DNA of 64,000 bases, taken from positions 78,970,737-79,034,736 of the forward strand of contig NC_090376.1 of NCBI RefSeq assembly GCF_036365525.1, written 5' to 3'. A model generated the notes under the pieces. The model was given only the letters and a program-made list of their open reading frames with translations, was not told where the DNA came from and did no database searches. The DNA is from Heterodontus francisci. Taxonomy: Eukaryota. The first letter of the stretch is position 1. Each line of letters starts with the position of its first letter. A program made the translations under genes and the position numbers. Shown piece after piece: positions 1 to 64,000 of this stretch.

Positions 1-3000
1 TGTGCTTGTTGCTTCTGGTGTTGTAGGAGTCATGCTCGCTGTTGCTAATGTTGTGTCACTTGCGAGTGACGTCGTTACTGTTGTCTCGCTGGATAGTGAT
101 GTTTCTGATGTTTACGGTTTTTCCAGCTCAGCTGTAGGTCGAATATGGATTTTGTTCTTCCGCATTTGGTTACCGGTTTCAGTCTCAACCTTGGAGTCTC
201 AGCTTCACCAACAACTTTTGCTCGGCTCCAGGTTTTCATGATTGGATCCTGTACATATACAGCTTGTCCTTTCAATAGCTCAGGTAGAGATTTAGCATGG
301 GTGTTGAAGTGTTACTCTCTTCTTACCTGTGCATCAGTGAGTTGTTGTCTCATTGCCTCCTGGTTACTTGAAGGATATATTTTGCTTGGCAGAGCAGTCT
401 TTTTTTTCCCATTCAACAGCTCTGCAGGTCAGCCTTGAGAGGTGTGGATCGGAGTGACAATAAGGCCAGATTTGGGTCTTCCTTCGTCCCTTGGCATTTC
501 ACAAGCGTTCTTTTGACCGTCTGGACGTGTCTTTCTATAAATTCATGTCTCCGTGGGTAGTGTGGTGATGAGGTGATGGTGTTGAATCCATACTGGTCAG
601 TGAATTCCTTAAATTCTCTGGGTGAATGTGAATTCAATGTGAATTGGGTGCCATTGTCACATATTAATCTTTCAGAAATTCCTTGCTCAGCAAAGAGAGC
701 TCGTACTGTTGAGATGAATGTTGTGGCTCTTTAGTCTTTCACCTTCAGATAAAAGGGAACTTTGAGTAGTAATCTGCAACTATGGAGATACCATTATTGA
801 TTGTGTGTGAATCAATCGGCTCCTACAGTATGCTGTGGTCTGGGTGATACTTCAAGTAGCTTTCATCCCTTTTTGTTGTTCATTTCTGTACTTCTGGCAT
901 ACATTGCATGTAGACACCATATTCTTGATGTCTTTGTACATGCGTATTTAGTACACGGCTGATCTGGCTCTAAGCTTACACTTCTCCAATCCCATGTGAC
1001 CTTCATGTATCTTTTGGATATGATAATTCTGGATCCGGCTAGCAGAATGCCATCTTCTAATGAGATGTCATCTCTGATAGACCAGTACTGCTGTATTGCC
1101 AGCTGTGTGCTGTATCCCATCATGCCATCCCTGGATCACTTGCTGAGACAGCATCTGTAACTCCTCATCTTAGTTGGTCTCATCTCTGACTAAGTTTCAG
1201 TGGTGTTACATTCACTAGGTGATGAATCTTTATAACTAGATCTTCTATCTCGTGTTTCTCCTGTGGTGACAGCCGAGATAGGTTATCTGCCAGCTCCATT
1301 TCTCTTCCTGGTTTGGATTTCAGAGTGCAATCGTAACTCTTAAGCCTCAAGGAGTAATCTCTGCAGTCTTGCTGGTGCTTTACATTAATTTTTCTTGTAG
1401 ATTTTCTCTAGTGGATGATGATCACGCTCCACTATGACCTTTCTCCCATAGAGATGTGTGGAACTTCTCACATCCATACACAACTGCCAAAAGCTCTCTC
1501 TGTTGGCATTTCTTGTCTCAGCTGATGTCAAAGCTTTGGATGCTTCCCTCTTGTACCAGGGTTGCTCCCAGTCCTTTTGTGGAAGCATCTATTTGCAGAG
1601 TGACAGGTTTCTTTCTGCTGTACAATGACAGACTTGTCTCCTTGCATATTTCCACTTTTGAGTTTACTGAAACTCCTCTCATGTGACTGTGACCACTAGC
1701 ACACAACATCTTCTCTCATCAGCTCTTGGAGGTTTGCTGTGTGCTCTGACACGTGAGGTATGAAAGAGCTCATATACTGGATCAAGCCAAGGAAACTTCT
1801 CAACTCTTATCTCTTGGGGCTTCCATCCCAGAGATGGCTGAGATTCTTTGAGAACTCGGCTTGACTCCGTCAGGTGCGTACACCATTCCGAAGAACTGGC
1901 ATTCTGTCACTTTCACAATGCATTTGTCTGCGTTTAGCTTAATCCCAGCTTTCCTGGTTCTTTCCGTGGCTTCACATAGATGGTTGTCATGATCTTTTCC
2001 ATCTACACCATATATCTGGATATCATCTGCTATGCCAACTGCACCTTTGCATCCCCTGTATGTCTGGTCTACTTTCTGCTGGAACACATCCCAGCTCAAT
2101 TTAAGGCCAAAAGGTAGATGCAGGAATTTATACCATCCAAAGGGAGTGCTGAATGTTGTCAACAGCTAAGATTCTGCATCTAGCTTCATATTCCAGTAGC
2201 CATTTCTGGCATCAAGTTTACTGAAAACTTTTTCCCCTGCCAGTTGGAGTGATCCCTTCCAGTGGTGGAATAGGGTAGTGATCCCTCTTTATTGCTTGGT
2301 TAAGATCTTTGGGATCTCGGCAAATTCTTAGCCGTCCATTTGGCTTCTCTCCCACGATGATAGAACTTACACAATCTGTAGGCTCTGTGACTCTGGCGAT
2401 CACCTTTTCTTCCATTCCTTGGAGCTCCCTTTCAAGCTTTCTTTTTAGTTGTATTGGTACTTTATATGGGGGATGAATCACTGGTTTCATTGCTTGGTCA
2501 ATAGTGAGCTGATACTCAAAATCTTCAAAGCATCCAATTATCGCATCAAAACACTCTGGGTCTATTTGTACCAGATCGTCTTTGCTTCTGATCAGAGAGT
2601 GCTTTTCAATGGGCGTACTGTCTTCAACCATCAGTGCCACTTCCTTCACCTCACGGTTTACTGAGATAATCTGCAGCTCTTTGCAACTGCTCGACCCCAG
2701 GATAGCAGGATCATCTGTGTTTCAATGACATAGAATATACAGTTAACATCCTTTCCTTTGTGTCCCTCTGATTTGGATTGTTCCTAGCTGTCGAATCTCA
2801 GTTCCCCCGTACGACGTTAGCATGATGTTCAATTTCAGAGCACCTTTCCTTGCATAATCATTTTCTACTAAATTTTCAGGACAGATCTTCTGGTATAGTC
2901 TGAGCAGGATGATGTTACTCTCTGCTCCAGTATCAATCTTCACTTTCAGAATTATCATTGTGGGCTTATTTCGCAACCTCTTCCTGATCTGAATGGTTGT

Positions 3001-3983
3001 GTGAATTTCATTTCTCTGGGAACTGTTGCATCCAGACATATTGTACAATTGTATGGTTCCTGTGTCTATTGTGTTCTCAAACCCATCGTCATCTTCCAGG
3101 GTATGGATGTTTTGGTTTCTTTCACTACTCATTCGCCCTGTTACTCTGGCGACTCATCTACCACCTTTTTCCCTTGTTCTGCACATCTTTTCCTAGTGAT
3201 TGGTCATTCCACAAGTTCTGCAGATTGATTCATATGTGGGACATTTCCTTCTGTCTGTGAATTTATTCGGTCGCCCACAGCTCCTGCAAGTTTTCCTCCC
3301 TGGTGTAGATTCTTTTGTTGTTGTTTCACGGCATCAACCCTGCTGCCTTTCTCTTGGTTTAGCTGAAAGCTAGCTGTTTGGATAGAGTGTCTTCATCTGT
3401 CTGCTCGTAGCTTCATGTGCTCTGGCAGTGTCCATAGCCTGCAATATTGTCAGCTTGTCCTTTCTGTACTTCAGGATGTGCAGAACCCCAAATTAGCTGA
3501 TCCATCAGCCTTTCACCTGTGTCTTTAAACTTACATTTTCCGGCTGCTTTTTTCAATCTTATTACACAATTGTCAATAGGCTCACCTAATTCCTGTCTGA
3601 AGCTTTGAAATTCATATTGGTATAGCCGATGATTTGATTTTGGCTGGAGAGGAGTGCTGAATCTTTCAAAAATGTTGTCTGGGTTCCTGCTGTCCTCTTC
3701 CTTTATCTCCTGCCCACGGAAGGATATAGCTGACTAGTGCCTTTTAGGAAACTACTGAATGTCAATGTTTAAACTTCTCAAATGTCTCTATGACAGCTTC
3801 CGATAAATAATGGGCTGTAGCTGTGCATTCATTCCGGTCCCAGTTGACATTTCATTTTTTTTTTTCATTTTTGCACGATTCATTCAGTTTTTCTTTCTCT
3901 GTGGTCCTAATTTGGGTCAATTTATTTCCAATCTGATTCAGCATTAAATTCATTCAAATATTTTGGATTTACTCACAGACACA

Positions 3984-3994
3984 CACTGCCACCA
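3984..3994 (-). promoter_or_regulatory. Primer-binding site TGGTGGCAGTG (tRNA-Leu-type)
   Basis: TGGTGGCAG directly 3' of the LTR, complementary to the ...CUGCCACCA 3' end of tRNA-Leu (AAG/TAG class). Confidence 0.6.
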
Positions 3995-4212
3995 TATTAT
4001 GTCTCCTGGTTGTTTTCTGGTTCCCATATGTTGGAAATAATCACACTTTAGACTTGGAAAGGCTGGAGTCTTTGTTTATTCCATTCAGCTTCCATGGTTC
4101 CTGGTAAAGGACTGCCCAAGACTGGTGTCCTGTTACACGTCACATGACTCCAGTGCAGCCATGAATGTGTCGCCACCCCCCTCCCCCTCCCCCATAACAC
4201 TTACACATAACA
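3995..4212 (-). repeat. 5' LTR of the Gypsy element (~218 bp)
   Basis: Minus strand starts TGTTATGT (4212) and ends ACATAATA (3995), with internal AATAAA (4080-4075). Immediately followed by the PBS. Confidence 0.75.
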
Positions 4213-5767
4213 ATTAGTTCCTAGCACTTTACAGATGGTAAAACAATATAGAACACTCATTTAAAATTTACAAGTGATTTAGCAAAATTGCAATTTGCAG
4301 AAGACAGTTCTAAACTTCTACCACTCCATGTGTGCAAGTGTTTCCTAAGTTCACTCCTCAAAGGTCTGGCTCTAAATTATGGAATATACCCCTTAGTTCT
4401 ATACTCCCAACTAGTGGAAATAGTTTCTCTCCATCTACCCTATCTGCTCCCCTTAATAACTTAAAAACCTCAATCAACTCACCCCTTATCCTTCTAAATT
4501 CCAGGGAATCCAACCCTAGTTTGACTAATCTCTGCTCATAATTTGTCCTTGGAGTTGAGATATTATTCAGGTCAAACAATGCTGCAAGGCCAATGTATCC
4601 TTCTGAAGGTGTGGTGCCCAGACTGCTGTCAGTACTCCAGGTGTGATCTAACCAGAGCTTTATATAGCTGAAGCACGACTTCTACCCGCTTGTATTATAA
4701 TTCTCTAGACATAAAAGCCTGCATTCCATTAGCCTTTTTATTTCCTGTACCTGGTCAAGGTATCTTAAATGATCTATGTACTTGCCCGCACGTCCCCCCT
4801 CCCCCACCCCAAAATCTCTGGATCTCCACTGATTCTAGCTTTTCACCATTTAGGAAGTATCCTGTCCTATTCTTTTTAGGTCCAAAGTGGATGATGTCAC
4901 ATTTGCCTACATTGAAATCCATTCACTTAATCTAACAGTATCTCTTTGTAATTTCATGCTTCCATCTATACTGCCTACAATGTAGCCTATCTTTGCCTCA
5001 TCAGCAAATTTAGATATGTTGCTTTCAATCTAAGTTACTAATAAATATGGCAGAGAGTTGAGGCCCCAACACAGATTTTATTTTGCTGGATACCACTAGT
5101 CACTGCCTGCCCATGATCCGTACTCTGTTTCTTGCTGCTCAGCCAATTTTCTAACCAGGTCAGTAATTTGCCTTCAATTCCATGGGCTTCGCTTATGCTA
5201 GCAGACTCGAGAGACTTTATCAAATGCCTCCTGTAACATCTATAGATATTCAGCTGTCTACTACTTAGTCGCTTCTTCAAAAAAGATTCAATCATGTTTG
5301 TCAGGCGCAATCTGCTTTTCACAAATCTATGCTGGTTCTCCCTGATCGTCTCAAATTTTCAGTTATTCAGTCACCCTACCCATAATTATAGGCTCTACTA
5401 ATTTCCAGACATTAGATGTTATAATAACTGGTCTATAATTCCTTGTTTCCTTCTCTCACTTTTAAGTAGCGGAGTGACATGCACAATTTTCCAATCTAAA
5501 GAAATGGTTCCCAAACAGGGAGAATTTTGGAAGATTAGAGTGAAGGCATCTGCAATGTTGTCACCTACTTCCTTTAAGATTCTTGGAACCATCTGGTCAT
5601 AGGGTTTTGTCATTTAGCAGTACTGTTATTTTCTCCACTGCTTACATTCATTTTGGTGAGTCCCTGTTCCTGATTTAATATTAGTTTCCGTGGGAATTCC
5701 GGCATGCTAACCTGTTCTATTGTAATACTGACATGAAGAACTTTAGTACGGCTGAAAATAGAAACAT

Positions 5768-5805
5768 GTTGTTGAAGCTTTTCGTCTTGCACTCATCAGG
5801 ACAAT
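5768..5805 (-). ncRNA. Minimal hammerhead ribozyme (type I) in PLE pLTR
   Basis: ttgtc-CTGATGA-gt gcaag ac-GAAA-agct-TC-aacaa: intact core, palindromic helix III (AAGCTT), UUC triplet, one helix I mismatch. Confidence 0.75.
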
Positions 5806-7290
5806 CCACAATAATACCAATGTAAGGGAAAACAACCATTTTCTGTGAGAGAAGAGTGTGCTGATTGGTAGAGGCGTTGTCATGGAGAATGCACCAATTT
5901 ACGGTGACTGACAGTTAACTGCCAAGCTTTGTTTGAAATTTCAACCAGGCAGCTTGACCCTACTTGGTCAAGTTATTGCCCCGAGGAACGAACCACCTTG
6001 TTTTGTTTAGCTGAAACAGGTGCAATGTTTGTACATGTTCTGTCTGCAAAGAACAGGGCCCTGTGTATTAATATATGTAACTTCCAGTATGCACAAATGC
6101 GCCATATGCAAGCCCTGCTGACCATTTTAAATTGGTTGACAGCGTAATTCTTAGCACACTGAAGATTATTTAGCAAATGTTATCCAATCGTGGAATCACA
6201 TCTAATGTTGGACACTGTATTTTAATTTTTGCAATCATGGGCTGGTTGGGTACGGCCTGTACCTTGCCCAATGCGAACAGCTGAAGGGACATGTTGTTTG
6301 ATACGATCTGCCAGTCTTTTGGGATGTACGGCCTATACACCTAGCATCACACTAGCATTGAAATTTATATATCCCATTATTCATTTGTGTGATATGCAGG
6401 TCATCTTTTTGGCTTGACGGCAGCATCCTGTTCATGGCGAACACCACACGTGTTGCTACTACATAGTAGCAGTGTGAAACAGAAAGCTTCATCTGTTGCT
6501 CAAGTTTTTGGGATACATTACTCTTCCAGGGTAATTTGAAGTAGGCTGGGCACTTTTCAGGGCTGAAAATGATAGTCTTAGGATCATTCATAAGTGCATG
6601 ATATACAGCAAGAAATGATTTGATCAGGGTAGCCATTGTTACACTGGATACCTTTGATTCGCCCTATTTGATAGCAGATTTCTCAACTAGTACGTCAAGG
6701 AAAGGCAGCTCATTTGACTGCTCCATTTCAAAAGTGAATTTGAACGCAGGATGGAGCCCATTAAGACATGAGAGAAATTATTGCATGTGACTGCGGATTC
6801 AAATATAGCAAACATATCATCTACTATCGGAACGATGCAAGAGGTAGGAGGTTGTTTGTCATTTCCTCAAAGACCCATTTCTCATGGAACCCAACAAAGA
6901 TGTTTGCGAGAGCTGGGCTTTGAGGGGATCCCATGACAACACCATCTATTTGGGCATACATGGTGTCATTGAAATTGAACTCAACTGAGCGAGTATTAAT
7001 ACACAAGGCCCTGTTTTTTTCAGACAGAAAGAACGTGTACAAACAATGCACCTGTTTCAGCTGAACAAAATAAGTGACAACCATTCACTGGTTCATTTCT
7101 CTGGACGATGCCTTAACCAGAGTCAAGCTGCCTGGTTTAAATTTCAAACAAAGCTTGGCAGTTAACGGTCAGTCACCGTAAACTAGTGCATTCTCCTTGG
7201 CAACAGCTCTACCAGAGTCCACTTGCCAACCAATCAGCACTCTTTTCTCATATAAAGTTGTTGTTTTCCCTTACATTGGTATTCTTGTGG

Positions 7291-7328
7291 GTTGTCCAGA
7301 TGTGTGCTTGACGAAAAGCTTCGACAAC
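7291..7328 (+). ncRNA. Mutated hammerhead motif in inverted pLTR
   Basis: gttgtc-CAGATGT-gtgcttgac-GAAA-agct-TC-gacaac: perfect 6-bp helix I but two core substitutions. Confidence 0.65.
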
Positions 7329-7619
7329 ATGTCTCTATTTTCAGCAATACTCAAATTCTCTACCACCAAATGACTATTTGACAAAAGGTAATTATTCAAC
7401 ATGCCCACCATTTACTTATTTTCATGGACAATAGCACCATTAGCTTTCACGCTGTCCAGATTACTTCTTACCACCCTGTTTTAATGTAATTGCAAACATT
7501 GTGTTGATTGATATCCTCTGCAAGTTTCTTTTCATATTCGCTTTCTTGAAGCTCTATGTTTTGTCACTTTGCTGCTCTGTGCCTTTCCCATTCTTTTACT
7601 TTATGTTGCCATTGACTTT

Positions 7620-9620
7620 GAGTCAGTCATAACAGCACCGAAGGATGCCATTTGGCCCATTACTTCCGTGCTGGTTCTCCAGAGAAATCCAGTCAGTCCC
7701 ATTCCCCCACTATCACCATAGCCCTACAAGTTTATTTCCTTCAGGTGCCCATCCAATTTCCTTTGGACATCATTGACCGCCTCCATTTCCAACACCCTGA
7801 TAGGGAGCAAGTTCCAGATCATTACCACTTGGTAAAGTTCTTCCTCACATTACCCCCTGCATCTCTTGCCCAAAAACCTTAAACCTGTGACCTCTAGTCC
7901 TCATACCATCAGCTAATGAGAGCAGCTTTTCTTCGTCTACCTTATTTAAAGTGGTTATTATTTTGTATACCTCTAATCAAATCTCCCCTCAATCTCCTTT
8001 GCTCCATGGAAAACAAGCCCAGCTTCTCCAACCTAACCTTGTAGTGTTATGACCAGGTGAGAAAGGTGTCTCGGGGTCTTTTGTTATCTTCATCTGGTCT
8101 TATTGTAACAGGGTTTCATTTTAAACACACTGTGTTTTGAGCTCCCCCTTTTGTGAATCCTTGTTCACAGCTTTCCAATTATAAGGCAAAGAAACCACCA
8201 CACCAGGTTGTGTCAGGTTTAAAAGGAGAAAAATGAAATTTATTAAAACTTAGACTCAAACTCTGATATGGTTGACGCCTACGGATATATGATGCACCCA
8301 CGTTAGCATGCATATGCAATGTACACATGCAAATAGGGAAAGAAGAGGAGAGGAAAATATAGTAGAGAGGGGTTTGAGGCAATATCAGAAGAGTTTCTTG
8401 TTTACTGTGCTTGGAGCTCACTTGATTGCAGGTGTTCATCAGGGCCCAATGTTCGTCTTAAACTTTGTTCACGTAGGAGACTTTTCTCTCTTTGGGGTTT
8501 ACAGGGTTTCACAAGATTCAATTATTCAATTCCGTGGGAAAGAGATAGAGGCAGGCAGGACTGGAGAGAAGGTTCTGTCCCAACTGGGAGAACATGGCTT
8601 TCTGAGTTCAAATCCTCTGTTGGAAATTCAAATTCAAAACTGCCCATCATCAGTCATGTGACCAAAACTGGTCTGACCACTTCTGTGTATTGGGGAAGCA
8701 GTGACAGGGTCCCCATTGTTTCAACACTGTGTTACTAGTCAAATATCTTTCCAGTCAGGGGTTGCAATTTTAAGTTTTAATGTTCATGTGCCGAAATAAT
8801 GTGTGCCTTAGTCTTGGCAGGTGGGGGGTGGGGGGGGGGGGGGGGGGGGGGAGGTGAGGTTTGCCTGACAGTAGCAAAAATCCCTCATCCCTGAAACCAT
8901 TCTGGTAAATCTCTTCTGTATCCATTCAAGGACTCTCATCATTCCTAAACTGTGCCAACCAAAACTGGATGCAATACACTTGTTGTAGCCTAACCAGAGC
9001 TTTACGAAAGGTTCAGCATAACTTGACTGCTTCTGTACACAGTGCCTCCATTTAACGAAGCCCAAGATCCCATAGACTTTGCTAACAAATCTCTCAATAT
9101 GTCCTGCCACCTTCCAAGATCTATGCATATGAACACCCTGGTCCCTCTGCCCCTGCACACTCTTTAAAACTATGCCATTAAGTCTATATTGCTTCTCCCT
9201 ATCCCTTCTACCAAAATACATCAGCTCACACTCGTCTAGATTAAATTCCATCTGTCACTTGTCTGCCCATTCTGTTAGCCAGTCTATATCCTACCACATC
9301 ATCTTCATTTGCCACACTGCCAAGTTTGGTACCAATGTCAAATTTTGAAATTTTACTCGATATAAAGTGACTCTGATATTGGAACACAATAAAAAAAAAA
9401 GGCAGTGGGCCTAGCACTGAACCTTGGGGCCCATGACTATACCATCCTCCAGTCTGAAAAATAACCATTAAGCACATCTCGCTGCTTTCCGCCCTTAAGC
9501 CAATTTTGTAACCAAGTTGACTCTGATTCCATGAGCCTCAATTTTATTAACCAGCCTTTTGTGGTACCTTGGTCAAATGCTTTCTTAAAATCCATATAGA
9601 CAACACCCACTGCATTCGCT
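7620..9620 (-). mobile_element. CR1 LINE 3' fragment, interrupted by a solo LTR
   Basis: [35 protein letters not shown] fragments; 3' tail at ~7620-7760. Confidence 0.82.
8045..8870 (-). mobile_element. Solo LTR (same family as 36564 and 37526 LTRs)
   Basis: TG...CA termini; minus-strand end TCACCTGGTCATAACA identical to the other copies; 4-bp TSD GTAG (8041-8044 / 8871-8874). Confidence 0.85.
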
Positions 9621-10426
9621 TAAATTTGCTGATGACACAAAGATAGGCAGGAAGAATGAAAAAGCTTATTATCTAAATGGTGAGAGATTGCAAAGCTCTG
9701 AGATGCAGAGAGATCTGGGTGCCCTCGTGCATGGATCACAAAAGGTTAGTTCGCAGGTAAAGCATATAATTAGGAAAGCTAAAAGAATGCTTTTGTTTAT
9801 TGATAGGGGAATTGAACACAAAAGTAGGGAGGTTATGCTTCACCTATACAGGGCATTGGTGAGACCACATCTGGAGTACAGTGTACAGTACTGGTCTCCT
9901 TATTTAAGGAAGGATGCAAATGCATTGGAGGCAGTACACAGAAGGTTTACTAGACTAATACCTGGAATAGGCAGACTGTCTTATGAGGAAAGATTGGACA
10001 GGCTAGGCTTGTATCCACTGGAATTTAGAAGAGTAAGAGATGGCTTGATTGAAACATACAAGATCCTGAGGGGTCTTGACAGGGTGGATATGGAAAGGTG
10101 GTTTCCTCTTGTGGGAGAATCTAGAACTAGGGGTCACTGTTTAAAAATAAGGGGTTGCCCATTTAAGACAGAGATAAGGAGAGTTTTTTTCTCTGAGGGT
10201 TGTGAGTCTTTGGAATTCTCTTCCTCAAAAAGGTGGTGGAAGCAGAGTCTTTGAACATTTTTAAAGCAGAGGTAGATAGATTCTTGATATGCAAGGGGGT
10301 GAAAGTTTATTGGGGGTAGGTGGAAATGTGGAGTAATCAGTTCAGCCATGAACTTATTGAATGGCGGAGCAGGCTTGAGGGGCCAAGTGGCCTACTCCTG
10401 CTCCTAATTCATATGTTCGTATGTTC
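9620..10426 (+). mobile_element. CR1 LINE 3' fragment
   Basis: KFADDTK remnant, [24 protein letters not shown]...; 3' hairpin and (ATGTTCGT)n tail. Confidence 0.9.
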
Positions 10427-11930
10427 ATCAACCTGTTATTTCATCAAAAAAAATTAGTCAAGCATGACCTGACTTTTACAAATCTGTGCTGGCTCTCCTT
10501 AGTTAACTCAAACTTCTACAAGTGCCTGTTAATTTTTTCCCTGATTATTGTTTCTAAAACATTAACCCACCACTGATGTTAAAGTGACCATCCTGTAGTT
10601 GCTAGGAATGCCCTTACATCCTTTCTTGAATAAGGGCGTTACATTTGCCACACACCAATCCTCTAGCACCTCCCCCATATCTAGGAAAGACTGGAAGATT
10701 ATGGCAGGCCCTTCTGCTATCTCCACCCCCACTTCCCTTGCCGACCGGAGATGCAAGCCATTCAGACCAGGCGACGTATCCATTCTAAGCATAGCCAGCC
10801 GTCCATGACATTTTTTTTGGCAAGTCGAACTCTTGCCCTATAGGGATATAAAGTAGTTCTACATCGTATTGAATTCTTCTCTGAACGCCTCCCATTGATG
10901 ATCTGTCATTTGTCTCATGGCATTGAAGTCAGCCTTACAAAAATCTAAAATCTTTGTAGCTGTTTCATGTTTCTCCCTTTGGGCTGGATTTTACCTTAGG
11001 CAGACGGGAATTCGCCACCAACCCGCTTCCGCCTAACCCGGGGATCCATCCCACATTTTACGGGTCCTTGGGCTTTAAATGTCCCGAGGCGGGACTTCCA
11101 CGCACTTAAGGGAGGAGGTCCCACCTCAGTGAGCTGCCGATCAATCAGCGGGCTGGCAACTTAGTCCCAGCAGTGCCACTGGGAGCTGTGGCCACAGCTG
11201 GGACTGCAACTCAGCCGACGCCATGGACCCAAGACTTCAGGTAAGTCGGGCTTGCCTTGCCAGGGGAATCTGTCATTCCCTGGTGAGGCTGGAGTAGGCG
11301 TTTGGGAGAGGAGGGCATCTTGGGTCCCAGGGGTGGGTTGGGAGGCATGTCGGCCCTCAAATGGGCACCCTGTGCCCGACTGTCATGGCCCCCCACCCCC
11401 TTCAAGCACACGGTAAGGCCAGCAGCTATCACTGGGCGGCACGCCCGCTTGCCACGGGTAAAATACCCAGGGAGGCGGGCGAGGGCCCTTAAGCGGCCAC
11501 TTAAAGGCCTTGATTGGCCTCGGGTGGGCGGCCGTTTCCCCCACCACCCGACTGCCATAAAGTTGACCAGAGGCAGGAGCGGGGCGGGTAGGCCTCCTAG
11601 AGCCTCCTGCTCAATTTTACACCGCCCCCACGCCACCATCCGACCCTCTGGGGCGGCGTAAAGTTCAGCCCCATGTCAAACTCGATATTATTAGATAAAT
11701 TTCAGATAGTTAGGCTGTTAACTAAATCTGGCTCATTACTCTTTACAGAATCGTAGCTGACATGTCCCCTTGTTGATGCTATGACATTGCAGAAAATGAC
11801 AGAAAATCATGACAGAAAATGATCCCAAACACATTCAAGAAATTCACTACCTTCCTGACACGTGCTAGTTTGCTTGCTGCAATCTATGCACGTGTTAAAA
11901 TCCATTAAACCCACTCGGCCTTTGCTAAAT
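10427..11930 (-). mobile_element. Old CR1 fragment, interrupted by a MITE
   Basis: SPGLNGLH...DWCVANVTPLFKKG...NYRMVTLTSVVG (10562-10792). Confidence 0.7.
10981..11671. mobile_element. GC-rich Harbinger-type MITE
   Basis: TIRs GGGCTGGATTTTAC ... GTAAAGTTCAGCCC, which match the terminus of the Harbinger at 51225 (AAGATTCAGCCC). Non-coding GC-rich interior. Confidence 0.75.
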
Positions 11931-12199
11931 GCTGTACAGCATTCCCTCAATACATGGTCAAAGTTCTAGAGGGGGCTTGAATTCACAACCTTCTGACTCA
12001 GAGGCCAAAGTATTATTACTGAGCTTATAGAAAATGAAACCTGAAGAAAATGTTGAAAAGACAGATGACAAACAACAACTGTGGAGTGAACAGTTAAACC
12101 TTCAGGCAAACAGCCCATCAGAACAGGGGGGAAAAAGTTAATAATCAGCCAGCACCCACTCCCTTGTGGTTGATGCAGTCCTTGACTGTGCAGGGTCTT

Positions 12200-13130
12200 T
12201 GAAAGAGCAGTCCAATTTAGTCCCACACCCCAGTTTGTATCCCACGTAAACCTGCAAATTAGTCCTCCTCAAGCACATGTCCATTTGCCTTTTGAAAGTT
12301 CCCATCTTATCTGATTCCACCACTCTTTCCTTAGTATGATCGTAAAAGAAATTTCATTTTCTCTACTTCTTTTGCTAATTATTTTAAACCATCACCTCTG
12401 GTAATAGACCCGCTTACAAGAAAAAGTGTTTCCCCCTACTTGCTCATCAAAACCCCTCAAATTTTGAATATCTCCATTAGGTTTCCCTTTAACCTTCTCT
12501 ATGCGAAGGAGAACAATCCAAGCTTCCCCAATCTCTCTATGCTACTGAAGTCCCTCATCCTGTCCCCTATCCAAGATCTAAACATCCTTCCGAAAGCGTA
12601 GTGCCGATTGTACACAAAACTCCATCTAAGATCCTACCGGAGATTTGTAAAGGTTTAGCATCTTATTTTTGTATTCAATGCCATTTAAAAAGCCAAGTAC
12701 TCTATGTTTTCTTAATCACCTTATCAACTTCCCCCATCCCCAGGTTCCCCTCTCTTGCATCCCCTCAAAATAACACCATTTAGAATATATTGCATCATAT
12801 TGCTTCTCCTAAAGTGCATCACTTCACACATCTGCATTACATAACACCTGCCCATTTCAGTCTATGTCTTCCTGAAGTCTACTACTATCCTGCTCACTAT
12901 TTACTCTGTTGCCAAGTTTTGCATCATCTGCAAATTTCAAAATTGTACTCCCTATACCCAAATTCAGGTCGTTTATACAGATATAAAAGCAATTTTTCCT
13001 CATACTTCAATCAGAAACACATCCTTTTATCACTATTCACTGCCTCCTAACCCTTAGCCAACTAAATAATCAAGTTATCACCATCCCTTTCATACCACAT
13101 GCTTCTATTTTCTGAATAAGTTCCATTTCC
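12200..13130 (-). mobile_element. Highly decayed CR1 3' fragment
   Basis: Recognisable CR1 3'-region nucleotide motifs (GTFKRQMD-like, aagtgcatcacttcacac). Confidence 0.55.
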
Positions 13131-13149
13131 CTTTTTCTGCTTCCACTGC

Positions 13150-13976
13150 TTGCCCCTCTTCTTGGTGTTGTGATTGGATTTCCTTTATAGGTTACCAGAT
13201 TATCTCTGCCATCTTCTCTCTCCTCCAAAAAAGGACATTTTCCTTTTGATACCTTAGTTCACTCTTCCCCACTTGAGCTGTCCCTTTCTGCACAAGTGCA
13301 GAAGATGCAACACATGTCCATTCATGTCCTACCACTGTTGTCCAGGAACCCAAACATTTCTTCCATGCAAGACAGCAATTTATGCGTATTTCCACTGTTA
13401 CCACTCCATTTTTAACCTTCACTGTCCAATGAAGCTTAAAGCAAACTGCACGAACAGCCATACAACTTCAGCCCGCTAGCACAAACACTGACTTGGAAAA
13501 ATTCAAACAACTTTAGCCCCCATTTTCTTTACAGCAGGGAATATTGGTGACAGGTTATTAAGAGGAGGTAGGGTGGCATTTAGATTGGAGACCTTTCATT
13601 GAACGAAGTACTGGCAGAGGAGTTGCACCTTTGTTGTCGACTTGCTAAAAGATTTTCAGAACCAGTGGGTCCCATCCTATTCTGCCAGCTTCAATTTTAA
13701 TTTTAGTCATGTTTTAGCGGCTTTCAGATTGTCTTCTGGGTTATTTCAATTGCCTAAACTATTTGCACCTTTTTGGTTTCTCTGCTGTCTTTATTGTCTC
13801 CATCCATTGACTCCTGTAAACATCATAGTTGCGTAACAATTCACTGCTTATTTTAAGCAAATTACTCCTTGTGCTTCCCCCCTCCCCAGCCACCCCCCAC
13901 TTTGTTCTAATTTTAAATTGTGATGCAAGATTATATGCCTGAAACATCAAATTATCTGTCCTTCCCACAGATGCTT
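13150..13976 (+). mobile_element. Decayed Neptune-type PLE fragment with pLTR remnant
   Basis: CRRCNTCPF Cys motif typical of the linker before the Neptune GIY-YIG domain; pLTR remnant cctgaaacatc...cccacagatgc at ~13935-13976. Confidence 0.55.
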
Positions 13977-13994
13977 GGTGCTCTTCTTTACCAC

Positions 13995-15433
13995 CAGCAT
14001 GATTTGGAGGACAGCGAATGTGGTACCATTATTTAAGATGGGTAGCAGGGATAAACCAGGTAATTACAGGCCAGTGCGTCTAACATCAGTGGTAGGGAAA
14101 CTATTGGAAAAAATTCTGAGGGACAGGATTAATCTCCACTTGGAGAGGCAGGGATTAATCAGGGATAGTCAGCATGGCTTTGTCGGGGGGAGATCGTGTC
14201 TAACAAATTTGATTGAATTTTTCGAGGTGACGAGAGGTGTAGATGAGGGTAAAGCAGTTGATGTAGTCTACATTGACTTCAGTAAGGCTTTTGATAAGGT
14301 CCTGCATGGGAGATTGGTTAAGAAAGTAAAGGCCAATGGGATCCAGGGCAATTTGGCAAATCGGATTCAAAATTGGCTTAGTGGCAGGAGGCAGAGGGTG
14401 ACGATAGAGGGTTGTTTCTGTGAGTGGAAGCCTGTGACCAGTGGTGTACCACAGGGATCGGTGCTGGGACCCTTACTGTTTGTAGTGTGCATTAATGATT
14501 TAGACGTGAATATAGGAGGTATGATCAGTAAGTTCGCAGACGACACGAAAATTGGTGGAGTCATAAATAGTTAGGAGGAAAGCATTAGACGACAGGATGA
14601 TATAGATGGGCTGGTAAGATGGGCGGAGCAGTGGCAAATGGAGTTTAATCCTGAGAAGTGTGAGGTGATGCACTTTGGGAGGTCTAACAAGGCAATGGAA
14701 TATACAATGGATGGTAGGACCCTAGGGTGTACAGAGGGTCAGAGGGACCTTGGGGTGCTTGTCCACAGATCACTGAAGGCAGCAGCACAGGTAGATAAGG
14801 TGGTTAGGAAGGCATACGGGATACTTGCCTTTCTTAGCCGAAGCATAGAATATAAGAGCAGGGAGGTTATGATGGGGCTGGTTAAGCCACAGTTGGAGTA
14901 CTGTGTACAGTTCTGGTCGCCACACTATAGGAAGGATGTGATTGCACTGGAGAGGGTGCAGAAGAAATTCACCAGGATGTTGCCTGGGCTCGAGCATTTC
15001 AGTTATGAAGAGAGACTGGATAGGCTAGGGTTGTTTTCCTTAGAGCAGAGAAGGCTGAGGGGGGACCTGATTGAGGTATACAAAATTATGAGGGGCATTG
15101 ATAGGGTAGATAGGAAGAAACTTTTTCCCTTAGCGGAGAGGTCAATAACTAGGGGGCACAGATTTAAGGTAAGGGGCAGGAGGTTTAGAGGGAAGTTGGA
15201 GGAATTTTTTCACCCAGAGGGTGGTTGGAATCTGAAACACACTGCCTGAAGGGTGGTAGAGGCAGGAACACTCACGACATTCAAGAAATATTTAGATGAG
15301 CACTTGAAACGCCATAACATTCAAGGCTATGGGCCGTGCGGGGAAACGGGATTAGTTGGGACGGGTGCTTGATGGTTGGCGCAGGCGCATTGGGCCGAAG
15401 GGCCTGTTTCTGCGCTGTAAAACTCTGACTCTC
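13995..15433 (+). mobile_element. Young CR1 (HER1-like) LINE, 5'-truncated RT + 3' UTR
   Basis: ORFs 13975-14574 and 14638-15249 ([42 protein letters not shown]); tail GGGCCGAAGGGCCTGTTTC...ACTCT. Confidence 0.95.
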
Positions 15434-15584
15434 TAAGTTAGTTAAGGCAGAACTCAAAAATCAAGAGCAAAAGAATTCAAAAGTTAAAAGCGAGGAACGC
15501 AAAACCAAAAATGGGCAACACAACACACAAAAGCATTGAAAAAAATTGTACAGTTGAATTGGATGATTAATTTAAATTCACAAA

Positions 15585-15672
15585 AAAGGGTCACTGACCT
15601 AAAACATTAACCATTTCTCTCCACAGGTGCTGCCAGACCTGAGTATTTGCTGCATTGTATTAATTTCAGATT
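15585..15672 (+). mobile_element. Short PLE pLTR 3' fragment starting at a degenerate hammerhead
   Basis: gggtcactgacctaaaacattaac...ccacaggtgctgccagacctgagtattt. Confidence 0.55.
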
Positions 15673-16559
15673 TACAAGAGCAAAGCAATACGGATGCTGA
15701 TCAGTAAAGAGTTATATTTGTACTACCACTTTCACATTGATGCAGTTTCAGGTGCATATCGTAACTTCCAATCTCTCAGGAGTCATCTCCACAATGCACA
15801 AAAGCCAAGCAGTCTGAAACCATTCCAGCAGCCCATCTCATTTGATATGGGTTTGGTACTGGATGCCAGATAACTTGGTTATCTGTTGTCATCCTTTCTT
15901 CCATGGTGAAGACTCCAGGAGCCACTTAGGAGACAACTGGCAGTGAGTTGAGGCCATGGGGGAAGGGGTGGCGGGTGAGGGAATGCTTCTTCATACCAGG
16001 GATATAAATTCTTGCACCTCACACCAGAGCCTTGATGGAGGATTAATTGTGCTCGTAGCCCCAGACTATATATGGGTAACACCCAAGATTCACTTGTGTC
16101 AAATATAGCAAAGCTGCCCTCTACCCCCTCCTCTGTACTTGCTGAAAACCTGTCACATCTCTAACTTTTTCGGTTTCTCTTTCCACATATACAGATTTCC
16201 ATCATAGGCCCATGCCTATAGGCTGTTCCCAGTCTGGAAAGTTTCCATTATCAATGGATCATTTGCAGTTTTCCAACCAATCTTCTATTTGGTATCATGT
16301 TAACTTCTGTTCTGTAACTCCTTTCCCAAGTCATTAGCGTAATGAAACCTGGTCAAAGGTTTTCTGGAAATCCAAGTATATTAAAGATACAGTATGCTCT
16401 AAATGCCTTGGAAAAAGTCTAACCCATTTGCTTAAATCTGAGATGCAACAGGGTTTAACCAGGTATAGAGGGAGGGAAAGGTGAGTGTTGCGGGGAGGGG
16501 AAGAAAGAGAAGAGGGCAGGTCTGTGATAGGGTACAAAGCAGGAGAGAATAAATGAGAA

Positions 16560-18358
16560 AAGGGATGATGATAATGCAGAGGTTATAGAAAGGGAGGAAC
16601 TTAGAACAATCATCACTAGGGAAAAAGTACTGAGCAAACTATTGGGGTTGAAGGCAGACAAGTCTCCAGGGCCTGATGGCCTACATCCTAGGGTCTTAAA
16701 GGAAGCGGCAGTGGAGATAGTGGATCTATTGGTTATAATATTCCAAAATTCTCTGGATACGGGAAAGGTTCCAGTGGTTTGGAAAAAAGCTAATGTAATG
16801 CCCTTATTCAAAAAGGGAGGCAGAAAGTAGGAAACTATAGACCAGTTAGTTTAACATCTGTCGTTAGGAAATGGTTAGAATCCATTTTGAAGGAAATAAT
16901 TTAGAAAGTCAAAACGCAATCCATCAGAGTCAGCGTGGTTTTATGAAGGGTAAATTGTGTTGACTAATTTGCTCGAGTTCTTCAAAGCTGTAACAAGCAA
17001 AGTGGATGATGGGGATCCTGTAGATGTAGTTTATCTGGACTTCCAGAAAGCATTTGATAAGGTGCCACATAAAAGGTTAATACACAAGGTAAGCTCACAT
17101 GGGCCAATATAATAAAAGCAAAATACTGCGGATGCTGGAAATCTGAAACAAAAACAAGAAATGCTGGATTCACTCAGCAGGTCTGGCAGCATCTGTGGAA
17201 AGAGAAGCAGAGTTAACGTTTCGGGTCAGTGACCCTTCTTCTAAGCTCACATGGGGTTAGGGGCAATTTATTAGCTTGGATAGAGGATTGGCTAACCAAC
17301 AGAAAAGAGAGAATCGAGATAAGTGGGTCTTTTTCTGGTTGGCAAGATGTAACTAGTGGGGTGCCACAGGGTTCGGTCCTCAGGCCCCAACTATTTACAA
17401 TCTACATAAATGACTTGGATGCAGGGATAGAAGGTACTATAGCCAAATTTGCAGATGACACTAAAACAGGTGGGACAATAAGCTGCATTAAAGAATTAAG
17501 AAATCTAGATAGGGATAGATTAGATAAATGGGCCAAAATGTGGCAGATGGATGTTAACGTAGATAAGTGTGATGTTATCCATTTTGGTCGGCAGAATAGA
17601 AAGGCAAATTATCTAAATGGAGAGAAACTTCAGAGTGCTTCGGTGCAGAGGGATCTGGATGTCCTCGTGCATGAATTGCAGAAAACTAGTTTGCAGGTAC
17701 AGCAGGTAATAAGGAAGGCAAATGAAATTTTGGCATTTATTGCTAAAGGGATAGAGTATTAAAGTAGGGAAGTGTTGTTGTAACTGTACAAGGCATTGGT
17801 GAGACCGCACCTGGAGTATTGCGTACAGTTTTGGTCCCCTTACTTGAGAAAGGATGTAGTTGCATTGGAGGCAGTTCACTAGATTGATTCCAGAGATGGG
17901 GGACTTGTCTTATGAAGAGAGATTGAGCAGTTTAGGTCTTTAATCTCTGGAGTTTAGAAGAATGAGAGGAGATCTAATTGACGTATATATGATGATTAAG
18001 GGGATTGACAAAGTAGACATTGAGAGGATGTTTCCTCTTGTGGGGCAATCTAGAATGAGGGGTCATAGTTTTAGAATAAGAAGTAGCAGATTTAAAACAG
18101 AAATGAGGAGAAATTACTTCTCTCAGAGGGTCGTGAATCTATGGAATTCACTACCCCAGAGTGCGGTGGATGCCAGGGCATTGGGTAAATTTAAGGAGAT
18201 GGACAGATTTTTAATTAGAAATGGGTTGAAGGGTTATGGAGAACAGGCAGGAAAGTGGAGTTAAGGCCAAGATGAGATCAGCCATGATCGTATTGAATGG
18301 CGGAGCAGGCTCGAGGGGCTGAATTGCCTACTCCTGCTCCTAGTTCTTATGTTCTTAT
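16560..18358 (+). mobile_element. CR1 LINE fragment
   Basis: [35 protein letters not shown]; (TTCTTATG)n tail. Hosts a PLE insert at 17104-17241. Confidence 0.92.
17104..17241 (-). mobile_element. 138-bp PLE pLTR insertion truncated inside the hammerhead core
   Basis: 14-bp TSD TAAGCTCACATGGG (17090-17103 / 17242-17255). Minus strand begins GAAGA-A-GGGTC-ACT-GACCC-GAAA-CG-TT-AACT. Confidence 0.85.
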
Positions 18359-18364
18359 GGTGCA

Positions 18365-18660
18365 AGGTAAAAGCAGATGGAAATGAGTCCCCAACTCCTT
18401 TTGCCTTGTACCAAAATATTTTTTGCCATTTAATCCCTCCTGCCTTCTACCCTATCAGAGATCTTCCTTTTTGTTCCCCCCTCCCTTTGCCTGTCGTTGT
18501 ATTTGCTTAAAATCTGTTACATCTAACTTTTTCTAGTTCTGATGAAAGGTCATAGACCTGAAAGAATAACTGTTTCTCTCCATAGATGCTGCCTGATGAG
18601 TATTTCCAACATGTTATATTTATTTCAGATTTCCATCACCCACACTACTTTGTTTTTGTT
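18365..18660 (+). mobile_element. PLE pLTR fragment with hammerhead motif (18535-18571)
   Basis: AGTT-CTGATGA-A-AGGTC-ATA-GACCT-GAAA-gaat-AACT; helix III mutated. Confidence 0.7.
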
Positions 18661-18719
18661 TAAATTTGACCTTTTCCCTAAATCTATGCTAATTCTTTCA
18701 AAAAAAACCTCAAAAGCAA

Positions 18720-19200
18720 ATCAACACTATCTTTAATGTAGCAAAAAGACCCAAGCTCCTTCAAAGTTGGGATCAAACCCAAGCTGGAGGAGGTGCTGGA
18801 ACTTTGGGAGTTGGCAAGAGGTAGTTTAAAAGGAACATTTGCAAGTTGGAAGTGGAGCAAGGAAAAGATTTTGTGAATGGAGTTTCAAAGTGCAAAACAA
18901 AATGGCTAAAAGTTGTCACTGATGATAGAGTAATGTGGAAGAGAAAACCCATTGTAAATCTGCAGTGGGAAAACAGACATCATAGAGCTGCCATGGCTCC
19001 AGAGGTAGGGAAGGGCTAGACAATGGAGGGATTTGGCAACAAGGATGAGGATCCTGAAGCAATTGAGAGGGGAGCAGATGAAGGTCTGCATGGATTAAGG
19101 CAAGAGGTGAACCGAATTTTATGCAAGACTGGGTGTGGACAGATGAGTTCTGGATGAGTTGGATAATTTAAAACTTGAATTTTCCTGTCAGCACAGAAAC
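18720..19200 (-). mobile_element. Old L2 LINE 3' fragment
   Basis: Minus ORF FRILILVAKSLHCLALPYL resembles the L2 C-terminal motif also seen at 39035-39310. Confidence 0.55.
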
Positions 19201-19219
19201 CCTTTTTAGGGCATTCTGG

Positions 19220-19860
19220 GAGACCCCATTGATCATTTACCGGAAAATGGTTTATCATACTTATTAGGTACGCATAGCAATTTTGGACAATAGGGTGAAC
19301 ACAATCAATTCTACCACACACCTTGGAGACATAATTGTGGCAACTCATTGGGCAGCAAGTATTAAAAAAATGCTAGCCTTTATTTAAATGGGACTGGAAT
19401 ACAAAGTGGAGAAAGTTATGGTTCAGCTGTAAAGAGACTTGGTCAGACCCATTCTGGAGTACTGCGGCTTAAATTATGAGGTCAGGTTTCATAAACTTGG
19501 CCTGTATTCTGTTGAGTGCTGAGGATTGAGAGGTGATCTGATCAAGGTGTTTGAGATGATTAAAGGAATTGACCGTTTAGCCATCAAACCTATTTTCTCT
19601 GGTGGGATAATCAAGAACAAGGGGACATAATCTTAAAATTAGAGCTAGGCCATGCAGAAAGGGTAGCAGAAAGTTTGAACTCTCCCATTAGCCTGTGATG
19701 CTAGACCAATTGGAGCTTTCAACATTGAGTAGATTTTTGCGAAGGGTATCAAGCCATATGGAGCAAAGTAAGGTAAATGGAGTTCACTTGCAGATCAGTC
19801 ATGATCAAATTGAATGGCGTAGCAGGCTCAAGGGGCTGAATGACCTACTTCTGTTCTGAT
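19220..19860 (+). mobile_element. Old CR1 3' fragment
   Basis: LVRPILEYC-like and RGDLIKVF-like nucleotide motifs; CR1 3' hairpin at ~19820-19850. Confidence 0.65.
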
Positions 19861-21479
19861 GTACTTTTCAAAAAACAAAGTATCATTTTGGTCCTGCAAA
19901 TCACTGAAAAAATGATTTTGAATGTTATTCAAAAATATAGGATGTCACACTAAGAGCTTTCAGTGGTATTTAGAGCAGAACTGAGATTTCAATTGGGCTA
20001 AATAAAGTTTAGAACCAGTTCAATTATCTCCAGGAGAGCAAAGGAAGGGGCACCTTGTATGTGTTCTTGTTCCCCAGATGCCACTGCTGCCACCACCACC
20101 ACTTCCCCTGGGAATGATAAAGCATCTGGCCCTTGGAGAGTGAAGGAAGGCGAGATCACCAGCCTGTAGTGAGGAAGCACCAGGCATTGAGAAAGGAGGA
20201 ACAGACATCAGAATGAGAACAGGGTGGACACACGGACTTGGACTGCCCCTCATTTGGGAGAATAAACACCAACTTGGTGTTTCCATTTCATCATTTCTGT
20301 GCAATTGCAGAAGATATACCACAGTGGTAAGAAATACATTGCATATAAAAAGTATTTAAGAAAGTAGCTTAGCATTAGATTGAAAAAAGGTCGCAGAGCT
20401 AGCAAAGGAAATAAAAGGATTTCTTCTGTAAGTATTCAATTATCTTTTGTAAATTAAATTCAGTTAATTTAAAATTAAAAAGACGTCTGACGTTGGGAGG
20501 TTCTTATCCATAACAGAAAATTGGAGATAGCCCATGGAAGCAAAATATAATTCCAGAAGCTAAACGTAATCAGCAGAAAGGCTGCTACATTTCTTATCTG
20601 GGGCACAGTACAAAACCTTACCAAGATATCAAAGCTGATGAAGCTACTTTAAAGACAGACAAAGTTGGGACTCATCTATGAGTGACCTAAAATATGACAG
20701 CCAGAAAGCCTAGAGTAAGGGTAGAAATGGCCAAAAATGTAGCACACTCCTGAATCAACTATAAACTAGCACAGCAACTTGAACTAAAATTTGAAGTGAC
20801 ATTTAATACAAAAAAAGTGTAATTACATACCTAAAATCAAAGCTTTACATGCACATTAAAACAAACATTCACTATTATTGTAGGCACAAGGGGGCTGGAA
20901 TTTCCCCATGAGCTTGCAACCAGTGGGTTACACTGAAATTTAGAGTCTTCATTTTTTCTGGCATATCCTGCCAATGGCATAAACAAAATGATGGAACATT
21001 TTAAAAAGAGGTATAAACAAGCAGAAATCAACAAACAGCTGAGGCCAAAAGAATGCACAGAATTCACACCATTATTTTTATGAAAATTAAGGTTTGAAAT
21101 AATCAAATTAGCCATGCGCATTATGCATTAAAAAAACACAATTGCAGAAGTTTTTCAATTTTTAATGCAACTCACATTGATGGCTTAAACTCCTAAGGAA
21201 CAGAAAATAGTTAAGATTTTTTTTAATTGCTGAAAAATTGCAATAAAGCATAAAGTATGACTGTTTCTTAATATACATACAATACTGGATGCAATTTTAT
21301 GTCTATTTGAAACCAGCGTAATTGCAGAAAACTTACAAGTACCACTCCTTACCATGCGGGCAGAACTGTCACATGCATGCAAGGAGCAATTATGAACTAG
21401 AAACTGATGAATTAACCTCCCAAAAATGAACACACTATTGCTACAAGACAAAATGGAGCAAGAGGTCAGGTGACCTCTC

Positions 21480-22400
21480 CTGTACTGCAAATACACACAG
21501 TGACTGCTGGAGTTGAACCCATCATGATGTCTGGACTAGCCTTGAAGAAAGCACTAGAAATGTTAATGGTCCCATTCAATGTTAATGGCTACTTTTTTCA
21601 ACCAGTTAGACTGACTAACTGGTCTTTGCAAACAGAGGCTCCAGACCCAAACTCAGGATAATAGGTGTGACCACTTTACCAAGATGAGCAACATTCAAAT
21701 GTCGTTGTCTAACAATGGCCACACATTCAGGAGACATTATATTAAAAGACCAGGGGAGAGCAACTTTGGTCACTTGACAGAAACCAAGCCAGATAAGTTT
21801 TTTTTAAATAAAGATTTTTCTTTGAAGAAAGCCAGAGCAGAGACAGAAAGCCAGCAGCCAGAGAGAGATCTTTTACAGCCAAGACAATGACCCTGCCAAA
21901 TACCATTGTTAAAAACTACCTAGAGACAGAGTCGAAAAGGTGACCTTTGAAAGCTCCCCATCTGAGATTGAAACAGGATCTTAGTCATTGTTCAGTAACT
22001 GAGATTTAACCAAAGAGGTCTGCAGCCTAGCATCCATCCACCTGAAACTCTCCATAGCTTGACTCCAGTGAACCAGGAGAAAACGAAGAACAGGCCTGCA
22101 TCATTTAAATTTTCCTCACGGGAAAGAAAACAAGGTTCCACAATGAACTTTTTTTAAAAAAAAGACCAGTCCTAAATGCAGGCTATCTTTTAATCTCCAT
22201 CACACGTGTGATGTTGTGAATTTTCGGGTTTTGTTTAACATACATTCATCTTTCTTCAAACCTATGAGAAAACCTGCCATTTGTCTGTTTACTGACCATT
22301 AAAACACTATAAGGTTAAAATGCAATTCAAACACACTATCTGCAGTCAGTTGAGAGCTGTAAAGGGAAACCACCTTTATCATTTCCTACCTGTCCTTAAC
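21480..22400 (+). mobile_element. Decayed LTR-like element
   Basis: Ends ...CCTACCTGTCCTTAACA like the other solo LTRs; 5' boundary uncertain. Confidence 0.35.
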
Positions 22401-22599
22401 AAAGCCATTAAAATGAACCATGGTGCATACTGGCACAAGGTGTATAACACATTTACACCTGAATTTCCAATCTTTCACACCAGAAATTGGTGTTATGTCC
22501 CAGTTGCATGTTGCACATATAGGCACAAATTCATAGGAAATTCTGATCAGATTTTATATGGCTCATCATTTGAATACAGTTTCTTGTTAAGCTATCATA

Positions 22600-25070
22600 C
22601 TCTCATCTCCCAATTGGCCATCATTTCCACTTTTGGATATGTAATCATTTATAGATAACACTTCTGAACTATTAAGGAGACTAATTACTGAGGGGGTGCG
22701 TGCGATGGACCAGGAAAGATCATATCCTTCTGAAGTGCATGAACTGTCCAACATCAAAGTGCTCGTAAATGTCCCAAATTTGTTAAAGCTAGCTGTATAG
22801 GAGCTATCCATTCGAGACTGCTGTCCACTGGCCGCTTTTGACATTCTGACTGTGACAGAAATCTGGCTCAAGGCAGGCAGCTCCCTTCAAAGTTAGACGA
22901 AGGTGTTATAGTAAGAGAAAGAAAAAAAAAATCAAGAAATGGCAGATTTTCTAAATACTTATTTTGTATTGATCTTCACAGAAGAGTATAAGGATAAACT
23001 ATCAAATACAAGGAAAACTAAAAATAAATCAAGGAAAGGGACTTACTGGCTTTATTACTGGCTTTAATAGTGATAAAAATAATAATGAAGAAAACAACTA
23101 GACTAAGTTTAGACAAATCTCCAGGACTTGATGGCTTCCATCCCAGGGCATTAAAAGTAAGTGAGGTAACTGTAGATGTTGTAGTCATGATCTTCCAAAA
23201 CTCTCAATTCAGGAATTATCCTCTTGGATTGGAAAATTGTCAATGTCACTCCATTATTCAAGAAAATTAGGAGAGATAAACTAGGAGATTATCGGTCTAT
23301 TAGTCTGGCATTTGTTGTGGGGAAGTTACTAGAATATATTAGGGATAGAGCGCTTGGACAAATATAAACTGATCAGAAAGAGCCATGAGAATTTGTAAAA
23401 GCCAAGTCATATCTAATGAGACTGTTTGAATATTTGAGGAACTAATTAATGTGGTAGATCAGGGAAACATCCTTCTGGACTCACCATTGAGTTCAACAAT
23501 TTCAGACTGTAATCTCTACCCCCATTTTGTTTCCTTTTATCTCTGCAGGTTTTATTTTTAGCTAGTTTTTCTCTAGTTTTTGCTTTCAGATGACAGCTGT
23601 TCATCATTCAAACCTCCGACACACATGTTGTTTCTACAATTGTCTCATTACCAATCCCTTTGTCCTTGCACCACCAACCAACCCTTTTGTCATTTTAATC
23701 CTCCTGTCTTCCACCCTATCACAGACCGTCCCTTTGTTCTTTTTCCTACCCTTTCCTCTTTCATTTGCTTCAAACCTATTTCATTTCTAACTTTTCCCCA
23801 GTTCTGATGAAGTCATCAACCTGAAACATTAACTGTTTCTTTCTCCACAGATGCTGCCAGACCTGCTGAGTATTTCCAGCATCCATAGTATTTTGTTTGT
23901 GTGTGGTAGATAAGGGAGTGTCTATGGATGTTAATTCTATGAACTTTCAGAAGGCATTTGATAAATTCCACATAAAAGACCTAACAAAAATGAGGGTTCA
24001 CGGAATTAGAGGCACTCTATCAACATGGGTAAAGAATTGGTTAGGAGGTAGGAGATACAGAGTAGGGATTATAGTTAAGTACTTCAACTGGAAAGATGTG
24101 AGTTGTGGTTCCACCACCAACCCTCCAAACCTCAGCCTGTCCCATGCCAAGATCTGACCAGGGGCCTCAGCTAATCACTATATTTATACATTGCTTGGTT
24201 AAAAGAATAGAAAGCCCTATATTAAAGTTTGCTGACAACAGGTCAGGTTAGGTGGCACAGTAAATAGTGTAGATGGGAAAGGATAAAGTTGCAAAGGGGT
24301 ATTGGTAGATTAAGTGAGTCGGCAAAACTGTGGCAAATGTAGCTTAATGTGGGGAAGTGTGAAGTCATCTACTTTGAAGCCAAGGAAGATAAACCAGTAT
24401 TTTCGAAATGGCAGGAAGCTGGGAACTATGAAGGAGGAGAGAGATTTTAGATGAGCAAACACAGAAATCACTAAAGGTTAATGAACAGGTATGAAAAAAT
24501 ATAGAAAGGCGAAAGGAACGTTGGCCTTTATCTCAAGGGGGCTGAATACAAGGGGTGGAGGTCATGTTCCAGTTATATAAAGTTCTGGTTAGACAGCATT
24601 TAGAGTACTCCATTCAGATCTGTGTACCATACCTCAGGTAGTTTATATTGAAGGTTGGGAGGAGCACTGCAGTGCAGCTTCACCAGAATGATACTGGGGC
24701 TAAAAGGTTAAATTATGAGGGTAGGTTACATAGACTAGGTTTGTATTCCTTTGTGTATAGACGATAAAGGGATGATGTAATTGAGGTGTTTAAAATGATT
24801 AAAGGATTTGATAGAGAGAAACTATCCACCCTATTTCCTCTGGTGAAGTCTAGCACAAGGGAGCATAGCCTTAAAGTTAGAGCTAGACCAATGCAGGGGT
24901 GCAAAGAGTAGTGGAAATCTGGAACTATCTCCCCCCGAAAGTTGAGAGGTGAAATCAACTGAAAATGTGAAAACTGAGATTGATATTTTTTTGTTAGGCA
25001 GGGGTATTAAGGATGATGGACTCAAAGCAGATAGATGGAGTTAAGATATAAATCAGTCATGACCTAATTG
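22600..25070 (+). mobile_element. Old CR1 fragment with PLE insert
   Basis: DKSPGLDGFHPRALK, NFQKAFDKFH..., CR1 3' region. Confidence 0.75.
23460..23898 (+). mobile_element. PLE pLTR with hammerhead motif (23800-23834)
   Basis: TSD TGTGGTAGAT flanking; end of ORF (IEFNNFR); AGTT-CTGATGA-AGTCATCAACCT-GAAA-CATT-AACT. Confidence 0.7.
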
Positions 25071-25079
25071 ATATATCAT

Positions 25080-25470
25080 GTTGAGCAGTACAACGGCTCA
25101 CTCTTCTCATCCAACCCATTACTCAAAGGAACAGATCCTTCTCTCTATGACAAACATCCACTCCTATTCCCCCACCCAACTGCAAAGAGCTCACATTGCT
25201 CTGTCTGAGATCAAGACAATCCACACAGTGCCCACTGCCACTACCTCCTTCTTCTCCCTCAATGCTCTTGACCTTATCCCAGTTTCGCCACTTAGTCTCC
25301 ACCAGCCTCAAATCATTCTGCAATTTCTCTCCACCCACCTCCCCAAGCTTCGCCTCCTGTATCTTCATTTTCACTCCCAACTTCCACTCAGATATTCTAA
25401 ATGGTTCTTTTTGTTCAGGCATACTCTCCACCTTCCAAAATCACTATCAGTCTCCTCCTCAAAAAGCTCA
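25080..25470 (+). mobile_element. Probable very old Neptune PLE RT-thumb fragment
   Basis: Pyrimidine-rich; weak similarity (...SEIKTIHT...TTSFF) to the PLE RT C-terminal region. Confidence 0.3.
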
Positions 25471-27734
25471 TCCTTACACAAGAAATAGGAGCAGAAGTGG
25501 GCCATATGACCCATTGAGCCTGCTCCACCATTCAATACGATCATGGCTGATCTTGGGCCACAATTCCATTTTCCTGCCTGCACCCCATATCCCTTGATTT
25601 CCTGCGAGACCAAAAATCTATCTATCCCAGCCTTAAATATATTCAACAGTGGAGCATCCTCACCCACTGGGGTAGAGAATTCCAAAGATTCACAATCCTT
25701 TGAGTGTAGCAATTTCTCATCTCAGTCCTGAAAGATCAGCTCCTTATCCTGAGACTGTGCCCCCACGTTCTAGATTCCCTGACCAACAGAAACAATCGCT
25801 CAGCTTCGACCCTATGAAGCCCTTTCAGAATCTTGTATGTCATAATTAGATCACCTCTCATTCTTCTGAACTCCAGACAATATAGGCCCAATTTACTCAG
25901 CGTCTAATCATAGGATAACCCCCTCATCCCAGGGACCAATTTAGTAAATCTTCGCTGCACCGCCTCCAGTGCAAGTATTCTTAAATACGGAGACAAAAAC
26001 TGCACACAGTATTCCAGGTGCTGTACAATTTTAGTAACACTTGTTTATTCCTGTACTCCAATCCCCTTGCAATAAATGCCAACATGCCATTTGCCTTCCT
26101 AATAGCCTGCGGCACTTGCATGTTAACTTTGTGCGTTCCTTGTACGAGTGCCAAGTCTCTCTGAACATCAACACTTACCAGTTTCACACCTTTTAAAAAG
26201 TATTCGACTTTTCTATTTTTACGACCAAAGTGAACAACTTCACACTTCCCAACATTATACTCCATTTGCCATCTTGTTGCCAACTCACTTAACCTGTCTT
26301 GCAACCTCTCTGCATCCTCCCCACAGCTTACCTTTCCACTGAGCTTTGTGTCATCAGCAAACTTAGATACATTACTCTCCGTCTCTTCATCCAAGTCATT
26401 AATAGAGTGTAAACAGCTGCGGCCCCAGCACTGATCCTTGCAGCACCCCACTATTCACTGCCTGCCAAATTGAAAATGCCCCATTTATGCCCACTCTCTG
26501 CTTCCTGTTTGTTAACCAATCCTTTATCCATGCTAATATATTACCCCATACACCATGAGCCCTTATCTTGTCCATTAATCTTTTATGTGGCACCTTATTG
26601 AATGCCTTTTGGAAATCTAGGTATACTACATCTACTGGTTCCCCTTTATCTACCCTAATTACATCCTCAAAAAGCTCTAATAAATTTGTCAAACTGGATC
26701 TCCCTTTAGTAAAATCATGCTGACTTGTTCTAATCATACTATGCTTTTCCGAGTGCAATGTTAAGACTTCTTTCATAATTGTTTCCAGCATCTTCCCAAT
26801 GACTGATGTTAGGCTAACTGGCCTATAGTTCCATTTTCTCTCTACCTCCTTTCTTGTAAGATTTGCTAACTTCCAATCTGACAGGACCATTCCTGAATCT
26901 AAAGAATTCTGAAAAATCATAGCCAGTGTATCCACTATCTCTGCAGCGATCTCTTTTAGAACTCTAGGGTGCAGGCCATCTGGTCCCGGGGACTTGTCAG
27001 ATTTTAGTCCCTCAAGTTTCTCTAACATTTTTTCTCGGCTGATATCAATTTCCTTAATTTCCTCACTCTTTGTAGCCCCTAGGTTACTGTCTATTTCTGG
27101 TATGGAACTTGTCTCTTCTACTGTGAAGACAAACACAAAATATTTCTTCAATGCCTCTGCCATTTCCTCATTCCCCATGATGATTTCTCCTGTCTCTGCC
27201 TCTAAGGGACCAACGTGTACTTTAGTTACTCTCTTCCTTTTTATGTACTTATAAAAGCTCTTACAATCTATTTTTATATTGCTGGCTAGTTTTCTCTCAT
27301 ATTCTATTTTTTCCCTTATCAACGTTTTGGTGGCCCTTTGCTGGTTTCTAAAACAATCCCGATCCTCAGACTTGCTATTATTTTTTGTAGCATTGTAAGC
27401 CTCTTCTTTTAGTCTAATACTTCCTGAGTGAGCCACAGATGGGTCTTTCTTGACCAGTTTTTGTTTTTGAATGGAATGTACTTTTGCTGAACCCTTTAAA
27501 TTGTTCCTTTAAATGTTTCCCTCTGTTCATTTTCCACCATACCTTCCAGTCTATTTAACCAATTAACCTTAGCAAGTTCTCCCCTCATACCTTCGTAATT
27601 GGCTTTAAGTTTAAGATTCTTATTTGTGATTGAAATGTGTCACTTTCAAACTTAACTTGAAATTCACCAGGTTGACACCGGATTTTACTGTCAGCGCTCC
27701 AAAACACTGTCACAAAAACATTTTACAAACTCAT

Positions 27735-29240
27735 GGTCCCGCATGGTAAGCTGGTCGAGAAGGTTCGAACACATGGGATCCAGCGTGAGCTAGCAAATTG
27801 GATACAAAATTGGCTTGGTGATAGGAGGCAGAGGGTGGTAGTGGAGGGTTGTTTTTCAGATTGGAGGCCGGTGACCAGTGGTGTGCCGCAGGGATCGGTG
27901 TTGGACCCTCTGTTGTTTGTTATATATATTTTAGTTTAGTTTAGAGATACAGCACTGAAACAGGCCCTTCGGCCCACCGAGTCTGTGCCGACCATCAACC
28001 ACCCATTTATACTAATCCTACACTAATCCCATATTCCTATCACATCCCCACCTGTCCCTATATATTTCCCTACCACCTACCTATACTAGGGGCAATTTAT
28101 AATGGCCAATTAACCCATCAACCTGCAAGTCTTTGGCATGTGGGAGGAAACCGGAGCACCCGGAGGAAACCCACGCAGACACAGGGAGAACTTGCAAACT
28201 CCGCACAGGCAGTACCCAGAATCGAACCCGGGTCCCTGGAGCTGTGAGGCTGCGGTGCTAACCACTGCGCCACTGTGCCGCCAGAATGACTTGGATGTGA
28301 ATGTAAGGGGTATGATTACTAAATTTGCAGGTGACACCAAAATTGGTGGTATAGTGGACAGTGAAGGAGGTTGTCTAAGATTACAACAGGACATAGATCA
28401 ACTGGGAAAGTGGGCAAGTGAGTGGCAAATGGAATTTAACACAAACAAGTGTGAAGTGATGCATTTTGTGAAGTTAAACCAGGGCAGGACATATACAGTG
28501 AATGACAGGGCCCTGGGGAGTGTTGTTGAGCAGAGACACCTTGGGGTGCAAGTACATAGTCCCCTGAAAGTGGCACCACAGGTAGACAGGGTGGTGAAGA
28601 AGGCATATGGCATGCTTGCCTTCATCGGCCGAGGCATTGAGTACAAGAGTTCGGACGTCATGTTACAGTTGTACATAACGTTGGTTAGGCTGCATTTAGA
28701 GTACTGTGTGCAGTTCTGGTCGCCGTACTACAGGACAGATGTGATTAAACTAGAGAGGATGCAGAAAAGATTCACAAGGATGTTGCCTGGTTTGGAGGGC
28801 TCGAGTCTTAAAGAGAAATTGGATAGGCTAGGTCTGTTTTCCCGGGAGCGAAGGAGGCTGAGAGGGGACATGATAGAGGTATATAAAATTATGAGAGGCA
28901 TAGATAGGGTAGATAGCCAGAGTCTGTTTCCCATGGTAGGGGTGACTAAAATTAGAGGGCATAGACTTAAGGTGAGGGGGAGGAGGTTTAAAGGGGATCA
29001 AAGGGCTAACTTTTTCACACAAAGAATAATGAGTATCTGGAATGAGCTGCCTGAGGAGGTGGTGGAGGTAGGAACAGTAGCTACATTTAAGAGGCATCTG
29101 GACAGGTACTTGAATGAGCAAGGCATAGAGGGATATGGAATTAATGCAGGCAGGTGGGATTAGTATAGATAGGCATTATGGTCGACATGGACGCGGTGGA
29201 CCGAAGGGCCTGTTTCTATGCTGTATGACTCTATGACTCA
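27735..29240 (+). mobile_element. Young CR1 (HER1-like) 3' fragment
   Basis: [28 protein letters not shown], (CTATGACT)n tail. Confidence 0.93.
27929..28282 (-). mobile_element. HE1-like tRNA-derived V-SINE
   Basis: A box TGGCGCAGTGG, B box GGTTCGATTC, V-domain, HER1-type tail, (TAAAC)n. Confidence 0.92.
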
Positions 29241-29639
29241 TATTTGAGACCACTTTTGCCAATTTGATTGTCCCAGTCTATATGCAGATTCAAGTCCCCC
29301 AGAAGTAATACATTACCATTTTTTTTTTACATGCTCCAGCTTTTCCCATTTAATGTTCTGTCCAAAAATATAACTACTGTCAGGGGGCCAGTAAACTGCT
29401 CCCACTAGTGTTTTCTGACTCCTGCTACTCCTAATTTCCACCCAAACTGATTCTACTTCATGATTTTGAGGCCAGATCCCTTCTCAGTAATGTCCTTATG
29501 TCATCCTTTACTACCTCTCCTCCTTTGCATTCTGTCTGTCTCTCTGAAATATTGTGTACCCTGGAATATTCATTTCCCAACCTTGATCTCCTTGTAACCA
29601 TGTCTCGGTAATGGCAATTAGATTAGAATTACCCATTCA

Positions 29640-30720
29640 CCCGGTCAAACCAAGTCATCTTAAAGCTTATTTTCTTCGAGGTCTTTGAATGCGTCATTGG
29701 ATACTATACCCATCACTTCCAAACTGCTATTTCAGTCAAGCCTCCACCCTGTTCATAGCACCAAGACTGTCATCTGTGGCTTTGGCCAGGATATTATATG
29801 ACTAACACTGCATTATCCCTCTGCAACTTCTCCACAGCACTGGATACAGTCAACCACATCTTCCTCCATCATCTATTTTGCTGTTCAGTTCAGAGAGATC
29901 AGCATTCCTTTATTCATCTGGCAATGACTTTTCTTTTCCTGCCCCCTAATTACCTCAGAATTCCCTCAAACATCGAACTACATGCTACCCCCAGTGACAG
30001 TCTCCATGGGCACAGGATCACTTTCCAAATGTACATTGATGACACTCAGCTGGACCTACCCTCATTTCCATGATTCCACAACCACCTTGTACCTTTGTCT
30101 CTCGGTCTGGCACATCGTGGATGATTGAAAATTTCCTTCAACTAAACATTAGGACCAAAGCCATTGTGTTTGCCTCCACCAGAAGCTCCAGTCCTGTGCC
30201 ACTGACTATTCCCTTCCTCAAACACATTCTGAACAGACTCCAGACAGTGTGAAACCTTAATCATGTCTGATCCCAAGCTGAGCTACAAACCCCACAATCC
30301 AACACCAAGACTAACTACCATTCCTAAAATATTGCTCACCTCCACTCGTCTCATCCTCACGCTTTTGACCACTATACTCAAATTCATCCAACAGACTCCA
30401 TAAATGTCAACATGTTCAAAAATATGGTCTCACACTTGACTAACACCCCTCTTCTCATAGACCTACATTATCTGCGTCTTTCCCAGTATAGAAAATGCAA
30501 AATCCTCCTCTTGGTTTTCAAATCCTTCCACAAACTAGTCCCACCCTAGCTATTCCAGCCTTATGTCCTCTCCAACATTATTTGGTCATTGACATTAACC
30601 GGGTATATCCCCCATACTTCTCCATTTGTGCCTTAACTAGTGTTGGAGACTTCATCTAGAATTCTCTCCATCCTTAAAAACCTCTCTTTCCAGGAAGACT
30701 TTTGGACAAACAGTTCATTC
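29640..30720 (+). mobile_element. Old L2 LINE fragment
   Basis: STALDTVNH, YIDDTQL, NFLQLNI motifs. Confidence 0.7.
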
Positions 30721-33057
30721 TCCACTCACATCCCACGAGGTCTCTTGGGACATTATGGTAACAGCTGCTGTGATACACAATAAGGCCATTGTTATGTTGC
30801 AGGCAGACATCCATACGATTGGCACCTAGGTGCCATGATGACCAATCTCTGCGGACAGGGGCTTTAAGCACATGCACGTAGTACTGTTTCTTCTCATATT
30901 AAAGTGGGCAGGGTTATCCATTTTGTATGAACATTAAAAAAAACGACTAATTTTCAAAGTTTCTCAGATGGTTGAAACCCAGCACTTTTAAAAATGACAT
31001 TTTGCACTGAGCTGGAGTATACTGCAACTTGTGAAAACTTGGACCACGTTAACCCAATCCCTGCTAGGAAATAACACAAAAATGCTGCTTTGCCTTCAAA
31101 TAAATAAGTGCAATGCATGCAGTAAGAGATCAAGATAAAATGGCATAAATCAAGCTTTGATTTAGTCGAAATACCAGAGCCTTGGTTTACTGCTAGTGAT
31201 GACGCTTTACATAAAAAAAACCCAACCTAATAAGCCCTTTAGCCTCCCTCCCTATATCATTCCATTTCAACAATTCAATCAAGCAGATGCAAGAATATCC
31301 TGTGATAACTTCCATCTGTTTCTTCTACCTCTTTGCATTTCACTTTTCCTCTACCATCACAAATAAATTAGCTGAGAACTCACCATAAAGGAGAGCAAGC
31401 ACCAAGCACAAACCCCAATCTCCAGTCACTCCAGAGCAAAGCAAAACCTTGCCCAGCCACTCGCAGAATACCTCACACGCCGAATACATTCCATCACCAA
31501 GGCACCTACTTGAAAAGTGTTAATGCCCCATTGATAGATTCTTGCTCCTGTTGGCCCACAGGATCCTTCACCACATGTGGCTATTGAGGTAGAAGCTAAA
31601 AGTTCATTTAAAGGGGACACAAATATCAGAAAAAGAGGAATATATAAGGATCGGCAGGGGATGGGGTGACAGGAGAGAGCGTGCCAGCACTGGGACCTGA
31701 ATGGCCTTCTCCTGTGCTCTTAGAACCAACATGATATCCACAAAACCAAAATTTTGACAATTCAAAGTAACATTTGATATTAAAATGAACTATCTGGATC
31801 TAGGAGCTTGTCAGATATCAAAGCATTTATAATAAATCTGTACAAACTTGTACCTACAATAAAACTGTTGTCAACAGCAACCATAAGAATTAGTGGGATC
31901 AAAGTTCTGTTGTATCCTTTGGCTGTACTTACTAGTATTGTACGTGCAATGCTGGAGGTCTGCAACAGTAAAAATGCTGGGTGCACAAAACCTTATGAAA
32001 AAACTGTGCCTTGATTTTTGTGGATATTGGAAAAATCTGTGATAAGAATGCATGATGTCCTTGGGCGAGCAAAATTTACACTGGGGACTTTGTGTGACAA
32101 TATGGAATCAGTACAAAGTGCATATTAGGGCAATATTAATTTGCTTTTTGGTTAATAACTTGCTCTGCTACATTTCAATGGGTTGTCCAATTTCCTTCAA
32201 GATTGGTTACTGAACAAAATATTTTATGTTGGCTCAGTTCAAAATCATGGAATATACAGTAGATAATTAAGATAAAAAATGCAAGATATTTACATTTCAT
32301 TCACCAATACAAAATTTTAGATGCGACATTTTCATTTGTCTATTTACAGAAAGTCCCTATCTTTTAAAAAAAGGAATAAACTTTGAAAACAAACACTTCA
32401 CTGCTATAGCCTCAGGTAGAGCTTTTGTTGCTGACTTTCAATAGACTTTGTAAGGTGATGAAGCAGCTTACTTTACACACATGCCTATCTGAGCAGGCTA
32501 AAATGTATAACAATTCAAATGCAGTCACCTTTTTGAATATTGAAACACAAAGCTTAGGAGAACCTCACTTTGTTCTGCTCTTGGCTTAGGGTACATATAA
32601 TAGGCCAGAAGCAAATTTTAAAAATCAGCAACACCGGTGAAACAGTAAAATAGCAAGGAGAGAAAAATTGCTCTCACAAAATGCATTCTTTTAGGCATTT
32701 TATTTTAGGCAGACCCTTCCCACCACTCCAAAACTAAGTTAATTGTTGGAGTAAGATATATTCACGTGATGGAAGTTAGCTATTCATGCCTAGCTTGACC
32801 AAAGCCAAATTGTCATTTGTTTGAACAAGGACTGAACCGAATAAAAAACACTACGTCCTTTACATTAGTATGCACAATACTGAAATAATTAGAGCCATTT
32901 TTTCAAAATCTATCGCGTTAAAGTACGACACAAAACTCGTATTCTTGAAACAAGCGCAGTTGTGAAAACATTAGACAAGTCGGCACTTTATCGGTGATGA
33001 ACATTTCAGTGAAGTTTGATACACATGAATCACGGCGACCTTGGAAACCTAACTCAC

Positions 33058-33076
33058 CTTGTTTTTTCACCGGCAT
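33058..33076 (-). CDS. DLG2: First coding exon (19 nt, MPVKKQ-D) of the L27-domain isoform of discs large MAGUK DLG2 (PSD-93); remainder lies downstream on the - strand
   Basis: AAA-ATG CCG GTG AAA AAA CAA G|GTGAGT: strong phase-1 donor. The peptide matches the DLG1 MPVRKQD / DLG2 MPVKKKD start, and the head-to-head position with TMEM126 matches the tetrapod DLG2 locus. Candidate acceptor upstream at 33240/33249. The next L27 exon was not located by eye. Confidence 0.72.
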
Positions 33077-34299
33077 TTTTTTTCTCTCAAAGTGCGGTGT
33101 TTGATTTTTATCAGCATGAATCTTCTCCAGTTCTTGGGATGCTGACACCAGACACCGCTCGTGTTCTCTTCTCACTCCCATCAAGCTCAGCCAAAACTCC
33201 GTCAATCGTTAAACTTCCTCGTAACGAAAGCCCAAAGACTAAAAGTACTAAAGAATACAAACAAATCTCACACACACACATCCACAAAACTCCCAATAAA
33301 AATCTTTGGGAAGAAATTATTTTTTTAAAATTAAGTGAGAAAGGGATTTCCAAATGTTATATAACGGTAATTCACAGTCCAGTTCAAACTCAGAACACCA
33401 ATAGGAATTGGGTTTTTTTTTATATAAAAACAGAATCCAAATCGATTACTTCCAAGAGAGTCTAGATTTGCGCTGTAACTCTTGGCAACATAAGGTGTTT
33501 CTTCGTCCCCCTCCTGTCTTCGTTTGGCAGCTTGTTAAATTTTCCAGCCAGATGGTAACGCACCGTTGATCAGGTTGGAGCCGGGAGCCACAGCAGGAAA
33601 CAGCAGCAGTTGGTCGGTCAGCCCGCACTGACAGTCCCCAACATTCATCCAGCAACAGCAGTATTCATCTCACATCAATTTCTCATTCCTGCGAGGAGCT
33701 GCTCCTGACGGTCTCGACCACCATCCTGTGCAACTGTTTAAGAGAAAAATGAATCAAAACAAACAGAAATATCCCTCGATCCCGAATGAAAGGACCGGGA
33801 ATCGCGCGAGTACTTGGAGAGTGATCTTTCCAAATATGAATACGCCACAAAAGCACTGTAATTTTTAAGTGACCGTTGTTAACTTTTATGTGTGATTCCC
33901 CAGCTCACTGAGAATAACAAGGCCTACAGCGTATCTCAGGATATAATGGCACAAATTCAAGAACTGAAATGCTGCCAAGCAATAAGGATACGGCAGGCCC
34001 GGCTCCGTGTGTCCTGGTGCAGTTTAGGGCGGATTTAACATGGGACACAGGTTAAAGGGCCAAACACTGAGGCACTGCGACACCTGCCGGGTTCATCTAC
34101 TCAATTGGAATTTCTGTTCGCAACTTAAACATAAATAAAGCTTGGATAAGCTAAAACACACGTCCTAGCGGAAGATAATACTGTTTATACAAATCTGCTG
34201 AACCCTGCACAGGGCGATTTAATCTCTCCCCAAACCTTCCACCCTCCTCCCCTTAGCCCCGATTTTTACCCAGTCCTTGCACAACGGCTGCAGTTTTCG

Positions 34300-34450
34300 C
34301 TCAATAACGGAAGAGGCGCGCGCCACGTTTGATTGACGTCCAGGATCACCACACGGAAGTGAGGAGCCGCCCAAGGACGCACAACCGACCAATTGGAGCT
34401 GAGAAAGGGGGCGGGGATTCCTCAGTCATCGCACCGCTGGGAAGTGGGGT
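34300..34450. promoter_or_regulatory. CpG-rich bidirectional promoter (DLG2 / TMEM126A)
   Basis: ETS/GABP CGGAAG (34308, 34354), CRE-like TGACGTC (34334), palindromic CCAATTGG (34389-34396), GC box GGGGGCGGGG (34407-34416). No TATA box. Confidence 0.72.
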
Positions 34451-34614
34451 GAAAGAGGAAAGGAATTTGGTCAGATGATCAATATGTCTGCGTCCAGGCT
34501 ATTGACCTAATATGAGAAGATAAAAGTTTGATATTCACCCCGCATTTTCTTTACAATAATCTACTCGGCAGCTATTATACTTGTTCGCAGTTAAGCTTCG
34601 AGGATCAAGCTCAG
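34450..34614 (+). other. TMEM126A: Putative non-coding first exon of TMEM126A
   Basis: Downstream of the promoter, ends CAG|GTATAT. The ATG exon has its own acceptor at 35270, so an upstream exon is required. Start approximate. Confidence 0.5.
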
Positions 34615-34859
34615 GTATATTTCTAAGTCATTTTATGAAAGACTTTCACACTTGCGACGCCACGGATATGACCAGACTTATAGAGTATTTCTATCATTTT
34701 CTGTTTTTATTTAATGTACTTTCACTGATTTGTTGATGGTTGTCACAGCACTTCTCCTTTGCGAACTGAACGTATCAAAGTTAGATCTACTGATGTTACT
34801 ATCCTATACGGTTTATTTATAGAAATTTTGTGTATACGTTAGGTTTCGTGGTAATATAC

Positions 34860-35190
34860 GAACATACAGAGTAGGAGTAGGCCCCTCGAGCCTACTCCGC
34901 CATTCAATAAGATTGTGACTGAACTGATTGTAACCTCAACTCCACATGCCTGCCTACCCCTAATAACCTTTAACGCCCTTGCTTATCAATAATCTATATA
35001 CCTCTGCCTTAAAAACATTCAAAGACTCTGCTTCCACCACCTTTGGAGGAAGAGAGTTCCAAAGACTCATGACCCTCTGAGAGGAAATATTTCTCCTCAT
35101 CTCTTTCTTAAATGGGCGACCCCTTATTTTTAAACAGTGATCCCTAGTTCTAGAATCTTACACAAGAGGAAACATCCTTTCCACATCCAT
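34860..35190 (-). mobile_element. CR1 3' end fragment in TMEM126A intron 1
   Basis: Reverse complement of the 10100-10420 CR1 3' UTR. Confidence 0.8.
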
Positions 35191-35279
35191 ATTTTGATGC
35201 TACTTCTGACTTGATAATTTATTGCAACAAGATATTTTAAATTACCTAATTTTAAGTCAAATTGTTGTAGGTATCGAGC

Positions 35280-35386
35280 ATGGCGGATAATACGTTATTT
35301 ACACGAGACCTACAACCTAGTATTCCCAACCCAAATATGATGGAAATGCTCCTCGAACGGTTTCAACGGCTTCCAGAATTAGACAG
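35280..35386 (+). CDS. TMEM126A: TMEM126A coding exon 1 (MADNTLFTRD...QRLPELDR)
   Basis: Acceptor TAG at 35270, ATG 35280, donor AG|GTAAGT. RLPELDR resembles human QLPEAER. Phase 2 fits the next exon. Confidence 0.88.
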
Positions 35387-36563
35387 GTAAGTGGCTAATC
35401 CACATCCATACACAATTATTTATTGAACAATGTGAATGTACGATGCAATCGCTAATCGTGGAAATGGTGGTACATTTCAAAATAGTGTTGCTAAAAAAAT
35501 TAAATATAGAACTTTCAGTTCACATCTACTTAAACTAAATGAAATTTAGCTAAGCAAGTTATGTTAATAAAAGCCTCAAATGAAGCAAGTGTTTAAAACA
35601 CGTATTTATCCCGTGACAGACAATTTCAAAACAAATGCTCACAATCAGAAAATTAGCCTAACTATTTACAGTTGCCAATTTACAGGTAGTAGGTAGGAAT
35701 CAAGTCAATTAGTTGTCGAAGATGCTATGTCTCCAAAATGGTCGCTAATTTATTTTCTGTAGTGTCCCTTAATAGTGGGGGACTCAATTATTAAAAACTG
35801 GCCTCAGAAAAGTGCACTGCACCACAGTTCAAGCATTTTAGCCATCATACCCAGTCTGTTGAATTAAGGGAACCACCATTGTGTGCGGACCAGTAAGGTT
35901 ATGGTGGGGGTGGGAAAAGAATCAGACAAGGGTTCCTATTGTTGATCATTATATAGCAGTCCCTACTGAAATACATGTATGTAGATGTAAGGAGAGGGTA
36001 GAATTTGACTTGGCTGTAATTTTTAGAAGTCAGATAGCTTGCTACACTCTCAGTTGAGACACACTGAGGATTAATAGTCTCTTGGGCAATGTACCAATTA
36101 CACCATTGACAGTGGACCATATCTTAGAGAAAAATGGAGATGAAAGAAAAATGAAAGTTGCTTGCCTTTTTCTGCCAGGAGGAATTATATCAACTTCCTC
36201 CCAAACACCTTTCTTTCTTTTGGAGCATTGAAGATCTAGCCAGGGATATGGATAGATATCTTATTCTATTGCCTCAATTCCTCGTCCAAGAAATGGGGAA
36301 ATAGCATCTTGATTCACAGAGGTATTCAATTTTTATTTAAACTTTTTCTTGTTCTGGTCCCATCAATGTTATCCCTGGTTGAGTTGGTGGCAATCTCACT
36401 TGGCAACAATCTGAGATTAAGCCAGTCTGTTCACAACCTTGGTGTCACATTTGACCCCGAGATGAGCTTCCGGCCTATTTGTGCCATCACTAAGACTGCT
36501 TATTTCCATCTCCGTACCATTGCCCAATTTAGCCCCTGTTTCAGCTCATCTGCTGAAACCACC

Positions 36564-37444
36564 TGTCAAGAAACCATTCTGCTAAGAATGAGGCATATTA
36601 ATTTCATCATATGAACATTAATTTGTAAACTGTGGCTGGAGTGAAGAGATGACTTGTTTAAAGAGATCACCAGACATTTGGCTGGAGGGATTTGCATACT
36701 AAGAGACAGTGCTTGGAGAGACAAATCAACTACTCCCTGGTCAAATTAACCCAAATGGAGTTTATTATCAGACATTGAAGGTGTAAGAAAGCTTGCAATC
36801 CAGTGTCTGCTGAGGTGGAGAATCCACAAACGCAGGAGTGGTTAAACCAGCTGATCACATGACTAACCTGCTGGCCAAGGCTTTTTTTGAACTAGACACA
36901 TGACAGTTTGAAGACAGATTGCAACTGAACCTGGAACAACAGAGCCTCTCTCCTGGCTGGCGATCTCTCGCTTTCTCACAAACCTCCGGACCCACTGAAG
37001 TTGCTGAAACCTCAAGAGAAAAGACTCCTACATTGAAACAAGTTAAAGCATGCACTGCGCCCCAATGAACAGCAAGAATTACCGGCAACCAAAGACTCCA
37101 TATTGAACTCAAAGGACTGTAATTACAACCCAGCTATTGCCTCAGATATTTCCCCTTTATTCTTTGTACTTTTTCTGTCTCTGTCTGCGTGTATGTTTAT
37201 AGTGTATGCATGCTAGCGTAGTTGTTAACCGAATTAGAGTTTAAGGTTAATAAACTTTCACATTTCATCTTTAAATCTAAGAAAACCTGTTTGATTTCTT
37301 GGCCTTACAATTGGAAAGCAGTGAACAAGGATTCACCTGAGGGGGAGCTAAAAACACAGTTTTTAAAAATTAAACCCTGTTACGGTTAAACCAGGCAAAG
37401 GCTGAGAGGGAACCCTTGGACCCCTTTCTCACCTGGTCATAACA
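36564..37444 (+). mobile_element. Solo LTR
   Basis: TGTCAAG...TCACCTGGTCATAACA; TSD CACC; AATAAA at ~37249. Confidence 0.85.
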
Positions 37445-37525
37445 CACCGTTCATGCCTTTGTTACCTCTAGCTTTGACTATTCCAATGCACTCCTAGCTG
37501 GTTTCCCATGTTCTACTCTCTGTAA

Positions 37526-38968
37526 TGTCATGCAGATCCCCACCTGCCAAGAATGAGGCATATTAATTCTGTCATATATGAACATTGATTTTAAACTGTT
37601 GCTGGTGCAAGGAAATGACTTGTTAAACAGATCAGCTGTGGCTGGAAAAACATTTACATACTAACAGACATGCTTGTGGAGACAAAGGACCGTTCCCTGA
37701 CGCATTCAACCCACAACGGACTTTGATCACCAGACATTGAAGGTGAGGAAACTCACATTCCAGGATGACTGCTAAGATGGTCGAATCCACAAACAGACAT
37801 GGTCAGACCAGCTAGTCACATGACTAACCTGCTGGGCAGCCTGAGTTTTTTGAAATACATCAAGAAATGCTGGAAATACTCAGCAGGTCTGGCAGCATCT
37901 GTGGAGAGAGAGAAGCAGAGTTAACATTTCAGATCCGTGACCTTTCATCAGAACTGGCAAAGGTTAAAAATGTAATAGGTTTTAAATAAAAAAAATGTGG
38001 GAGTGGGGCATGAGATAACAAAAGGGAAGGTGTTGATAGGACAGGGTCAGAGAATAACTGACCAGAAGGTCATGGAGCAAAGGCAAACACTATGTTAATG
38101 TTGTGCTGGAAGACAAAGCATTAGAGAGGGTGTTAATTGACAGAAAAATGAACAGCCCTGGCCGAAAGCACAAACATGAAACGAAACAGCGAGCAGGCAC
38201 ATGGTAAACAAAGAAATGAATGATGGAACAAACTAAAATAAAATAAGAAAAAAGAAAAAAAAACTGAAAATTAAAAACGGTGGGTGGGGGGGTGCCTGTC
38301 GTGCTCTGAAATTATTGAACTCGGTGTTCAGTTCGGCAGGCTATAGCATGCCTAATTGGTAAATGATCTGCAGCATTTTGCTTTTATTTGAGTTTTTTTT
38401 TTAAATGTACAGACAGTTTGAGAGAAGAGGGACTGTTTGCTCCTGGTATGGGAAGATCTCCCCTGTCTGCTCCTAACTCTCACAGAACTCCAAATCCACT
38501 GAAGACACATGAACCGCAAAAAATTCTCCTACATCAAACAAGGTTCAAGAATACTGGGCCCCAACGAAAAGCAAGATCTACCTACAATCAAGGACTCTAC
38601 AGCAAGCTTGAAGAACAGTAACCAAAACCATCTTCAGATATTGCCTCAAACTTTTCCACTTTATTTCTTCTCTTTTCTTTCTCTATCTGCATGTGTTTTT
38701 ATCGCGTATGTATGCTAGCATGGACGCGTCGTGTATCCGTAGGCGTTAACCGAATTAGAGTTTTAAGTTTAATAAATTTCAACTTTTCTTCTTTAAACCT
38801 AAGAAAACCTGTTTGGCTGGTTTCTTCGCCTTACAATTGGAAAGCGGTGAACAAAGATTCACCAAGGGGGAGCTAAAACGCAGTGTGTTTAAAATTAAAC
38901 CTTCTTATGGTAAGACCAGGTGAAGGCTGAGAGGGAACCCTAGACCCCTGTCTCACCTGGTCATAACA
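37526..38968 (+). mobile_element. Solo LTR with PLE insert
   Basis: TGTCATG...TCACCTGGTCATAACA; TSD GTAA (37522-37525 / 38969-38972). Confidence 0.85.
37853..38388 (-). mobile_element. PLE pLTR with hammerhead motif (37919-37955)
   Basis: Minus: AGTT-CTGATGA-A-AGGTC-ACG-GATCT-GAAA-TG-TT-AACT; flanked by a TGAGTTTTTT duplication; short inverted tail piece at 38348-38388. Confidence 0.75.
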
Positions 38969-39471
38969 GTAAGTTATCCAAACTCTGCTGCCTGTGTCTT
39001 AACTAGCATCAAGTCCCGTTCACCTATCATTCCTGTGCTTGCTGACCTACATTGGCTCCCAATCAAGCAATGTCTTGATTTTAAAATTCTCATCCTTGTT
39101 CTCAAATCCCTCCATGGCCTCTCCCCTCCCTCTCTTTCTAATTTCCTCCAGCCCCACAACCCTCCAAGATATCTGTGCTCCTCTAATTCTGGACTCTTGT
39201 GCATCCCTGATGTTAATCGCTCCACCATTGATGACCGCGCCTTCAGTTGCCTAGACCCCAAGCTCTGGAATATCCTCCCTGCACCTCTCCGCCTCTCTTT
39301 CCTCCTTTAAGACATTCCTTAAAACTTACCTTTTTGACTAAGCTTTTGGACATCTGACCTAATATTTCCTTTTGTGGATTGGTGGCATACTTTGTTCTAT
39401 ATTGCTCCTGTAAAGTGCCTTGGGATGTTTTATTATGTTAAAGGCACTATATAAATATAAATTGTTGTTGT

Positions 39472-39845
39472 TGAGTCAGAGGTTGTGGGTTCATTCCCAC
39501 TCCAGTGCAGTCCTGAGGGAGTACTGCACTGCCAGAGGTGCCATCTTTCAGTTGAAACATTAACCCGAGGCCTGGTATTTCTCAGGTGGATGTAAACAAT
39601 CCCTTGGCTCTATTTCAAAGAGCAGGGGAGTTCTCCTGATGTCCTGAACAATATTTGTCTCCCAACCATAAATACAAACATATTATCTGGTCATTATCAC
39701 ATTTGCTGTTTATGGGACCGTGCTGTGCACAAATTAGCTGCCCCCATTTCAACAGCAAATCCACTTCAAATTTCTTCATTGGATCAAAAGCACTTGAGAC
39801 ATCCTGAGAGTGTGAAAGGCCCCATGTGAATGCAGTCATTCTTTC
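39472..39845 (+). mobile_element. Deu-domain SINE (SacSINE1-like), 5'-truncated
   Basis: Homologous to the 53683-54130 copy. Confidence 0.7.
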
Positions 39846-40697
39846 CTATGAAATTCTCAACCTACAAGTTCAATTATCTTAACCTTGCATAAAATACCTA
39901 GCAGACTTGGATCCCCATCACACTCAACAATTAACAATGACTGTTTTTATTGTAATAGAGGTTTCCAGGATTATAAAAAGGACCACATAGATAAATAGTG
40001 AAGAACTGTTTCAACTAGCCGACAAATCATTAACGGGGGCATAGAATCGGGATAATCGCTAGAAGAATGGAAGGGGAAAAGAGAAAAATATATTCAGAGG
40101 GTCATTAGAACATAATTAACAACAGCAACATGGTTATTGAAGCAAACTATTATTTAAAAGGGACCAGAAGTATTTGAAAAGGAATATAAAAATTTTCAGG
40201 GGAACAAGACTCCATTGGATATCTCTAATTGAAGAGCTAGCACCAACATGATGGTTGCCTACTAGAATCTTCTAACAAATGAAAAACCTGTTCAAGGATT
40301 TATTTAAGTGTGTGAGCTACAGCAGTTGGAAGTTAAGACTGATGACATTCGGAAATTAATTGCCAGGGCTCTGCTGGAGGTCAAAGAGCTGGCATGTCAG
40401 TATCCCCTTTCCTTTCATTCTCAACTTAGGGACGGTTTAATTTTTTTTTTTAAATCCCTGGGATCAATGCTCCCTCTAACTTCTATTTGCTGTGTACTTG
40501 TGCAGTTTAGAGGGTTATTGCCTGGGTTATGGTTTCTCCTGCAATGGGGGAAGGCAAGGTACTCTGCTGTAATTTTATTATTGTCTATGGCTTCCAGAAA
40601 ATGTACATACAGCTTCCATTCAACAAACATGTCAATTCATCTTGAGCGAGATGCAACTTTCAGAAAGCCTGGAGAAAATTGGATTCTCTGCTATCTC

Positions 40698-43600
40698 AGA
40701 ATCACAGAAGGAGGCCATTTGACCCATCATGTCCACACTGGCTCTCTGAAAGAGCAATGCCCTCAGTTCCATTCCCCTGCCTTCTCCATAATATGATAGA
40801 ATTCTTCATCAAGATGGAGAGTGACGTAGTTGATTCTGAGACAAGGGTCCTGAAACTTAGTAAAGGAAACTACGAAGGTATGAGGCGCGAGTTGGCCATG
40901 ACGGATTGGGGAATGTTAGTTAAAGGGATGATGGTGGATAGGCAATGGTAAATATTCAAAGAGGGCATGGATGAACTGCAACAATTGTTTATTCCTGTCT
41001 GGCGCAAAAGTAAAACTGGAAAGGTGGCCAACCAGGGCTTACAAGGGAAATTAGAGATAGCATTAGATCCAAGGAAGAGGCATATAAATTTGCCAAAAAA
41101 ACAACAGACCTGAGGATTGGGAGCAGTTTAGAATTCAGCAAAGGAGGACCAAGGGATTGAGTAAGAAGGGGAAAATAGAGTACGAGAGCTAGCTTGCAGG
41201 GAACATAAAAACTGACACAAACTTTTTATAGGTATGTGAAGAGAAAAAGATTGGTGAAGACAAATGTAGGTCCCTTACAGTCAGAAACAGGGGAATTTAT
41301 GATGGGGAATAAAGAAATGGCTGACCAACTAAATGCATACTTTGGTTCCGTCTTCACAAAGGAGGACACAAATATCATACCAGAAATGTTGGGGAATGCA
41401 GGGCTTAGTGAGAGAGGAACTGAAAGAAATCAGTATTAGTGGAGAAATGGTGTTGGGGAGATTGATGGGATTGAAGGCCGATAAATCCCAAGGGCCTGAT
41501 GGTATGCATCCCAGAGTACTTAAGGAAGTGGCACTAGAAATAGTGGATGCATTGGTGGTCATCTTCCAAGATTCTATACACTCTGGAACAGTTCCTACAG
41601 ATTGGAGGGTAGCTAATGTAATCCCACGATTTAAAAAGGGAGGTAGAGAGAAAGCAGGGAATTATAGACCAGTCAGCCTGATGTCGGTAGTGGGTAAAAT
41701 TCTAGCGTCCATTATCAAAGATTTTATAACAGAGCATTTGGAGAACAGTGATAGAATTGGGCAGAGTCAGCATGGATTTAAGAAAGGGAAATCACGCTTG
41801 GCAAATCTACTAGAATTCTTCGAGGATGTAACTAGTGGAGTTGATGAGGGGGAGCCAGTGGATGTGGTTTATTTGGACTTTCAGAAGGCTTTCGACAAAG
41901 TCCCACATAAGAGATTAGCATGTAAAATTAAAACGCATGGGATTGGGGGTAGTGTATTGCGATGGATAGAAAATTGGTTGGCGGACAGGAAACAGAGTAG
42001 GGATAAATGGGCCTTTTTCAGAATGGCAGGCAGTGACTAGTGGGGTACCACAGGGATCGGTGCTAGGACCCCAGCTATTCACAGTATATATTAATTATTT
42101 AGATGAGGGAACTAAATGTAATATCTCCAAATTTGCAGATGAGACAAAACTGGGTGGGTGGGTATAATGTGGATAAATGTGAGGTTATCCACTTTGGTAG
42201 CAAAAACAGGAAGGCAGATTATTATCTGAACGGCTATAAACAGAGAGGGGAATATGCAGCGAGACCTGGGTGTTCCCGTACACCAGTCGGTGAAGGTAAG
42301 CATGCAGGTGCAACAGGCGGTAAAAAAGGCAAATGGTATGTTGGCCTTCATAGCGAGAGGATTCGAGTACAGGAGCAGGGATGTCTTGCTGCAATTATAC
42401 AGGGCCTTGCTGAAGCCACACCTGGAATATTGTGTGCAGTTTTGGTCTCCTTATCTGAAGAAGGATGTTCTTGCTATCGAGGGAGTGCAGCAAAGGTTTA
42501 CCAGACTGGTTCCTGGGATGGTGGGACTGACGTATGAGGAGAGATTGAGTCAGTTAGGATTATATTCGCTGGAGTTCAGAAGAGTGAGGGGGGATCTCCT
42601 AGAAACCTATAAAATTCTAACAGACTTGACAGGGTAGATGCAAGAAGGATGTTCCCAATGGTGGGGGAGTCCAGAACCTGGGGTTATAGTCTAAGGATAC
42701 GGGGTAAACCTTTCAGGACTGGGATGAGGAGAAATTTCTTCACCCAGAGAGTGGTGAGCCTGTGGAATTCGCTACCGCAGAAAGCAGTTGAGGCCAAAAC
42801 ATTGTTTGTTTTCAAGAAGGAGTTAGATATAGCTCTTGGGTCTAAAGGGATCAAAGGGTATGGGGCGAAAGCGGGAACAGGCTACTGAGTTGGATGATCA
42901 GCCATGATCATAATGAATGGTGGAGCAGGCTCGAAGGGCCGAATGGCCTACTGCTATTTTCTATGTTTCTCCCCATAACCCTGCACATTCTTTCTTTTCA
43001 TATAACTGTCTAATTCCCTTTTGAATGCTTCAATTGAACCTGCCTCCACCAGGTTCTCAGGCAGTGCATGTCAGCCCTTAACCACGCGCTGCGTGAAAAA
43101 GTTTTCCTCATGTCACTTTTGCTTCTTTTACCAAACACTTTAAATCTGTGCCCTCTCGTTCTCAATCCTTTGACTAGTGGGAACAGTTTCTCTCTATCTA
43201 CTCTGTCCAGACCCCTCATGATTTTGAATACCTCAATCAAATCACCTCTCAGCCTTCTCTTCTCCAAGAAAAACAGTCCTAACTTCTCCAATCTGTCTTC
43301 ATAACTGAAATTCCTCATCCCTGGAACCATTCTTGTGAATCGTTTCTGTACCATCACCTCACCGGTGTCCAAAATGGAAAACTGATTAGCAAGTGAGAGC
43401 ATATCGGGGGACTCCTGCACTACCTGCCTGGTTGTCTTAGACTGCCTAGCAGTCACCGATTCCCTATCTGCCTGCATGATATACTAACCTGTGGTGTGAC
43501 CAGCTCCCTGAACTTGCTGTCCATGTAGTCTTCCGCCTTGAGGATGCACAACAGTGACTCCAGCCGTCGCTCGACTTCCAAAACACAGAGCTCCAGCTTC

Positions 43601-43890
43601 TGCAGCCAGTGACACTTCCTGCAGATGTATTTGTTTAGGACACATACCACAGGCTGTACATTCCACTCGGCAGAGCTGCCCTGCCAAACCTTGACTTTAC
43701 AGACTATTTATTTATAAGTAGAATAGCTTATCAGGTATTCTCCAACCAGCTCCTTCCACTGCACCAAAGCAAGAATCAAATACTGGAGGGTTAAAAAAGT
43801 AGGAAAATGGAGCACCTCCTTCCCCCTTCACCGAACTCGCCACTCACAAAACTCGAATCTCCACACTCAGCTTGCAACCTGCACACCGTT
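40698..43890 (-). mobile_element. Internally deleted CR1 (5'UTR + ORF1 N-terminus fused to ORF2 C-terminus + tail), split by a + strand CR1
   Basis: ORF1 zinc finger CTACGM...YICRKC and coiled coil (43450-43687), joined at ~43350 to VQKRFTRMVPGM; tail at 40698-40790. Confidence 0.75.
40795..42970 (+). mobile_element. CR1 LINE fragment
   Basis: 235-aa ORF 41333-42040 with RT motifs and downstream ORFs; (TTCTATGT) tail. Confidence 0.93.
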
Positions 43891-45587
43891 TCATATCTAT
43901 AATATTTAGGGACTAATTCAGCTCACAAAAGCTCCTTCCGAGGATGGGGACAAACCAGGCTATTAACATATGCCCAGAGGAGGCTGCAAAGCCATCCTAG
44001 TTCTGGCAAAAGCCAAAGTATCCACATTTACAATTTAAAAGTACTTATCCTAACCCATTCCTGAAGCAGGTTGTCATGTTGCTTTCGGTGGAAATATGAT
44101 AGAAAAGGTATCCCAAGCTGTAAATTCTAAGGGTAATGAAGCTTCTGTCCCAGATCGTTGCTCTGATAACTTTTACATACAGTTGGCACCCCAAAATTGT
44201 TTCCTTTTTAAAATGTTTCATTAAATTTATAATATTGGATCCACCTCTGCAATTTGGAGAGATGCTTCAGTCTCCCAATACTGAAAAATTACAAACTTGT
44301 ACTGCCTACAAGCCCATTCTCCTTTAAATTGTAGTTCATCTGAATAATTTGACTTACAAATTCACTCTTCTAAGTCACTTTTTATTTGTGAGATGCAACA
44401 TGCCATATATTCTGTGATTGCACCAAACAGTTCTTTTCTTTAAATTAAACGCTGGAACGGAATAGGGTGGCTTTTGTTGAAAAAAGTATTGAAGCTTTAC
44501 CTGATGGAACTCCCTTGTTCTACTCCTCCTTTTGCTTATCAAATTTTGGAAGGTTCCTATCCATCTTCCCTCCCCGTTGCCTTGGTTTTTTCCTGCTTGT
44601 ATTAACAACACCATAGCCGCTTAAGAAATCTGAATGTAGGCCAAAGAAAATAAAATCTTAAACTCTGATTGACATTCTTTTAGGCACCAGTTTTTCCTTC
44701 TCTGTCTCAAGCATTCTATTTCGGTTAGGTTATGAATTCAGTTGCGTAAAGCTAGGGACTAAAGTCCTTGCTCACGTTTTACTCTGCACTCTTCAGACTT
44801 TATGAAACAAATGTACACTGGCCAAGTTTTTTTTTCGACAGCATATATTCTTATGACTGCAAACTTCTAATGAGAAATACACAATATTGAAAATTCAGTG
44901 TTTGAGACTATTAAGAGACAGGAGGAGCCAAGACTAGATATAGATTTGCAAAGTGGGTTTAAATGCAGCAAAATAAAACAATCAAAGCAACTCAGCAATC
45001 TAAGGGGAAAAAATTGAATGGTATTAATATTTGGAATAAATGTTTGATTTAGTCTTGTATATTAGCAGGAAATTGTTACCGGAATTGCAGAAACATGGTT
45101 CACCCCAGAATATGGAAATTACCTCAAAATAAGCAGGACAATAAAATATTTCTGAAGGATGCAAAAAAAAAAAAAGAGCTTTTGTATGAACTTGGAAGTT
45201 CAGTATTCACAGAGAAATAAAATAGTTTGACTTGAATAAGCCACTAGTTGGGAAGCAAGATAGGAGTTTCCTACTGTATGAGAATAGGAATACATTTGAT
45301 AAAAATAATGTAGTAATTGTTGACTTCAACTCAATATAATCTGGGAATCCTATAATAGGTGTGGCAATAGAATCAATACTGAATGTGATACAGTCACTCT
45401 CACCCAATGTCTTGTAGATGCCACTGGGGATAATGCACAACTAGACCTGCTACTTCCATCCATAGTAGTAGTCTAAATGATTGTTAAAATCTAGCACAGA
45501 AACTGGGTGATTTTGTGGGTTAGATATTAACTTGCACCATAAAGGTCCCATAAAAAGTGAGTTTGAGCAGTCAATGCAATTCTCAGA

Positions 45588-45878
45588 AGACATAGGAGCA
45601 GGAGTTGGCCGTACAGCCCCTTGAGCCTGCTCCACCATTCAATAAGATAATGGCTGATCTGATCTTTGCCTCAACTCCACCTTCCTGCCTGTTCCCCATT
45701 ACCCTTGACTCCCCTATAGTTCAAAAATTTGTCTGTCTCAGCCTTGAATATATTCAATGTCTCAACCTCCACAGCTCTCTGGGATAGAGAATTTGAAAGA
45801 TTCACGACCCTCAGAGAAGAAATTCCTCCTCATCTCCATCTTACATGGGTGACCCCTTATTCTAAAACTATATCTCCA
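45588..45878 (-). mobile_element. CR1 3' end fragment
   Basis: Reverse complement of the CR1 3' UTR and hairpin. Confidence 0.8.
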
Positions 45879-46268
45879 GTAGGCAGTAAACCTCAGGCTT
45901 AGTAACTTAGTGTACTACTTCGCTCTCTCTTTTGCCCCTTTACTATCCTTTTCCTGGAGCAGTTTTAATAAATGTTCATGACAGTGTAGTACCAGCTCCT
46001 GTTAACTCTATCATCACATATCCACTATTAGTTGCTCCCCATGTCTGTAAATAGCCTACTTTCTCATCTAAAAACTATATATTCCTTTCCACAAGTTGTA
46101 TTTCAAAATATTGCCACAATAAGTGATACGAGGTAGTTCCTCCCCGTGTACCTCAAGTTTCATGAACATTAGAGATTAAGTAACAGCTGATGTGAGATGT
46201 TCTGCACATTAGCTTCTGTTAGTTGAGATTTGTAATGAAAACTAGATTTATTCTTTTCCTCCCCACAG

Positions 46269-46462
46269 AAAGATTTTTTCATATGGACCGATCTACCTTG
46301 GGATAAATTCGGCATTTGCTGGTTTAATAGCCAACAGTTTCTTTCGAAGAATACTCAATATTGCACAGGCTCGTTTTACTTCCAGTTTGCCCATGGGAGT
46401 CCTTCCGTTCCTTTCAACTATAGCAGGGTATAATGCTGTTGTGTCAAAGCCTTTGCTTTCAG
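46269..46462 (+). CDS. TMEM126A: TMEM126A coding exon 2 (194 nt)
   Basis: KIFSYGPIYLGINSAFAGLIANSFFRRILNIAQARFTSSLPMGVLPFLST...; CAG acceptor, G|GTTAG donor. Confidence 0.95.
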
Positions 46463-46624
46463 GTTAGTAAAGGATTTCTTAAAGATATTACAAAAGCTTT
46501 GTTTATACTACAGCTGCCCAGGCCCAAAAGAACAGTAGTTACATTCCTATTTTTAGTATAACAGTCTGTGCACTGTGGTATTATGTGCTTTATTTGAACA
46601 AATGAGTCATAATTAGCTTTATAA

Positions 46625-47113
46625 ATGGAGATTTGGGAAGGGGAAGGAAAGAGAACGAGGTGGAAGTAGGCTTTACAGGGTTGGGGAACTATGAGGTTGG
46701 AGGCTGTGGACGGAGGATCTCCAGAGGAGATGAGATCAGTGACAGTCCTTAAATAAACAATGGCTTGATGTTCAGTAGTGGGGTTGTGGTCCAGGGAGAA
46801 GTAGGAGGAAGTGTCAGAGTTGGTGTTCGGCCTCTGCTAGGTAGAGGTCGGTAGACCAGACAACGATGTCAGCAGGTTTGATGCTGTTAGGATTGGACCT
46901 GAAAGAACAGTGTGTTGCAAGCTCACAGGGAGATAGGTTAGAGCGAGTGAGAGGCGCAGAGAAATTGAGATGGCCGTTCTGATGAAAGGTCACAGACCTG
47001 AAACGTAAAGTCTTTTTTTTTCTCCACAGTTACTACCTGATCTGCTGAGTATTTCCAGCATTTTTTGTTTTTGTTTCAGATTTCCAGCATCTGCTGTATT
47101 TTGCTTTTGCATT
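46625..47113. mobile_element. Neptune-type PLE fragment (- strand ORF piece 46625-46970) joined to a + strand pLTR beginning at a hammerhead (46975-47010)
   Basis: Minus strand encodes SNPNSIKPAD...VWSTDLYLAEA-like pre-RT motif. Plus strand GTT-CTGATGA-A-AGGTC-ACA-GACCT-GAAA-CG-TA-AAG, then the pLTR tail. Confidence 0.75.
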
Positions 47114-47253
47114 CGTGACAAAAAAGGTAGCAATAGGTTTTGAAGATGTTTATATGCCACCTTTATCAACTGGGCAGCTGTTTGAAATTGTTAATAAAGT
47201 TATAAAACCAGAAGTTCTCAAAGTAAAAAAAGCTGCTGCCTTTCTTTGTTTAG

Positions 47254-47368
47254 GCGATCTCAACTGTCCCACATGTGTCCTAATTCGAGGAGGATTAGTG
47301 GCTTCTCTAGCAGGAGGCCTATATCCCGTTCTCTTGGCCTTACCTATAAATGCTGGCCTTGCAACACG
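47254..47368 (+). CDS. TMEM126A: TMEM126A coding exon 3 (115 nt)
   Basis: GDLNCPTCVLIRGGLVASLAGGLYPVLLALPINAGLATR with conserved CxxC; canonical splice sites. Confidence 0.95.
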
Positions 47369-48299
47369 GTGAGGATTATTCTGTTGTACCACTATAAAGC
47401 CATCTTACCACTCAGAATTGTTTTGATTCTATAGTGATTCCTCAAACATGATGTACTGTTTTTGTGATTTACTTTTTGATCGTGGTGGTGGCTGCTGATG
47501 GGAAAAGCTGTGTCCAATGTCAAAATTGATTTTCTATAATGCGGATAAAAATTTGTCATTCAGTGAAGAAAAATATACTCACTATGAATACTTTATTGTA
47601 CAAATTTATTGTAGCTAAACAAGTGGGGGGGGGGGGGGGGGGGCAAGTGGAGGGTGGGCCGTGAGATTGGAGCCACTGCAGCCCGCCATGGAACCCAATG
47701 CTGGGATTGCCGGCACGATCTTCCCGGTGGCAGGGAAGCTTCGCAGTGGGACCATGCTTTAAATATTGAAATGACCTGTTTGCATACATTTTAATGGAAT
47801 TCTCCACGATCCTACCAACCGTTTCCAATCTTCAGGCGTGTGAGACTCGCATGCCTTCACGTTCCCATCCTTGAAAAGCTGGCGCCACCGAGGCAAGAGT
47901 CCTTAGTGCCTGCAAAGGTTGGTAGGTAATACCCTGCTCTTCGTATTTGCAGCGAACTTGGACATTTGCATTAAATTTAAGTAGTCAGAAATGATGGGGC
48001 GGGGGGGTTCGGAACTCTGCATTCATTAATCATGTATTGGTAAGGGGGGTGGAAGGGGTGAACTCTGCATTGCTCTGTTGGCAAGGCGGATGGAAGGGGT
48101 GAACTCTGCAAGTGGATAAACTGTTTGTTGGGGGGGGGGGGCGCGGGGGTGGCAACTGGGAAACTGTATAGGTTGCAGTTGTCGGTCGTCTAGTGCAGGC
48201 AACTGCAATGATTGCTTCGCACTTATTTAAAGTTTATTCGCACAACTTCATGCGATACCATACAGCTCGTGCTGGAACACTGCTGAAGCAGGAATTAAC

Positions 48300-49530
48300 A
48301 CAAATCTCTGCCCAGATAGGTGAAATTGACCTTGTGAAGGAACCCAAAGTTAGGAGGAGCACATAGATGGGTATGATCCACCCTGTCTTCCTGGATCCCC
48401 TTGCTGTCATGTGGCACCAGAGGCGGGCAGGTACGGCCCATGAGGAACCTCCCAGACGTGAGCAGCAGCCTCCACCAAGGCGCAGAGTTGCCCATACACA
48501 CCAGCGAATCTATAGACCTTGAATGACATACCTGCAGATATCTGAATGCCAGTGTCAGAGATGACCAGAGAAGTCGTCATGCAGTTATGCGCACTAATGA
48601 ATAATGGCCTGCAACCAGTGGGCTTTGGTGGTCACCCTATGCCTGCGGCCCTCAGTTACTGTGGCCCTAAACTTCTACGCCTCTGGATCATTCCAGAAAT
48701 TCACCGGTGACCTGTGTGGGGTATCTCAATCCACAATGCACCGCTGCATAAAAGAGATCACTGATGCTTTGTACAGGAGAGCCAGCAACTATGTTTGCTT
48801 CAGGGTGGACCCTGAAAGTCAGGCTGAGAGGGCCGTGGGATTTGAGGCCATTGCGGGATACCCACAGATTCAGGGTGTCATCGACTGCACTCTTGGCCAT
48901 CCCGGCTCCCATGGAACAACCAGTCACATACATAAACGGAAAGGGCTTTCATTCCATCAATGTTCAACTCTTGTATGACCACAGGAAGTGCTTTCTGCAG
49001 GTATGTGCCTGCTTCCCAGGCAGCTGCCATAACTCGTTCATGCTGCGGCAGTTCCAGGTGCCGTTGCTGTTCACTCCCCCTGCTCAGCTTCAGGGGTGGA
49101 TTCTTGGCAATAAGGGCTACCCCTTAATGACATGGCTTATGATGCCGGTGAGGAACCCCAGCAACGAAGCAGTAGAGTGCTCCTACGGCTGCCATGGCTC
49201 CACCCAAGCTACTATCGAGCAGACCATCGGTATGCTGAAGATGCGCTTCTGCTGTCTCAGTAGATCTGGTGGAGCCCTGCGGTACACGCCAGACAGGTTT
49301 GGGCACATCATTGTAGTCTGCTGCGTTCTGCACAACATCATGGTCCAGAGGGTGGAGGTCTTTCAGGATGAAGAGATACAGGAGCAGGACACATCCTCCG
49401 ACCATGAGGACACAGCGGCCACTCAAGAAGAACCACTCATGGGAGCACAGAAAGCAGTAATGGAGGGCTGACGTGGTGAGCAGCAAGCAAGGGAGGCAAG
49501 GCAATGACTGATAACTGAGCAGTTCCGCAA
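48300..49530 (+). pseudogene. Harbinger DDE transposase (HARBI1-like), frameshifted
   Basis: VTVALNFYASGSFQ, QGVIDCT, YINGKGFHSINVQL, WILGNKGYPL (catalytic D>N), TIEQTIGMLKMRF, IIVVCCVLHN. Confidence 0.9.
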
Positions 49531-49599
49531 TCCCTGAAGTTCCACACGTTCCTCAGCACAAAACACCATCATGCATTTCGTCTCAAGTTTTCTGCCTCT

Positions 49600-50890
49600 G
49601 TAATCATGTGCAAGGTGATAGTTTGCAGGTGATTGAGCATCTGTGGAATGTGGCTCTCTTTTGAGTCGCCAACCTCTCAATGGATGAAGCCATCCGCTCA
49701 AGTGCTTGAGACATGGTAGCACTCATGGTATGGATGGACTCCCCCACTGTCAGCTCAAAGCTGCGCATGGCCTCTGGCATCTCCGCCTGATGTTGCCTTA
49801 CCTCTCCCTGCAACTCCAGCATGCCCTGTGCTGCTGACACCAAAGGCTCAGCATAGGCCTGGACACCCACAGTCCTCTGACTGTTCGAGGCCTTGGCTGT
49901 CCCGGCCTCAGCCAGTTGCTCGGGCGCGTGTATTGTGCTCTCAGCAGCTTGTGAGCCTGATTCTACTGCCGATCGGATACCCACCCAGGTGAGAGTATCT
50001 GCACTGGTGGAAGGTGTAGGAGAATCATGGGATAGTGCATCCTTTAAGTTTAGCTCATCCTCGGAGGTAGTCGTCATTCCCTGGGTCCCTGGTGAGCATC
50101 GCCCTGAAAGATACAATGAGAAGAACGGACATTTAGGTGTTAAGGTACGCATGTCACAATGAGGACAGCATTGGAGATGAAATTTTGAATCATTGTGTTT
50201 TGCAATAATCACTCTCATCAACTGAGATTCCAAGCTCCATGTCCAAAATGGCAAGTACTCCTTGTGTGCCAGCTAGATGCATTGCCTGTGACAGCAGCCT
50301 GAATTCGGGCACTCCACCTCCGGTCCTGACCGAATCCTTATTATGGGCCCTTTTCTCCTGAAAAAGCAAGGATGCAGTTAGCGAACATTGCCAAACGCCA
50401 GTGTCACGGTTGTACCAACATGGGTGCGTCAGCAACGCCTGGAGGATGCTTGGTCTGGCATATAGACTAACCCTCCCATAGGTCTGACTTGCTCTGAGAT
50501 ACTAATGAGGGAGACTTATTTCACATATGCTGCCACTCGTGCCATCAACCCTTCCTGACCTCACTGTCTCTGAACTGGCAATGGTACCCATGTGGCATAC
50601 TGTGTGGAGACAACCAGATCACACTGAGCAATGTGGAAACTTGCCACTTACCATTGCTGAATGAAGGAGGTCATTGCCCCTCTTACGGCACTGCACCCAG
50701 TCTCATCTGATGACCTCACCGCTCCTGACCTCCTCTGCAACCTCCATCTAGGCTTGCTTGGTCAGGCGGGAGAACCTCCTCTTGCCCTCGCTGGGGAAAA
50801 GGACCTCCCGCCTTTCCTTTGCACCTGGAGGAGAATCAGCGGGGAAGCTTCACTGAACAGCGGGGCCACCCTTGGCCGGACCTCAGCCAT
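49600..50890 (-). pseudogene. Harbinger Myb/SANT-like DNA-binding protein (3 exon remnants)
   Basis: MAEVRPRVAPLFSEAS...WVQCRKRGNDL then GTAAGT donor (~50650); exon EKRAHN...TGGGVPE (~50250-50358); Ser/Thr-rich coiled-coil exon (49600-50105). Confidence 0.75.
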
Positions 50891-51789
50891 CATTCAAACG
50901 TTGATCAGTGGGGCCTCTTGCTGAGTTTGTGATGTCTTCCACATTCCTACAGTGCTGCTCCCAGAAGTGTCAGGGAGAGAGTGAATGCAGGGCTGGCAGC
51001 CTTTTAAAGATGATGCCAGCACCTGCTCCAGTCTCAGATGATGCCGATCGCGGCATCGTTAATTCGGCCCCTGCCCTGAGATTGGGGGGGGGGGGGGGGG
51101 CGCGGCCGCTGTGCATACATTAATGAGCTGCCGGATGCAAGATTACAGCAGCACACGCTGTGAGCATGCCGGCCGCCATTTTTATCGCTCGCCTCTGCTC
51201 CCAGCGGGACAAGAAGATTCAGCCCTGTGTGTTTGAATGTGTCAAAAAATGAGATTCCTTCCAATCTTCTAACAGCTGTATATCGTCTGGAGTAAGCTTT
51301 CTTGGCTGATGACAGGAAGAATCAACAAACCAGTACGCTCACATCCACACCTAATTAGTCCATCATAAAGTTCCCATCCTCCTTGTAAAGTAAACAGTTC
51401 TGTGTGAATAATTGAGTTTGCATTTGACTGACAGTTGGTTTTTGAATTTGAAAAGCCAGATATTCAAGATCCAGGAATCTCTGGTTACTCTTCTGGGATG
51501 CAAAGACCAATTATGTTTCATAGGAGGAGGAGGAGGAGGAGGGGGCAGTTGCAAAATCTCATGAGAGGAAGAAGTAGGAATCTTAAAATATACTGATGGA
51601 TTCTTTTAAGTTTTTTTTTAAAATTTAGCTTTAGAGTTGGACTTCCCACCCCCAACCCACATCTCCCCAATTTGTGCAATTATCTAAAAAATTGTTTACT
51701 GCAAATATTTCACTGCATAACTGTGTTTGTTCATCGGTAAAATAAAGTTGCTTGATGTTTGAAATATTGCTTTATAAGACTGCAGAAAG

Positions 51790-53005
51790 ATCTTATTATG
51801 AAGGCATTAACTCGAGCCTTACCAAACAATTAGTATGCTAGACACATTAGCAAAAGCTTACCAAGTTGAAGGATAGGATAGATCGTGCATGAGTTGTCGG
51901 GACTTGGGACTTAACCCGAGATTGAGTCATGATATAAGGGCCCGATACTGCAGGACAAAGTTAGACAAGATCCAGAAGTGTAACGTGTTTGCATACAAGC
52001 ACAAGGAACAGGAACAGTTTCGTAAGCTAGATCAGAGAAGCTCGTCAGATACATTTGGCCTACAAGTTACCTCTTGGGAAAGCGAGAGATGAATTGCGGG
52101 TTTGGGGGGCAGGGGAGAGTTGCTTAAATTGTATTGTAAGTACTTCCATTTTTTGTTAAATTTTGCAGACTTGTGTTTTATTTGGGAAAACTGAAAAAGG
52201 ATTCCATAGGTGCTGGACTTTTTCTTTTTAAAAAAGAAAACAAACAAAAGGTCTTTTGAATTTAGTCTGTAAACAGCCCTTACTGGAACTCACCTAATTA
52301 CCCAGCAGGGTTTTTTTTGACTTGGAGAAGATGTTTACAGAGAAGTGACAGGTCTAGATTTATCAGGGGCAGGAGGCTTGACTCTTGAAATTGTTTTTTG
52401 TTTCACTTTGGACAGTCAGTTGGAGTTTTAAAAATCAACCTGAAGGGCAAAACCCCAACTCCGCCTGTACTATCTCTTTGAAAAGACTGCCAGTTTGTCC
52501 ATCTTTTTGAGAAGCTCTTAGAAACGAGTGTAAGAAATAGAGAAATTGATGCTACATTCGTCCTGAAAGGTCTGCTTGAAACCTCTGTTGCCGCATTTCT
52601 CCCGAGACATTGGAAAAATCTGTCGGATAAATCCTTGACGCCGCCTGAATGAATTGTTCCAGAGAAAGATCCCAGTGACAGCTGTCTGCGAGTATTTGGG
52701 ACGCCATTTTGTATTATTTTCTATTTTGTAATAAAGCTCTAAAGAGAAAATCTCTATTTTTTGGTTAACCAGTGTGTGAGGGGCGAAGGTAAAAGGGAAC
52801 TTTCATATTTCACTCTGTTAATGCTGTGCTTCGTTACTGGTTATGTCTTGTTTTGTTGTTTATTAAAGAAACCTGGCTGGAGTATTTTATTCGAGGATAA
52901 AGAGTATATGATTACTCAGGTACTGATACGGTCAAACATTTCAATATGTGTTGTGACCTGTGGAACAAGAAAAGACAATATACTGCTCCCGCCTCGGTCG
53001 TAACA
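51790..53005 (+). mobile_element. LTR-like element (solo LTR)
   Basis: Ends CCTCGGTCGTAACA, with internal AATAAA; 5' boundary uncertain. Confidence 0.45.
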
Positions 53006-53269
53006 GTATATACCGGAGTCTTTTAATTTTTGTGTACGGGGGCTGGCATTCGAGTTATCATATGCAGCAACTCATTGGTTTTGTTATGTATCTGGCCCTC
53101 AGTTGCAAAAGATTGGACATTGTTGCTCTATAGCATCTGCAGAACTAAAGACTAAAAAAAAAATCAGTTCGTCAGACTGAGGTATTCTGCATCTTTAAAT
53201 CAAAGTTATACATACACGTACTCAAAATAGTATTTATTTTCTAACTGCATTTTACTCTCTTTGGTCTAG

Positions 53270-53471
53270 GTATAATACAGCCCCAATGCCACAAAAGGGA
53301 AATATTATACGATTCTGGATTGCTGTTTGTCAGCCAGTTATGAGGAAACTGAGCTTTGTGTTAATCCTTCAAGCTATCTTTGGAGTCTATCTAAGTTCCA
53401 AGCACTATGCAATTTACATGAAAATGTTGGCACTTCCTCCAGCTCATATAGATCCTGATCGGAATGGATAA
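53270..53471 (+). CDS. TMEM126A: TMEM126A last coding exon
   Basis: YNTAPMPQKGNIIRFWIAVCQPVMRKL...RNG*; branch CTAAC at 53241. Total CDS 107+194+115+202 = 618 nt = 205 aa. Confidence 0.95.
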
Positions 53472-53585
53472 ATTGGGGAAAAACGTATTTAATTTCTCCA
53501 GTACTTGGCAACATAGATCAACACTGGTGAATGCACGATACTACAGGAAGATAATTTTTTATGTGAACTTATTAATAGCTTGTGT

Positions 53586-53591
53586 AATAAA
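53586..53591 (+). terminator. Polyadenylation signal AATAAA (alternative at 54362-54367)
   Basis: First AATAAA 115 nt after the TMEM126A stop. Confidence 0.55.
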
Positions 53592-53682
53592 GTGATGACA
53601 CAACCAAACAGGCTCAAATCCACAACAGACCCAAAGTTGATGCATCTACAGTAATCTTATTTTTGTGTCCTGTGCTTATGTG

Positions 53683-54130
53683 GCAGTGTAAGCCGTGGCT
53701 CAGTTGGTAGCACTCTTACCTCTGAGTCACAAGGTTCAAGTCCTGCTCCAGGGTCTGAGCACTAAAATCAAAGCTAACACTCCAATGCAGCACTGAGGGA
53801 ATGCTGCAGGGTCAGAGGTGCTGTGTTTTGGATGAGATGTTAAACCGAGGCTCCATCTGCCTGCTCGGGTGGATGTAAAAGATCTAATGGCATTATTTCG
53901 AAGAAGAGCAGGGTCCTGACTAATATTTATTCCCTCAATCAACATCACAAAAACAGATTATCTGTTCATTATCACATTGCTGTTTGTGGGAGTTTGCTGT
54001 GTGCAAATTGGCAATTGTGGTTCCTACATTGCCACAGTGACAGCACTTCAAAAGTACTTCATTGGTTGTAAATTGCTTTGAGACATCTGGTAATTGTGAA
54101 AAGTGTTATATAAATGCAAGTTTTTCTTTT
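53683..54130 (+). mobile_element. Deu-domain tRNA SINE (SacSINE1-like)
   Basis: A box TGGCTCAGTTGG, B box GGTTCAAGTCC, Deu-like GATGAGATGTTAAACCGAGG...TAAAAGATC, L2-type tail TATATAAATGCAAG. Confidence 0.8.
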
Positions 54131-54747
54131 CTGTTTTTTTTTGAACCATAAACTTCAATTAAGTGTTGTATCAGTGTAATCTTAGTCAATCACTTTAAAA
54201 TTCTGCTCATTGTTAGAACATATTGATACTAAAAAAAATCTTGAATGTAAATCAAAACATGTACTTGCATCCTTAATACAATCAAATAACTGATGGAAGT
54301 AGTAGTGGTGGTTTCCTGGATATAATAAACAGAATTTCTTAATTCTTGATATAATAAATTGAATAAAATGAATTTAATGGTATAATTTGATTTCTCCCTT
54401 TTTTCCCAGTTTCCCTGTCCAAGAGGGCATCTTGGAAACAGCTCTGTGATTCTTCCTGCTCAACAAGAAAATATATTCTGCACCCAACAACTCCCAGCAA
54501 TGCATGAAAGCAATCCCTTATCTGCCTTCATCCTGTCCCTATCTCACCCCTCCCATCTTGTCTCCTATATCCCTTTCCCTAATTGATGAATTACTGATAA
54601 TTGGCAAGTGTACCATGTCACATAAAAACAAATTGCTGTCCTTTCCCCGATTGCTAAGGGAATTGGCCTACTCCTTCATCCATCACAATCTCCTTCCTGT
54701 TCTCCCACCTAACTTCCTATTCTGCTTTTGTTAGACTGTGTTTTGGT

Positions 54748-55438
54748 GGGCCAGATCTTGTACTCGGCCGGAAGGCGGGTTTCATGGTGGGAGGTGCTGC
54801 TGGAGAATCAGCACAGAACCACCCGCCACAAAACCCAATTCCGGGATTACAAGTTCCAGTTTTCCCGGGGACGGGATAGACTGACGACGATCTTCCTGCC
54901 CAGAGGCCAATTAAGGGCCTCTTTCTGCCGCTGCTGGGATCTTACCAGTGGCAGGGGGCCTCTGCCGCATGGGAGGACGCCTTGAAGAACAAGGTGCCCT
55001 CACAGCAGGTTTGGGGGGGATGTCCCTCCGTGCGCAATTTGTGGTCCACAGAGGACTCCCCCGCCCACTTGGTAACAACTGTACCGTCTGGGACCCGCCC
55101 CCCCCCCTCTCTCCCATGGACTGAACGACCACCAACCCCTCACTGGGGCCTTCCAAACTGGCCCTGGCGACCCTGTCTCACCTACCTCTTCTCCGGTGTT
55201 CCAGCACTGGGCCTGGGTCTGAGGCCTCTGCAGTAGTGGGAGTGGCCACCGCTCCTGTCAGCCCTGTGTTTGGCCAGCAACTCTTAGAGGCAGGATCCCC
55301 CTCCCTATAAAGTCTTTGAAGGGACAGGGATCTCGCCTCCGAGAACCTTCGCCCCAAAAGACCGGAGGATTGCTCTGGGGTTCCATTGCTCTTTCTGCCT
55401 GGTGCCAGGATCCCTGCCTCCTGCACAAAATTCAGCCT
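54748..55438. mobile_element. GC-rich Harbinger-type MITE
   Basis: Imperfect TIRs GGGCCAGATCTTGTAC / GCACAAAATTCAGCCT. Confidence 0.6.
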
Positions 55439-55938
55439 AATGTCACTGAGACAAACAGTACAGCTATTTTCCATGCAGTCCACACCCATTTCAGCCTCCT
55501 TCAAACCTCCACCCCAAATTACTTTCCCTCTCTGGCCTCCAGCATCACAGTCTTAATTGTGCCTCAGTCCCTCTATCTTCTGCCCTCTAACTCACTCAAT
55601 ATGGACATTACACTGGGAGTAAGAGCAGGTGTAAAATACTAGAGAGCTAATCAAATTCAGTAAGTGGAAATCGATGTATGGCTAAACCAGACTTGTCTTC
55701 CCATCCCTAGAGCCTTACTTCTAGAGTCCTCCTGCTCCCCCAATCATCCATCCTTGGCCACTACCTCATCCACAGTCTGCCTGTTGATATCATCCAAAGA
55801 TATGGGGTAAGGTTCAACATATGTAAAACCCAGCTCTATTTCTTGGCCCTCCAATGTCTTTATGTTATCTGACTGCTTATCTGTATTTGATCCTGGATGA
55901 GGTGAAATACATCTAAACATTGCGAAGACTGAAATCAT

Positions 55939-56470
55939 TGGCTAGCATTTTCCAGGCCTTTCGGGGACGGTTGGGAAGGAAGAAGGCAGTCGAAATGGTG
56001 CGTGAAGGCGTCAAGAGGGGGTGCCCAACATCTGCCGCCGTGTCATTTTGCCAGTGGTGGGAAAGTTGGCTGCTTGGACACTTGCCAGCATGCCAATTGA
56101 GTGACTTAACTGGCGAATTAAGGGCCATTTGCCACCCCTGCAGGCATTTTGTCCACATCGGGAGGGGGAGCCACCACATGGGGCCTCCCAGCAAGCTCCG
56201 GGAGGTTGGGGGGGCTCCTTTATGGGCACTCCACGGCAATGGTGCTGCAGGTGCTCAGCGATGCCCCTCTCCCGATAGCCATGGCCCCAGCAGCCCCCAA
56301 CTCCACTTTGAGGGCACCCGGCCAATCAGGCACCCTCTGCCTGCAGCTGCAGCCTCAGCAATGGCCACCATTAATGATGGTACTGCTGAGTTGTCTGCCC
56401 TGTGGTTGGGCCAGCAACTCCTGGGGGTGAGCCACCGTCCTTAATTGGCCATGTCCTTAAAATTCAGCCT
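55939..56470. mobile_element. GC-rich Harbinger-type MITE
   Basis: Right end TTAAAATTCAGCCT, degenerate left GGCTAGCATTTT; interrupts an old L2. Confidence 0.5.
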
Positions 56471-56777
56471 AGTGTCTTTGGCCTCCATCACACACTCCAT
56501 AACCTCACTACCAGTTCCAATCCCCTTCCTGTTCATTGTCTCAGAGGTCACCAACAGTCTGTTTCACCCTATGAACTGTTTGACCTGAGCAGAGTTTTTG
56601 ATCATATCTCTTGTCCCGAACAGGACTTGTCTACACCCACCTTCATAACCTCCGCCCCAGTCTATGTGCTGCAGAAACCCTTATTCCACACATTTATCAT
56701 CTCTGGGTTTGGCTACTCCCATCCTCCATAAATTATCCCACATCTAATTCCACACAATCACTCATGACCTTGACCTT

Positions 56778-57090
56778 GGGTGGCACAGTGGCGCAGTGGT
56801 TAGCACCACAGCCTCACAGCTCCAGGGACCCGGGTTTGATTCTGGGTACTGCCTATGCGGAGTTTGCAAGTTCTCCCTGTGACCGCGTGGGTTTTCGCTG
56901 GGTGCTCCGGTTTCCTCCCACAGCCAAAGACTTGCAGGTAATCGGTAAATTGGCCGTGGTAAATTGCCCCTAGTGTAGGTAGGTGGTAGGGAATATGAGA
57001 TTACTGTAGGGTTAGTATAAATGGGTGGTTGTTGGTTGGCACAGACTCGAAGGGCCTGTTTCAGTGCTGTATCTCTAAATAAAAAAAAAT
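56778..57090 (+). mobile_element. HE1-like V-SINE
   Basis: A/B boxes, V-domain, HER1-type tail, A-rich end. Confidence 0.9.
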
Positions 57091-57300
57091 ACATTGGCTC
57101 CTGGTTCACACAATAGCACCTATTCAAAATGGTCATCCTCATGTAATTTTTTTTCAAATTCATTCATGGGATGTGGCCATTGTTGGTTAGTCCAATATTT
57201 ATTGCCCATCCCTAAGTGCCCTTGAGAAGGTGGTGGTGAGCCCCCTTCTTGAACTGCTGTAGTCCATGTTGGGGAGGTATGCCCAAAGTTCTATTAAGAA

Positions 57301-57613
57301 GGGTGGCACAGTGGCGCAGTGGTTAGCACCGCAGCCTCACAGCTCCAGGGACCCGGGTTCGATTCTGTATCTGCCTGTGTGGAGTTTGCAAGTTCTCCCT
57401 GTGACCGCGTGGGTTTTCACCGGGTGCTCTGGTTTCCTCCCACAGCCAAAGACTTGCGGGTGATAGGTAAATTGGCCATTGTAAATTGCCCCTAGTGTAG
57501 GTAGGTGGTAGGGAATATGGGATTACTGCAGGGTTAGTATAAATGGGTGGTTGTTGGTCGGCACAGACTCGGTGGGCCGAAGGGCCTGTTTCAGTGCTGT
57601 ATCTGAAAAAAAA
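57301..57613 (+). mobile_element. HE1-like V-SINE inserted in the LINE
   Basis: Same structure; near-identical to the 27929 and 56778 copies. Confidence 0.9.
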
Positions 57614-58721
57614 AGGAGTTCCAAGATTTTGACCCAGTGACAGTGAAGGAATGGCACTATAGTTCCAAGTCAGGATGGTGGTGTTCCCGAGCAACTGCTG
57701 CCCTTGTCCTTCTAGGTGGTAGAGGTTGTGGGCTTGGAAGGTGCTGTCGAAGGAGCCTTGGTGCATTGCTGCAATGCATCTTGTAGATGGTACATACTGC
57801 TGCCACTGTGAGTCGGTGGTGGAGGGAGTGAATGTTTGTAGATGGGGTGCTAATCAAGTGGGCTGCTTTGTCCTGGATGGTGTCGAGCTTCTTGAGTGTT
57901 GTTGGAGCTGCAACCATCCAGACAAGTATTCCATCACACTCCTGACTTGTGCCTTGTAGATGGTGGACAGGCTTTGGGGAGTTAGGAGGTGAGTTACTCG
58001 CCACAGGATTCCTAACCTCTGGCCTGTTCTTGTAGTCATGGTATTTATATGGCTACTCCAGATCAGTTTCTGGTCAATGGTAAGCCCCCAGAATGTTGAT
58101 AGTGGGGGATTCAGCGAATGTAATGCCATTGAATTTCAAGGGGAGATGGTTAGATTCTCTCTTGTTGAAATAGTCATTGCCTGGCACTTGTGTGGCGTGA
58201 ATGTTACTTGCCACTTATCAGCCCAAGCCTGGATATTGTCCAGGTCTTGCTGCATTTCTACACGGACTGCTTCAATATCTGAGGAGTCGCGAATGGTGCT
58301 GAATGTTGTGCAATCATCAGCGAACATCCCCATTTCTGACCTTATGATTGAAGGAAGGTCATTGATGAAGCAGCTGAAGATGGTGGGCCCAGGACACTAC
58401 CCTGAGGAACTCCTGCAGTGATATCCTGGAGCTCAGATGATTGACCTCCAACAACCACAATCATCTTCCTTTGCACTAGGTATGACTCCAACCAGAGGAG
58501 CATTTTCCCCCTGATTCCCATTGACTTCAGTTTTGCTCGGGCTCTTTGATGTCATACTTGGTCAAATGCTGCCTTGATGTCAAGGGCAGTCACTCTGACC
58601 TCACCTCATGAGTTCAGCTCTTTTGTCCATGTTTGAATCAAGGCTGTAATAGGGTCAGGAGCTGAGTGGCCCTGGCGGAACCCAAACTAAGTGTCACTGA
58701 GCAGGTCATTGCTAAGCAAGT

Positions 58722-58916
58722 ATAAAAGCAAAATACTGCGGATGCTGGAAATCTGAAATAAAAACAAGAAATGCTGGAACCACTCAGCAGGTCTGGCAGC
58801 ATCTGTGGAAAGAGAAGCAGAGTTAACGTTTTGGGTCAGTGACCCGAAACGTTAACTCTGCTTCTCTTTCCACAGATGCTGCCAGACCTGCTGAGTGGTT
58901 CCAGCATTTCTTGTTT
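58722..58916 (-). mobile_element. PLE pLTR insertion forming a 157-bp palindrome
   Basis: 16-bp TSD TCATTGCTAAGCAAGT (58706-58721 / 58917-58932); arms 58761-58838 / 58840-58917 with one mismatch. Confidence 0.9.
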
Positions 58917-61539
58917 TCATTGCTAAGCAAGTGCTGCCCGATAGAACTATCGACAACACGTTCCATCGCTTTACTGGTGATCGAGAGTAGACTGATGGGG
59001 CGGTAATTGGCTGGCTAGGATTTGTCCTGCTTTTTGTGTACAGGACATAGCTGGGCAATTTTTCACATTGCCGGGTAGATGCCAGTGTTGTAGCTGTACT
59101 GGAACAGCTTGACCAGGGCGCAGCAAGTTCTGGCGCACAAGTCTTCAGTACTATTGCTGGAATGTTGTCTGGGCCCATAGCCATTGCAGTATCCAGTGCC
59201 TTCTGTCGTTTCTTGATATCAAAGTGGAGTGAATCGAATTGGCTGAAGACTGGCATGTGATGCTGTGGACTTCAGTAGGAGGCCAAGATGATTCATCAAC
59301 TAGGCACATTCTGGCTGAAGATTGTTGCAAATGCTTCAGCCTTATCTTATGGTACTGATGTGTTGGGCTTCCCCCATCATTGAGGATGGGAATATTTGTG
59401 GAGCCACCTCCTTTAGTCGGTTGTTTAATTGTCCACCACCACTCACGGCTGGATGTGGCAGGACTGCAGAGCTCAGATCTAATCAGTTGGTTGTGGGATC
59501 GCTTAGCTCTGTCTATCGCATGTTGCTCACGCTGGCATGCAAGTAGTCCTGGTTGTAGCTTCACCAGGTTGACACCCATTTTGAGGTATGCTTGGTGCTG
59601 CTACTGGCATGCCCTCCTGCATTCTTCATTAAACCAGGTTTGATCCCCCAGCTTGATGGTAATGGTAGAGTGGGGGATATGCCAGGCCATGAGGTTAAAG
59701 ATTGTGGTTGAGTACAATTTTGCTGCTGCTGATGGCCCACAGCGCCTCATGGATGCCCAGTTTTCCGTTGCTGGATCTGTTTGAAATTTATCCCATTTAG
59801 CATGGTGGTCGTGCCACACAACACGATGGAGGGTATTCCTCAATGTGAAGACGGGACTTTGTCATCACAAGGACTGTACGGTGGTCACTCCTACCAATAC
59901 TGTCATGGACAGATGCATCTGCAACAGGCAGATCAGTGAGGATGAGGCCAAGTATATTTTTCCCCCACCTGCCGCTGACCCAGTCTAGCAGCTATGTCCC
60001 TTAGGACTTGGCCAGCTCGGTCAATAATGTTGCTGCCAAGCCACTCTTGGTGATGGACATTGAAGTCCCCCACCCAGAGTACATTCTGCGCCCTTGCCAC
60101 CCTCGTGCTTCCTCCAAGTGGTGTTCAACATGGAGGATTACTGATTCATCAGCTGAGCTGGGGCAGTTGGTGTTAATCAGCAGTAAGTTTCCTTGTCCGT
60201 GTTTGGGCTGATGCCATGAGACTTCATGGGGTCCGGAGTTGATGTTGAGGACTCCATGGGCAACTCCCTCCCAACTGTATACCACTGTGCCGCCACCTCT
60301 GGTGAGTCTGTTCTGCCAGTGGGACAGGACATTCCCGGGGATGGTGATGGCGGTGTCTGGGACATTGTAAAGCTGTTGCTTGACTAGCCTGTGGGACAGC
60401 TCTCCCAACTTTGGCACAAACCCCAAATGTCAACAGGGCTGGGTTTGTCGTCGTCATTTCTGGTGCCTAGATCGATGCCGGGTGGTCTGTCTGGTTTCTT
60501 TCCTTATTGACTTTGTAGCAGTTTAATACAACTGAGTGGCTTGCTAGGCCATTTCAGAGTCAATCACATTGCTGTGGGTCTGGAGTCACATGTTGGCCAG
60601 ACCAGGTAAAGACGGCAGATTTCCCTCGCTAAAGGACATTAGTGAACCAGATGGGTTTTTACGACAATCAACAATGGTTTCATGGCCATCATTAGACTAG
60701 CTTTTTAATTCCAGATTTATTAATTGAATTCAAATTCCACCTTCAGCTGCGGTTCAGAGCAATACCCTGGGTCTCTGGGTTATTGTCCAGTGACAATACC
60801 ACTATGCCACCGCCTCCCCAGCATCTCTTGTCCTTGCCCCTCTCCACCTCTGTAACCATCTACAGCATCCTTCGCTCCACCATTGGCAACTCTCTTTAGC
60901 TGTCTAGATCCTACACTCAGGAACTTCCCCTGCTAAACCTCTCCTTTAATATCCTTCACAGAATTCACTTCTTTGACCCAAGGTCACCCCCTCTTAATAT
61001 TTTTCTTTGGCTTGGTGCTAATTTCTTTGATTACAGGTCTGTGAATCAACTTGGGACATTTAGAGGTGTACATAAATACAAATTGTTGTTGATGGGATGT
61101 GCATTTGATTGAAAACAACCACCTCCACAATGTCCTACTCCTCTCGATATTTGAATTTTAACTTAAAATAGAAACTATTGTAATATGTTAAGAGTACAGT
61201 GCACAGAGGTGATGCAATCTGACGAGCAGATTCCCATAAATCAATGTTTTCTTAATTTCAGTTAGACATGTTTTCCCTCTAATTTCTAATATTCAATACA
61301 AGGACTTAAAACAATAGTTACTTGTTTCATAATATTACATTTATCCATTAAATTGTATTTTATACCTTTTAGTGCTTATAGTAAAGATTTTTAGTTGAAG
61401 GTCTCAGCCACAAGCCTGCTTTGGACTTGATAATTCTATCTAGAGCCTAATGAGATTGTGCAATCTGAGTATGTGCAGTGTATTTCATTTCCCAAAATGC
61501 ATCAGTATCAGTCAGCTGTACTGATCAGATAATTTCTTT

Positions 61540-62460
61540 GGCTGCGTTTGCTGACAATGCAAACTAGGTGGCGCAGTACTGACATATGAGCAAATGCAGC
61601 CTCATCCACTGAAACATCACTGTCAGTGATGTCTCAAGCAGCTGCCAGTAATAAAGATGGCACTGCTCAATTTGTCACAAAAAACAAATTAAACTCAAAC
61701 CCCCTCAATGGCCATTATCCATCCCACCCCCAACAGTATCCTGCTCCCTCCTGCCATCGCGCTTCTCTTCGCCGCTTCCTCCCACTCCAAGCTCCGCCAT
61801 GTCCCCCCCTCGGCCACTCGTTCCCGGTCTTGCCGCTTCCTCCCCTCGGTCGCTCACTCCCTGCTTCCCTGCACCCCAGCTGCTCGCTCCAGGCCTCGCT
61901 GCTTTCCCTCTTTCAGCCACTGGCTCCAGCGTCACCCAGTCACCCTGCGGCCGCTCGCTTCCTGCTTTGCACTACGGTGGCTCGTTCCTGCCCCCTGCCG
62001 CTTCTTCAGGCGGTGCAGTGAGGAACGATTGGCCGAGGAGGGGGGAAGCAGCAAGGCCCAGAGTGAGCGGTCGAGGGGGTGAGGCAGCGAGGCCGGAAGC
62101 AAGCGGCTGATGGGGAGGAAAAAACAAATCTTGGAGCGAGCAGCAGGGATGGGGGGGAAGCAGGGAGTGATCGGCCGAGGGGATTGTGCGGCCGAGGGGA
62201 GGATGCAGCAAGGCGGGATGGAGTGGCGAGTTGTCGGGAGTGGGAAACTGAAAGCGGCAATTGAAGCAGGGAGGAAGTGGGATTCTGTTCGGGAGAATGG
62301 ATGCGGCTATCGCAGCGATTGTGGGAAGAGGACGTCATTGCGTGGTGATATCAGTGCATGCATGCACGCATTCGTACTGGTAAGCTGGCAAATGTTTGCA
62401 CACACTGATGACGTCCATGATCACTCTGTGCATGCTCTGCGTTGTCAGGAGTCACTCCAA
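61540..62460. mobile_element. Unclassified non-autonomous element, copy 1
   Basis: Subterminal inverted repeats CTGACAATGCA (61551) / TGCGTTGTCAG (62438); C-rich then G-rich arms; repeated at 63269. Confidence 0.55.
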
Positions 62461-62589
62461 ATTTGTTTACCTTTCTGCCCAGTAATTTTTTCGTTAAATC
62501 TTTTTGAAAAAACAAGCAGACACATCAAGAGGTAAAAATTATCTTTTTTTTTAAAGTTGCTCTTTGACCAAGGTCACCCTACCTAATAT

Positions 62590-63268
62590 GGTATTACAGC
62601 CACGTGGTGTGACGTGGGTGGTTCCTACTGTTCAACTTCCCATCTGACTGCAGCAAATGTATTTCTATTAGAGTCCAGCCACTTGGTGTTTTACTTTTCA
62701 AATACACAGGCAGCGACAGGTTTTCTTGTAGGTTTTTAAAAAAAAGTCAATTGTTCATTGTTTATTGATCAATACACATTATTCCAAAATTGTCACAACC
62801 GCATCCACTCATGCATTCGCTCACATGCACGTGCATACACACGAAGAGACAGATAGAGAAGGGGAAAAAGGGAGGCAGTTTTTCAGCAGGGGGAAAGTTT
62901 ATGATAAACCTGAATTCTCTTGCGCATCAAGCTTTCGATGAGGCCTGAGATGATTGTAGATGTCTCTCTTGATTGAAGGCTCCATTGAAGACAGTGATTT
63001 ACTTCTGGCTGTCACTGCTGTATAATGTAAATGTTGGAATTTTAGTGCTTTCTGGCTTGCTGGAATGCCAGCTGTGGCAAGTTGCTTCTCTGCTGAGTGA
63101 ATCTCTCTCTCTCTGGCTGTCTTTTTTTTTAAGGTAAAACAATGTCACCTCTCACCTCCTGGTATTCTCATCTGTTCTCCATGGTGATTGCACAATGGCC
63201 CAGGACGTGGCTACTTCACACCTCCTTTGTTTCAGAAGAAGACATTCCATTCTGCAATGTTTTTATGC
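62590..63268 (-). mobile_element. LTR-like fragment
   Basis: Composition and motifs (gagacagatagagaagggg, tttattg) resemble the reverse complement of the solo LTRs; interrupted by element copy 2. Confidence 0.35.
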
Positions 63269-64000
63269 TGGCTGCCTTTGCTGACAATGCAACCACTAGG
63301 TGGCGCAGTACTGGCATATGCGCAAATGCAGCCTCATCAACTGAAACATCACTGCCTGTGATGTCTCAGGCGGCTGCCAGTAATAAAGATGGCGCTGCTC
63401 AATTTGACACAATAAAGGCTGCGATCACCATCTCCACCTCCCCCCCCAACTGTATCTTGCTACTTCCCGCCATCTCCGGTTCTCTTTGTCGCTCCCTCCC
63501 ATGCACATCTGCTCACTCCCCACCTCCCCTACCCTCGGCTGCTCCCCCCCACAACTTCGGCCGCTCACTCACCACTTCCCTCCTCGGCCGCCCGCTCCCC
63601 TCCTCGCTGCCCGGAGAAGCGGTGGGGGGGGGGGGGGGGGGAAGACAGGGAACGGGAGACGAGTGGCCGAAGCAGGAAGGCAGGGAGCGAGCAGCCAAAA
63701 GCCGGTGGTGGGGGGGGGGGGGGGTGAAAGCGGCAAAGTGGGGAGCCAGTGGCCAGGGGATGGGTGGCAGCAGCAAGGTGGGGAGTGAGTGGCCGAGTTA
63801 GGTGGAAGCAGCGATGCAGGATGGAGTGGCGAGTAGTCGGGAGCGGGAAATTGAAAGCGGCGATTTAGGCAGGGATGGTCGGAGGGAGCGGGATACCGTG
63901 AGGGGGATTGGAGGTGGTGACCGTAGCTATTGAGGGATGAGGACGTCATTGCACGGTGAAGTCAGCACGCGCATGTGCACATTCATATTGGCAAGATGGC
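63269..64000. mobile_element. Unclassified non-autonomous element, copy 2 (runs off window)
   Basis: First ~140 bp highly similar to 61540-61680; same downstream GAGGACGTCATTGC motif. Confidence 0.55.

Follow-up and report, generated by a model that had tools for sequence, protein, structure and literature searches.

The 64,000-nt stretch of the Heterodontus francisci genome analysed here (the window) contains one dead copy of a LINE of the CR1 group, and this element belongs, with near certainty, to the elasmobranch Zenon family. The tRNA-like head with which the family begins is its real, fixed 5′ end. Because this head is tRNA-like and the coding strand lacks runs of four T, the LINE was likely made by Pol III: from the sequence, it is probably an autonomous element transcribed by Pol III from the tRNA-derived head and translated in a non-canonical way. 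Zenon is a known family and its lack of ORF1 is not new, but the tRNA head appears to be an undescribed trait. Pol III is not known to make messenger RNA, and its role among mobile elements is generally taken to be confined to short, non-coding ones. The working rule, as worded in the available parts of PMC10886601 and PMC5786205, assigns LINEs to Pol II and SINEs to Pol III. If the proposed reading is true, a LINE whose copies number in the tens of thousands and which is common to sharks and rays breaks this rule, and a SINE can be born in one step, by deletion within a LINE that already carries the promoter. The questions are then whether Pol III can make a functional 3.3-kb coding RNA, and how such RNA is translated without a cap or an in-frame AUG.

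The window copy, when aligned to the family majority sequence, covers positions 2–3298 in three pieces, with 91.7%, 94.3% and 83.8% identity outside gaps (Table 1). The first-pass annotation described a minus-strand element running from a head through a SINE-like body to APE, RT and a 3′ tail, and this arrangement was confirmed. The quoted head begins at 60819 and is followed by about 300 nt, the APE-coding remnant, starting at about 60440–60430, the RT-coding remnant and an A-tail ending at ~57147. The Pfam RVT_1 profile matched at window 58136–58396 (E 3e-9), no match was obtained with the APE-region fragment of the window alone, and the reading frame is broken by stops and frameshifts. The same annotation correctly saw no B box in this copy. 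The cause is a deletion of 19 nt (family positions 69–87) from a family that has the box, and the loss also explains why no tRNA was called in the window. Rfam gave no tRNA or ribozyme match for the window copy and 12 related loci, and no target-site duplication of the copy was seen by eye. Two later insertions had been missed. The palindromic one carries a 14-nt duplication of Zenon sequence (overlap at family 2002–2015). The other, a SINE with 93% identity to window 56849–57056, we take to be HE1-like.

Table 1. Features of the Zenon copy in the window (window coordinates).
Feature	Position	Strand	Basis
Zenon LINE copy, decayed full-length, with two later insertions inside	57147..60820	-	Alignment to family majority sequence
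tRNA-derived head, Thr-AGT-like, long extra hairpin, B box deleted	60750..60820	-	ARAGORN on related loci and majority head; 19-nt deletion
Pol III A box	60799..60809	-	Sequence; strict A-box pattern in 42/78 family heads
5′ UTR body common to the derived SINE (family 100-322), predicted hairpins, putative role in translation	60530..60741	-	SINE junction at family 322; RNAfold
Upstream frame of two codons (AUG, one codon, UAG), immediately preceding the long ORF and sharing its frame	60544..60552	-	Exact in 43/63 copies
Site of conserved AUG (family 355), not in the APE frame, mutated in the window copy	60498..60500	-	AUG in 53/63 copies
Single APE+RT frame, 975 codons in the family, broken in the window copy	57212..60543	-	Pfam on better-kept copy
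APE endonuclease domain, approximate	59880..60430	-	PF03372 on L039 (better-kept copy) residues 47-247, mapped across
Reverse transcriptase domain, approximate, split by palindromic insertion	58125..59034	-	RVT_1 match at window 58136-58396 and in L039
3′ tail, retained in the SINE, with predicted stem-loop, AATAAA and A-run	57147..57225	-	Family 3223-3298; fold prediction
Later insertion, palindromic repeat, not family sequence	58722..58918	.	Inverted repeat I21, 98% complementary; missing from other copies
Later insertion, unrelated tRNA-headed SINE, strand opposite to the Zenon copy	about 57304..57614	+	Missing from other copies

The position of the head at the 5′ end of the family was established by counting exact probe matches in the 6.0-Gb H. 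francisci genome. A degenerate probe spanning the junction from head to ORF gave 6,401 exact matches (0 for the reversed control), so the junction of head and endonuclease is not unique to this locus. When 20 loci were extended, 15 spanned the element from its head to its tail, and head and APE occur together in 30/30 fetched loci, which were chosen for having both. The first 100 consecutive exact matches to an APE probe were taken without selection for a head: in 53 of them the 5′ end lies within 30 nt of the head start (within 4 nt in 42), while truncation falls within the head or UTR in 26 and farther along the element in 21. Exact probe counts climb towards the 3′ end, from 10,140 at family position 466 to 16,143 at 1600 and 44,936 at 2776, which is what 5′ truncation predicts. 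For 40 of these loci the upstream flanks were compared all against all; what they have in common is limited to fragments of other repeats, and neither an alternative UTR nor an ORF1 is shared. The tRNA/SINE-like head noticed on this single LINE is thus a trait of the family. That the window merely places a SINE by chance beside a truncated LINE could be suggested by the broken copy with its missing B box; the copy counts, the full-length loci and the same structure in five published species refute this, and we regard it as practically excluded. A hotspot of 5′ ends just before a conserved AUG (starts at family 344–351 in 6 of the first 40 loci) was also considered, and was not replicated in 39 new loci (1/15 truncated copies, p=0.43).

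The head retains the Pol III elements expected of a tRNA derivative. Alongside the A box (Table 1), the B box is exact in 40/78 other heads that reach the 5′ end, with substitutions in 30 and gaps in 8, and it is kept in heads attached to the LINE. ARAGORN called tRNA-Thr(AGT) with a long extra arm in 3/30 related loci and, at a lowered threshold, in the majority head as well. The head also aligns better to a Thr gene than to three Lys genes, the only isotypes compared. A tRNA-derived head with both boxes, a feature of SINE2 elements, is therefore present in the Zenon family. When ARAGORN was applied to relatives, 0/49 heads were called; this is a weak test, which finds only 3/30 true heads and does not cover the 5′ ends of the closest relatives. 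The head of a young Zenon subfamily has a stretch with T at four of five positions, and this counts against Pol III.

Pol III terminates at runs of four or more T. The same criterion for a Pol III stop was used in the same way in the available part of PMC4494074. The sense strand of the family (3,298 nt) has 0 TTTT and 6 TTT, so that a further SINE2 feature, the absence of an internal oligo-T terminator, is present. With protein and codon usage fixed, the ORF contains 4 TTT vs 15.2 expected, and 0/2000 permutations were as low; under the same null AAA, CCC and GGG are at expectation. Windows with four T in five are also rare in the ORF (1 vs 6.5 expected, p=0.005), and pyrimidine tracts are not depleted. 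The absence of TTTT, taken alone, gives p=0.07–0.09 under the strictest null. The strong depletion signal is that of TTT, which is itself not a terminator. Control frames from the same genome contain TTTT about as often as expected, 19 vs 18.7 for CR1 and 5 vs 3.8 for RTE. Real Zenon copies have 24 T4 vs 439 A4 in 101 kb, none of the eight recurrent to-T alleles creates TTTT, and in the window copy T4 occurs only inside the two insertions. Among metagenome relatives, 69/69 scorable ones (of 80) have at least two T4. Some relatives without a detected head are moderately poor in T-runs (TTT 31 vs 69.5 in L124 and 23 vs 35.5 in L137), and the tRNA SINE in the same window has T4 on its own sense strand; both observations count against Pol III. 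An older subfamily was sought as an independent test of T-runs, and the search gave only ordinary copies of 90–96%.

The majority sequence has one frame, of 975 codons (positions 309–3233), and the better-kept copy L039 gives Pfam matches to PF03372, PF14529 and PF00078. The 308 nt that precede this only long frame leave no room for ORF1, as had been claimed for the window copy. The consensus proposed as a check in the first-pass annotation accordingly shows A and B boxes and a single frame. Zenon features are present in the form of a single APE-and-RT frame without ORF1 and, in full-length copies, an A-run after the tail. The 3′ tail is predicted to form a stem-loop and contains AATAAA; this motif and the A-run fit Pol II, which counts against Pol III. 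The frame was under purifying selection: recurrent (subfamily) non-CpG alleles are 25 synonymous to 18 non-synonymous, private ones 1008 to 3003 (p=8e-6), and therefore the source elements were selected for their protein.

In the long ORF, Met does not occur in frame before codon 285, which lies past the APE domain, and the APE domain in the majority sequence has no in-frame AUG. Upstream lie the two-codon frame and the out-of-frame AUG at family 355 (Table 1); the latter is also found by eye in the Zenon-1 consensus of all five published species. As an ordinary start ATG355 was rejected, as its spacing is unchanged and it is out of frame in 32/63 copies. A net loss of 14 nt in 6/63 copies has differing breakpoints and looks like decay. 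Read-through of the two-codon frame is disfavoured because the spacing to ATG355 varies between species: it is 27 nt in the whale shark, 30 nt with an in-frame stop in the dogfish and 31 nt in the other three, as counted by eye from published consensuses, in which errors are possible. The APE frame has an Arg-rich leader, which resembles the basic N-termini of some relatives. We infer that translation may start near family 355, by a shift or at a near-cognate codon. IRES-type and non-AUG starts for LINE frames are discussed as a possibility in the available part of PMC3894237, where "pol II (or pol III)" promoters are named in general terms.

A short derivative of the LINE was also identified. 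It consists of family 1–322 joined to the last 76 nt (3223–3298), ~400 nt in all, and the junction of 322 to 3223 has 2,535 exact matches; the supposition of a SINE made of head and last ~70 nt is supported. Of 30 junction loci, 29 could be aligned to part of the head followed by at most the last 76 nt, and for one the tail alone aligned. An unselected set of 30 heads comprised 18 that lead on into the ORF and 12 deletion forms, with several breakpoints among them; any such form still carrying LINE sequence beyond 322 can only derive from the LINE. One candidate target-site duplication was found among 30 SINE loci, and none was consistent. In the SINE2 sense, only the 400-nt derivative is short and non-coding, the LINE being 3.3 kb with a selected 975-codon frame. 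SIDEs of the Persaeus type are LINE deletion products without a Pol III promoter, whereas this derivative keeps the tRNA head. In the tree of heads, built after three gapped rows had been removed and the labels of three mislabelled ones corrected, one starred branch unites 13 heads of young SINEs and 43 of LINEs, and 10 older SINE heads fall outside it. This branch favoured multiple SINE origins, but the AU test did not reject a single SINE clade (p=0.158). The LINE may thus have captured the head from a SINE, or the SINE may always have come from the LINE. Of the earlier idea of an autonomous LINE that captured a Pol III promoter, the head with both boxes on an autonomous CR1-group LINE is supported, the purged T-runs add support for Pol III, and the capture is a possibility.

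In the model that we consider best, Pol III would start at the head, read through 3.3 kb with no terminator in its path and end its transcript in flanking sequence beyond the A-tail. Translation of this uncapped RNA would begin at a non-standard start near 355, either through the conserved out-of-frame AUG with an early shift or at a near-cognate codon; the resulting protein would reverse transcribe both its own RNA and that of the SINEs via the shared 3′ stem-loop. A coding RNA without a cap needs such a putative route of translation, which counts against Pol III. The fullest form of the model, in which a coding LINE of sharks and rays, its 2.9-kb coding strand purged of terminators, is transcribed by Pol III and its uncapped RNA, lacking an in-frame AUG, is a natural Pol III messenger, with the element as a LINE–SINE intermediate shedding SINEs, is put forward tentatively, with the balance slightly against it.

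The autonomous RNA might instead be a product of Pol II, with the head or UTR serving as its promoter or with transcription running in from host genes. The A and B boxes would then serve the SINEs only, and the shortage of T-runs would have another cause, such as RNA stability or ancestral bias. This would agree with AATAAA and the A-tail, with the Pol II transcription ascribed to LINEs in the available part of PMC10886601, with the easier translation of a capped RNA and with the moderate T-run depletion in a few relatives. However, the depletion is confined to sense-strand T across the whole ORF and spares pyrimidine and AT tracts, CR1 and RTE of the same genome do not show it, the APE frame has no AUG usable by cap-dependent scanning, and LINE-attached heads keep their B box. 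We consider transcription by Pol II unlikely. A little less probable still is a division of labour, in which Pol III makes the full-length RNA that is reverse transcribed, while a small number of source loci supply the protein through capped Pol II transcripts, the Pol III RNA being mobilised in trans like a giant SINE. Both the purged T-runs and the missing usable start codon would be accounted for, and purifying selection on the ORF fits whichever RNA is translated. Still, a selected ORF in subfamilies that were copied is most simply explained by every RNA giving rise to its own protein, and no alternative coding 5′ end was found upstream of truncated copies. Transcription of the LINE by Pol III from its own head thus remains the preferred explanation.

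The published record of the family has to be considered here. In the available parts of PMC13343379, Zenon is reported from sharks and rays, all elements being without ORF1 and poly-A tailed, and none of them in a repeat repository. The description of the window element as an ORF1-less LINE of the CR1 group holds, but it is not new, as this absence has been published for Zenon, with the consensus in the supplement. In the parts of the supplement available, 7/7 elasmobranch Zenon consensuses from five species begin with the head, which is absent from the start of two hagfish and one coelacanth consensuses (first 400 nt, by eye in each case); the head motif was also located in the row for CarCar_Zenon-1. 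The first 400 nt of the CarCar, RhiTyp, ScyCan, SquAca and HypSab consensuses are near-identical by eye to this family, and the five Zenon-1 rows, all without ORF1 and with a poly-A tail, measure 3,244–3,314 nt vs 3,298 nt here. Published elasmobranch Zenon thus does not differ in structure from this family, while the parts of that source available describe neither the head nor the purging of T-runs, the lack of a start codon or the derived SINE. Its main text, as available, gave 0 matches for tRNA, polymerase III, Pol III, promoter and start codon. Of 24 contig-type runs, 23 of which were only guessed to be RNA, four were compared and showed Zenon family sequence in four other organisms, with neither transcript starts nor strand visible.

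tRNA-like heads have been reported in Ingi/Vingi LINEs. Judging from the available parts of the sources, lepidopteran Zenon with Persaeus (PMC6740152) is likewise a single-ORF CR1-group LINE shedding, by internal deletion, a short mobile partner with its 5′ and 3′ ends, but Persaeus lacks both tRNA homology and a Pol III promoter, whereas here LINE and derivative both carry one. Bov-tA, SINE2-1_ACar and others, in the accessible part of PMC5786205, have a tRNA head, body and LINE tail, the layout of the short derivative; there the head was added to a non-coding RTE/Vingi deletion product, while here it sits on a full coding LINE of the CR1/Zenon clade. The nearest precedent found is RTE-1_DAn together with related elements, autonomous LINEs with tRNA-like sequence, named in the same accessible part only as a source of spurious matches, without position, polymerase or T-run analysis, and belonging to the RTE clade; in weighing the proposed reading this precedent counts against it. 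The shark SINEs of PMC5499810, in its available part, are different and have L2 tails. The accessible parts of PMC7245038, PMC10886601, PMC11481361, PMC3391268 and bioRxiv 10.1101/443036 contain nothing on this head. Literature listings and abstracts gave no tRNA head on Zenon and no Pol III-transcribed autonomous LINE; an earlier note in Repbase or Dfam is possible.

An RT phylogeny had been suggested by the first-pass annotation. In the RT tree, which has no named Zenon references, the element stands beside a clade with two crab proteins (88/89, unstarred), and a grouping of elasmobranch Zenon with crab proteins is reported in the available part of PMC13343379. The element lies away from the CR1 of the same genome (L041), with 37% identity in RT. 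Neither mark of canonical vertebrate CR1, an esterase ORF1 upstream or close clustering, was found. Placement in the RTE clade is not supported either, since the RTE frame of the genome aligns over 86/305 RT residues and has a very long branch. The nearest database proteins are ~45% identical, and many of them have 900–1000 aa with APE and RT.

The RT region of the Zenon copy in the window was found to carry an inserted palindromic repeat (58722-58918) with 82-nt arms of 98% complementarity, and a 14-nt duplication is present at the insertion site. The length of this duplication suggests that the repeat, its hairpin form notwithstanding, may have moved by retrotransposition. As 17112-17235 corresponds to half of the palindrome at 97% identity, the repeat family looks young. 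Among the copies of the HE1-like tRNA-headed SINE, the one at 57304-57614 has four consecutive T in the sense strand of the SINE itself.

Deletions of 7-35 nt are numerous in Zenon copies (L001-L030, L031-L050), with positions 410-450 of the family majority sequence as a frequent site, and several are flanked by short direct repeats, which suggests that microhomology-driven deletion is frequent in the Heterodontus francisci genome. Identical alignment limits were observed in triplicate for copies L096, L097, and L098, and likewise for L299, L300, and L304; these are probably segmental or tandem duplications.

The young CR1 and RTE copies, located next to or within Zenon copies, served as controls only. 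In the CR1-like metagenome relative, TTT occurs 31 times versus 69.5 expected (half). A search of this relative for the tRNA head did not find one; upstream of its endonuclease there is a 2A-like motif.

Both GC-rich stretches upstream of the Zenon element adjoin a unique segment, and the two segments are alike.

Coordinates of repeats and comparison elements
Feature	Location	Remark
Young CR1 copy	L041:500-2362	621-codon open stretch
Young RTE copy	L042:4146-5591	482-codon open stretch
CR1-like relative	L124:1531-4855	metagenome contig
Palindrome relatives	window 17112-17235, 46988-47108, 37851-37942, 23819-23882	
tRNA-headed SINE	window 57304-57614, 56780-57090, 27935-28282	3 copies
GC-rich stretches	window 61600-62350, 63130-63960	low-complexity
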